Assembly: GCA_964016885.1 (NCBI GenBank)
Contig: OZ024741.1
Location: 123,070,001-123,134,000, forward strand
Length of the DNA stretch: 64,000 nucleotides
From: Eledone cirrhosa
Taxonomy: Eukaryota
Direction: 5' to 3'
Shown here: positions 1 to 64,000 of the stretch, piece after piece
Numbering within the stretch: position 1 is the first letter of the stretch
How the letters are laid out: the number at the start of each line of letters is the position of its first letter
Translations under genes and position numbers: made by a program
The notes under the pieces: generated by a model
Told to the model about the DNA's origin: nothing
Seen by the model: only the letters and a program-made list of their open reading frames with translations
The model's database searches: none

Positions 1-147
1 AATTGAATAGTATAGGCTGCCATCTCTAGCAGCTTGTTCTGTTCATGCCACCGGTTACTGCCTCGCGCACACATTTCCCTCATATCTACACGTGCGACAG
101 GTAGTTTACTTTAGTTCTCTCTAGTAGTGCGGACAATATCGGCCTTC

Positions 148-225
148 CACATACTGATGACCCTCAGGGCCGAATTGGAACCCACTTAAATAGCGAAACA
201 TTCTCCTGGTGAGTTTGTATATGTG
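148..225 (+). ncRNA. Putative type I hammerhead ribozyme, probably in a Penelope-like 3' end upstream of (TA)n
   Basis: cacata-CTGATGA-(34 nt)-GAAAC-attctcctggtgagttt-GTA-tatgtg; 6-bp stem I (cacata/tatgtg), stem III partly paired, stem II closure poor. Confidence 0.5.
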
Positions 226-469
226 TGACCTAGATATGAGGTTGGTTTCTCATTTTAATTTATATTTTTAATTTTAATGTTTTTCCTATTCCTCTATTAG
301 CTTATATTCTCCTCACGCTGGTGGTTTGAAATTCCTGTAAAGAAAAACACACTCTTCTGTGTCTTTCCCCTCTGTATATTGTATTTTAAAGTGCCCAGGA
401 AAACTCTTTCCTTTGAGCTCATTTAATTACAGGATTATACGCGAGTCCTTTGCTCCGTTATTTTACTTG

Positions 470-470
470 A

Positions 471-554
<84 letters not shown>

Positions 555-660
555 GTTTGTATATATATATATACACATATATATATATTTATATATATAT
601 GTACATACAGACACAAACATGTATATATATATATGCGTGTGTGTATATATATATATATAT
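470..660. repeat. (TA)n-rich microsatellite
   Basis: Directly visible dinucleotide tract. Confidence 0.95.
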
Positions 661-2520
661 GGGGGTGATAGGATATGATATTTAAATAGAGAAAGAAAAG
701 TAATATAATAGCCTAGAAAAATTTAGTATCATCTAAGAAAAGAAAAGAAAAACTTATGTTTATATTTTCCATCAATTAAATAAAAAAAAAGTTGATGTTG
801 AGAAAGACCAAAACATCGCTTAGATTATATAAAAAAGGGTGGTTGTATTTTAAGATTGATAGACCAAAACGATAGTTATATTTAATTTACTCTTAGCATG
901 GTTGGGTATGCATTCACTGTTTAGAATATATCATACGCACTCCACCGAAGATGATTTATATTAACTGGCGGCCATATACTAATTTTGAACGTCGTTCTTG
1001 AATAATGTTTATTGATATTGTTATAAGATGGAGTTCGTATTTTTATTTTATGATGAGATGTATAGTTATTATTAGCCTGATTTTTTTAAGATTGTTTAAG
1101 ATAAGATTCACGTTCAGTTCGATTAGTTAACGAAAGAACCACGCCAGTCAAGAAATTGTTTCGCATCCTGAACATTCACAATTTACTCATCACGAATCAC
1201 CGAGGAATTCATATAGTGGTAGAAACATGATGGGTCCTGGTTATCGTAATCAACTTACTACTTACTGCGATCGGGGCGGTGGTGGCCATGCAAGAACACT
1301 ACGCGATTTCGACAATGGTTATTTATTCGATCAACTGAACGCCGGACACTTGAATTGATGTATAAACCACAGATACATTTTTATGCATACAATACAGGTT
1401 GTATGTATCAAATCAGAGGGTTCCTTTACGAAATGCGTATAAAATAGATGCTCATTTATAGTGGTTAACTAAAGAGTATTCAATAAAAAAATACTTTACC
1501 TTCTCACTACATATCTCAGTTGTTCCTATGGCAATGGGAACATTTGTTATCATGTGACCTGAATCACATAAACATATACTGCGATTAGGATGGATAGCCA
1601 TACGCAATTACAAGAGATGGACTTGCTCTAACAGCTCAAATCTCTTCCCATCCTCATGGATAACACGTACGCCATTTTATCCGCCAGGACCATGAATCTT
1701 AAAAGTAACGTTGATTAAATGATTAAACATTTTAGTCCATGCTGTAGTAAGGCACTTAGGAATATCGTTTTGGTCATGTGGTTATGTGGCATTTGGTTAC
1801 TAAAGACATTTAAGGTTTTGAATTGATTTCCTGTATGCGTGCGTCCTTGTTCGTGTTTGTGTGTGAATTTCTCCCTTGAGTATATATTTAGTGAAAAATC
1901 AACAGTACCGGTATAGGTGTGTGCGTTTTCATTTGAATTTACACTGTGGTTGAACCCAGAACCTATTGGTTCTGAAGTGAATTTCTTAACCATGCTTCTA
2001 TGCCTGTTGCTGGGAAATAGATATTCATTATCTTAAAATATGCGTAACCCAAAACGCTCTCATGCTAGAATTAGATAGTTGACGATTAAAACATTGAATA
2101 ATGTAAATATGAGATGTAATATGCGTGCATAGGCATTATATAACATATATACGTTTCGTATGACGGAAGCATACGATGGAAACATTTGTAACAGAATTTC
2201 GTGCGTGCATATTATTTCTATCTTTTATATAATTCATTGAATTTAGCATGTAAGGTATCAAATGGTAAATAAAATATATATCTATTAAAGAAATACTTAA
2301 ATCTTTTCCTACCATTATTCAGTGACAAAGATTATAAAAAAACTTCAACATCAATTTTTTTTTTTTTTTTTAAACACTTTAGTCTTTATTGTGTTGTATC
2401 AGATGAAAGAATGGTATTTAACTAATGTATTGGTACGCGATGGGGCCCACCTACAGCCCCGGCGGACAGAATGGAGAAGTCGTTTCCCCGGAGGATGGCA
2501 AGGGAAACGATCTGGAAAAG

Positions 2521-2994
2521 TCACTCCAACTCGCGGGGCTCACACCTGCGGCTGGCCAGCTCAGCGCCTATGGTGGTGAGTAAGGAGGTAGCCCTGGGGC
2601 TGAGGACACCAGAAGACTCCACTGCCAGGGGAATGACCGCAAACTTGTCGGAGAGTGACCGGTATTTGAGGAGTTTGGCCCCCTCAGCCCGACGTACAGC
2701 AGAACCTGGCTCAGTCGCAGACTGCACCAGGTTGCGGTTGCAGAAAGTGTCGGTGCAAGTGGCATCCCAGACGAGGCGTTTGCCACCGCGGAACGGGAAG
2801 ATGGTCATGCCATCTGGCCTTTTGCCGTCCCCTCGATCCAGCCCCACCGGCTCGAGCTGGGAAGGGAAGCCTGCAGTGTCCAAGCCATGCTTAATGACCT
2901 CGTTGAGGGCAGCATGGCGTGAAATGCGACCGGAACTGTGGTTACAGGAAAGCGGGTGGGACCGAAAGAGTCCACGGTGGAACCGCAGCGACAT
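2521..2994 (-). pseudogene. Restriction-like (PD-D/ExK) endonuclease fragment of the CRE-type element
   Basis: RH-x3-N, RPDG, WDAT and AE-x2-K-x2-KY motifs. Confidence 0.8.
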
Positions 2995-3370
2995 TGGTGT
3001 GGCTGGCAGATCCGGAGGCCGAGCCTCAGGGAAACGCCGATTCGCAGGCTATGGTTGTCTAGCTGCGTGCCAGTGGAGAAGGAGGGCAGGGCATGGAGCC
3101 ATGCACCACTGTGGGGTTTGGAGGCTGTACGAAAACAAGCAAGGCGGTGCTGGTCGAGCTGCGGCGTCAGCCTGTCTGAGGCCTGGCTGCACTGGATGGC
3201 ATCCCAAGTGCGTTGGGAGGACTTGACGTCAACAGGGGGAGAAGGAGGAGGGACGTCTACTGGGCTAAGTCCCAGCCGGTCCTACGTCTCACAGGCGGCC
3301 TCACGTTCTCTAAACACAGAGGGTTCTGTTGTGTTTTGAAGAACCTTGCTGAGGAGGACTCGGCACGAGG

Positions 3371-4458
3371 TTACCGACGAAGATACGCCGGCAAAGCTAG
3401 TGAGTTCGGGGACTGGAGGCCAAGGCCGCCATACCTGACCGGTAAAGTGGCCTGTTGCCACCCTATGTCGTCAAACTTGACGTTGCATATCCCATCGGCT
3501 GCTGCTCGGATACAAGTATCGAGGTCAGCGAGGAGAGATGTCTGGGTGTAGCATGGAGCGCTACGGAGTGTACAGAAGAGCTTCGGCATGTCGAAGCAGT
3601 TCGTCAGCAGAAAGAGAGCTGGGTGGCCGTCAATCAAGCCCAGTTGGCTCGTGAGAGTCTGGAGCTGTTGAAGCTTGGACCTGATGGTGGAGCGGATGGC
3701 CGGTGGGTGGATCGGTGACACGAGGATGAGGACATCCTCTTTGGGGGTCACTTGAACCTGGCGGAGAATGGACCGCACGTCTAAGACGGAGGCTGCAAAG
3801 CTCGCAGCATCGAGGCTAACGTTCATCACCTCCGACCTGGCCGAGTTGACCTGGAGGCCGATTCCCGACAGGGCAGGAATCACTGATTGAAATTCTTGGC
3901 AGACCGTCCGTACGGGCCCGCCCAATGTAGCATCATCCAGATACCAAGCGTAGAGAGGGGCTGTGATACTCCGGGCGATGTGGTCAATACCAAGGGCGAA
4001 CAGGAGGGGTTCCAAAGGGTCGCCCTGATGGACCGCAGTAGCCGAGGGTATGACCGTATCAGCAGCTAGGAGCATGCTCGGGGCTCCATATGACATGTAG
4101 GCCAGCGGGTAGGCAGAGGGGGCTCCGCAGCTGCTAGCTGGGAAGGACCTGATGGCGGACATGATATCTGCATCAGTAGCCACAAGGAGCAGGTAGGGAT
4201 CGGGTGGGGGTATGGGTCTGAGATCAGTGGGTGACTCAGGGTGTTTGAGCTGCAGAGCAGCCAGGACCTCCTCGGTGGGTTGGAGGACAGTGTCCTCTGA
4301 GGCAACAACTCTGACTGCGGCCGAGACATCACCCATGATAAGCTTTGCGTTTACCTGGTCACGCAAACGCTTAGCGCTGGCCTCGGCGGTGGAGGATAGG
4401 GGGTACCTGAGAGTGGGGTGTGTGGCGTCCCTGGGCACGCTTGGAATGGACGCTCGGC
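3371..4458 (-). pseudogene. Reverse transcriptase fragment of the CRE-type element (internally deleted)
   Basis: QGDPL and YLDD motifs; QATLPVRYGGLGL downstream. Confidence 0.8.
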
Positions 4459-4542
4459 AAATGGTAAACGGAAAAGAGTAAAGCAAACATTACAGTACAA
4501 TGAAAATATGTTTGTTTAACGCTTGATATGGTAAGAAAAGTG

Positions 4543-4577
4543 TCTTCACATTCCGGACGCTAGATCTTCATCAGAAA
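4543..4577 (-). ncRNA. Degenerate minimal hammerhead, same family as 10581-10616
   Basis: Minus strand CTGATGAagatctagcgtccGGAATGTGaaga; flank ttaacgcttgatat is shared with the 10.55-kb copy. Confidence 0.4.
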
Positions 4578-4671
4578 TAGATATATGATGAAATAGAAAA
4601 ATAGAAGAAACTGAGAAGAAAAAGAAAGTGATAACTCTTATTGGAAAAAGAGCATATGTGCGTTTATTTAA

Positions 4672-4730
<59 letters not shown>

Positions 4731-4768
4731 ATTAACAAATGGAAACTATATGTATAGAACCATATTTA

Positions 4769-4828
4769 TTTTATTATACATATTTCAGGACACCAAGTTA
4801 AATTATGGTGTGCTTTCATCAGATAAAA
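4769..4828 (-). ncRNA. Minimal hammerhead-like motif in an insert between (TA)n tracts
   Basis: Minus strand ttttat-CTGATGA-aagc acacca..tggtgt cct-GAAAT-AT-GTA-taataaaa. Confidence 0.5.
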
Positions 4829-4899
4829 TATAATATAGAGCAGTTTTATAAATAAATATTGACATACCACTAAAGAATGCAACCATTACTGTTGGAAGC

Positions 4900-4936
<37 letters not shown>

Positions 4937-5479
4937 TAAATATAGTGTGTGTGTATGTGTATGACTATATGTTTATTTACAAGGAGAGATTTTTTGCATT
5001 AAAAGAAACTATAAATAATAATTAAATTAAAAATAGGGGCATGACAGCATAGAGAAAAGTCAAATTCTTTTCAGAATTATCGATTATTGAAGCTTTTAAT
5101 GGGCCAGAAGTCATTTAGGAGGAAATTTACCAATAATCTGGTGAAAATGCTCGGTAAGCAACACATGATTTATGTTACTTTTAAGCTATATTTTCCCGTA
5201 TATATTTGTACATTTATCAAACTAGACTGACAAATTTAATCAATCAAATCTCCTCCGGCATTGACAAAACGTATTCATTGGATTATTATTTAAATTTGAT
5301 GAAGGCAGCCAGAAAAGTTATGTCGAAAATCTCAAATATGGATTGAAATCACAGAAATCTCCATAACATCTGCTATTACTCACGTTCTGAAGGAAATAAA
5401 AAAGGTTTAATACAAGACCTAAAATACACCTGAACATATCGTAAGTACGATGACAACTTGTAGCATATTTTAGTATAAT

Positions 5480-5690
5480 AATTTCTGCTTTAGGCACAAA
5501 GCCAACACTTGTGGGGGAGGGGAAAATCAAATAAATCGACCCCAGAGTGTGAATGGTAATTTATTTTATCGATCAATTAAGGATGAAAGGCAAAGTACCC
5601 ACGGCGGGATTTGAACTCAGAATGTAAAGTCCTGAATCTAATTGTTGTAAAGCATTTTGTCCGACCGACTAACGATTCTGCCAAACAGCT
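5480..5690 (-). mobile_element. tRNA-derived SINE, family A
   Basis: B box GAGTTCAAATCC; central tgcctttcatcct..tcgataaaataaa; 3' end tgtgcctaaagcagaaa. Confidence 0.8.
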
Positions 5691-5941
5691 GTATTCGCGT
5701 CTTATTATAATTACACTACATGTAATTCACTAGATACTCCATACGCCATCTACACCCTAGTTTTACCTCACTCCGGAAGCCCCGACTCCCTTTAGTCAGT
5801 ACTAACTTACTTGCTTGTACTCGTTGAGGTACTTTCGATTCGTCAGATTTCTCTTCTCCGATCATCTATGGTTTCAACCCATCCCACCAGCATTCGCTTT
5901 AATCAACAAATCCGGTCAATTTCTCCAAAATATAGAAATAT

Positions 5942-6217
5942 AATTGTTTCTACTTTTTGGCACAAGGCCAGCAATTAACCCAGTGCCTTACTGGTACTTT
6001 ATTTTATCGACCCCCGCAAGGATGAAAGGCATAGTTGACCTCGGCGGGAGTTTAACTCAGATCATAAAGCGCCATATCTCTTTGCTGCAAAGCATGGCGT
6101 CAGACCCTCTACCGATAATGCTAATCCACCGCCCTCGAAAATATAGAAATATAATTGTTTCTACTTTTGGCACAAGGCCAGCAATTATCCCAGTGCATTA
6201 CTGGTACTTTATTTTAT
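5942..6217 (-). mobile_element. SINE family A copy plus tandem partial 3' duplicate
   Basis: aattgtttctacttttggcacaaggccagcaatt occurs at 5943 and 6153; B-box-like GAGTTAAACTCC. Confidence 0.8.
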
Positions 6218-6780
6218 AGAAATATAATGAAAGAGAGAAAGGGTGATGTGAGTAAGAACCGGACAATAAGAAAGAAAGGGAGATAGAAGAAAAATCTACA
6301 TTAGTAAAGAACTGTTACTTTATTTATCGACGTTGAAAGAACGAAAGGTAAAACAGATATCGATGGGACTTGAGAATGAAAATTGTAAAGTATTTTATCT
6401 GACATACTAATGACTCTGCCGAATTACCACATTAACAGTACTTTATGCCAATAGGAAGATAATATAAGAGAGTATTACGTTTAAGCAAGAACACTTGTCA
6501 GGTTTCTGAATCCATTGTAATAAACGACGAGCTTCATCATCGCACTTAATCTGAAATATAAACTGAAGGTGAATATCAATTTAAAGAAGAAATTATATTA
6601 GTTTCAAAATCTCAACAATTTACAATTAATTATTGGAATTAATTATCAGTTATTCTTATGAATTAAATATGTTCATCTTCCTAATTAACGCATATCATAC
6701 AGAAATATTAATTTGTCTGGTAGTGCTTTGTAGTTCAGCGTCCATCATATATCTATTCCAACATCAATACCAACATCAAT

Positions 6781-6873
6781 ACCACCACCACCACCACCAC
6801 CACCACCACCACCACCTCCTCCTCCTCCTCCTCCTTCTTCTTCTTCTTCTTCTTCTTCTTCTTCTTCTTCTTC
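6781..6873. repeat. Compound (CAC)n-(CTC)n-(TTC)n microsatellite
   Basis: Directly visible. Confidence 0.95.
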
Positions 6874-7450
6874 TAAACTAGTAAAATGATTCTTCATGCG
6901 CCTTCGATACAGCATATATAATCTCGAGTTCCTAAATGTTTTATTCCAATTTGTTCATTTCATAAATGTCTATGCATAATTTATGGATATGTCATGTCAC
7001 ATTGTAGTGTATTAAAAATTAAAGGATAATACTCTTATGTCAAAATGTATGGCACACTCCACAGTAGTTCAATACTCCGACTAACAAGGGATATCATATG
7101 CCTTCCTTTGCGGCTTTCTTTGAAATAGCATCAAAATATCTATCACATCGCTGTCTTAAAAAATCGACATATTAATACAAGAAAAATCGACATATTAATA
7201 CAAGAAAAATCTGATGTGGTCACCATTACAATACGTTTGATCACAAGTAAACGATAATTAATCTAAAGACATTATTATTAATTATTCTCTTGAAATTTGT
7301 GAAACTCAAGAATTTCTTTTGGTATATTTGTGTAGTAACACCTTGCCCTATAACACATTAAAGAGATTGTGTCGTAGTAAAGAGAAACACAAGAAAAAGA
7401 AAGTGGGGTTGGGGAAAAGGAACAGCTAAATAAAGAGGAGAAAGAGGAAA

Positions 7451-7523
<73 letters not shown>

Positions 7524-10424
7524 TCTCCTAATTTCATATTTATTAATAATATATTTGTTATTTTGTTAGTTGAAAGCTTTTTTGATGCTGTGAAAATCTC
7601 TTTGTTCGCGCTTTAAATTTCCCCGCCGGAAGCCGGATAATATTAAACGAACACCTGTCGAGGAAGGTATTTCCAGTTCCAGGACATAAACACAGACGAT
7701 AAATATCAACAATACAAGAAGATACCTTATCCTTATTGTAGTGACTTTCCCTGACCAAAATAGCAGCTAAATCTCTTTTTATTTTAACCTACCTCCATAC
7801 TAAGAAAAAAGTTTACATACTAGATAAAGTAACTCGTAATAAAATATCTAAATAAAAAAAATCTGGGATTTGAACTCAGAGAGCAGTGAGTCGGAACAAC
7901 TACCGAGTCAGTCTTAATCCAACGATCTAAAGACTCTGCTTGCACACTGTGTACGATAAAAATATAACCAGGAATAAATTTAGGGCGACCATAACTGCAT
8001 AGGCGGTTGAATTAAATTTGTGAATTTAGATTACATGACATTGGGAGAACAACAACAACGTGGTGTTTCTAGCAATGCCTTTTGTCAGCGAAAATTGTGT
8101 TTTTCTGTTTTACTTATTTGTGGCAGCATGGGTAATCTATATGTGTGAGGTCAGAGATAGGATGGGTTATCTAAGCTGATAAACTGTTCACTGAACATCA
8201 GTGGCGAGAAGGCTGAAGATGGATGACAGTGATGAGTTAATCAGTGACTAAGATCATTTCTGTTTGACACACATGGTCCAATCTTTCTACACGAATGCAA
8301 ATTCGTAGGCTCATTATAGAAATGACGACCTATTAAAAAAAACGAATAGGCTGCAATATGCATATATTAACCACAAAATAGTTAAATAAAAATCCTTCCG
8401 TCGGACGTCAAAACAGTTCTTCTCAATAAAATTGTACTCATAAACCATGAGTCGAACCGAGATTATGGTAAGTGACAGTTACTAAAGATACAATGCAGAG
8501 GGATCGAACACGAGAGCTACTGGTTGCGAAGTGAACTTCTTAAACAGTCGACCACACTGCGTCTTTAATGTATAACGTACATAACAATAATTTATCACAA
8601 AAGAGAAGATATATTATTGCTGTAGGATGAAACGGCGTTCTTTAGATGTAGGAGTGTGTCATTAAGGACATATGTACATCCCTAGATACTTACTCCTCCC
8701 TCTTATATGACATTTATTGGGCTTAAGAAATATAAATCGTTCACGGCTTGAATGTCATTTATTATAGGCTACTTGACTTGCCTGAAATAACAGCAAAAAT
8801 ACACTTGAAATATCCCAAGAAAGACACATATATAGGTTGAATTACGCTATTCTTAAAAATAACAAATGTAGAGCGTTTTCTTTAGCTCAGATCAATGAGC
8901 GCTGACATCTAGTTAAGAACAACAATAATTGTCAGAGGAACAATGACGTCGACAACAACACTAAGAATATTAGCGGCAACCACCGCTGACACCACATAGA
9001 ACACCACGACAACAACATAAGCAGCATTAACTTTCACACGACTTCTTTAATTTCTGATACATATGCAGTGAATCAAAGAATAAGAATTACAATGAATTAC
9101 AACACCACTACAAAGAATCGCCAAGGGTGATCCAGCTACGAGAAAATAATTGGCATACTGATTCGATTGGGATCTGCGTTTCTGTGTGAATAGACGCGTT
9201 CCGCTCATGATCTTGACGGCGGGTTATAGCCTGAAGCAAGAAACCTTATTTCACCATGCTCTAACCCAATCAGTTGGCAAAAAATAAGTTGTACATTTGA
9301 TTGAAAGTATCAGTCTTATCCCATATCGCGTGACACTGAATATCTCCGAGAATTACGTTAAGAGTTTATGCATCTGTGGAATGATCAGCTAATTACACGC
9401 TAATATTATGAGCTGATTGTTTCATCGGTCAAAGAATTGGAACATTCTTCCACAGAATAGACGGAGGTCCAACACACATACTGATTCGATGCAGCTGTAA
9501 CTACTTCCTGAAAGTTTCTTCAATCAATAATTCTTCAATTGCAGAGTTACTTATGTTGTTGGAGACAACTTCAGTAGCTTCAGACTGTCAATATACGTAC
9601 TATATGAACTTCGCTATATACAAGACATGTCGTGAATTATATAATTAACGCATCTATTTCTACATGACTACCTCTTTATAGTCTTAAGGAAGAAGTGAAT
9701 CCGGGCGAATAGAGCAAACGTCAAATTTATCACGCTTCACTTGTAGAAGAAATTGCAAAAATGCTGACCATGAAACGGTTTATTGATAATGATTAAATGA
9801 ATATGAAAACTTTCGTTCAAACAATGGTGTTCAACGTACAGCTTTTGTCGGTTGTAATTGGTAACTACGAACAAATATTCAACGGGCGTAAATCTGTTTA
9901 TGGAACAATTAATTTCCTTGGACGTAACTACCATTCATCGAATATAACAACTTGTTTGCTCTACAGTAAATCTCATCATATTAAGTATATTCATTCTCTC
10001 CAAATAAATATCTTCAAATCTGATCAACGAGTCATCACGAAAAAGCTAAGAAAAAAAGAGAAATGATTTCAATCTTGCATTGCACTTTTAAAGGGTTGTG
10101 TATAGCTGTTGGTTGGTATATTAATATGTTATTGTTGCGATATAAATGCATGTGTATGTGTATAAGTATATGTATGTATATGAATATGTATGCACAAATA
10201 AACGCACACTCACACACACACAAACACACATACATACACACACGCGCGCGTGCGCGCGCAAACACACACATACACGACCGACCCCCATGTATTTTTACTT
10301 TTAAAAAATAATTTTCAAGGTATCACCTTAAAACATCGTTTTGCGTTTTGTCTTGTTTCCCTTCATTGTCTTGTTCTCTGTTAATTTTCTTAAGTTTCTG
10401 TCCCCCCCTCTCTCTCTCTCTTTC

Positions 10425-10461
<37 letters not shown>

Positions 10462-10580
10462 GTGTGTATGTGTGTGTGTGTGCGTGTGTGTATGTAAAAG
10501 GTAAACAGAAATAACAACACAATTGGTTATGTATATGGAAGGTATATATTAGGTTAACGCTTGATATAGCAGGAAGAGGG

Positions 10581-10616
10581 TCTTAACGCTTCGGACGCTA
10601 GTCCTTCATCAGAAGA
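10581..10616 (-). ncRNA. Minimal Penelope-type hammerhead (one core substitution)
   Basis: Minus strand tctt-CTGATGA-a-ggac tagc gtcc-GAAGC-GTT-aaga; stems I and II are perfect. Confidence 0.65.
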
Positions 10617-11042
10617 AATAATTTTATTTATGGTGGTACCAAACCGAGTATTCAATCAAAGAGAGTGTATATATTAAGATGAGCAAGCCCAGTATTTCCC
10701 GTTGTTCTCCCAGTTAAAAAAAATACTAATGTTAAAGGAAAATATATATATCAAACGAAAGAAATGTATGTTCTTTTATTCTTTGATACTTTTAATGGTC
10801 TCGGTCATTAAACTGCGCGTAGGCTAGGCACTGTCTTAATTTTATCGATCATATTGATCCCATTATTCATTTTTCCTCTTTTGTTTCTTAATTTATCGAT
10901 CTCATTTTTTTTTAAACATTAAATTACACGACATGGACAGGATACAGATGCAACATAAACCAGTGACAGACATAGACAAGCAAGCAAATATATATATATA
11001 TAGAGAGAGAGACACGCACGCACACACACACACACACACATA

Positions 11043-11116
<74 letters not shown>

Positions 11117-11276
11117 GTATTAAGTATACTATTTATGGTTATGCAAATACAAAAACCTTTTGTAGTTATATATATTTTTACAAACCCTAAATAGTGGTAG
11201 GCAGTAATATATTACTACCTTATTACCAGTAAGTTAAATAGCTCAATGTAATAACATCAATGATTTACAGAGAAGT

Positions 11277-12592
11277 TATATGAATTATAAGAATCAAAGA
11301 ACTGTTCAAAACATTTTTATACTTACAACTGTTTCCTCCAAACCGAGGTTTGGATTCTTCGGAGCAATTTATTATTGAATGAACACTTATATGACCTCCT
11401 TTTCAACCCAAGAGACATACAGATACATATGCAAATATTGTGGGTCAACATCCATTACAGCCTTTAGTGTGGCAGTACACATTTAGAGATTACATTCATA
11501 TTAAAAGATAAATCAAAAATACAGGTTAAAATACATGAAATTATAAGCGGTTATTGAGTGCAATAGTTATACGTGTGGCAAGCACGTGCGTTTTGTTTAT
11601 ATAGTGTGGTAGAGAGTTACGTGTAATAGAAGCACTTAAACAGGTGATCAAGAGTGTTAAGCGGGTTGATCTGGTAATGAATTCTTTATATGATTGTTGT
11701 AGCCTGTGCGTGGAGAAATAATATAAGCATTAAAAATATTGGAAATGCGTAGCGAAGCGATGATATGCATTTCATGCACTGCAACATTTTCATAGTCCTG
11801 GGAGCGTATTTTTCAGATTATATGCCCCTCACATAGTCTACGACGATTCGATATTGGGCGGTTGATAATCATGTTAGATAATCGTAGTCTGATGGTCTTT
11901 AGCTCAATACAGCAGGTTGTTACGTTGCGAGAATCGACATCGAAATATTTCCCAGAAGTGTGTGTGTGGCTAAGGGGAGTTAATGCATGAGGGGAGGTAA
12001 CTCAGTGGTTTCTATTACTAACTATTAAATTGTGTCTCAAAATAATCCCTAACTTATATGGTTATACGCAGTTTCTAAAAATTTAAAGTGTCTTAACTAT
12101 AATATAGTCTATTAAGCTGTACTGAAGGTGTTCCTATTATGGTGATTAACCTCCATCGTAGAGTGCCACAATTGAATATTTTACACGACGAGCGAGATTT
12201 CTAAATCAATGATCATTGTGATTTTAGTCTACTCATAGAACCTGGCAGGGTGATTATAGAATCACTTCAACATATAATGATCCCTGGTAAGTTCCATGGC
12301 AGTGCATGCTATATTGGATGTCGAAAGATAACCATCACTAGGGTAGACCAGAGGTCAATCCACACTCCTCATGTCACTAATCTGACCATCTATTCATACA
12401 TATATGTACAACTCATACGCCACTTGCAATACATTCACTGCACTCAGCATACCATCCTACAGCTCATCAACGTTACTAGATTAATTAGTCTTCCATTTAT
12501 CCAACGATGGCACTTCCCCCGCATAGCACCAACAATACAATCAATTCAATGCTTAAATTTTACATTAACTATAAAGTGGTGTAGTGCAGTTC
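11277..12592 (-). repeat. Left inverted pLTR arm
   Basis: Near-identical reverse complement of 15006-16340. Confidence 0.95.
11320..11366 (-). ncRNA. Minimal hammerhead in the left arm
   Basis: Minus strand tgct-CCGAAGA-atccaaacc tc ggtttggag-GAAAC-AGTT-GTA-agta. Confidence 0.7.
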
Positions 12593-14827
12593 TTTATAAG
12601 CCCCCCTCATAACACACTACTTAACTCCTTTGAAAATGACCTAGTAAAACTAGTTAAGAACATTAAATACAATAAGAACCGTAATAGAAACAACACCTTC
12701 TTAAACAAACTTAACACCTCTATTAATGAATTCAAAACTAGTAATAAAATTATTGTACACGCGGATAAAACTAATAACATATACAGCCTGGATTATAATA
12801 CTTATAGAAAGTTTATATATAATGAACTACATAAAAGCTACAAGAAAACTACTAAGAAAAACTTAGAGGATATTAATATAGCGGGATATAATATAGTGTC
12901 TAAACTAGGACTTCAGAGGCATACACAACCATACACCCCAAACCCCCCTAGATTCTCTAAGGAGGACTTCATTAGCAACCCCTCGATTAGACTTATCTGC
13001 CCTTCCAAGTCCGACATTGGCATTATCAGCAAGAACATTTTAGATAAAATCATCCCACAAATTAAACACAAGATGCACCTTAAACAATGGGGAAATACGG
13101 GTGAAGTTATTGAATGGTTCAAAGATATCAAGAATAACAAGGATAAAAAATTTATTCAGTTTGATATCAATTCATACTACACCTCTATTTCCCCTATCCT
13201 ATTAAATAAGGCACTAATCATGGCCATGAACAATAGCGACCTGACTAGAACCCAGATTGATGTCATCCTTGCGGCCCGTAAAACCATAATCACCTTTGAG
13301 GACCAATTATTGACCCGCAAGGATACGCACAACAACTTCGACATAACCATGGGGTCTAGTGACTCGGCGCAGGTCACTGATTTGGTCGGCCTATACTTAC
13401 TTAATGGAATCCATACCTCAACGGTGGTTTGTACCGCGATGATGCACTTCTTATAGAATATAAAAATTCAATATAGAAAGAACTAGAAAACTATTGCACA
13501 AGACATTCAAAAACTTTAACCTTAGTATCACCATGGACAAAAACACTAAAAACGTTAACTTCTTAGACGCCACACTATACCTAGACTCAAAGATATATAC
13601 ACCTTTCCATAAGCCTAACGAAAAACTCATTTACGTGGATACCAAGTCTAATCACCCAAGATCAATATTAAACTCTATCGCTAAGGGGGTATCCAATAGA
13701 ATCTCTAATCTATCCTATGACGCAAACATATTTAGCAAAAACTCGTAATATTATAATCAAGCATTAGCTAGATCCGGCCATAATATAGAGATTGAGTTCC
13801 TACCTACGAAAACACACCACATAGCTACAGCATCATCTCGCACAATATGTCCATGAGGAAACCTAGTAATATGAATAGCAACCACACGCACACTAAAGCA
13901 GAGGGTGCCATCAAAAGTAACCATTACCACAGAAACTACCGTAGTACCTTAGGAGGAAACAACACACCAGACACTAAAAACAAAAATAGAAGAAGAAATA
14001 ATACATTTTTCAACCCTCCTTTCAACCTAAACGTCTCCACCAACATACCTAGGGCTTTCTTCTCACTACTAGATAAAAACTTCCCTCTAGGACACAAGTA
14101 CCATAACCTTTTAAACAAAAACACTATTAAAATCTCATACTCTACGACGCCTAACATAGCATACCACATAGCTAGTACCAATAAAAGAAAAATTAATTCT
14201 TACTTCCAACAAACGAAATCACAACAGGGGGTAAACCTTCAAAATACCTCTGTAGCAAGCAACTCTAATAACGGCAATATTAATAGAAATAGCACTAGTA
14301 TAAGCAATAACACCGGGGACGACAATCCGCATATCCAAAATCCTATAGCTACCACCCGGACTTCTGCACAGCATTATAACCAGCAGACTAACACCCGGAA
14401 TAACTGTAGAGCAAATAGAACCTGCCCTTTAGATAAAAAATGCCTAATCAAGGATATCATATACTTATGCACCGTCACAACTAGCAACTCTTCAGAAACC
14501 TATGTAGGCTCCACTTCTAACTGCTTCAAAACCAGGTATAATTCGCACATCCACTCGTTCAAAAAGCACAGTCTAGCCAGCTCCACCTCACTATCTAGCT
14601 ACATACACTATCTAAAAACTAAAAATAAACCTTACACACTCAAATGGGAAGTGATAGGTTGCGCGACTTCGTACAAACCACCTAATACATTTTATAACCT
14701 CTGTATACTAGAGACCCACACTATTATCTTCTCTAACCGTAACCTACTTAACAAAAAATCTGAAGTGTTCGAAACTTGCCAGCACCGCTTCAGAAATTCC
14801 TTCCAAAACTTTAAGCCCAATACATAG
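12593..14827 (+). pseudogene. PLE reverse transcriptase-GIY-YIG endonuclease polyprotein, disrupted by frameshifts and stops
   Basis: HADKTNNIY, FDINSYYTSI, ITMGSSDSAQ, frameshifted GGLYRDDALL (~13422), NFLDATL; linker CRANRTCPLDKKCL; IIY..TYVGST..FKTRYNSH; C-terminal LNKKSEVFETCQH. Confidence 0.9.
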
Positions 14828-15005
14828 CAATGTCGGATTTGAACCAGACACCACCTCTAGCATCAAACACCAAGGGCACACCTTATACCACATCCCCACA
14901 CTCATTGATCCAATATAACACTAATCGGGACATCCCTCTAGAACCCTTCACAGTAGAAATACCCCTTTGTACTTCTACTTTAGGTGTGACTATATCCAGT
15001 TGCTT

Positions 15006-16340
15006 GAACTGCACTACACCATTTTATAGTTAATGTAAAATTTAAGCATTGAATTGATTGTATTGTTGGTGCTATGCGGGGGAAGTGCCATCGTTGGATA
15101 AATGGAAGACTAATTAATCTAGTAACGATGATGAGCTGTATGACCGGTATGCTGAGTGCAGTGAATGTATTGCAAGTGGCGTATGAGTTGTACATGTATG
15201 TATGAATAGATGGTCAGATTAGTCACATGAGGAGTGTGGATTGACCTCTGGTCTACCCTAGTGATGGTTATCTTTCGACATCCAATATAGCATGCACTGA
15301 CCCGGAACTTACCAGGGATCATTATATGTTGAAGTGATTCTATAATCACCCTGCCAGGTTCTATGAGTAGACTAAAATCACAATGATCATTGATTTAGAA
15401 ATCTCGCTCGTCGTGTAAAATATTCAATTGTGGCACTCTACGATGGAGGATAATCACCATAATAGGAACACCTTCAGTACAGCTTAATAGACTACACTAT
15501 AGTTAAGACACTTTAAATTTTTAGAAACTGCGTATAACCATATAAGTTAGGGACTATTTTGAGACACAATTTAATAGTTAGTAATAGAAACCAATGAGTT
15601 ACCTCCCCTCATGCATTAACTCCCCTTAGCCACACACACACTTCCGGGAAATATTTCGATGTCGATTCTCGCAACGTAACAACCTGCTGTATTGAGCTAA
15701 ATACCATCAGACTACGATTATCTAACATGATTATCAACCGCCTAATATCGAATCGTCGTAGACTATGTGAGGGGCATATAATCTGAAAAATACGCTCCCA
15801 GGACTATGAAAATGTTGCAGAGCATGAAATGCATACCATCGCTTCGCTACGCATTTCCAATATTTTTAATGCTTATATTATTTTTAATGCTTATATTATT
15901 TCTCCACGCACAGGCTACAACAATCATATAAAGAATTCATTACCAGATCAACCCGCTTAACACTCTTGATCACCTGTTTAAGTGCTTCTATTACACGTAA
16001 CTCTCTACCACACTATATAAACAAAACGCACGTGCTTGCCACACGTATAACTATTGCACTCAATAACCGCTTATAATTTCATGTATTTTAACCTGTATTT
16101 TTGATTTATCTTTTAATATGAATGTAATCTCTAAATGTGTACTGCCACACTAAATGCTGTAATGGATGTTGACCCACAATATTTGCATATGTATCTGTAT
16201 GTCTCTTGGGTTGAAAAGGAGGTCATATAAATGTTCATTCAATAATAAATTGCTCCGAAGAATCCAAACCTCGGTTTGGAGGAAACAGTTGTAAGCATAA
16301 AAATGTTTTGAACAGTTCTTTGATTCTTATAATTCATATA
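15006..16340 (+). repeat. Right (sense) pLTR / 3' UTR arm
   Basis: Inverted partner of 11277-12592; carries a 20-bp local duplication near 15861-15900. Confidence 0.95.
16251..16297 (+). ncRNA. Minimal type I hammerhead with a CCGAAGA core variant
   Basis: tgct-CCGAAGA-a tccaaacc tc ggtttgga g-GAAAC-AGTT-GTA-agca; predicted cleavage after 16293. Confidence 0.7.
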
Positions 16341-16513
16341 TATATATACATATATTTCTTGTTCCAGCTGCCAAAAATTAGTTGCGTCGTGATAAGTGCC
16401 AAGCTGTATCGTCCTGATGTTTTTGATGTAATTGTGATGGGAGATTCGCATATTTCTACAACTGCTGATCGTACATTGGGATATATTTGGTGTCGAATTA
16501 AATATACAATCAC

Positions 16514-16516
<3 letters not shown>

Positions 16517-16577
<61 letters not shown>

Positions 16578-16611
16578 CATATATATTATATATATATATA
16601 TATAATATATA

Positions 16612-16685
<74 letters not shown>

Positions 16686-16700
16686 ATATATATATATATA

Positions 16701-16735
<35 letters not shown>
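16517..16735. repeat. (TA)n microsatellite
   Basis: Directly visible. Confidence 0.95.
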
Positions 16736-16933
16736 GTGAAAATGTTTGACCCCGACGGCAGAGCTCAAGCCGTTTCGATGGCAATTTCTGGACTGTATTC
16801 CAGAAATACCCGTCGAAACGGCTTCAGCTCTGCCATCGGTGTCAATATTTTCCTATTACCCACTCTACTACCCTAAGTATTGAGTATTCTGGTGACTTAT
16901 GGTCCATGTGGTTCCTTACCTCACATCCTTCAT
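16736..16933 (+). mobile_element. Short fold-back element in (TA)n carrying hammerhead 3' halves (GAAACGGC family)
   Basis: Imperfect palindrome 16738-16852 centred on ctgtat; arms carry GAAACGGC..GCC(G/A)TC; homologs at 17445-17600 and 59495-59677. Confidence 0.7.
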
Positions 16934-16979
16934 TATATATATATATATATGTGTGCGTATATATATAGTTGTGTGTATC

Positions 16980-17019
<40 letters not shown>

Positions 17020-17024
<5 letters not shown>

Positions 17025-17273
17025 GTAGAATACTGGAAGGTAATAACCGTAGTGGTAGAGCACTCATTCCATGGGACGAGTTAGGTAGATCTGATTACAC
17101 AACACTTATTTCACCATATCAAGAACAATTGTTTCATCTTAGCGGATCCTCAGCTCGTAATGGTCAAGGTTATACGGAACAGCCGTATAACCTTGACCAT
17201 TACGAGCTGAGGATCCGCTAAGGTGTAACAATTGTTCTCTGTATGGTGAACTAACTGTTGTGTAACCACTTCT
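17020..17273. mobile_element. Fold-back PLE pLTR fragment in (TA)n with two divergent hammerheads (AATT family)
   Basis: Palindrome centred near 17180; gag-CTGAGGA-tccgctaaggt-GTAAC-AATT-GTT-ctc at 17204-17239 (+); GAAAC version at 17121-17156 (-). Confidence 0.8.
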
Positions 17274-17281
17274 ATATATAC

Positions 17282-17346
<65 letters not shown>

Positions 17347-17444
17347 AGGCGGGTAAAATTTCCGAGATCCATGGACGAGTTCTCTTCAGCGGTCTCTGTC
17401 CCTCGTCATCGCTGCTATGTCCTGCGTCTCCAATATATATATAA

Positions 17445-17598
17445 CAAAAGGGTGTGGTAAAATACCAGCTAGACCATAACAGCCCAGAGTACTCAATACT
17501 TAGGGTAGTACAGTTTTGACAACTAAATCTGAAATATATATATATAACGAAATAGCCGGTGAAACGGCTTGAGCTCTGCCGTCGGTGTCATACTTTTT

Positions 17599-17600
<2 letters not shown>
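17445..17600. mobile_element. Rearranged copy of the GAAACGGC family (inverted tail plus sense half-hammerhead)
   Basis: 17445-17506 is the reverse complement of the 16866-16931 tail; gaaacggcttgagctctgccgtcggtgtc at 17561. Confidence 0.65.
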
Positions 17601-17652
<52 letters not shown>

Positions 17653-18772
17653 TCTGTGTGTGTATAAGCACACAACCGGCTGGTTATGAAATTAGATTGC
17701 TGCAGAATGGAACAAATACCGAGAAACTTAATCCATCAGTGTAAAAAAAAAATCACAGTTCTACACTTATATCAAACTCCCTTGAATATAAATTCATAAT
17801 CAAGTTGCACTTTTGAAAAGTAATGTAAAATGTTTCCGCTCTGCTGTTTCCCTATTCTAATACCCATTTCACGCACATGCATCTTCGAATTTATTTTTAA
17901 CTATAAATATCTTTTAAATCTGCTATTCCCTCACGAGAGCAGCGAAGGCGCGTTCGGTAAGCTAAAGATAGTAAACACTTGTTTACGCTCCATGTTATCA
18001 ATTGATATACATGAAACATTTATGTGTTTGGCGGGAGGAGATATCTCAGCAGACAAACTGTCCATTGTATGTCAGTGGCGAATGTGTTGAAGTGGTATGT
18101 TGACAGTGCATTACAGTCGTGACATATAGTTACAAAAGTCGAAAAAGTTTTACATTCTAACATCGGTGTGTATTACATTTTATATTGTATTGTGGCAAAA
18201 ATGCAACAAGGGTTTAAATATTACTTGCTATCTAGTTCATTTTGCTTCATACAATACATCTATTATTAGTTTATCGATCAAATCTTAATTCTTATAATAT
18301 ATTATTTATTGTTGAAAGTGCGCTGCCTTGTTCCTAGGTCATTTTGTGCACGATCATGAGGGCCAGGATTTGATTCCCAGACCGGCCGGCAGGTTATGTC
18401 CTTATGCAAGACACTTCATTTCATGTTACCTCCATATCCACAGATAGGTATTAAATCTGCGACTGACTCCGTTACAACACAAATGGGTGTCTTGTACTCT
18501 CTAGAAAACGGTATATACTGTGGTCTACTGGGTCCCTGTGCTCGAGACAGTCTTTAACTTTACCGAATCTATATTATTTAATATTCCTAAATAATATATC
18601 TGGAAAATATTCAATTTGTCTACTTAACCTACTCACTTAATTGATTGCTTTCCTAATTTTCGGATTAACTGAGGATTTTTACTTTTGAAATCAAGTCCTT
18701 TACTCTGTCGAACACTATAATGACTTCATAAATCCAAAGTGATTAACAATTGATATTATAGTGAACGTTTTA

Positions 18773-18990
18773 GGGCGGTGGATTGGCAGTATCGGTAGAA
18801 GATTGGACGCTATGCTTTGCAGCATAGAGTTACGGCCATTTATGACTGAGTTGAAATCCCGCCGAGATTAACTTTGCCTTTCTTCCTTACAGGGTTGATA
18901 AAATAAAGTACCAGTCACACACAGGGGTCGATATAATCGACTTTCCTCTCCCCCAAAATTGCTGGCCCTGTGCCTATATGAGAAACCATT
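18773..18990 (+). mobile_element. SINE family A, near full length
   Basis: A box TGGCAGTATCGG; B-like GAGTTGAAATCC; gccgagattaactttgcctttc..gttgataaaataaagtaccag; 3' tgtgcctatatgagaaac. Confidence 0.85.
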
Positions 18991-20309
18991 GCATTGAAAG
19001 TTTTCATACAGAGTGTTGTGAAGAAAAAATCACATAAAATTATAATAATATTTATGTAGTAAGGAATACGATTTAGTTTAAAAACTACTCTCTGCTTCAA
19101 TTTCTATTAAGTACCGTTGAGAATTCGGGACAGGTTTCGGGGGTTCGGCGAAGACTAGCTCTCCACAACGTAGATTTAGAGTTATCTGTACACGTCCCTG
19201 ATTCTCAACTCGCCCACTCTCACTATATTTGTTTTTTTCTGTCCCTCCCTGTCTCCCACACACACTCTCTCTCTGTCTTGCTTTTATTTTATCTCGAAGG
19301 ATTCGGCTGTCCTAAGACCAGTAGAGGGATTCGGTTCTCTCAGATTTAAATGCTCTATATATAATTGATCACAGTTTGTATGATTATATACAGGTAACAT
19401 CTTAGTAAAACAACTTTTAACAGAGCTGGGTGTTCGCATTTTCCTAAGCTTTTTACAGCTACTCTCAGGTATTCTGCAGAAGTATGTTGAAACTGTCAGG
19501 TTACGTGGGCCATATATATATATTGCACGAAACTCCAGTGAGTGGGCGCTGTTCGTATTGTTTATTCGGAAGTCAGCTGTTTGTTATAATTATTTACATG
19601 ATTTTAGTTGAATCTAAATACGATTTATTTCAGAAGAGTCTTAGAAACTGGCTGAAATTAGATTTATGTTAGAATGAAATATACCAAGAAAATGTTTAAA
19701 TGTTTAAATCAGATAGAATGTTTACAGTAAATTTCAAGAAATTTGTATGGTGTTACAATTAGTGAAACAACATATCTCTTCTTCTGACTGTTAAATAATG
19801 TTATATTTATTGGTGCTTGAAAAACAAATAAAAGAAAGAAAACGCTAAAACAATTAACGTCAAGTTTAGCCAAGATTTAAAAGTGAAGTTTTCAAATTGT
19901 TAACGATATTGAAAATAATCTTTCTTTAAATTTCCTAATCCTTGCACAAATTTAATAAAAGTGATGGTTGTATTTGAAATTAATATTGAAACAACAGTAT
20001 AATTAGTTTTTCCTCTTATTTGCAAGTCATTTCAACTTCTACTCCTGATTTTAGGCTTCATAACTGTTACTAAATATATAACATAATTTAGTAATGGCAT
20101 TGTGATCTGCCAATAATATTAATTGTTTCTACTTTAGGCACAAGGCCAGCAATTACCAGTGCATTACTGGTACTTTATTATATCGATTTGCCAATAGTAT
20201 TAATGTCCACAAAAAGGCATACGCATGCTTATAAAAGTGAAATACAGAAAAACAAACATGAAGAGAGAAAGGGTAGTGGGATATCTTTCTCTATAAAAAT
20301 TAGTTAAAT

Positions 20310-20499
20310 AATTGTTTCTACTTTTGGCACAAGGCCAGCAATTATCCCAATGTAATACTGGTACTTTATTTTATCGACCCCGTAAGGATGAAAGGCAAAG
20401 TTAACCTCGGCGGGATTTGAACTCAGACCATAAATGGCCGTAACTCTTTGCTGCAAAGTATGATGTCCGACCCTCTACCGATACTGCCAATCCACCGCC
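20310..20499 (-). mobile_element. SINE family A (partial copy also at 20121-20186)
   Basis: A and B boxes plus the shared central and 3' sequence. Confidence 0.85.
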
Positions 20500-20506
20500 T
20501 ACCTAA

Positions 20507-21008
20507 TTCTGCAGAAGTAGAACCGTTTCATTCGTATGATTTCATATGAAGGAAACACTTCTATTCATCTAGAAGACATTTCTATCTAAAAATAGTTTAA
20601 TAATGAAAGATATAGTCCAAGGCAAGGTAGCCCGTTGGTTTTGCCCGGGAAATGTGTCCAACGATTCTTTCCTGAGAGAATCGAACCACATGCCAATATT
20701 ACCGGAACTGTGATGTCTGAAATTAGAGAAGTTACGGCTCAACCTGGAATGATTCTCTGATCTCTCTGCTACAAACTCTATCGAGTAACATTCATCGAAA
20801 TACTCTTCGAATGAACCTCATTTCGGCCGTTTGTATTCGTGGTTGTATTCCTTTGTATCTTGAGGTGACTACAGTTAAATTGGTAATCAATTTATATATC
20901 ATTGTTATATATAGAAAATATTTCTGCAGAAATAGAACCGTTTCATTCGTATGATTTCATATGAATTAAACACTTCTAGTCATCTAGAAGTAATTTCTAT
21001 CTAAAATA
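20507..21008. repeat. ~88-bp direct repeat with 415-bp spacing
   Basis: ttctgcagaa..tagaaccgtttcattcgtatgatttcatatgaa..tttctatctaaaa at 20507 and 20922. Confidence 0.85.
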
Positions 21009-21636
21009 ACAATACATATTTGTATATACTCACAGACGCAATGATATATATATACATATATACATACAAATTCATTTGATATTATTTCTTTGAAATAATC
21101 ATTAATCGATAAAGTAAAAGAAGGCACAACTTTTGTGTGATTTGTTATTGGAAGTTATTCATTGTCAGAATATGATCTAATACAGAAAAAGGAAGAATAT
21201 AATCACAAATATATATTTTATTAATATTTTCTATTAGCCTAATATTACAATTCAGTAAAATAATTCATAATTTTCTTTAGGTCAACACCCACGCAAATAA
21301 TGAAAGCAATTACCTCTCAAAAATATTTCTCAAACCCAGAGACTTTTACTGCTGGGCATACCCCAATTTCCTTGGTATTTGAAAATGGTTTTGTTGAAGA
21401 ACAACACAATCCGAGAATCGAACTCATGACATCATGTTCGTAAGTTCAAGGCCTCTGAATATTAGGCCACAAATCTTTGATCATTAAAATATTTGATAGT
21501 AAATACACGAAGCAAGACTGTAGGTTTATCAAACTTTTACGTATTCTATCTATTTGTGATTAATGTTTTTCAATGTTTGATTATGACATTTTCAGAAAAC
21601 CAGAAAGAAAAACTTAGACAATAACATGTGGTATCT

Positions 21637-21726
<90 letters not shown>

Positions 21727-21757
21727 TCTCTCAGTCTATATATATATATATATATAT

Positions 21758-22635
21758 GAAAATATGGGTGAGAAGAATACTGCTGGTTGCACATGGATAA
21801 CATGTTATAAAATGAGTCCCTCATCAGTGATTTACCAAACGATCATGGGTATTTCATCGCATTAAAAATCATATACCTCACGTTGGAGCGATAATAACTA
21901 AAATAAGATATTAGGACAATAGAAACGCGTAAAGCGAGTCAGACAAGTAAACAACACAGGGGGAAGCTAACCGAAGATGGAAATAAACACAAGCAACATA
22001 GTTATTCTTTCAGCATAAGCTGTGTGAATATATGAGCGAGTCAGAAAACAGACCTTTCGCTAGTGAATCCGGTGTTAGAAAGAATGAAAACCATTTTCCC
22101 AGCGAACGGGAGGAAGAAAGAAGGGGAGAAACATGGACTGAGTGAGTGGGAGTGCGAGGAAGAGGTCAGTAGAGAGAAAGAGTTAACTGACATGGCAGAG
22201 GGGACGAAAGAAAGTAAGAGAAACAGAGAGAACGAGGGAGCAGTAAGAGAGAAAGAGAGAAACACAGAATTGCAGTTTGGGTAAATATATGAAAATATGG
22301 GTGAGAAGAATACTGCAGGTTGCACATGGATAACATGTTATAAAATGAGTCCCTCATCAGTGATTTACCAAACGATCATGGGTATTTCATCGCATTAAAA
22401 ATCATATACCTCACGTTGGAGCGATAATAACTAAAGTAAGTTATTAGGACAATAGAAACGCGTAAAGCGAGTCAGACAAGTAAACAACACAGGGGGAAGC
22501 TAACCGAAGATGGAAATAAACACAAGCAACATAGTTATTCTTTCAGCATAAGCTGTGTGAATATATGAGCGAGTCAGAAAACAGACCTTTCGCTAGTGAA
22601 TCCGGTGTTAGAAAGAATGAAAACCGTTTTCCCAG
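21758..22635. repeat. Partial tandem duplication, 533-bp unit, ~1.65 copies, abutting (TA)n
   Basis: gaaaatatgggtgagaagaatactgc at 21758 and 22291; identity runs to 22635. Confidence 0.9.
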
Positions 22636-23009
22636 ACAGAAATTAAGGTAGCTATAATGATCATTGTCTCCTTACCAAGCAATTGCGCTAGAAGTAGGAT
22701 CAGATGCATAGAATTGTTAAAGAACAATTGTGTAGAAAGCTACAGAGGCTAACGAATATTAGCCTACACCTTTTCATAGTCTGCACCATTTCAGAATTTA
22801 GTGTAATTACGTTATAATGATGCAGATGTGATTTTAATATGAAAGTCAGAGAGTCTCTCGTAAGTAAGACATATCAGTCGTTGCTCTATTTACAATATGG
22901 CAACGCCAATAATTAGATGATTACAAAGGTATTGGACGATAACAAACGACAGTACATATGCATACACTGGCATATATATGTAAATACATATCATATTTTC
23001 TATCCCCTC

Positions 23010-23292
<283 letters not shown>

Positions 23293-23450
23293 TTGGAATA
23301 AATGCTCTGAAATAGCGATATATATGTGAATATAGACATAGAATATTCGAAAATATTCTGTATGTTTATAATAAACATTTTGAAGACCTAATCGCTATAG
23401 AATAGAATACGTCACGTATTACAATTAGATTCTCGATAAAAGCAAGGGAA

Positions 23451-23493
23451 GTAATCTACGCGTTTCATTCTTGTTAGAAATCATCAGGACTAC
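23451..23493 (-). ncRNA. Minimal type I hammerhead (310-bp unit)
   Basis: Reverse complement of gtagtc-CTGATGA-tttct aaca agaat-GAAAC-GC-GTA-gattac. Confidence 0.85.
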
Positions 23494-23760
23494 ATATCCA
23501 GTGCTTTTATCGAGAATGACACAGCTAGAGACTTATAGAATACTTAGCTGTGTACAGGAACTGGTTTGAAAGAGCGGTTGCCGGTCCGGCAGAAATTAGA
23601 AATTGGAATAAATGCTCTGAAATAGCGATATATATGTGAATATAGACATAGAATATTCGAAAATATTCTGTATGTTTATAATAAACATTTTGAAGACCTA
23701 ATCGCTATAGAATAGAATACGTCACGTATTACAATTAGATTCTCGATAAAAGCAAGGGAA

Positions 23761-23803
23761 GTAATCTACGCGTTTCATTCTTGTTAGAAATCATCAGGAC
23801 TAC
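23761..23803 (-). ncRNA. Minimal type I hammerhead (310-bp unit)
   Basis: Same sequence as 23451-23493. Confidence 0.85.
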
Positions 23804-23932
23804 ATATCCAGTGCTTTTATCGAGAATGACACAGCTAGAGACTTATAGAATACTTAGCTGTGTACAGGAACTGGTTTGAAAGAGCGGTTGCCGGTCCGGC
23901 AGAAATTAGAAATTGATAAAAGCACTGGATAT

Positions 23933-23975
23933 GTAGTCCTGATGATTTCTAACAAGAATGAAACGCGTAGATTAC
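23933..23975 (+). ncRNA. Minimal type I hammerhead (310-bp unit)
   Basis: gtagtc-CTGATGA-tttctaacaagaat-GAAAC-GC-GTA-gattac; canonical core; predicted cleavage after 23969. Confidence 0.85.
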
Positions 23976-24242
23976 TTCCCTTGCTTTTATCGAGAATCTA
24001 ATTGTAATACGTGACGTATTCTATTCTATAGCGATTAGGTCTTCAAAATGTTTATTATAAACATACAGAATATTTTCGAATATTCTATGTCTATATTCAC
24101 ATATATATCGCTATTTCAGAGCATTTATTCCAATTTCTAATTTCTGCCGGACCGGCAACCGCTCTTTCAAACCAGTTCCTGTACACAGCTAAGTATTCTA
24201 TAAGTCTCTAGCTGTGTCATTCTCGATAAAAGCACTGGATAT

Positions 24243-24285
24243 GTAGTCCTGATGATTTCTAACAAGAATGAAACGCGTAGATTAC
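24243..24285 (+). ncRNA. Minimal type I hammerhead (310-bp unit)
   Basis: Identical motif 310 nt downstream. Confidence 0.85.
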
Positions 24286-24552
24286 TTCCCTTGCTTTTAT
24301 CGAGAATCTAATTGTAATACGTGACGTATTCTATTCTATAGCGATTAGGTCTTCAAAATGTTTATTATAAACATACAGAATATTTTCGAATATTCTATGT
24401 CTATATTCACATATATATCGCTATTTCAGAGCATTTATTCCAATTTCTAATTTCTGCCGGACCGGCAACCGCTCTTTCAAACCAGTTCCTGTACACAGCT
24501 AAGTATTCTATAAGTCTCTAGCTGTGTCATTCTCGATAAAAGCACTGGATAT

Positions 24553-24595
24553 GTAGTCCTGATGATTTCTAACAAGAATGAAACGCGTAGATTAC
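24553..24595 (+). ncRNA. Minimal type I hammerhead (310-bp unit)
   Basis: Identical motif 620 nt downstream. Confidence 0.85.
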
Positions 24596-24720
24596 TTCCC
24601 TTGCTTTTATCGAGAATCTAATTGTAATACGTGACGTATTCTATTCTATAGCGATTAGGTCTTCAAAATGTTTATTATAAACATACAGAATATTTTCGAA
24701 TATTCTATGTCTATATTCAC

Positions 24721-24753
<33 letters not shown>

Positions 24754-24765
24754 TATATACATATA

Positions 24766-24840
<75 letters not shown>

Positions 24841-24844
<4 letters not shown>

Positions 24845-25252
24845 GTATGGGTTTCCCGAACATTTATTATAATACTCGGTTTGTTGGTAAACGAACAGCC
24901 CGAAATAGTAGTTCGACATAGTGTTCGGAAACCATGTTGCCCTTTTGTTCGACACTGACTAGGAAACAATGAACTAGTTTTTAGCTTATTTGCTGTCAAC
25001 AGCATCGTATACCTTCCTGTCAGTTGATTGAACGTTTGAAAGTATATACTTTCCTTTTGCATATTAACGGCTGAGCAGCCTAATTTGTATATCAAGTGAG
25101 TTCGTCGGCCGGGTTTACCGAAAACAATAAATGGAAAAAAATGAAATTTCATTTCTCACTCTTAGTACGGCTGATACTTAAATATAAGTATGTATACGTA
25201 CATACATATATGTATACAGATATACACTAGTATGTATATACATACATACATG

Positions 25253-25351
<99 letters not shown>

Positions 25352-25526
25352 CGTATGGGTTTACCGAACATTTATTATAATGGTTGGTTTGTTTGTAAAC
25401 CAAAAGCCAGAATTAGGAGCCGTACAGTGTTCGGAAACCATCGTTGGTCCTTTTGTTCAACACTGACTAAGGAACGATGAACTGGTTTCTAGCTTATTAG
25501 CTGTCATCAGCATCGTATACCTTCCT
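24841..25526. repeat. Two diverged copies of a ~178-bp repeat, each starting right after (TA)n
   Basis: gtacgtatgggttt(c/a)ccgaacatttattataat..cagcatcgtataccttcct at 24841 and 25349. Confidence 0.75.
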
Positions 25527-27633
25527 ATATATATATACAAAATTTAGTACAGCATCAACGAAGCCATGGTTGCAGCCAAGCAAACGAATGCAGTTTCGGT
25601 GTGCAGCTAAGCAGTCGGATAGGGTATATAACCCTAGAGTTATAACATTACGTTTAGACAGCTTTGCAAAGAGAGAGAGAGAGAGAGAGTCAGTCAGTGA
25701 GAGATGGATAGAGAAATAGATATGTAGATAGATATGTATGTGCGTGTGGGCGTGCGCAGGTGTATGTATCAATACTTGAAAAATGTCAAGTACTGTAGGC
25801 ACATAACAGAGTTAACATAGTACCTGAGTAGAAAAATGTTTTGAGTATAGATTTCGTCTTGTTTGATGTGATACACACATGCGTGTGCACACTCAGTCTC
25901 ATACACAAATACACACACACAAACACACACACATATATATATAAATAGGCATAAATATATAACGTAACATTAACAAACCGAATAAACAATTATATAGATA
26001 AGAGTTGAAAGATCTACCAAAACAAATTTGGCGTAAAAGAAATATTATTGAAAACAAAGACTAAAATATATTTGAGCACGTTTGTGTGGGAAGTGAAATG
26101 TGGGGAAAAAATGTCTTACAGAACAGTTTAAACAAATGTCTAGTATTTTATGTACATGAGATAAGAAACAAAAATATCAAAAACAGCTATAGCTGAAATA
26201 GTTTCCTCAAGTTGAACTGAAACCAATTGTAGAAAGGAAACTTTAAAGCACGATTTTCAATATGTTTTCAATATGTTGAAGTCTACAAATAACAATAGTT
26301 AGAAAATCATGTAATAAAAAAAATTACTATATTAAAAAATGTATCACTTTCTAGGTAGTAGAGAACGGGTGCATCAATGTAACATTATATTTAACGAAAT
26401 ACTATGTTAAATATTTTGCTATTTAAATATATAAATCACGAGGAGTATGGAATGTTTATAGATTTATAGTGAAAATCTCAACTTTCGTTTACAGCGTCAC
26501 TATTGCGAATATTTTTTCAGATAAAGATAGGAAACACAAATCGGTATTTCAAAGTAATAGTGTATTTAACAAAATAGAATTTTAAATATTTTGTTATGTA
26601 AATCAATCAATGTCATGACCCAGGCAGACGGTTTACAGTTGTATATCGAAAATCTAAATTATTGTTTGCAACAGCACTGTTGCGGTTAAATCCTCCGAAT
26701 TGTTATGATGAAAGTAGGAAACATTGATAAATTTATAAATGCCTTGTTTTAGATTTCAGTCGGGTGAGATTGAATACATTTCTTTTCAGCTCACAGCTTT
26801 TAACGAATAAGCACTAATTGTTTCTACTTTTGGCACAAGGCCAGCAATTATACCAGTGTATTACTGGTAGTTTATTTTATCGACCCCTTAAGGCAAAGTT
26901 AACCACGGCGGGATACACACGCACGCGCACACACACACACATATATATTGTTTATATATGTGTGTGTGTGTGCGCGTGCGTGTGCGTGTGTTTTGTATAT
27001 ATAAATATATATATAAACATATACAGACAATTAAAATACAACAAACACTAGAAAAGTAATTCTTATCATTTTTCAAATATATATTAATATAACAAGAATT
27101 TCTAAAATTTGTATTATATATATATATGTGTGTATGTGTGTGTGTCTATATGTGTGTGTGAGAGTGGTTGTGTGTGCATAAATATATATATATAGAGAGA
27201 GAGAGAATGAGAGTGAGAGGGAGAGTGAGAGATGCATGTATATATATATATACACACACACACACATATATATATAAGTATTTTTGACTATGTGTGTGTT
27301 CGCGTGTTTTTATTCATGTATTGCGACTTTCCATGAATTTAGAAGAAAGGTTAGGTGCATCTTCAAATCTTTACTAATTTTTCCTTATACAACGTGGAGG
27401 TGAGTGGCTTATAGTTGGATTCACAATAGTGAGGTTGTGAGTTCCATTCCTGGTCTGTACTATGCGTTATTTTCTTGAGCAAGGCGCTTTATTTCGCAAT
27501 GCTGCTTCTGCCAAGTAGATAGTTTCCGTAATTGAAAAGACCAATGGCAACGTTGTTTCCTTATGCAATCTGACGAGTTCTACCCATTCGGTTAGTGAAG
27601 GAGGGTTAGGATCTTCTCGATTCGGATCATCCC

Positions 27634-27669
<36 letters not shown>
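27634..27669. repeat. (TCTA)n microsatellite 5' of Tx1 element 1
   Basis: Directly visible. Confidence 0.95.
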
Positions 27670-27670
<1 letters not shown>

Positions 27671-27871
27671 GATAGAGTAAGACACGCTTCGCATCGGCTC
27701 CGCTATTCCATCGGGATTTACCCTTACTATTGTAAGTACCGGATAAATTTTTTAGTGCAACACATTTGGAACACTAACCCCTGTTATTTAGGGAAACATT
27801 TTTGCATTTACCCCCTTTTTAGGGGGTAAAATAAATATCTATTTTTGCCGAAAAATTTCTTTCTTGGCAGC

Positions 27872-29703
27872 ATGGCGGAAAAGATGGCAGACATGTCTGC
27901 CATTAGCTCTGCCACGCCCCCCAAGTCTGAAGAACAAAAAATAATTACAACAAAATTAGACATTGAAACAAACAAACAAAATGAAAAACAAATGTTAAGG
28001 AAAATGAGCAAACAGAAAACAAACAAACAGAAAATAATACAAATAACGACAGGGCAACTTTCGCCCAGAAAACAAAACAATCCATTACATACACACCAAT
28101 TGACCTAACTGCCGCCAGAGAAAAACTGGCCGAAGCAAAGAAACACATTGTTTTGGGGGAGAACGGAATGTTTTCCATTAACTCCCCCCCAGAATTCAAG
28201 AAAGCCAGAGCAGAAAACACAGTTCTCTACAGAACTATACTGAACCAGACAAGAAAGCCAGCATAGCCCAGCCAAATGGAAATAGAGTTAGTCCTAAAAG
28301 ACTATATGAAGAATATTCTCTTCATACGAAAGGACCGACTCTATGGCAGCATTTCGGTCCTAACAAGAGACAAAGAAACGGCGGAGAAGCTTTCCCTAAG
28401 CCCACTCTCGTCGACAACATATAGCTTCTATCCCTCCTACATGGGTAGAAGAACACAGAGAGTAAAAGTAAAAACAATGCTGCCCACAATGGACTTCTGG
28501 TGGGCTATTGCTGGCTTCATTGATATGGGCGAAGACACAATGCTGTCAATGGGGAAGGCAACTGGAGATGCGTTCCTGGGAATGGGCCTCGACATACTAG
28601 TCCAAATGAGGCCCGAAAGAATAGCACAAATCCCGGATCGCATCTGGCTGGATGACCTTACCCCAATAGACATAATTGTAGAGGGGAGAAGACCAGCATG
28701 CTATTTATGCATGGAAAGGGGACACGTTAAGGCTAACTGCCCGAAACGTATCCCCCAAAAAGGACTATTGCCCACACCCACCACAAACAGTACACCAACA
28801 CCACCCACCTCCAAAAATACACTAATACCACACACAGCAAACAAAATACAGACACCACCAACCACAAACACAACACAAACATCACCACCACCAGCACCAA
28901 ACACAAGCACGACACAAAAATCACCACCACCAACCACAACACAAACATCACCACCACCATCACCAACCACAAGCACGACACAAACATTACCACCACCACC
29001 ACAAAACCCATTCCAAACAAATAATAAAAAAAACAGTAACAAATCTACCCCTCCCGCAAAAAAAAAACAACCACACAACACGTCCCTCCCACCTAGCGCT
29101 GAAGAGTTTCCCCCAACTTCTGAAGAAGAAGGAGGAGAAGCCTTCAGACAAGTTAAAAGAAAAAAAAGAAAACACACACCCAGCACACCACAAATAACCC
29201 ACACACAAACACCAACTCCAATCAAAAACACCCCACCCTCAACAAACAAAAATAAATCTGCGCCTCCCCTCTCCGAAACATTGACAGCATCACAAAAAAA
29301 GACGTTGCAATACACATATATAAATAAAGAAAACAAAAAACTGGTTAAATTAATAAACAATAACCCTATGGTGCAGACCGAAGGGCCAAACTTTATCTCA
29401 ACAGAGAACTTCACCCATTTAAAAATGATAAAGGTCCCTCTGGACCTTTATCGTTCCTTAAAAGAACAATTTAGACGGGACGTGAGCCCCCCCTGTTTAA
29501 AACCGTTGAATCGCGTCCTCTTGAAAGATTTCCCCATAACCGCCCCTCTCCCTGACACAACTCCAAATACCCCAACCCCACCACACACGTGTACCCCCAC
29601 ACCACCACAAAACATCCCTCCACCCAACACACCTGATGCCATGGAAATTACGCAACCCGGAGAGGTAAGTGCTTTTCTTTCTTCACTTTCAACACCAAAA
29701 TAG
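27872..29703 (+). pseudogene. Tx1 ORF1 (gag-like, zinc knuckle), disrupted
   Basis: CYLCMERGHVKANC; the upstream part aligns with copy-4 ORF1 (GENG..KPA*PSQ vs KPEQPSQ) across a frameshift near 28070 and a TAG at 28264. Confidence 0.85.
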
Positions 29704-29708
29704 ATCAA

Positions 29709-32700
29709 TTGAGAGTTGGCTGTTTGAACGCGCGTGGCCTGGGCTCAGCTTGGAAGCAAGCAAAGCTTCTAAGTGACCTCAGGTCACAAAGTATAGATGT
29801 GATGGTTGTTTGCGAGAGTCGGATCAGCAGCGTGAGACAGCTGGCGCCCGCCTTCGATGACTTTGAGATGCACGCATCTCTCTGTCAACCCGGAGGCGGG
29901 GGGGGGGGGGAGTTGCCGTACTGCTGGATAAACGTCTGACTCTCGACGTACAGATTGTTCACTCGGACCCGGGGGGTCGATTACTGGTGCTGGACGTCGG
30001 AGGCGGTGAAGGCGGGGCTTTCAGACTGGTCGGTCTTTATGCTCCCTTCGGGGCGGAAAGAGCCGACTTCTTCCAGCGTCTGGAGACTTTTCTAGGAACG
30101 TCGCGTTCCCTGCTTTTAGTGGGGGACTGGAATGGAATCCTAGATGCGCGTTGGGACTATGCAGGGGCATGTCCCGATAGAGGGGGGTGTAGCAGCCTCA
30201 AGGGGTTACTCGATCGATTCGACCTGGTCGATAGATTTCGACTAGATTGTCCAACTGCGCCAACCTGGACCTGGGCAAACCGCAGTGGACAATCTAGATC
30301 GTACCTAGATAGGTTTTTGGTTAGGAGTAAGGATAGGGACGTATTTAGTTGTCCAGAACTGATCATGGTTGGCTATTCAGATCACAAATTAGTGACCTGC
30401 GTGGTCAACCTTGATAGAACGCATAGACAGGGTCCCGGTTACTGGAAGATGAACTTGTCCTTACCGACAAAGAAAGATTACAGAAACCGGATTAGTAGCT
30501 TAGTTAAGATGCGGTTGACGGGAGCGATCGTCAACAGTAGGTGGTGGATATCTCTAAAGAGAGAGATTAGAGTAAGTTCGATAGGTTACAGTAAGGAACT
30601 AGCGGCGAATAGAAATAGGAGGGAAAGGGAGTTAACAGATAAACTAGAAGAGGCGATTAGGAGCGGAGACGTAGCCAGAGTGTTAGCGACGAGAACGGCA
30701 TTGAGCCAGTTCTTTGACGCGAAGCACGAAGGCTGCGTTGTCCGAAGTAAAATACGTGCTTTAGGAAACGAGGGGACCAAAGCTGTTAGCTGGGCCCGCG
30801 TGACAGAAGCCAAGAGTGGGATTAAATCCACCATTCGGTCTTTGCGAGACCAGGATGGACGGGTGATCCTTGAACCTGAGCGAATGTGCGAGACCTTTCA
30901 AAGGCACTTTGCTCGACTGTTCGGAGGTGGCGGGGGGCCGGACGGGGATGTGGACTTCGGTCCATACCTCGACGGTCTACCGCGTCTTTCGAGCGGCGAA
31001 GCGGAGTGCTGCGAAAGGCCAATCACAGCCACTGAAATCGGGGAAGCGCTCAGCCAATGCAGCAGACGCAAATCCCCGGGTCTCGATGGTCTACCATACG
31101 AACTTTATTTAGCTATGCCGGTCTTGTTCTCCGAACTCCTCGAGGCTGTCTATTGCAACTGGCAACAGAACGGGAGAATTCCCTGCTCTGTGACCAAGGG
31201 CGTGGTCACGCTAGTGAGGAAGGACGAGAGCAAGGGGGACGACTTAAGTAACTTTAGGCCCATAACTCTGCTGAATGCAGAGTTACAGATTTTGGCCAAG
31301 GTGTTGGCGAAGAGGTTGGCGCTTGTGGTGGGTGGTTTGGTGGGAGACGCGCAGACATGCGCTATCCCGTCCAGGTCCATTCACGACAACCTCCACCTCA
31401 TGCGATACATCATAGAGAGGGTTGGCTACGAACCCGGCTTTGGTGGGGCCCTGATCAACTTGGATCAATCTAAGGCGTTCGATAGGGTCGACCATGGTTA
31501 CCTGGATGCGGTGCTAGCGGCGGCGGGCTTCGGACCCGTTTTCAGGGGCTGGATTTCTGCCATGCACAGTGGCAACATCTACTCTAGGATTAAAGTAAAC
31601 GGCTACCTCTCGGAGCCGTTTCAAATCACCCGATCCATCAGACAGGGGTGCCCCCTCTCCTCCCTTCTGTACGTATTGACTCTCGAGCCACTGCTGCGGA
31701 AGTTGGAGTTGCTGCGGGGCATACCCCTGGAACTGGGATTGCACAAAGCGGTCTCGGCCTATGCCGACGACGTAACAGTAATGGTGGCGGACGCCTCGGA
31801 AATCGGGGCGATCGCCACCCTACTGGAGGAATACGAAAGGCTGACGGGGGCTAAGCTGAACCAGGACAAGTCAGTCGGTTTGCAACTCGGAACGTGGAGG
31901 GGCAAACCGATGCCGTTAGACGGTGTCGTCGGGCGGTGGACGGAGGGCCCGGTGAAGCTGCTCGGGGTCTGGTTCGGATCGGACCTCCAGGTGGAGAAGA
32001 ATTGGGGCGAGGTGACGAGCAGGGTGTTTGCGCTGACCCAGAAGTGGGCCAAGTGCAAACTATCACTGAAAGGTCGGGCGGAGGTGACGAACGCTTACAT
32101 AGCGTCCGTCATCTACTACCGCCTGACCGTCGTGCCTTGCCCCAAGGAAAAGCTCACCATCATGGAACGCATGCTCTTCCAGTTCCTCTGGAAGAAGCGG
32201 CCTCCCATGGTGAGGAGATCCATCTGCTGCCAGCACCCTTCGAAAGGAGGGCTGGGTATGCCGTGGCTGTTGATGCGTAGGCACGCATTGAGGCTACGGC
32301 ATCTACAGGTATTCCTCAACGGTCAGCCGGTGTGGGCCCCGTTTGTGAGGCGAGCCTTCCCACAGCTCGTCTCGCTCAGCGAACTGCAATCCTGGGTGAA
32401 GCAAAGACCGAGAAAACTGGGCAACTGGCACACCGAGTGTGCCCAGGCGCTCACGGCTATCTGGCAAGCGGACCCGACTGTCAGTGGAGAATCCACCTCG
32501 ACATTCTATAGAGGGTTGGTGGCTAGCAGGGGCGATGACACCCTTGGAGAGTCGCTAGGCATGGAGGAGGACGAACTGGCCAGCCTGTTCGGTAGAACTT
32601 TCGGCCCGGGACCCATGGATAACTTCCAGAGGTCCCTAGCCTGGCAGTGTTACCGGGGGGCTCTGCCCGTTCGAGAAAAGCTCTACAGACACGGGCGCCC

Positions 32701-33142
32701 GGGCAGGGATCCCGCGAAAAAGATCTGTCCCAGATGCGTGCGCGACGAGGAAACCGTTGCGCATGCACTGGTACACTGCCCGGGCGTTGCCGATCTGTGG
32801 GGCTACGTCGAACGACTGCTGTCGCGTGTGGCGCCGATTCGATTAACCGCCGAGTCTGTGGTGAACATCAAGCCGCCTCCTCCCTTCAGAAATGAAGCAG
32901 AGGCGGTCTTTCTGTGCGTAATAGCCATGATGAAAGAGGTTGTGTGGTGGACGCGCCTGAAAGGTCTGAGGTCGGGTGACTTTCTCTCCGGCCATCACCT
33001 GGTTTACTTCTTCCGATACCACTTCGGAAGAAGAATCAGGATGGAGAGAGAAGTGCTTGGTCCCAGACAGTTTTATGAAAGGTGGGTGAAAGAAGCGAGA
33101 ATGGCCCGTGTAAATGGGCCTTCTCTCTACATTGTTCTGTAG
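29709..33142 (+). pseudogene. Tx1 ORF2 (AP endonuclease-RT-zinc finger), frameshifted in a poly-G run near 29900
   Basis: CLNARGL, VGDWN, SYLDRF, SDHK, GPGYWK, SPGLDGL, LDQSKAFDRV, RQGCPLS, AYADD, CPRC..ETVAHALVHC. Confidence 0.92.
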
Positions 33143-33373
33143 GTGAAGAAGTGAAGAGGAAAGGGGGAGCGCCTCCTCTCTGGGCTTCCCCCGCGAAAAG
33201 AGTTGCACACTTTTCGGGGGTATGTGCAATCCCCAACACGCCCCCTCCCTTTTGAGGACTTTTTATTGTTATATTATTATTGTTATTCCTTTTTTCTTTA
33301 CTCGATTTATGTAAACTCCCCCACTGTGTAAATGTCCCCTTCTTTTGTGCCCTCGTGGCAAATAAATAGAAAT

Positions 33374-33407
<34 letters not shown>

Positions 33408-33409
<2 letters not shown>

Positions 33410-33732
33410 GGGTGAAAGTGGCGAGAATGGCCCGTGTGAATGGGCCTTCACTCTACATCAGACTATAGGTGAGGAAGATGAAAGACCAAGGGAGCACCCC
33501 TTCTCTGTGCTCCCGAGGAGAAGGGTTGCACACTTTTTTCGGGGGTGTGTGCGACCCCCCAAGGCGCCTCCTCTCTATTGAGGACTTTGTTATAAATTTT
33601 ATTTTTTGTTATATTTTATTTTATTTTTATATATTGTTATTGCCTCCTCCTTATTGAGGACGCCTTGTTTTGTAAACTCCCCCCATTGTACTTGTCCCAC
33701 TTTTGATGCCCTGGTGGCAAATAAAAGAAACA
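33408..33732 (+). mobile_element. Severely 5'-truncated Tx1 copy 2 (last ORF2 codons + 3' UTR)
   Basis: WVKVARMARVNGPSLYIRL*; 3' UTR nearly identical to copy 3; (TCTA)n both sides. Confidence 0.9.
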
Positions 33733-33793
<61 letters not shown>

Positions 33794-33836
33794 CTCTATC
33801 TCTCTATCTCTCTCTCTCTCTATCTATCTATCTATC

Positions 33837-34940
33837 CTCTACGTATTCCTCACCGGACAACCGGTGTGGGCCTCGTTTGTGAGACGAACCTTTCCCAGAC
33901 TCGTCTCACTCACCGAGCTGCAATCCTGGGTCAAGCAAAGACCGAGAAAACTGGGCGCCTGGCACACTGAGTGTGCCCAGGCGCTCACCGCCCTCTGGCA
34001 GGCGGATCCGGTTATCAGTGGAGACTCCACCGCAACATTCTATAGAGGGCTGGTACGCAGCAGGTGCGACGACGCCCTCGGAGAAGCCCTAGACATGGAG
34101 GAGGACGAATTGGCCAGCCTGTTCGGTAGGACATTCAGCCCGGGACCTATGGACAACTTCCAGAAGTCCCTGGCCTGGCAGTGCTACCGAGGGGCTTTAC
34201 CCGTTCGAGAAAGGCTCTACAGACACGGGCACCCGGGTAGGGACCTCGCCAAAAAGATCTGTCCCAGATGCGTGTGCGACGAGGAAACCGTTGCACACGC
34301 ATTGGTACACTGCTCGGGCGTAGCCGATCTGTGGGGCTATGTCGAACAACTGCTGTCAAGGGTGGGACCGATCCGGTTGACCACCGAGTCTATTGTAATG
34401 ATCAAGCCGCCTCCCCCCTTCAAAGATGAAGCAGAGGCGGTGTTTCTGTGCGTAATAGCAATGGCGAAAGAGGTTGTATGGTGGGCGCGTCTGAAAGGAC
34501 TGAGGTCAGGCACCTTTCTCGCTGGCCAACAACTGGTCCGTTTCTTCCGATACCATTTCGGAAGAAGGATCAGGATGGAGAGAGAGGTGCTGCACCCCAG
34601 CCGTTTCTATGAAAGATGGGTGAAAGTGGCGAGAATGGCCCGTGTGAATGGGCCTTCACTCTACATCAGACTATAGGTGAGGAAGATGAAAGACCAAGGG
34701 AGCACCCCTTCTCTGTGCTCCTGAGGAGAAGGGTTGCACACTTTTTTCGGGGGTGTGTGCGACCCCCCAAGGCGCCTCCTCTCTATTGAGGATTTTGTTA
34801 AACATTTTATTTTTTGTTATATCTAATTTTATTTTTATATTTTGTTATTGCCTCCTCCTTATTGAGGACGCCTTTTTGTGTAAACTCCCCCCTTTGTACT
34901 TGTCCCACTTTTGATGCCTTAGTGGCAAATAAAAGAAACA
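33837..34940 (+). mobile_element. 5'-truncated Tx1 copy 3 (ORF2 C-terminus + 3' UTR)
   Basis: VFLTGQPVW..CPRCVCDEETVAHALVHC..NGPSLYIRL*; (TCTA)n both sides. Confidence 0.9.
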
Positions 34941-34958
34941 TATCTATCTATCTATTTG

Positions 34959-35032
<74 letters not shown>

Positions 35033-35263
35033 AAATCTAGCTGTCGTCTGTTCTACAGTGTGGATGTCATTCACTTCGCACAGAAGTTCTGTTCAAATTT
35101 ATTGAGGAAATTTTGTGAGTTCAAACTTAATTTTGATACAATTGTGTAGCTTGACCCTCCGTCTGAACTGTCAGGCGGTGGGTCAGCTCATCTTTACCCC
35201 TCCTAGAGGTGAAAAACCTGTTTTAAAAAATTTTGTGTAAAAAATTTCAATCGTCTAACAGAA

Positions 35264-37164
35264 ATGTTAAACGCAGCGAACGAAAATAGTGGTGGGGGGA
35301 CAGCGGTAAGAGTTGTAAGCTCGCACGCTTTAGTCCTCCCTTCCTTCCCAACTAACGTCATAGAGAAGGAAGGAAAAATGAAAATAAAAACGGACGAATC
35401 TGCGGAGAAAAAATTAAATGACGAAAACATAAATCTGGACTTGGATTCCAACAACGAAAAAAAAAAATTTGAAAAATTGCATGACAATACTAATAACACA
35501 AACAAAGACACAACAAACAAAAAAATAACAGTTGAAAATAACATCATATCAGAAAACAAAGCAGACGACAAGATTTCATTTGCACAGAAAACAAAGAAAT
35601 CTTTGACTTATATAGCGGAAAACATTTCAGATATGGTACGAAGGATCACGGACGCAAAACAATACATAAGTGAAGGTGAGAATGGTATTTTATTGGTAAA
35701 AATGCCTCAAGAATTCACGAAAGACATTGAAAGCCGAACGGTCAAGTTTCGGACCATCAACAACAGTACAAAAAAACCTGAACAGCCTTCTCAAGCAGAT
35801 ATCAAAACAGTACTCACAGAAGTACTGAATGAAACAACTTTCATAAGAAAAGACAGACTGTATGGAAGCCTAGCAATTATCATGAAGAACGAATCGGCGG
35901 CAAAAAAATGTGCTTTGTCACCGATTCGTTCGAAAAATTTCACCTTTTATCCATCTTATATGGGAAAAAAAACTCAACGCATATGGCTGGATGCAATGAT
36001 GCCAGATGTGGACTACTGCTGGCTCATAGCTGGCTTCATCGATCCAGTGAATGACAACGTGATTTCCATTGGGAAAACCACAGGCAATGCGTTCAGTGGA
36101 ACAGGTATAGAGCTGGTAGTACAAATGAAGCCTGAACGCATCGCCCAAATACCCGACAGAATCCTATTAGAGGACCACGGGTATATAAACATTAGTGTGG
36201 AGGTGAGAAGGCCGTCCTGCCATATCTGTGCAGGCAGAGGGCACCTGAAGGCCGCTTGTCCCCAACTCAACAAAAAGAAAACCCTGCTACCAACACCAGC
36301 TCCACCACCACCACCACAACAGATAAACAAACAACAAAACTCAGTCCCACCCAACCCGTCCCTCAGTAACACCACAACACCACCACAACACAAACAGTCA
36401 CAACACATTACCCCAAAACAAAATACAGGCCCACCCAACCTCTCACTCAATAAAACAACACAACCACCGCAGACACAACACACAACACAGTCTAACATAG
36501 TGACATCCATCTCCCCCACAAAGAAAACCAACACGGAAACATTACCAGCAAACATACCTCTTCCCTCCAACACTGAAGATAACCCAACGAATTCGGAGGA
36601 AGAAACGGAGTCCTTCAGACAGATTAAAAGGAAAAAAAGAAAACATGTGCAAAACACACAAGGACAAACAACCCCCACCCAAATCGCAACACAATCCAAC
36701 AAAACAGAAAACACCCCTCCAGCAACAAACAAAACCAAACCTGCCCCTCCCCTCTTCGAAACACTCACACCATCGGAAAAAAAGACATTACACTATACTT
36801 ACATCAACAGAAACAATAATAAATTAAATGAACTCATATACAATAATCCTTCGGTACAAACCGAAGGTGTAAACTTTGTTTCGTCAGAAAACCACCCACA
36901 TTTAAAACTAATAAAATCCCAATGAACCTCTACCAAAAACTAAAAAAGGATTTTAAGGAGGACGTAGGACCACCCTCTGTCAAACCCATAAACCGCGTCC
37001 TACTAAAAAACTTTCCCCCTCCCCTTCCCCTCCCCAACACAACTCCAAACACCCCAACCCCACCACACACTGACGACCCCACACCACCACAAGACACCCC
37101 TTCACCCAACACCCCTGACCCCATGGAAGTCGTGCAACCCGAACCCCGGGAAGCGGAAAGGTAG
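35264..37164 (+). pseudogene. Tx1 ORF1 with a late frameshift near 36920
   Basis: CHICAGRGHLKAAC; continuation ORF 36922-37164 matches the copy-1 C-terminus. Confidence 0.85.
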
Positions 37165-37197
37165 GTCTCTACACTCTCCTTTGGCTCTGCCGCCCAC

Positions 37198-40100
37198 ATG
37201 GATGTGTTAAGAGTAGGATGTTTGAATGCACGTGGCCTGGGCTCAACTTGGTAGCAAGCAAAGCTTCTAAATGACCTCAGGTCATGTAGTATAAATGTAA
37301 TGGTTATCTGTGAGACTCGAATCAGCGTCATGCGGCAGCTGGCCCCCACCTTCGATGACTTTGAGGTGCATGCATCTCTCTGTCAACCTGGAGGTGTGGG
37401 TGGGGTTGTCGTGCTGCTGCAAAAACACCTGGGTCTTGCCGTACAGGTTGTGCACTCGGACCCGGAGGGTCGTTTGTTGGTGCTAGACGTTGGCAGTAGT
37501 GAAAGTGCGGCCTTGAGACTGGTCGCCGTCTACTCCCCTTTCGGAGCTGAACGGCCCGACTTCTTCCAGCGTTTGGAGACTTTTCTGGGAGCGTCGCGTT
37601 CCCTGCTTCTAGCGGGGGATTGGAATGACATCCTGGATGCACGTTGGGACTATGCAGGAGCATGTCCTAATAGAGGGGGGTGTAACAGCCTCAAGGGGTT
37701 ACTCGACCGTTTTAACTTGGTCGATAGATATCGACTAGATTTTCCAACTGTGCCTACCTGGACTTGGAGAAACCATAGTGGTCAATCTAGATCGTACTTA
37801 GATAGATTCTTAGTTAGAAGTAAGGATAGGGACATATTAAGCTGTCCAGAAATGCGCACGGTTGGCTACACGGATCACAAATTAGTGACCTGCGTGGTCA
37901 ATCTCGAGAAAACACATAGACAGGGTCCCGGTTACTGGAAACTTAATTTGTCTTTACCGGCAAAAGAGACTTACAGAAACCGGATTAGCAGATTAGTTAA
38001 GGAGAGGTTGACGGGTGCAATCGTCAACAACCGATGGTGGGCATCTCTCAAAAGAGAGATTAGAACAGAATCAATAAGTTATAGCAAGATGTTAGCTGCC
38101 AATAGGAATAGAAACGAGAAAGAATTAACAGGTAAATTAGAAGAGGCAATCAAGAGCGAAGATGTGGCCAGAGTGCTGGCATCGAGGACGGCCTTGAACC
38201 AGTTTTTCGATGCAAAGCATGAAGGCTGCGTCATTCGAAGTAAAATACGTGCTCTAGGTAATGAGGGGGCCAAAGCCATTGGATGGGCCCGCGTGACAGA
38301 AGCTAAGAGTGGAAATCGATCCACCATCCGGTCGTTGCAAGACGAAGATGGACGAGTGATCCGGGAGCCTAAGCAGATGTGCGAGGCCTTTCAAAAGCAC
38401 TTTGCCCGATTGTTCGGGGGAGGCGAGGGTCCGGGCCGGGGCGTGGATTTCGGTCCATACCTCGACGGCCTGCCGCGTCTCTCGAACAAAGAGGCAGAGT
38501 CCTGCGAGGGACCAATCTCGGCTGATGAGATCGGAGATGCGCTGAGCCAATGCAGCAGACGCAAATCTCCAGGTCTCGATGGTATACCTTACGAACTTTA
38601 TTTAGCAATGCCGGTCTTCTTCTCCGAACTCCTCGAAGCGGTCTACTGCAATTGGCAGCAGAACGGGAGAATTCCTTGTTCTGTAGCCAAGGGCGTAGTC
38701 ACGCTGGTGAGGAAGGACGAGAACAAGGGGGATAGTATAAATAATTTTCGGCCCATAACCCTGCTAAACACAGAGTTAAAGATTTTGGCCAAGGTGTTAG
38801 CAAAGAGGTTGGCGCTTGTCGTGGGTGGCCTGGTGGGAGATGCGCAGACATGTGCTATCCCATCCAGGTCCATTCACGATAACCTCCACCTCATGCGATA
38901 CATCATAGAGAGGGTTGGCAACAAACCCGGCTTCGGTGGGGCCCTGATCAACTTGGATCAGTCTAAGGCCTTCGATAGGGTCGACCATGGTTACCTGGAT
39001 GCGGTGCTAGCGGCGGCTGGGTTCGGTCCTGTTTTCAGAGGCTGGATCACTGCCCTACATAGCAACCACATCTGTTCTAGGATCAAGGTGAACGGCTACC
39101 TTTCGAAGCCGTTCGAAATCACACGATCCATTCAACAGGGGTGCCCTCTCTCCTCCCTTCTGTACGTATTGACTCTCGAGCCTTTACTGAGGAAGTTGGA
39201 GTTGTTGCAGGGTATCCCCCTGGAACCAGGATTGAGCAAAGCGGTGTCGGCCTACGCCGATGACGTAACAGTAATGGTATCAACCGACTCGGAGATCGAG
39301 GCGATCGGTACCTTACTGGAGGAGTACGAAAGGTTGTCAGGAGCGAAACTGAACCGGGAAAAATCCATCGGGCTGCAACTCGGAACGTGGAGAGGCAAAC
39401 CGATGCCTCCTGACGGTGTCGTCGGACACTGGACGGAGGGCCCGGTAAAGTTGCTTGGGGTCTGGTTTGGACCGGACCTCCAGGTGGAAAAGAACTGGAA
39501 CGAGGTTACGAACAAGGTGTTTGCACTAACCCAGAAATGGGCCAAGTGTAAGCTGTCCCTAAAAGGCCGGGCGGAGGTAGCGAACATTTACATAGCGTCC
39601 GTCACTTACTACCGCCTGACTGTCGTGCCTTGCCCTAAGGAAACACTCACCACCATGGAACGCATGCTCTTCCAATTTCTTTGGAAGAAGCGTCCTCCTA
39701 TGGTGAGAAGATCCATCTGCTGCCAACAACCTTCGAAAGGAGGGCTGGGGATGCCGTGGTTGATGATGCGTAGGCACGCATTAAGGCTACGGCACCTACA
39801 GGTATTCCTCACTGGTCAACCGGTGTGGGCTCCGTTCGTGAAACGAGCCTTTCCGAGACTCGTCTCACTCACCGAGCTACAGTCCTGGGTCAAGCAAAGA
39901 TCCGGAAAACTGGGAGACTGGCACACTGAGTGTGCTCAGGCGCTCAGGGCTCTCTGGCAAGCGGGCCAGGCCATCGGTGGAGAATCCACCTCATCATTCT
40001 ATAGAGGGCTGGTGGCTAGCAGGGGCGATGACACCCTTGGAGAGTCGCTGGACATGGAGGAAGACGAACTGGCCAGCCTGTTCGGTAGGACTTTCGGCCC

Positions 40101-40635
40101 AGGACCAATGGACAACTTCCAGAAGTCACTGGCCTGGCAGTGCTACCGAGGGGCTCTACCCGTTCGAGAGAGGCTCTACAGACACGGGCGCCCGGGCAGG
40201 GATCCCTCAAAAAAGATTTGCCCTAGATGCGTGCGTCACGAAGAAACCGTAGCGCACGCATTGGTGCAATGTCCGGGCGTGGCTGATCTGTGGGGCTACG
40301 CCGAACAACTGCTGTCGCGGGTGGCGCCGATTAAATTGACCGCCGAGTCCGTGATGACAATCAAACCGCCTCCCCTCTTCACAAAGGAAGCAAAGGCGGT
40401 TTTTCTGTGCGTAATAGCCATGTTGAAAGAGGTTGTTTGGTGGACACGATTGAAAGGTCTGAGGTCAGGCAACTTCCTCTCTGGCCATAGTCTGGTCTAC
40501 TTCTTCCGATATCACTTCGGAAGAAGGATAAGAATGGAGAGAGAGGTGCTTGGCCACAGGCAGTTTTATGAAAGGTGGGTGATAGTGGCGAGAATGGCTC
40601 GTGTAAATGGGCCTTCTCTGTATACCATCCTGTAG
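37198..40635 (+). pseudogene. Tx1 ORF2 (APE-RT-zinc finger), one early nonsense codon
   Basis: ATG at 37198 (MDVLRVGCLNARGL); TAG at 37252 where copy 1 has AAG; otherwise open with all RT and APE motifs. Confidence 0.92.
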
Positions 40636-41759
40636 GTAAAGAAGTAAAGGAGAGGGGAGCACCTTCTCCATGTGCTCCCCGGGCAAAAGATTGCACACTT
40701 TTTCGGGGGTGTGTGCAACCCCCATCACGTCCCCTCCCTTTTGAGGTTATTTTCGATTATTTTCATGTTACACCCTTTTTACTCGATTATATGTAAACTC
40801 CCCCTTTGTATTTGTCCCTTCTTTTTATGCCTTTATGGTAAATAAAGAAATCTATCTATCTATCTATCTATCTATCTCACTCTCTCTTCTCCACCCTAAT
40901 ATACATACTTTCCTATTCTTCATCATTACTTTATACAAATAAAATCTAATACACAAGTAAGTTCCTATTTACAGGAACATGCCAGTGGTGGCTGGCGGTC
41001 AAGTTAGTAAGTCATTCTCTCCGCATTCCAAGGTTTTACGGACGTGCGCAGGAGCAGGATTCTCAAAAGCAATGTGGTGGTAGCAGATATGGCATCTAGA
41101 TGTTTGTACCTGAAGACAAGCGACTGGTGTGGTGAGTAGAATGCCACTTCGATACAGGCAACATTGGTCAGATAATCAGATTGAAAGTGTATGTTGTAAG
41201 ACCCGAAACACCTAATTATTTCAGAATAAAATCTGATGATATGTTCAAAGATTTGTACCTGTATATTTCAAAGCTTTGTACCTGTATATTTTGCTTCTCG
41301 AAATGCTTAAAGAATGACACGCCTTCTTAAATATGTGCTACTTATCCTTGGAAACAATATGGTACTCTGCATTGTACGCTTTCATGGTTCTTTCTTCTTC
41401 TTCACGGAATTTCTCATTTCGGTGATGAGAGGCAACTTGTACAAACATATTTTGAGTTTCGTCTTTCAGCCTAATAGTGAAGATTGTACTTTTCTTCTTA
41501 TTGTCGTGTCCACGAGAGTGTCAGTTACATAGCTTGGCTAGGTGTCGTGCCGCCACAGCAGAACACATTGCTGTCCTTTCTTATTAAACTCTGCCAAGAT
41601 CAATGCTGTGGGGAGATGTTCCAGCAGGGGGAATATCTGGGGGTGCTGCGTAGTCTGTGGTTCGATGCCGCAGTAACACACACTGTTCCCATCCTTTAAA
41701 TATCCCCATTTTTCCAGTGTGACATTTGCACATCTAACACCAGCTCCTAGTCGGTTGTA

Positions 41760-43828
41760 GTATTTCCACTCTGCATAGTTTGTGTATGCTTCAGATATTT
41801 TGTCAAGGTGGCAGCTACATCATCGGGGAGTGACCACTGCCTTATCTGGAGTGGCCTTGAAAACAAGACGGGCCCCTGCGTTGGCATTAGCCATGCTGAA
41901 GCACCTCTGCAAGTCACTCATCAGCTGGAACCCGGTGAGTGATCGTCTGTTGTCCACCCATTTTTCCACCGGCACGGGAAGATGACTATCATCGTTGCCT
42001 ATGTCCCTACAGACGTCGCAGAGGACACTGTCAAGGACGACATCTACAACCAGGTTCAATAGGTCTTGGGATAAATCTTATCCCATGACATCACGATCAT
42101 CCTGATGGACACCAACGCTACCATCTATTCTTCCGCCAGGCTGCCTCCACCCGATTCATTGCAGACTCAGCTCATTGGCGCAACTTTCGCCGACCCATCC
42201 ACCAATGACAACGGTGATAACCGCCTGTTCATCTGCCATTAAGACAATCTGGATATCGCTGACATCTGGTTCCCCCTCAAACTGATCCATCAATCAGGAC
42301 GGTTACATCCGGCAGGAAATCGACCACTTTATCATCTCTCGTTACTGGAAGCCTTTTGTCACTAACGGACCGGGTCTACAGAATAGCTCAACTCTGAAAT
42401 ACTGATTATCGGTTGCTAGTTGCGACACTGAGGCTGAGGTTGAGAGCGGACCTGGCACTAAGTACCAGCTCCACCCCGACTCATATTGTCTCATCGCCTC
42501 TAAATTTGCGTGCTCCATCACCAATCGCTTCAGCGCCTGTCATGGCCGAGGATGAGTCCGACAATTGGGAAATCTTTAAATCAAGATTGAATTAATCTAC
42601 GCACGACGCCCTAGTAAATTCAAGACATCTTCCAAATAGCTCTGGATTTCATTGCCGACGCTCGAGGTAATTAACTATCACTGCAAAGCTCGCCTGTACG
42701 GCGACATGAATGAGTACCGCCGGCTCTAGCTAATACGCAACAAGGCCATCACGGATGACCGGGAGAGGTTTTGGGCGAACTCCTGGATGAAACTGCAAAG
42801 ACCAACAACTTCAGTCAACTATTCAGCACATTCCGCAGAATCCGTGCTGGTCTCCGGATCAAGACAGCCCTGGTGAAGTATACCAATGGCAACATCATCA
42901 CGACTGAAACTACCTGCCTCCAATGCTGGAAGGATCACTTCAGCCTTCTTCTACATCACCCACCGTCTCAATCGATCCCTGCCTAGCTAGCATCGCAGAC
43001 ACTGGCTAACCCTTATCATCAACCATATATCGGTGTTAGAGCGGCTTTCAAATTACTGGATCTGAGGCATTATTGCAAGACCACATTTCTGCCCTCCGCC
43101 ACATTATTGAAGGACCGCGGGAGTCCCGTAGAGACCACTGCCTCTACGTTGGATTCCTCGACCTCTTGACGGTTTTTGACATGGTCAACTATGCCTCCCC
43201 CTGGAACATTCTTCGGCTTCACAGTCGACCTTCCAGCATCACCACCCTGTTTCAACGGCTCTATAGCAGTGCCGACAACTGCGTGGGGGGTGTACGAGGG
43301 ACACCAACTGTGTCACCGAATATCTGATGACCAAGGTCTGCGAGCGAGATTCTGGCGTCAGCTTCGGGAATTACTACCTAATCTACATAAAAGAGTACAC
43401 AAAAGACACTTCCCTATTCATCAACTCGATCGTTCAGCTCAGAGACGCACTGATCATATGCCAGAAGGAATCAGCAAAGCCTGGCCTTCGGATAAGCTGG
43501 CCGTGAACAAAGCTGTGCATGTCAGCAATGGCCCAGATCCTCCCGAACTTCATATTGGCCACGAGGCAGGCCCCGCACCAGCTGGCTGAATGTCATCAGA
43601 GAAGATCTCCGGAGGCTCGTCATCACCCTGGAGGATGCAGAGGAGCTGGAATGGGACCGCCAGTGATTGCGGACGCTTATGGATCAGGTCGGCTCTACGC
43701 ACCATGATGCTTCTGGGATCACTGGCTTAGGATGACACCGGCCTCTTCGAGCAGTACAAGAAGAAGAAGAAGAAGAAGAAGAAGAAGAAGAAGAAGAAGA
43801 AGAAGAAGAAGAAGAAGAAGAAGAAGAA
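41760..43828 (+). mobile_element. Decayed, internally deleted RTE-type LINE with (GAA)n tail
   Basis: APE remnant WNPVSDRL..GKMTIIVAYVPTDVAEDTVKDDIYNQ; RT remnant DHISALRHIIE..YVGFLDLLTVFDMV; (GAA)n at 43758-43828. Confidence 0.8.
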
Positions 43829-43980
43829 AAGCAATCAGTTTGTTAACCTAGACGATTAAATACAGCAATTTAGTAATAAACATTTAACATAGGCAGCATT
43901 GTAAAAATGCATGGAAACAGTTTACACAGTGAAGCACATCTCAAACACACACACGTGCATATATTTATATACACTCACTG

Positions 43981-44017
<37 letters not shown>

Positions 44018-47000
44018 AAGAAAGGTAACGAAATTTATAAATTCTATCAACAAATTCGTTGCCATAATTTTATGGGAATGTATACGTTTCTCAAAGAATT
44101 TTGAAGATAATTCTAAAGGATTTGGTAATATTTTTAGCTTTCTAATTAATAAATTCGTGTTTATAACATGACAGAAAAAAATTTGATAGAATTTTCTTCG
44201 GTAAATATAAACGACTTAACATTAACCGTTCTGTATTGTAAAACCAAAGACTGTTTGAGGATAAGAAAAACAGTAAATCGTAATAGGGACAATAGAATTC
44301 TATTGTTATTGAATATTTAAGCATCAAATCTATTTTAACTGTTAGCACAGGATTTACAAATAATACGTAAAAACGGTAAATTACCTTCAGATTTTACCAC
44401 AATGATGACATGTTAGAATAATAGATTATTGCTAATCTGAATGAATCGTATATTTTAAACATAAATCCTATTATCGATTAAGCGAGAAGGTTAAATATAC
44501 ATTGAATTAACCTCTGTCGTTTTCGACGCTGAATTTTACAGTTGCTCGTTCAAATGATCAGCCTGCTCATGAAAGTAGCCTTGAGTATTCGTCATACACA
44601 TTTACGCTTAACTAAATTTCAGTGAAATTCAGCATGACACAATTTATGAATTACAGTTCCAGCCCATCTGACGGGTTGCAATCAGTTTCTGTCGGCCCAA
44701 TTTTACTCACAAGACATAAACAGACTCGGGGCTATGGTTAATGAATCTTGCTCAAGATTTTACACAGTGAAATCGAACCTGTGATTAAATGATTCGGAAA
44801 CGAAATACTTAAGTACTCGGCTATGCTACAAACTTAACGTACATTAAGTTTTAAATATTTCAAATCCTGAGGTCACTGAGGTCTTCGCTGCAGTGAAGAA
44901 CCTTAATATTATATAAACTTCAACATTTAAATGGCAAATAGCTGAAGATTAACATACAGTTAAACATTTTGATTGTGTTGTTGTGTTGCTTAGTCCTGTG
45001 TCAGATCTAACATAGAGGATTTAACGCCAAATGCATTCAACGTTTATATACTTTATCTATATTATCCAATGATTTCATTCTTTTTTAAAAGGTAGATTTG
45101 TAAATTCATGGAGATTAGGTTGTAACATTGACTCGTAAGTAAACACGTTTGTATTCATACAGTTCAGAAACATGTAGCCGAATTCGAAATCGAGACATCT
45201 GAATTAGTAATCTAATATAATATCAATAAGTATATTTCACTCCACGAACAGATAACATATAATATTGTATTTTCGCACATTGATTTTACTTCTAAAAGAA
45301 ATATGATTTACTAAAACTTACATCTTATAAATTATACAAGGCTCTACACCGGCAGCTGAAAATTTCAAACATCTGAGATCAAGTTGATCTTATCGATTTT
45401 TCGAATGAAATACTATAGGTCTTACGAAAGTGAAAGCAAAGGAAAAGACTGAAATGAATTCGCCTTCAGACAACAATTATACTCAGTTGCAGACAAGCTG
45501 AATTACGTTATTTTATGATTGATAAGTCGTTTAACAGGCAATACAAACAACTAGAAGCTTTATATATGAATACAAAAGTTGTTTTTATTTGAAACCAAAG
45601 TGAAGAATATTGTCATTTGCTGACGAGTTATGCAAATGAAAGTGTTACATAACATTTCAGAATTTCAGTAAATCAATATATGAACTTATATTGGTAGACC
45701 AATACTTTCGTTTTAATTTTCAAATTATGTTCAGCGTTAATACATCGCTGTAACTTTCTTTGGGGTTTTGAACAGATAGCCATGTCCCACACGGAATATT
45801 ATTTGCCAGGTATTCTTTTAACTGTATTTAAGTTGTTTTGTTTGTTTACTTGCAATATCTGAAAGAAAAGGCCGAAACCTTGGATTTCACATGCCTTTCA
45901 AGACCGAAGCTAGAGATGCCGCTTAAGCCATTGAAACAACATAAGCCCAGAGGGTTAAGAAGAACTAGTGGCATACAAATTAAAACAAAAACTTTAATCT
46001 TTATCTGTACATCATGAATACAAACAATAATTCTCTGCCCCTTATTTAAAATATAAAGCAATATAATTAGGAAACCTAATTCAATGGCTAATAAAGAATA
46101 AACAGAAGACAATATACAATGGCTTAATAGAGCATATGAATAAAGTAATGAGGATTCTAATAACTATTCATAAAATATTCATATATTATATCAATAGAAT
46201 ATGCCGGATATGTTTGATATTTTTCCTAAGAGCAGAACATTCTGGTAATGGAGGTTATAAAAGGATTCTCACGCAGAAAACAAAAGTTAATAGGCAGAAA
46301 ATTATCCATCGTTTTATATCTTCATATTGTACTTTTATTATATTTCTGACTTGAACCAAGATGAGTTATCGCTTTGAAGGATTTCATTCTATCATATTTA
46401 ACCTGGTGCTCGTAACATTGATCCCTTCTTGTCAAATACCTATATTACTGGACACAGACACAGACTCCCACCCAACGTACACACAATCACACATAAATTT
46501 ATTCATATGGGCTCTAATAAAATCCAAGCAAGTAAGGAACTCGCTCATCGTCTGCGAAGATAACCAGATTCTCTCCATCGTAAATTGATTGCGTAAAATC
46601 AATTCCTAATTTCTGGAAATTATTTATGCTTTACTTTCAATACTCACTGTTATTTAGTGATAGACATTTGTTCTTATTCTCCAGTTAAATGGGAAAGTTT
46701 AATTAATTGAATTAATGGTTAAAATCCTGAAGATTTGAGAATTTATTGCGTACTATATTGGGTATATAACCACTAAACATACCTTCAGAAATACCAGTCA
46801 GTCGCTCCCATGTTTTGTTTCACTTTAGGTCATTTTATACTTATCTATGCGGACCTCCTCTGCAGGTCGTATAGACTCTGCTTTCTTCTAGACAAACGAA
46901 GTAAAAGAAAATCTGATAAATAAGTATTTGTCGTTTCATAGATTGGCAATAGACACCTACATTGCTGTCTTTATTTTATCATTCATCAATGGACCGATGT

Positions 47001-47749
47001 AAATATATTTTTATTACCTTCGATAAAACATTAATTTACTGTCATAATAGTCCACTCTCTTCATCATTTATATATGATTTTATGTACGTTAAATTTTTGT
47101 ACAACCCATCTATAAAATAGGTCTTTCTTCACGAGATCTCAGCTACTTATTTTGAAACTACTAAAATGTGAAAACACAATTTTCGTTTTATATTTATCAG
47201 ATTGAAGTCTTAAACTTTAACTAAATATCATACGTTACGATTAATAATTACACTAAAGTTGTACGTCTGCTATAGAAAGCTAAAAAAAAAAAAAAGAAAT
47301 CATATGCAGCATTTTAAATGTCTCGAGTCTAATAAATGTTGCTTAACGAGGCCGAATATTTTGTTGATAGTCGTGTGGTATATAAATGCAAGCAGCCGAC
47401 AAAAGAAATTACCTTACAAACGATCATTATCGAGGTTTAGAGTCTTAATTTTAGACGACGCTGCATATTGTCTGGCGGATAAATTGCTTTTCTTTTGATT
47501 TCTTTTGGTTTTTGTTACTTGGGTTTTAAATAATAGTTTCCTCGTATTATTTTATTCAGTAATGCACTGGGTAATTGCTGGCCTTGTGCCTAAAGTAGAA
47601 ACAATTATTTTATTAGTTTCATTCATTAGACAGCGGCCATGCTGGGTTCCTCTCTTGTTGGGCTTCTATTTTACCGCTCTCTTTTCGTTGAACCACAACA
47701 TTCCGGGATATATGCAGACCTATTTTTACATACATACATGCATACATAG

Positions 47750-48941
<1,192 letters not shown>

Positions 48942-48945
<4 letters not shown>

Positions 48946-49280
48946 AAAAAGAGATGAAATCGAAAATGCAACTGGAGTCTTATTTTTTTTTTAAATATAT
49001 ATATTTATTTGGTTCCTTTACCGGTTTCGCAGTTCTTCTGCTTTTCAAAAGGTGAGTTGAGATGGAGGGTCTGTGGTTTTTCTCACATCTGTGAGAAAAA
49101 CCACAGACCCTCCTTTTGAAAAGCAGAAGAACTGCGAAACCGGTAAAGGAACCAAATAAATATATATATTTAAAAAAAAAATAAGACTCCAGTTGCATTT
49201 TCCATTTCATCTCTTTTTCTTTATACTTTCACTTGTGTAGGACACCTCGGTTATTTTTCATTTTGTAAAAAAACATTCAC

Positions 49281-49288
<8 letters not shown>
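48942..49288. mobile_element. ~280-bp fold-back element in (TA)n with two divergent variant hammerheads
   Basis: Palindrome 48942-49221 centred near 49088; cctt-TTGAAAA-gcag aagaa ctgc-GAAAC-CG-GTA-aagg at 49112-49149 (+) and 49015-49052 (-). Confidence 0.8.
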
Positions 49289-49362
<74 letters not shown>

Positions 49363-49365
<3 letters not shown>

Positions 49366-49552
49366 TGGTAGTTTCACCTTAACGGATCTTCAGCTCGTAA
49401 TGGACATGCTTATACTGTATGAGCTGAAGATCCGCTAAGGTGAAACAATTGTTCTCGGTATGGTGAACTAACTGTTGAGTTACCACTTCTACCTAACTCG
49501 TCCCATGGACTGAGTGCACTACCTCTACGGATATTACCTTCCTGTGTTCAAC
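49363..49552 (+). mobile_element. AATT-family fold-back pLTR fragment with an intact hammerhead
   Basis: gag-CTGAAGA-tccgctaaggt-GAAAC-AATT-GTT-ctc at 49421-49456; partial inverted copy at 49371-49396. Confidence 0.8.
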
Positions 49553-49623
<71 letters not shown>

Positions 49624-49766
49624 TGGTACCAAAGAAGTTTAGTCTACTAAATACCATAATTCATCTCACAAAAAAGTATTCACGTTCAGGGTACAATACA
49701 CGACATATTCCAACATGTCGTTAATGAGGCGAAATGAAAGTGGTGTGGGCTTTGAGGTATAAGTAG

Positions 49767-49942
49767 TTGTTTCTACTTTTGGCACAAGGCCAGCAATTAC
49801 CCAGTACATTACTGGTACTTTATTTTATCGACCCCGTAAGGATGAAAGGAAAAGTTAACCTCGACGGGATTTGAATTCAGACCGTAAAGGGAGGTAACTA
49901 TGCTGGAAAGCGTGGCGTCCGACGCTCTACCGATACTGCCAA
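49767..49942 (-). mobile_element. SINE family A
   Basis: Same consensus as 20310-20499. Confidence 0.85.
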
Positions 49943-50366
49943 TGATGGCACGTCAGAATCCTGAAAATTTCGGAGGGAGAGCTAAATATATGGGAGTTTT
50001 TGTACAAATGGGAAGTTGTAAATCAAAATACGGCACATGCCATTCTTTTTATGATAGGAAATTGAAAAGAGTCAGATAGAAATAAGAACAGTCACATTGG
50101 TGATGAGGTTGTGATGAAGTTGGTGACGAAGTTCTGAAAGCAATAAGATGGCGAATTACACAAATGTGTTATGATAGGAAAAGTTGATTTATTCTTGTTG
50201 TGGTAGACCAAAAGAAAGTTAATGGAAACTGTATTTAAATATTATATTTGGAAAAAAATGTAACAGGTTGAGTGGTAGAGGGGGTGGGGTCAGGTTATAA
50301 TTACAAATGTAAAAGGAGTGTCATGGAAAATAAGCAAGAAAGTAAAACTGATTTTTCGTTTTCCAT

Positions 50367-50402
<36 letters not shown>

Positions 50403-50413
50403 CACACATATAC

Positions 50414-50476
<63 letters not shown>

Positions 50477-50477
50477 C

Positions 50478-51054
50478 GTAGTAACACAACAGTTAGTTCC
50501 CCTCAGCGAGAACAATTGTTTCACATTAAGCGGATCTTCAGCTGGGACGGTAATGGTTATACGGAACAGGAAGAGCAACCGTATGAACGAGCCTGCGCAG
50601 AAACGCTCACTTCACCCAGGCGATACAAACCACGGGCGAAAAGTATAAGGGAGGTGGGGTCAGATTTATGGAACGCTTCCTGAACCATCAGTCGACCATT
50701 AGGTACCCGGATAAACGATCATCCACGAAGGTTGCGAGCCACGTATCGTCCCTCAAAGACTCAGGTATAGACTACTCCATTCAATGGAAAGTTAACACTA
50801 AGTCCAAGCCATACGCAAGGGACTGTGTATTGAAGACAGGATAAATATTCTAAGGAGATTACGCAATAGCGATTGCCTGAACTCAAGAAATGAAATCTTC
50901 TCACGTTGACCACATGTCTGGAAACACCTCTTGCATAAATACAAAGCTCCGGATTAAATAACAACAGCATTCTAATTTGCTAATCATCTCGAACATATTA
51001 TTCTGGACATTCGCTTACACCTTTCGCCCGTGGTTTTGTATCGCCTGGATAGTG
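50478..51054 (+). mobile_element. Truncated Penelope-like element: inverted AATT-family pLTR plus GIY-YIG C-terminus
   Basis: Hammerhead at 50508-50544 (-); 50665-50957 reads FMERFLNHQSTIR..LKDSGIDYSIQWKV..KPY, then LCIED..LNSRNEIFSR*PH; 50616-50649 is inverted at 51014-51048. Confidence 0.8.
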
Positions 51055-51293
51055 TATTGGTGTGCAACATTAACTTACTCAATGTTAAGAGGCCGGCTGT
51101 CGATGTGGCATTCTCCGTTTGGCATTGCACCCTAGTCGGTATCCTTAAGTAGCAACGTGTTAATATTAATAATAAGGAGCAAGAATGAAGTATCAATATA
51201 GCATCATGATGTTTATATGTTAAATATAATTACATTTTACACACACACACACACACACACACATACACATGCACACACACACATACACTCACA

Positions 51294-51339
<46 letters not shown>

Positions 51340-53624
51340 GTGTGTGTGTGTGTGTGGTGAACAGGGAAGTTTGGAACAACCACGGTATCACCATAAAGCA
51401 AATGTGTACCTCAACTTACAATGCACCATTATATCAATTCTCGCTTATCATCGATATACGAAAAAGAAAAAAATTAGTAAGTTTTCTTCTTCGTTTGTGC
51501 AAGAATTGACAGCGGCATTCGGCTGGAAGTCTCGGAATATAAAGATTCCATTTCCGTATAATAGTCGTATCATTGTTTCGTTGAACAATAAAAGAACATT
51601 TGAAGTAGGAAAAATAAATATTTTATGTTGGTCTAGGGAAAACATTTATATGCATTAAACGTAATTTGCTGACAACGTCGTGATCAGACACAGACTTTTC
51701 AAAGAGATATAGAATGGTTCAAAGAACAGTAATATAAAACCTAAGTTGTAAGAGTCAAAACATACGTAGCTGTTTCTTATTCACCAATATATTATTAATA
51801 TTTTATGAAAGAGAAAATGTCCTCAATGAATTAAAATATTTTCAGTGTATAAACTTCGGCCTAAAGAATTAGACTCTATGTTCACTTAACAATAGTGCTT
51901 GTTGTTGGGACTTACCCCAATGTAAATTCGAGTGTTGAAATTCAGGTTGGCATGGCTCTATGGATTAGTACCAATTAACATGGGATTTGACAATACTCCT
52001 GAGAACGTGAACATGTGGACTGTTTATCGGGCATGTTTGGTACAATAATTTGCATTCCGTTTGGAATATGGTTCCACGTTGAACGTAAAACCATTTCATT
52101 AAGATCAAGGAAAGGAAAACGTAAAGTTAATTAATGTGACATCGGACCTAGGGAACCATGTTTCCATTTGTCTTTTCACTGCCGATGATATTGTTGGAGG
52201 CATCGTTTGAACAATGAATACAGAGATCCGGAACAGCTGTCACAAAGAATTTAACTGTCGCTCTGACCACACTGCTAATCCACCACAATGCCAATAATAA
52301 TGGTTTCTTATATAGACACAAGGCCAGCAATGTAATGCAAATGGGGAAATTCGATTAAATTGACCCAGGTAGTTGACTTGTATTTCACTTTATAGGCCAG
52401 GCAAAGATAACTGCGGCGGTTTTTCAACTCGGAACGCAAAGAGCCAGATCAAATAGAGTAAATAATTTCACCAGGCGCTCTACTGACAATGCTAAATCTT
52501 CACAGACTTACTGTAACATTTCTCGATTAATATCCCAATTAGAGATGTAGACTGTTTATGACCTATTTGAAGATTGCATTCAATTCGTTGTCCTTACATT
52601 GAATCTCTTTAATGTTACACGATGTTCATTTGATTGTAGAAGCTTACTTCGCTAAATTAAGCCAACCTTTCTGGTTGTCTTCATAAATTATTCCTTCTAT
52701 ATGTAAATGAATATCTACCAAAGCTAAAGGAATCTAATAAAGTTACATTGTATACATGAATATGTATACATAAAAATAAATTAAGAATTAAATACAAGGG
52801 ATCATCAATACATTTAATGCTGTTGTGTTTAGAAGATTTAACAAGTTAGCCACTTACAAGGAAGATACGTAAATATGCATAGGGTAATTAGGTACATTTT
52901 ATATATATGAATGTTTGAATAGGCTGAAGTAATTCCTGATGTTCATTTATACACACATATATACATACACGCACACACACACACCTATATATATATATAT
53001 ACATACACACATATACATGTATGTGTGTACATATATATAACATATATATATATATATATTTGTACACCCCCACACATACATTCTCACACAGACACGCACA
53101 CTCACACACACACACATATATATATATGAATAAACAAATATAAAACAATACAAATAAAAAGGTATAACGCAATATTTAATTGGATGCAGGGAAACTGGAT
53201 GTATATGTCTGTAGCATTGGGAAAGTTGCCAAAATCTTGGTAGACATTATGGTTAAAGTGGTATCATTCCATCCATTCTAAATATGTAGTATTTGGAGAA
53301 ATCCGCACAAGAGATCACCACAAGAACGGCACGATGTATTTGTTTTTTTGGTTTATAACGCCAACGATGGTTTGTCAATAAACAAACGTATAGCCAAAAT
53401 GCAGTAATGTCGAGACGCTATGCAGCTGATTATTATCATCATTAGCTATTCAGCTATTTAAGTATTAATCGGTAGCAAATATATCGGTCAGTGTGGAGTG
53501 GTGGGAGGCATGACTGATACGTGGATGTAGCAGGGGTGAATGGTCGAGAAGATCGTTTTGGAATCATTATGTCCCGCATTCGATTCGCCTGTGTGTCAAC
53601 TTCGAATCGTTTCATTTACTAAAG

Positions 53625-53790
53625 CCGTGGTTCCCAAAGTGGGTTCCGCAAAAGAGTGTCTGGAGTTCCGTGAAAAAGGTAGAGTATTATATTTATATTA
53701 CGACCACATAACAGTGTTAGACTTTGGGGTTCCCTCAAAAGTTTCTGAACCAAAAAGGATTCCGCGTTTGTAAAAGTTTGGGAAACCCTG
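53625..53790. mobile_element. hAT/Charlie-like MITE nested in a SINE-like repeat
   Basis: Imperfect TIRs ccgtggttcccaaa / tttgggaaaccctg; decayed 8-bp flanks tactaaag / ttatatag. Confidence 0.6.
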
Positions 53791-54474
53791 TTATATAGCC
53801 TCGGGTCGAGTCATGTCATGCGAGTGTATCTGGATAAAGGGAAAGTGACTTGAAACCCGTCGTATGGATTGTATCCCTAATTCAAAAGGCAAGCTTCTTT
53901 GCACACTGCATCCCGCCGAATTATATTATATTATAGGTACACGTGCCTGTGGAATGCTCACAAACCTATACGGTAATATCATGAGCAAGCTGTTCTGTTG
54001 ATGAAACAACAGGAACACAGGCCATCGAAATGGACATCAGTACAATCCTTACAAAACTAATTATCATGTTACTGTTTGTTAATGAATATTTATGTGTATG
54101 TAGGTGTGTATGCGTATGTGTATGTGAGTGGAGTCGTGTACATTATATTGGAAGTACACGGCTTAATAGTTAGGGTGTTTGGCTAAGGATCGTAGTATGT
54201 TCGTGAGTTCGGGTCTCGGCAGAGCTATGAGTTCTCGTGTAAAGTATTTTGTTGCACTTTATCATGATGCTTATAATCCATTCACCCGACATAAAAAATA
54301 TGTATCTGTAACTCAAAGAGACATATTAGTCATACACTGTGTCAAGCCGAATCTCCCTGAGAACTTAGTAAAAGGTACAAATCTTTGGGGTGTGCTCAGG
54401 AATTTACACATTAATCTTCCGAACCGATGATAAAACATCTGTAACACTCAGCAGCCTCGAAATTACCCCCCCCT

Positions 54475-54506
<32 letters not shown>

Positions 54507-54510
54507 CATA

Positions 54511-55030
54511 TTCTTCTTCTTCTTCTTCTTCTTCTTCTTCTTCTTCTTCTTCTTCTTCTTCTTCTTCTTCTTCTTCTTCTTCATCTCGCATTACTCCTGG
54601 GAGGGTCAAAGAGGGAAATTCCTCAAACGTGCCTTCCAGCGGGTCTTTTTAGAAGTGATCGTTTCCAATCAATCCGCTTGGATATCCAACCGAGACCAGC
54701 CGGGCCACTTGGATATGATCCAAATATCTAGCTAAGGATCTATCGCTGGGTTTTTGCTAGTTGGTTTTGCCGATGAAATCTGCACAGCGATTCTTTTCTC
54801 AGATATTCTAACCACATGTCATTCGTATCAAATCTGTGATCTCTCAATTTGAAGAAGTTGCGTCTCTACGAGGAGCAACTCTCTAATAAAACTGAACCAC
54901 GCACACGATTGAATAACGTCACTTCAAACTCCTTGGGAAAATTCTCATTTCGGCCACTTATAATCGCAATCGTATTCTTTCGGTCATTACTGTATCTGTT
55001 TGAAACTTTGCAGAGCTGTGTACTCTTATT
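54511..55030 (-). mobile_element. Decayed 3' fragment of an RTE-type LINE with (GAA)n tail
   Basis: (TTC)n at 54511-54582; the minus-strand translation loosely resembles the RTE ORF C-terminus. Confidence 0.55.
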
Positions 55031-55559
55031 AATATCCTAAATAATGTGCATCATCTCAACATATTAACCTTTAGGTGAAATGCTGTCTGACATAAAAACC
55101 GAGTGAAAATATTGTAGCAGTTCTCTTACGACCCTTGAATAGATTAGCAAACACACATAATATATTACGTGATTGAAATGGAATCTATTTACTTCAATAA
55201 GAAATATTTCGCAGTATTGCTTCATGTATAGAAAGCTATACAATATCTATTTTTCATCTGCTTATATCAAACGAAATTGATGTTTTTCGATCCATGTTAA
55301 TTTTATGAATGGATTTTATGCCTTGTATACAATATCACGAATGAATACTACGTGGCCTCAGGGTGACAAACTCTCACGAGATTAAAGAAACTACTAGTAT
55401 AAATGAGTATATTCTATTTCATATTTCTTTAGACTGATATATATTACTATATATAATTTAATTTATTTCAAAATTATGTGAAAAAATAAGATAGGAACAA
55501 ACAGATAGGAAATTCCCCCATATATTGAAAACGTAAAGGGTAGAAAAGTTGACAATATT

Positions 55560-55770
55560 TTGGTAATATCAGTAGAGCATCGGACATGCTTTCCGGCATA
55601 GCGTTACGTAACTTTACGTTCTGAGTTAAGTCGTACCAAGTTTAGCTTTGCCTTTCATCCTGATAGGGTTAATACAATAAAGCACACGTAATGAACTGGT
55701 GGCGGTTTAATCGATGTTTCCGTCCCTTGAAAACTGTCCACCTTGTGTCTAAACCATAAACCACTATTTC
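55560..55770 (+). mobile_element. Diverged SINE family A copy
   Basis: tcggacatgctttccggcatag..ctgagtt..tttgcctttcatcct..ccttgtgtctaaa. Confidence 0.7.
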
Positions 55771-56326
55771 TATTAGTGTACAATATAAATATAAACTATT
55801 TGTCATATCACTCTTTACACGTTATCCCTCTCGGAATCAGTAGAGTTAACAATATTACAGAATAGAGTATATGGCTAGCAGCTGATATCAGTTGAGACAC
55901 AGAATATTCTATTGGTGATAATATGTATATATATATATATAAACAATCGAAATGAAAATGTGAATAATACATAAAGTGTGAGTAGAGAATATTTATATTA
56001 ATAGTTTGACTTATCTTTGCTTGTTTTAATGATTATGATGGGTATTTGTTTATACACATATATATTATATACGTATATATTATATATATTATATACATAT
56101 ATATTTTATATATTATATACATATATATTATATGTATTATATACATATACATGTATATTATAGTCAAAATGAAGGTATCTAGGAGACAGTTCGGAGTTTA
56201 ATCTAAGCGGTAAATTTCCATTACAGTAGGGTTACAATATCACAGAGCAAATGTACATATAGGATACAGATTAACAAGGATTAAACATAAATCATTCAAT
56301 TGATTTGGGACCATTTGTATTTAATC

Positions 56327-56392
56327 GATTCTGATGAGATTATTTTCACAGGAATGGAATATTCGGTTAGTCTAACGAAACGCTCGTAAATC
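56327..56392 (+). ncRNA. Hammerhead-like motif inside the inverted repeat 56264-56429
   Basis: gatt-CTGATGA-gatta..tagtctaac-GAAAC-gctc-GTA-aatc. Confidence 0.55.
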
Positions 56393-56465
56393 AACAAATG
56401 ATTTAATTTAAATCCTTGTTAATCTGTATTCTCTCTCCCTCTCTCATTCTACCCCCCCCCCCCCC

Positions 56466-56495
<30 letters not shown>

Positions 56496-56496
<1 letters not shown>

Positions 56497-56675
56497 ATTG
56501 TTTCTACTTTAGGCACAAGGCCAGCAATTACCCAGTGCATTACTGGTACTTTTATTTTATCGACCCCGTAAGGATGAAAGGCAAAGTCAACCTCGGCGGG
56601 ATTTGAACTCAGATCGTAAAGGGACGTAACTATGCCGGAAAGCATGTCCGACCCTCTACCGTACTGCCAATCCAC
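56496..56675 (-). mobile_element. SINE family A
   Basis: A box TGGCAGTACGG; B box GAGTTCAAATCC; gccgaggttgactttgcctttcatcc..gtcgataaaataaaagtaccag. Confidence 0.88.
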
Positions 56676-56695
56676 AATGAAGGCTGAATAGTGTG

Positions 56696-56732
56696 TCTTG
56701 TTACTCTGGAGTTTCAGGGTCATCAGACAAGA
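56696..56732 (-). ncRNA. Hammerhead core with stem II reduced to 4 nt
   Basis: Minus strand tcttgt-CTGATGA-ccct-GAAACTC-ca-GAGTA-acaaga; stems I and III are perfect. Confidence 0.55.
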
Positions 56733-56811
56733 ACGTGGACCCGACTTCAGTGTCGACCTGCTCGTCATAATGGAGATTCAACACAACATCACTTCATGTG
56801 TTGTTGAATCC

Positions 56812-56901
56812 CCAATCTGACGAGAAGATGGATGCTGTAGTCGAGTCCATAATTTATAAGGGTGATCTGGAGCCAATCCTCTGCGAAACTAACGTAATAG
56901 G
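56812..56901 (+). ncRNA. Hammerhead-like motif with a long stem II region
   Basis: ccaat-CTGACGA-gaagatgg..ccaatcctctgc-GAAAC-taac-GTA-atagg; 5' part is mirrored at 56737-56789. Confidence 0.45.
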
Positions 56902-57194
56902 TCGATGCAAAAGAAAAACATACGTAAACGATGCCAGAATGTGTGCATCTTACATCTGTATATATAAGTTGACAATTCCAATTACATGAGTCAAGCCGAC
57001 TTTAAAATGTAAAATTGGGTATTTGTTGAGTATTTTAATTTTTTGTGTATGTGGCTCAACACCAAAACATGAAGAATCCCGCCCTACTCTCAAATATCTA
57101 GTCCGGGCCCGGCTTATATATTTTGTTAGTTTCATTATGAAGCATAATCTTTCTTCGGCAGTGAGGCTTCCCATATTCTTTTGCATATAAACGT

Positions 57195-57310
57195 ATTGGC
57201 GGTAACACTGAGACAGCGTTTAAGCATAATCCATGTATATCTGAAAACATATATATCTTTTCAGATATACATGTATTATGCTTAAACGCTGTCTCAGTGT
57301 TACCGCCAAT
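57195..57310. repeat. Near-perfect palindrome, 53-bp arms
   Basis: attggcggtaacactgagacagcg..ctgaaaa / ttttcag..cgctgtctcagtgttaccgccaat. Confidence 0.9.
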
Positions 57311-57663
57311 TAAATATATCCAGTCAAGCTTGCATTTTCAGCGGATGCTTTCTATTTGCTATGAGCAAATGAGCATCTCTAGAAAGCAGTCATCATGCAA
57401 AATTCTATACATTCTATTTCATGCCAGTTCTGAATGAGTCGCACTAATGAAAGATTAACACATTTTGAAGCAGTACTGTCTGGTATTTTCAAAACATACT
57501 GACTACTCTATAATATATTGATAGCGGAAAATAGAGACTTTCCTTTTCGTCTCGTTGCGAGAAAATAACTTCCTATATCTTTATTGTTATATACAGGCTT
57601 TATATATATTTGTATATCTTTTCATATACACCTCTCTTCAGTTTAAAAGCCATTCTTCCCAAT

Positions 57664-57721
<58 letters not shown>

Positions 57722-58353
57722 GAGAGCGAGAGGGGGGGGGGGAATATTTTAAAAAATGACAAAGAGAGATAGATACATAAATATTCACTGCTTATAAAAG
57801 AACAGACATTGAAATGACGATTATTGACATATTGAGTATTTTGGTGACTACATTTCTGGTATTCAAACACTATATTGAGAAATACAGGGGTTATTCTGAG
57901 AATAATTTCAACAATAGAATTCCGATATTTGGTTTAGAGTCATTGCAAAGTATTAACCTATGTATTGAAAGTTGGCAAATATTGGATATTATTGCAATCT
58001 CTATAACACTTTTCAAGCCAAAGTGAAAGATTTGTGTTAGGGTGTTCAAGACACGAGTTCAAATTGGCAGTAGCACGTTGTGTCATTCCAAAAAACTCTG
58101 TATTCCCGCTGTTCCAGTCGGCTGAGTTGGCGAAAATGAGTAGTAATTTTCTCGCAATGTGTTTCGCTGATCTAAATTAAGTAATATGTTTATGGAATGT
58201 TCCTCCAACTGCATGTTTAGATCACAAGCAGTTTCTTTCGTGGTTCGAACGATTTGGATCTCCCATTATCGAAACTAATGGAGGTCCAACACACACACAC
58301 AACCCCCCACCTAATATATATATACTCAATAAACACACATAGAACTCACATAT

Positions 58354-58435
<82 letters not shown>

Positions 58436-58640
58436 CCTAGCCAAAGTATTTAAGTACATTATATAAAGGAGGGAGTATAGATACAGTTATGTATCTCATC
58501 TACTCTTCATGTCTGTCTGTGTTGGTGTTTGTGAAGAAATAAGTAGATGCGTAATCTACAAATCTTTAATATTTTGTTGTCTGGATTAATATAATTCGAT
58601 GAGCGTACGTTCATAATGCAAGCATCCACTTACTAATATG

Positions 58641-58689
<49 letters not shown>

Positions 58690-58807
58690 ATTTATGTATA
58701 TATGCATATATATATATGTGTGTTTCTGTTTGTCTATTTGTCTATATAAGTATATATATGCACACACACACACACATGCACACACACATGCACACACACA
58801 CACACAT

Positions 58808-58856
<49 letters not shown>

Positions 58857-59446
58857 ACACACCCACACACACATATATATATATACGTATTTGTACAAAC
58901 ATATATGCATACACACACATAAACCATTACACGCACACGCAGAAACATCTGTTTTATATATAAATACGCATATATGATTGCAGCATATTTATCTTATCTT
59001 TCACAAAGGACGTCCCTCAAGAATGCTGACGTACAACGTATGTCATAGCATATAAGCATCGGATTGTAAATGCAGAGACAATAGAATATAAATTTCCTCT
59101 GAAACAATCCTAATGGATTCGGCGTCTTGCCGCTTGAAAAAATTCACTATTTATCTTTTAGAGAAAGGTTGAGTTTTTACTGTTGTATTTGTGTAATACT
59201 GAGCTCAGAGGAAAATAAAATAAAATAAAATATAAAATTGAATTTGGTGTCATTTGATGTGAAGATACTTTGATAGGTTGAATCATGGTCTCTTAAACAT
59301 ATTTCGATCCATACGTATATACATAGCTACTTACAAATGCACATGCTTACATACATATATTCATACACAATTACATACATACAGGTATATACAACATGAA
59401 CAAGCATGAATTACATACAACTACGCATCGTATACACTTATATATA

Positions 59447-59494
<48 letters not shown>

Positions 59495-59496
<2 letters not shown>

Positions 59497-59675
59497 AAAA
59501 GGTAAGACCCCGACGGCAGGGCTCAAGCTGTTTCGACGGCTATTTCTGGAGTCCAGAAACGGCTTGAGCTCTGCCATCGTGGGTCTTACCTTTTCCTATT
59601 ACCCACTCTACTACACTACGCATTGAGTACTCTAGTGCGTTATGGTCCATTTGGTTCCTTACCACAATTCCTTCG

Positions 59676-59677
<2 letters not shown>
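59495..59677 (+). mobile_element. GAAACGGC-family fold-back element in (TA)n
   Basis: Palindrome centred on tttctgga-g-tccagaaa; tail homologous to 16853-16933. Confidence 0.75.
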
Positions 59678-59728
<51 letters not shown>

Positions 59729-61443
59729 AACACACACATATGCCTATAAATATATATGTATATATATATGTCTGTGCATATGTAGTATATGTGTTTCCTT
59801 GTGAAGGCAGAACGCAATGAGAACGAATCGGCAAATCCATCATATGAAACAGAATTTCCTAACCATTCAGTATTTGTAGACTTTGAGACATCTAGAATTT
59901 CTCATAATTTCCATTCTAATTCTTAATGTTTGAATCGGGGAAAATGGCATTTATTATAATCTCGAGCAATATACCTCCATCGGACTGAACGATGAATGTT
60001 GAAACTGTTGGGTCATCAGATCAAATTGTTCGTTAACGTATGGCTGAACACTCCGTTTTCACGAGTATCCTTAAAATAATTTTTAAGTAACACAGTGTGT
60101 GACAATTTTGGGCCCTTTGGTACACTGTATCCACCAGACTTCTAAATATTTTCTGTCAAATTCTTCCTCAAAACACATGTCCACCCGAGGCTGAAGTAAC
60201 TGGTCATTGCCCGATGTGCCATGCAATATGATCGAACCTGGTACTTCATTATCACGACGGGAACTCCTTAACCAGCCGACCATGCTTAGTCTAAATAAAA
60301 CAAATCTACACAGTCTTTCTTACATAAATATTTATTTGTCCATTTCCTGAAAATTAAATTTAGTTCTATTCATTTACTATGCATTTCTTAGCGTATGTAT
60401 TTGGTTATCATGAAATCATGATAGAATATTTCTTACATCTGTTTAGTAAAATATCATGAAAGGCCGAAGAACATTATGTTCAACTCTCATAAAGTGAAAT
60501 GTGTTTAGATCAAATTAGCAAACTGTCTACGTTGGTGAAGTATTCGGTTCTAAAACTAATTAGCATATTCAGGCGTTTTCCATTGATGATAGTGCAACGT
60601 GAAAGTCAGATGTTATACTTAACCATTAAAAGAGGTTTTCCAGTTCACGGATGCTAGAAAAAGATTCACGCAACAGAAAGAGCTATTTGTTTCATATTTG
60701 TTATGTTTTCATCGTTTTTCTTTCTTTTTGGTTATTTATTGTACCATCTCTCTTTCTTACTTTTTCTGTCTCTTTCTCTTTCTGACCCTCTATCTCTTGT
60801 GAGCATTTTTTTTCTTTTTACACAAGACTAGTCTGTCATGGCATATCGGATTTGCATGTATGTTTCAATAAAACATATAAGTAAAGAAATGAATTTTAAT
60901 GATGAAGTAATAGCGATCGTAGTGCTAAAGTTATGACGGTAAACTCGCTGTCCTCTAGCCTCGATCTATGTTCATCATATACGACTTTAATTCAATGTTC
61001 TGTCTGGTGTAGTATAATTGGACAACTAGTATTACTTACTTCTATGGGCGGATAAAGACCGAATGGTTAAGTTGCTAACATCTTAAGCTTTAGGTCCCAG
61101 GGTTCGATCCCATTTTGTGGCATGTGGAGCAAGAAGTTGCTCCTTGGGTCGGTCAAGGCCTTGTGAGTAAAATCAGGGTAGACGGAAACTGTTTAGAAAC
61201 AGTGCGCGTATGTCGGAAACCCTTGTCTCGCGGACAGCAATCACATCCATGTTTAATGAGCTGAGATGCTTCAAGATGACCCCAGGCCACGAACATTTAT
61301 GCAACTTACTCTTATAATTACCATGTTGGCTGGTTAATCAAAAGATAAAACACTGAGTTTATTTACCCTCCAGGCTCTGTTGGAGATCGTAGATGGGGGG
61401 GGAGTCAAATGCTATGTCTGGTGGGTGTTCCAATGGGAGTATC

Positions 61444-61683
61444 TGTTGTATTCCTCTCGGTACTCGCAGAGAAAACACAACGAGTTATATCAAATAATTT
61501 GTGTAATTTGCGAAACAACCAAAATGCCCCTCCACGCAGTAGCAGAATAACATAAAGTAAGTAAGTAATCTGTGACCGAGTTTTTAACACCAACGCCGAC
61601 CGACTGCTCAGGTCACGTGAGCCATATGCAAATGTGTGAGCACGTGCAAACCGAACAACACGAATTTAACAGTCCATACAACA
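61444..61683 (-). repeat. 3' LTR (240 bp) of a Ty3/gypsy element
   Basis: Inverted termini TGTTGTAT..ATACAACA; polypurine tract GGTGGGGAGG upstream on the minus strand (61720-61729). Confidence 0.8.
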
Positions 61684-61753
61684 ATGAGGTTGTGAGTTCG
61701 ATTCCCAGTCCATACAATACCTCCCCACCGAAATTGATGCGACAAAAGAAGCA

Positions 61754-64000
61754 TCAACAGCAAAGTCTCTCTGAGGGTTTACGAGTTCTCTTGGACCGTC
61801 TTCGATTGTCTGGTCCATACTCTGGAACGGGCAATAAGGTCTTGGGTCTGGTCTGTCTTGCAGTTAGTGGCACGATTTCCGAGATCTCCATCGGGTGATC
61901 TGTTGCAAATTCAAAAACAGTGTCTACTGCATCACCAGGTTCATTGTCTTCCTCAGTAGTGTACCGCGGTTGCAGCTGTTCCCAGTGTCGTCTCCACACC
62001 GGGCCATGAAGTATGACCTTAACGTTGAAGCAGCGAGTACCCAATGACTTCTTAATGATTGCTGATACCCATCGGGGATCTTTGTCTCGGCGAAGTCCGT
62101 AGTACAGTGCATACACAGGATCTCCAGCCTTGTACTGCCTGGTAACCTTAGCGACACCTGCCGAGTCCGGAGTCATCTGAGACTTATATGCTTCCTTAGA
62201 CTACTTGCCTTGAGCGATGTGTGCTGGCGAGGGCAGCAGAGAATCAATCCTTGTCTGTATCTGCCGGTGATTCAAAAGTTCACTCGGAGAGAATCCACTG
62301 GATGTCGGTGTTCTCCGGTACTGCATCAAGAACTCTTGAAGTGCTCGCTTCGGCGGAAGAGAAGTCTTCCTCAGAGCTTGTTTGAAGGTCTGCACCAAAC
62401 GTTCCGCTGCTCCGTTAGTAGCTGGGTGGTAAGGTGCCCCTGTCAGGTGCGTGATCCCACGTTCTTTGCACCAGCTCTGAAACTCCTCAGAAATAAATGT
62501 TGGTGCGTTATCGGTGACTAGCGTGTGAGGAAATCCGAAGTGCGCAAAGTCTTCTTCAAGCAGATCTAAAGTGGCTCTGGAGGACGTGAATGACGTAGGA
62601 TTAATGCATGGATACTTGGAATAAACATCCGTGATCACCAACCAATTACTGCCCATGATATTTATTGCGTGGTCCAGGTGTAAGCGGCTCCACGGCTTTT
62701 CAGGTAACAACCATGGGTGAACTGGAGACTTGGATGGCTGGTTTTGATGTTCACCACACGAATCACATTGTCGACTGGTTTTCTCTATAGCAGCATCGAT
62801 ACCAGGCCAATAAACAGCAGTTCTTGCCAATTGTTTCATGCGCTCCATGCCAAAGTGTCCGAGATGCAGAAGATTGAGGATCTTTGGCTGTAAGCTATGT
62901 GGAATCACAACTCTCGATCCATGGATAAGGCATCCGTGGCAGATACTGAGTGAATCCGATAACTTCCGGAACTTATTTACTTCGTCATTGATCTCGGTAT
63001 TCTTTGGTGGCCAGCATTCACGGACGTAGCGTATCACTGTAGATATCACTGGATCTTTCCCTGACTCTTGACAGAGGACGTTAGCATCGATAGGTTGGAC
63101 TTGAAGACTGAGAGCTTTGATGGCGCGCACCATGTCCATGTCTTCACCATTTTCCTTCCTGTCAAAGTCGATGTCATTACCAAATGGCAAGCGACTGAGG
63201 GCATCTGCATTGCCATGATCCGGTGTTTTCCGATAGTCGATGGTGTAGTCAAACTGGTTCAGCCACAGGGCCCACCGTGCTAGTCGGTTAGCAGCGAGAA
63301 GTGGCGTCCCTTTCCTCGGACTGAACAGTGATGTCAGTGGCTTGTGGTCAGTTACGAGTATAAACTGATGTCCGTACAGATACTGATAGAACTTCTGCAA
63401 GCCAAATATGATGGCCAGGGCTTCCTTTTGAATTTGGCCGTAGTTACGCTGTGCAGCAGTAAGAGTCTTGGACACATTGGATATTGGGCGCTCGCTTCCA
63501 TCAGGATAGCGATGAAACAGGACTGCCCCAATACCAACGTTTGATGCGTCGCAAGCCAGTCCCAAAGTTTTGTTTGGATCGAAGTGTATCAGAACTTGAT
63601 CCGATGAAAGCAAATTTTTCAACTGATCGAAAGCTGACTGTTCTTCATCTCCCCACTTCCAAGTAGTCGTTTTTTTCGTAAGGCAATAGAGTGGCTCTGC
63701 CATGCTGGCCAGGTTTGGGATAAACTTTCCATAGAACTGAACTGAACCCAGGAAAGACTTCAAGCTTGACACGTTCGTTGGAGGTGGCATCTTTAAAACA
63801 TTTCGACCTTGGATCCCTTCGCGATCCCTTCAGCCGACAAGGTGTGTCCAAGGTATTCCACACTGGGTAGTGCAAACTGGCACTTGTCACGGCGACATCC
63901 GAGTCCTTTGTTGCACAGACGTGTGAGCAGACACTTTAGGTTGTTCAGGTGATCGTTTGCATCTTTCCCACTGACGAGCATGTCGTCCTGGAAGACGGCC
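61754..64000 (-). pseudogene. pol: Pol (RT C-terminus, RNase H, integrase), frameshift near 63791 and stop at 62201
   Basis: VFQDDML; LACDASNVGIGAVL; TDHKPL; HLGHFG..CDSC; LVTDNAP..TNGAAER; C-terminal GDPVY..PRW..RRH. Confidence 0.9.

Follow-up and report, generated by a model that had tools for sequence, protein, structure and literature searches.

A young 310-nt hammerhead-bearing repeat family of Eledone cirrhosa with two-armed insertions and Penelope-type fixed ends

The window analysed (64,000 nucleotides; contig OZ024741.1, positions 123,070,001 to 123,134,000, Eledone cirrhosa assembly GCA_964016885.1) was found to contain a 310-nt unit repeated in two arms of opposite orientation within a (TA)n microsatellite (Table 1). 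An earlier note on this DNA had described two copies of the unit on the minus strand followed by about 2.6 copies on the plus strand between (TA)n tracts. This was confirmed, the arms measuring 2.01 and 2.63 units and both showing 100% identity to the 310-nt unit, with all five copies alike. Positions within the unit were numbered from the base after the predicted cut (position 1 is 23970 of the window). The unit has a GC content of 34%, and its longest ATG frame, read round the circle, comprises 30 codons. An inverted repeat of the window (I1) begins at 23318, directly past the 26-nt tail by which arm 1 overhangs arm 2, and the position of the junction between the arms was different at every locus examined.

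Table 1. Features of the 310-nt insertion, given as positions of the window
Feature	Position	Strand	Basis or remark
(TA)n microsatellite, left half of insertion target	23012..23291	.	repeat call
Arm 1, 624 nt, 2.01 units; 3' end at unit 165 (tail, long), 5' end at unit 162	23292..23915	-	
26-nt tail (unit 140-165), overhang of arm 1 past the arm 2 end point	23292..23317	-	
Hammerhead motif, predicted cut 3' of 23457	23451..23493	-	core and stems
Hammerhead motif, predicted cut 3' of 23767	23761..23803	-	core and stems
Arm junction, 5' to 5', 1-nt microhomology (one base common to both arms)	23915	.	
Arm 2, 814 nt, 2.63 units; 5' end at unit 256, 3' end at unit 139 (short)	23915..24728	+	
Hammerhead motif 1, type I, predicted cut after 23969	23933..23975	+	core and stems, Rfam
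310-nt unit between two neighbouring predicted cuts (putative monomer or circle)	23970..24279	+	
16-bp helix 23982-23997 / 24219-24234, closing the remainder of the unit below the ribozyme	23982..24234	+	
Insertion module, unit 59-235, holding both arm end points	24028..24204	+	76% identity to sister family
Hammerhead motif 2, predicted cut after 24279	24243..24285	+	core and stems, Rfam
Hammerhead motif 3, predicted cut after 24589	24553..24595	+	core and stems
(TA)n, right half of target, then (TC)n	24729..24768	.	

The hammerhead motif consists of stem I (GUAGUC/GAUUAC), the core CUGAUGA, stem II (UUCU/AGAA behind a U-U first pair), GAAA, a palindromic stem III (ACGCGU) and the cut triplet GUA. 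It had been called canonical, with palindromic ACGCGT at stem III and cuts at 23969, 24279 and 24589; the core CUGAUGA...GAAA and the GUA triplet were indeed present in all five copies of the window, but stem II starts with a U-U mismatch. Rfam Hammerhead_HH9 gave a full-length alignment on the unit with 19.2 bits compared to a gathering score of 52 (E 0.032), so the call is based on the core letters and stems I and II and not on Rfam. Matches to miRNA families of Rfam in the window were shown to be TA/CA repeats. No ribozyme core was found on the opposite strand of the unit. The stem III resembles that of HHR_Amex1 (one pair and a palindromic tetraloop) and the U-U first pair of stem II that of HHR_Amex2, as given in the text of Cervera and de la Pena 2020 (PMC7229834), where ribozymes with a weak stem III are described to cut as dimers. 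The predicted ribozyme may be weak, given the U-U pair and the minimal stem III, and it probably folds as a dimer through the palindromic stem III to cut out monomers.

Folding of the unit gave -72.5 kcal/mol (z -4.4), better than 100 of 100 shuffled sequences. Six of the seven helices proposed earlier were found in the minimum free energy structure (tgccgg/ccggca as 5 bp); the seventh, atgtttat/ataaacat, was absent from it and present in the consensus fold of the family. Both fixed variants located within the 16-bp helix change an A-U pair into a G-U pair.

Pattern searches across the 3.0-Gb assembly showed 4,584 exact matches to the 32-nt ribozyme core (reversed control: 0), 1,401 matches to the long-type arm end (unit 165-167), of which a few are internal variants, and 1,295 to the short-type arm end (unit 139). 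The genome contains about 1,400 insertions. By extrapolation from a mean of 10 units per two-armed insertion (median 9; arms from 0.2 to about 45 units), the total amounts to roughly 11,000-14,000 units. Together with the window, 90 fetched stretches gave 88 analysable insertions after removal of L033 (gap) and of L036 and L097 (overlaps). The insertions examined consisted of units only, without an LTR, and were non-coding: neither the unit nor any insertion examined contained an ORF, such as that for a reverse transcriptase (RT) with a GIY-YIG domain found in autonomous Penelope-like elements (PLEs). A tandem unit within 150-450 bp, one type I hammerhead motif per unit, low GC content with a stable self-paired fold, and dispersed copies with target duplications over 4 bp where visible characterise non-LTR retrozymes, and the proposed retrozyme identity is supported by a hammerhead-bearing, non-coding tandem unit dispersed in about 1,400 insertions. 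Changes confined to a single unit numbered 126 in 257 kb over the 88 insertions (0.05%), a low divergence by which the burst is recent, as had been supposed. With a loosened hammerhead pattern, the 100 places listed out of 4,060 mainly held a variant form of this family. Among four runs of assembled contigs, X1, X3 and X6 each contained one 340-nt self-closing contig, identical to the unit and with a depth of 10-15, and X2 contained 641 contigs with the A>G variant at 24264. The closed contigs were rejected as a sign of an RNA circle, since a tandem DNA repeat yields the same closed contig.

Within the first 202 Mb of contig C1, the lists of arm ends comprised 100 ends of the long and 96 of the short type. 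All 63 outward-facing end pairs within 20 kb consisted of one long and one short end, and no pair was of the same type; 70 of the 196 listed ends had no partner in the lists. The same rule was found in 8 complete two-armed insertions chosen by the ribozyme alone and in 13 insertions chosen by one end only. Short-type ends lie at unit 139 and long-type ends at unit 165-170, at a distance of 26-31 nt, and the ribozyme-sense 3' end always points outward. The ends had been read as AT microhomologies with (TA)n; they are instead fixed sites common to the whole family. The term fold-back was likewise misleading, as the arms are two separately started copies without a hairpin snap-back. The 26-nt tail of the window would sit between two reverse-transcription start sites (compare the tail described in the main text of PMC11167929). 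About 8 of the 88 loci were one-armed; their 5' ends also adjoined short repeats, and no PLE match was found in their 5' flanks.

In total, 150 of the 167 arm 3' ends at the 88 loci ran directly into at least 3 TA/AT repeats. The only AT-rich target that was not a repeat (L034) showed a clean 15-bp target duplication, and candidate duplications of 12-13 bp were seen at L058 and L113, most duplications being hidden in (TA)n. The 158 inner (5') ends at 79 junctions were distributed evenly round the unit (chi-square p 0.57), and only 2 of them were located within 5 nt of the predicted cut, by which an RT stop at the ribozyme cut, as expected for a linear monomer template, was rejected. Blunt or overlapping junctions were found in 58 of the 79 cases and 1-28 filler bases in 21; junction microhomology reached up to 6 nt, with a mean of 2.0 compared to 0.74 simulated by chance. 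The paired ends and (TA)n flanks found genome-wide agree with the suggestion that an RNA was copied over more than one unit, starting on either strand of a cleaved (TA)n target. In L037, the two arms are separated by 272 nt without relation to the unit (L037:2599-2870), likely an RNA captured by template switch; no match was found among the sequences compared, and none to PLEs.

Most variants were either common to all units of the two arms or confined to one unit, with intermediate cases in 7 of the 88 insertions. Altogether 34 haplotypes were distinguished, and 13.5% of random insertion pairs were alike in haplotype. Only in L111 did the haplotypes of the two arms disagree, through a switch inside one of them, and L113 contained one reverted unit. 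Fifteen fixed variants were each restricted to one sampled insertion, although these may have unsampled relatives, as 88 of about 1,400 insertions were sampled. Thirteen of the 15 were present in both arms over at least 3 units; the variant of L116 was seen once per arm and is ambiguous, and that of L065 was covered in one arm. Given the present divergence, about 12 newly fixed variants would be expected in 79 insertions from a template of one unit (15 seen), whereas linear copying of today's arrays predicts about 38 lap-mirrored variants (2 events seen), a ratio that is robust to parent age and not to unsampled relatives of the singletons or to homogenisation of the parent. One of the two events was a unit-specific variant in L060, mirrored at one site and at an equal lap in both arms; the other was L072, in which two units of one haplotype were followed by up to 16 of another, in equal order in both arms. 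These mirrored variants show that both arms start in one unit of one molecule and that multimers were sometimes copied. In the long arms of L037, L049 and L098, scattered variants common to several units point to local recombination after insertion. The arm of about 45 units in L097/L098 carried variants over several non-adjacent units. Across the predicted cut, 828 laps showed one substitution nearby and no single-unit indel within 5 nt, which fits a sealed circle or an uncut multimer; jumps of the RT over a nick with addition of untemplated bases were therefore not supported. The choice between circular and multimeric RNA had been left open earlier; the pattern of fixed or single-unit variants speaks for a template of one unit in the majority of insertions. 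The simplest such template is a circular RNA copied by rolling-circle reverse transcription, and a circle was probably the usual template.

None of the 30 distinct fixed substitutions was located in the 11 core bases. Six of the 30 break a predicted pair, all in helices with a pairing probability of 0.41-0.54, and the 7 located in helices of probability 1.0 all keep the pair. Loss of a pair or a change in the core was significantly more frequent among the single-unit substitutions (49 of 104) than among the fixed ones (Fisher p 0.011). The RNA is thus under selection, with the core spared and G-U pairs tolerated, and the ribozyme seems to matter for spread, since fixed variants spare the catalytic core. 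Variation within the ribozyme was located at a free core position, in loop II and at the U-U pair of stem II, which is turned into A-U in a common haplotype. The pair-keeping fixed changes were A>G in 8 of 10 cases compared to 44% expected (one-sided p 0.023, calculated post hoc and with the direction of change not fixed), at most a hint that A-to-I edits returned to the DNA. Haplotypes with a 311-nt unit, in which a base is added 2-3 nt past the cut, were detected in L041, L046, L067 and L094, as well as in L065 and L075; where the added base is C, stem II also has the repaired A-U pair, and stem I may be strengthened.

The layout of these insertions has counterparts in PLEs. According to the main text of Craig et al. 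(10.1101/2021.04.23.441226), PLEs show partial tandems with an inverted 5'-truncated copy, a tail of 30-40 bp on one end only and (TA)n targeting, and Hydra-clade PLEs carry hammerheads. Frangieh et al. (PMC11167929) describe in their main text a PLE protein, predicted to be a dimer, by which AT-rich DNA is cut and extended on either strand. Copying begins at two sites inside the RNA, the spacing of which corresponds to the tail; for PAc in vitro the dominant substrate was uncut RNA, and cleavage was not needed for insertion. The 310-nt family shares with the EN+ PLEs (Poseidon PAc, Hydra, Neptune and Naiad), as far as described in these texts, the inverted 5'-truncated copy, the one-sided tail, two end sites downstream of the hammerhead and (TA)n targeting, its tail of 26-31 nt being slightly shorter than the PLE range of about 30-40 nt. 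Unlike these elements it has no ORF, the whole element being a single unit of which an arm holds as many as about 45 copies, and its ends are strictly one of each, whereas in the main text of PMC11167929 the strands showed no difference in start site.

Within the same genome, a Hydra-type PLE family was detected with a DKT motif, a CxCX5C linker, a C-terminal GIY-YIG domain and many 832-codon frames among 150 scored matches. This PLE, young and of the Hydra clade, carries a hammerhead of its own and a tail of about 165 nt, and its copies have a two-arm form like the 310-nt family. Its arms showed 0-3 differences in 2.4 kb within each of five insertions (5/5) compared to 8-41 between insertions, and a long end was combined with a short one in L212 and L218, the insertions with both ends visible. 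A Neptune-like PLE family with frames of up to 1,217 codons was also present. No sequence match of the unit or module to PLE terminal repeats was found among the three PLE families examined, the young Hydra-clade and Neptune-like PLEs included. Two fixed ends, a tail, inverted arms and a (TA)n target together form a PLE signature, in line with the Penelope-like RT named in the earlier note, and a PLE enzyme very probably moves the 310-nt family.

A motif search for relatives, excluding the next base of the own family, gave 229 matches, most of which belonged to an older sister family of about 321 nt (L181-L210) that has unit 59-235 in common at 76% identity. The sister family ends at equivalent places in (TA)n and also has outward arms. 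Its hammerhead-like motif, read by eye, differs by a palindromic ACAGAGCUCUGU stem III and a GUC triplet, and its core is one that we take to be a U3-A8 variant. One hairpin of the module showed two-sided changes between the families; overall, two-sided changes affected 6 of 31 pairs and the covariation term was -0.04, a weak signal across families, with the 5' helix misaligned. The simplest reading of these sequences would be a PLE-loading module combined with an exchangeable ribozyme. Besides, an older 312-nt form of the 310-nt family was present at L190 and a third, more distant relative at L206. An inverted repeat at L226:2540-2860 contained the ribozyme core and U-U pair as in the 310-nt family, without the module and with unrelated flanks.

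From these results we consider it likely that a borrowed PLE protein with RT and GIY-YIG domains copied one RNA, usually and probably a 310-nt circle, from both cut ends of a (TA)n target. A tandem array would be transcribed, and its hammerheads, probably as dimers, would release monomers that a host ligase closes into circles, as in known retrozymes. A dimer of the PLE protein may then bind unit 59-235 and nick both AT-rich strands about 12-15 bp apart. One RT would start at unit 139 and the other at unit 165-170 of one RNA, if the start sites are read according to PAc biochemistry, and each would run several laps, pass the cut site and stop at random, consistent with the uniform 5' ends. The two cDNAs would finally be joined 5' to 5' by 0-5 nt of microhomology or short filler, in keeping with the junctions seen. 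In a minority of events linear multimers would be copied, or a template switch would take place. A farther-reaching version of this scheme is less likely: the circle itself would be the heritable unit, on which a PLE dimer loads two RTs that make both arms simultaneously, so that each insertion is a clonal record of one RNA molecule, A-to-I edits in its helices included, and the circles would evolve in a modular way, with ribozymes exchanged and the structure for PLE loading retained.

In LINE-1 twin priming, both target ends prime on one RNA, which gives an inverted 5' part joined by microhomology, and the second start is variable and internal. Compared to this, the 310-nt family has two fixed starts at a distance of 26-31 nt, and either arm is longer than one unit. 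Twin priming might nevertheless always have used an uncut linear multimer, without any circle and with homogeneity due to recombination in the source arrays. L072 and L060 do need a multimeric template, and the scattered shared variants in long arms indicate local homogenisation; the ribozyme is weak, cleavage was dispensable for insertion in PAc (PMC11167929, main text), and Li et al. 2026 (10.64898/2026.07.22.740005) propose, in the text available, local amplification for retrozyme arrays. The mirrored variants expected from such copying in 76 kb of shared arm span were nearly all missing, however (2 of about 38), fixed variants spare the catalytic core, and multimers offer no simple route by which 13 variants could become fixed in the two arms of an insertion or 34 haplotypes stay clean; we therefore regard this explanation as unlikely. 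If the circle was first replicated from RNA to RNA by a host polymerase, as in viroids, and the PLE protein copied the resulting uniform linear multimer, the same uniform arrays would be formed and two RTs could work on one molecule without collision. The branched fold is viroid-like, and the heterogeneity of mussel circRNAs beyond genomic copies (PMC7229834, main text) would fit as well. This explanation requires an extra activity, and the opposite strand of the unit carries no ribozyme core, which makes it distinctly improbable.

An origin at DNA level, from extrachromosomal DNA circles or break-induced fold-back replication with the hammerhead as a passenger, would also explain uniform units, because a DNA minicircle yields them too, and the inversion is located in fragile (TA)n. 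It fits poorly with the strict one-of-each pairing of two fixed ends, the ribozyme-sense 3' end that always faces outward, a layout identical to that of the autonomous PLEs of this genome and a selection that obeys RNA rules (G-U tolerated, core spared), and it is given very little credence here. That the inversion or the unit identity is an artefact of the assembly can be dismissed almost entirely. The inversion is read here from the assembly; 79 inner junctions all lie at different places with the outer ends fixed, and the 126 preserved single-unit variants show that units were not collapsed. Copying of one RNA, usually a circle, by a PLE protein from both target ends thus remains the preferred explanation.

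Non-LTR retrozymes were defined by Cervera and de la Pena 2020 (PMC7229834), who showed circles in coral, mussel and axolotl and proposed circle-templated tandem cDNA made by a LINE or PLE RT; the same proposal of circle to tandem cDNA had been made for PLEs in a 2014 paper (PMC4209133), both as stated in the main texts. Like the metazoan non-LTR retrozymes described there (coral, mussel, axolotl Rtz_331/Rtz_353), the 310-nt family has a non-coding tandem unit within 170-400 nt, one type I hammerhead per unit, low GC content and a branched fold. The retrozymes of PMC7229834 are direct tandems (the word "inverted" occurs 0 times in the text of that article), whereas nearly all 310-nt insertions are two-armed with fixed PLE-type ends, and circular RNA was demonstrated for the former, whereas the 310-nt family is known here from genome sequence. 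In Li et al. 2026 (10.64898/2026.07.22.740005), the link between retrozymes and PLEs is based on their co-occurrence and on pLTR homology, and Xenopus retrozyme dimers are reported to cleave in vitro in 1 of 9 cases and not in 8 of 9. Vertebrate non-LTR retrozymes, regarded there as non-autonomous PLE derivatives with PLE machinery as the proposed means of movement, coexist with intact PLEs, as the 310-nt family does, according to the text available; local amplification is proposed there for their arrays, whereas the ends and haplotypes of the 310-nt family indicate that arrays arrive ready-made. Chlamys non-autonomous elements (e.g., MRC1) are mostly without hammerheads and resemble the 3' ends of their autonomous partners (10.1101/2021.04.23.441226, main text).

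A literature search outside supplements, subscription papers and Repbase/Dfam found no description of the 310-nt family or of two-armed retrozymes, in agreement with the earlier note, to whose author no such description was known. The kind of element and the circle-template hypothesis are already known; the family, the two-armed layout with fixed ends and the haplotype evidence for a monomer template are apparently new, as judged from the texts available. The movement of animal retrozymes has so far been a hypothesis, in which circles are copied by an unidentified RT and PLEs are suspected from co-occurrence. In about 1,400 nearly identical young copies the insertion mechanism becomes readable: PLE-type ends, one RNA for both arms and a one-unit bottleneck. 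The tail plus inverted copy of PLEs, for long without an explanation, becomes a strict rule with one start site per arm, which fits a dimeric enzyme. A compact 310-nt substrate, start sites known to the base and intact PLE proteins as candidates form a system for testing rolling-circle target-primed reverse transcription in vitro.

Further elements were observed in the window and the fetched stretches. A decayed copy of a Hydra-clade PLE, in which Pfam finds nothing, is located at 12575-14827 (+); intact frames of 832 codons are numerous in its family, which carries a variant hammerhead with the core CCGAAGA and the stem III CAGCTG, and the two ends lie at a distance of about 165 nt. A second Hydra-type PLE family, seen at one locus, appears older, and an abundant Neptune-like PLE (L219-L238), with a terminal-repeat hammerhead without stem III, ends in (TA)n. 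Two copies, 508 nt apart, of a hammerhead-like element of about 190 nt ending in (TA)n were found at 24816-25526 (-), with a weak HH9 match at 25462-25528; this family is other than the 310-nt one. A small hammerhead-bearing repeat (CTGAAGA...GAAACAATTG) was located at 17080-17300, 49372-49445 and 50470-50570, with outward arm pairs ending in (TA)n at 17.1-17.2 kb and 49.4 kb, and is probably another non-autonomous PLE family. The window also contained tandem LINE copies at 28267-40635 (+), with a long ORF1 and intact-looking APE-RT frames of 1,091 and 1,126 codons, a broken non-LTR RT at 2426-4489 and a pol fragment of an LTR-retrotransposon at 62201-63829.
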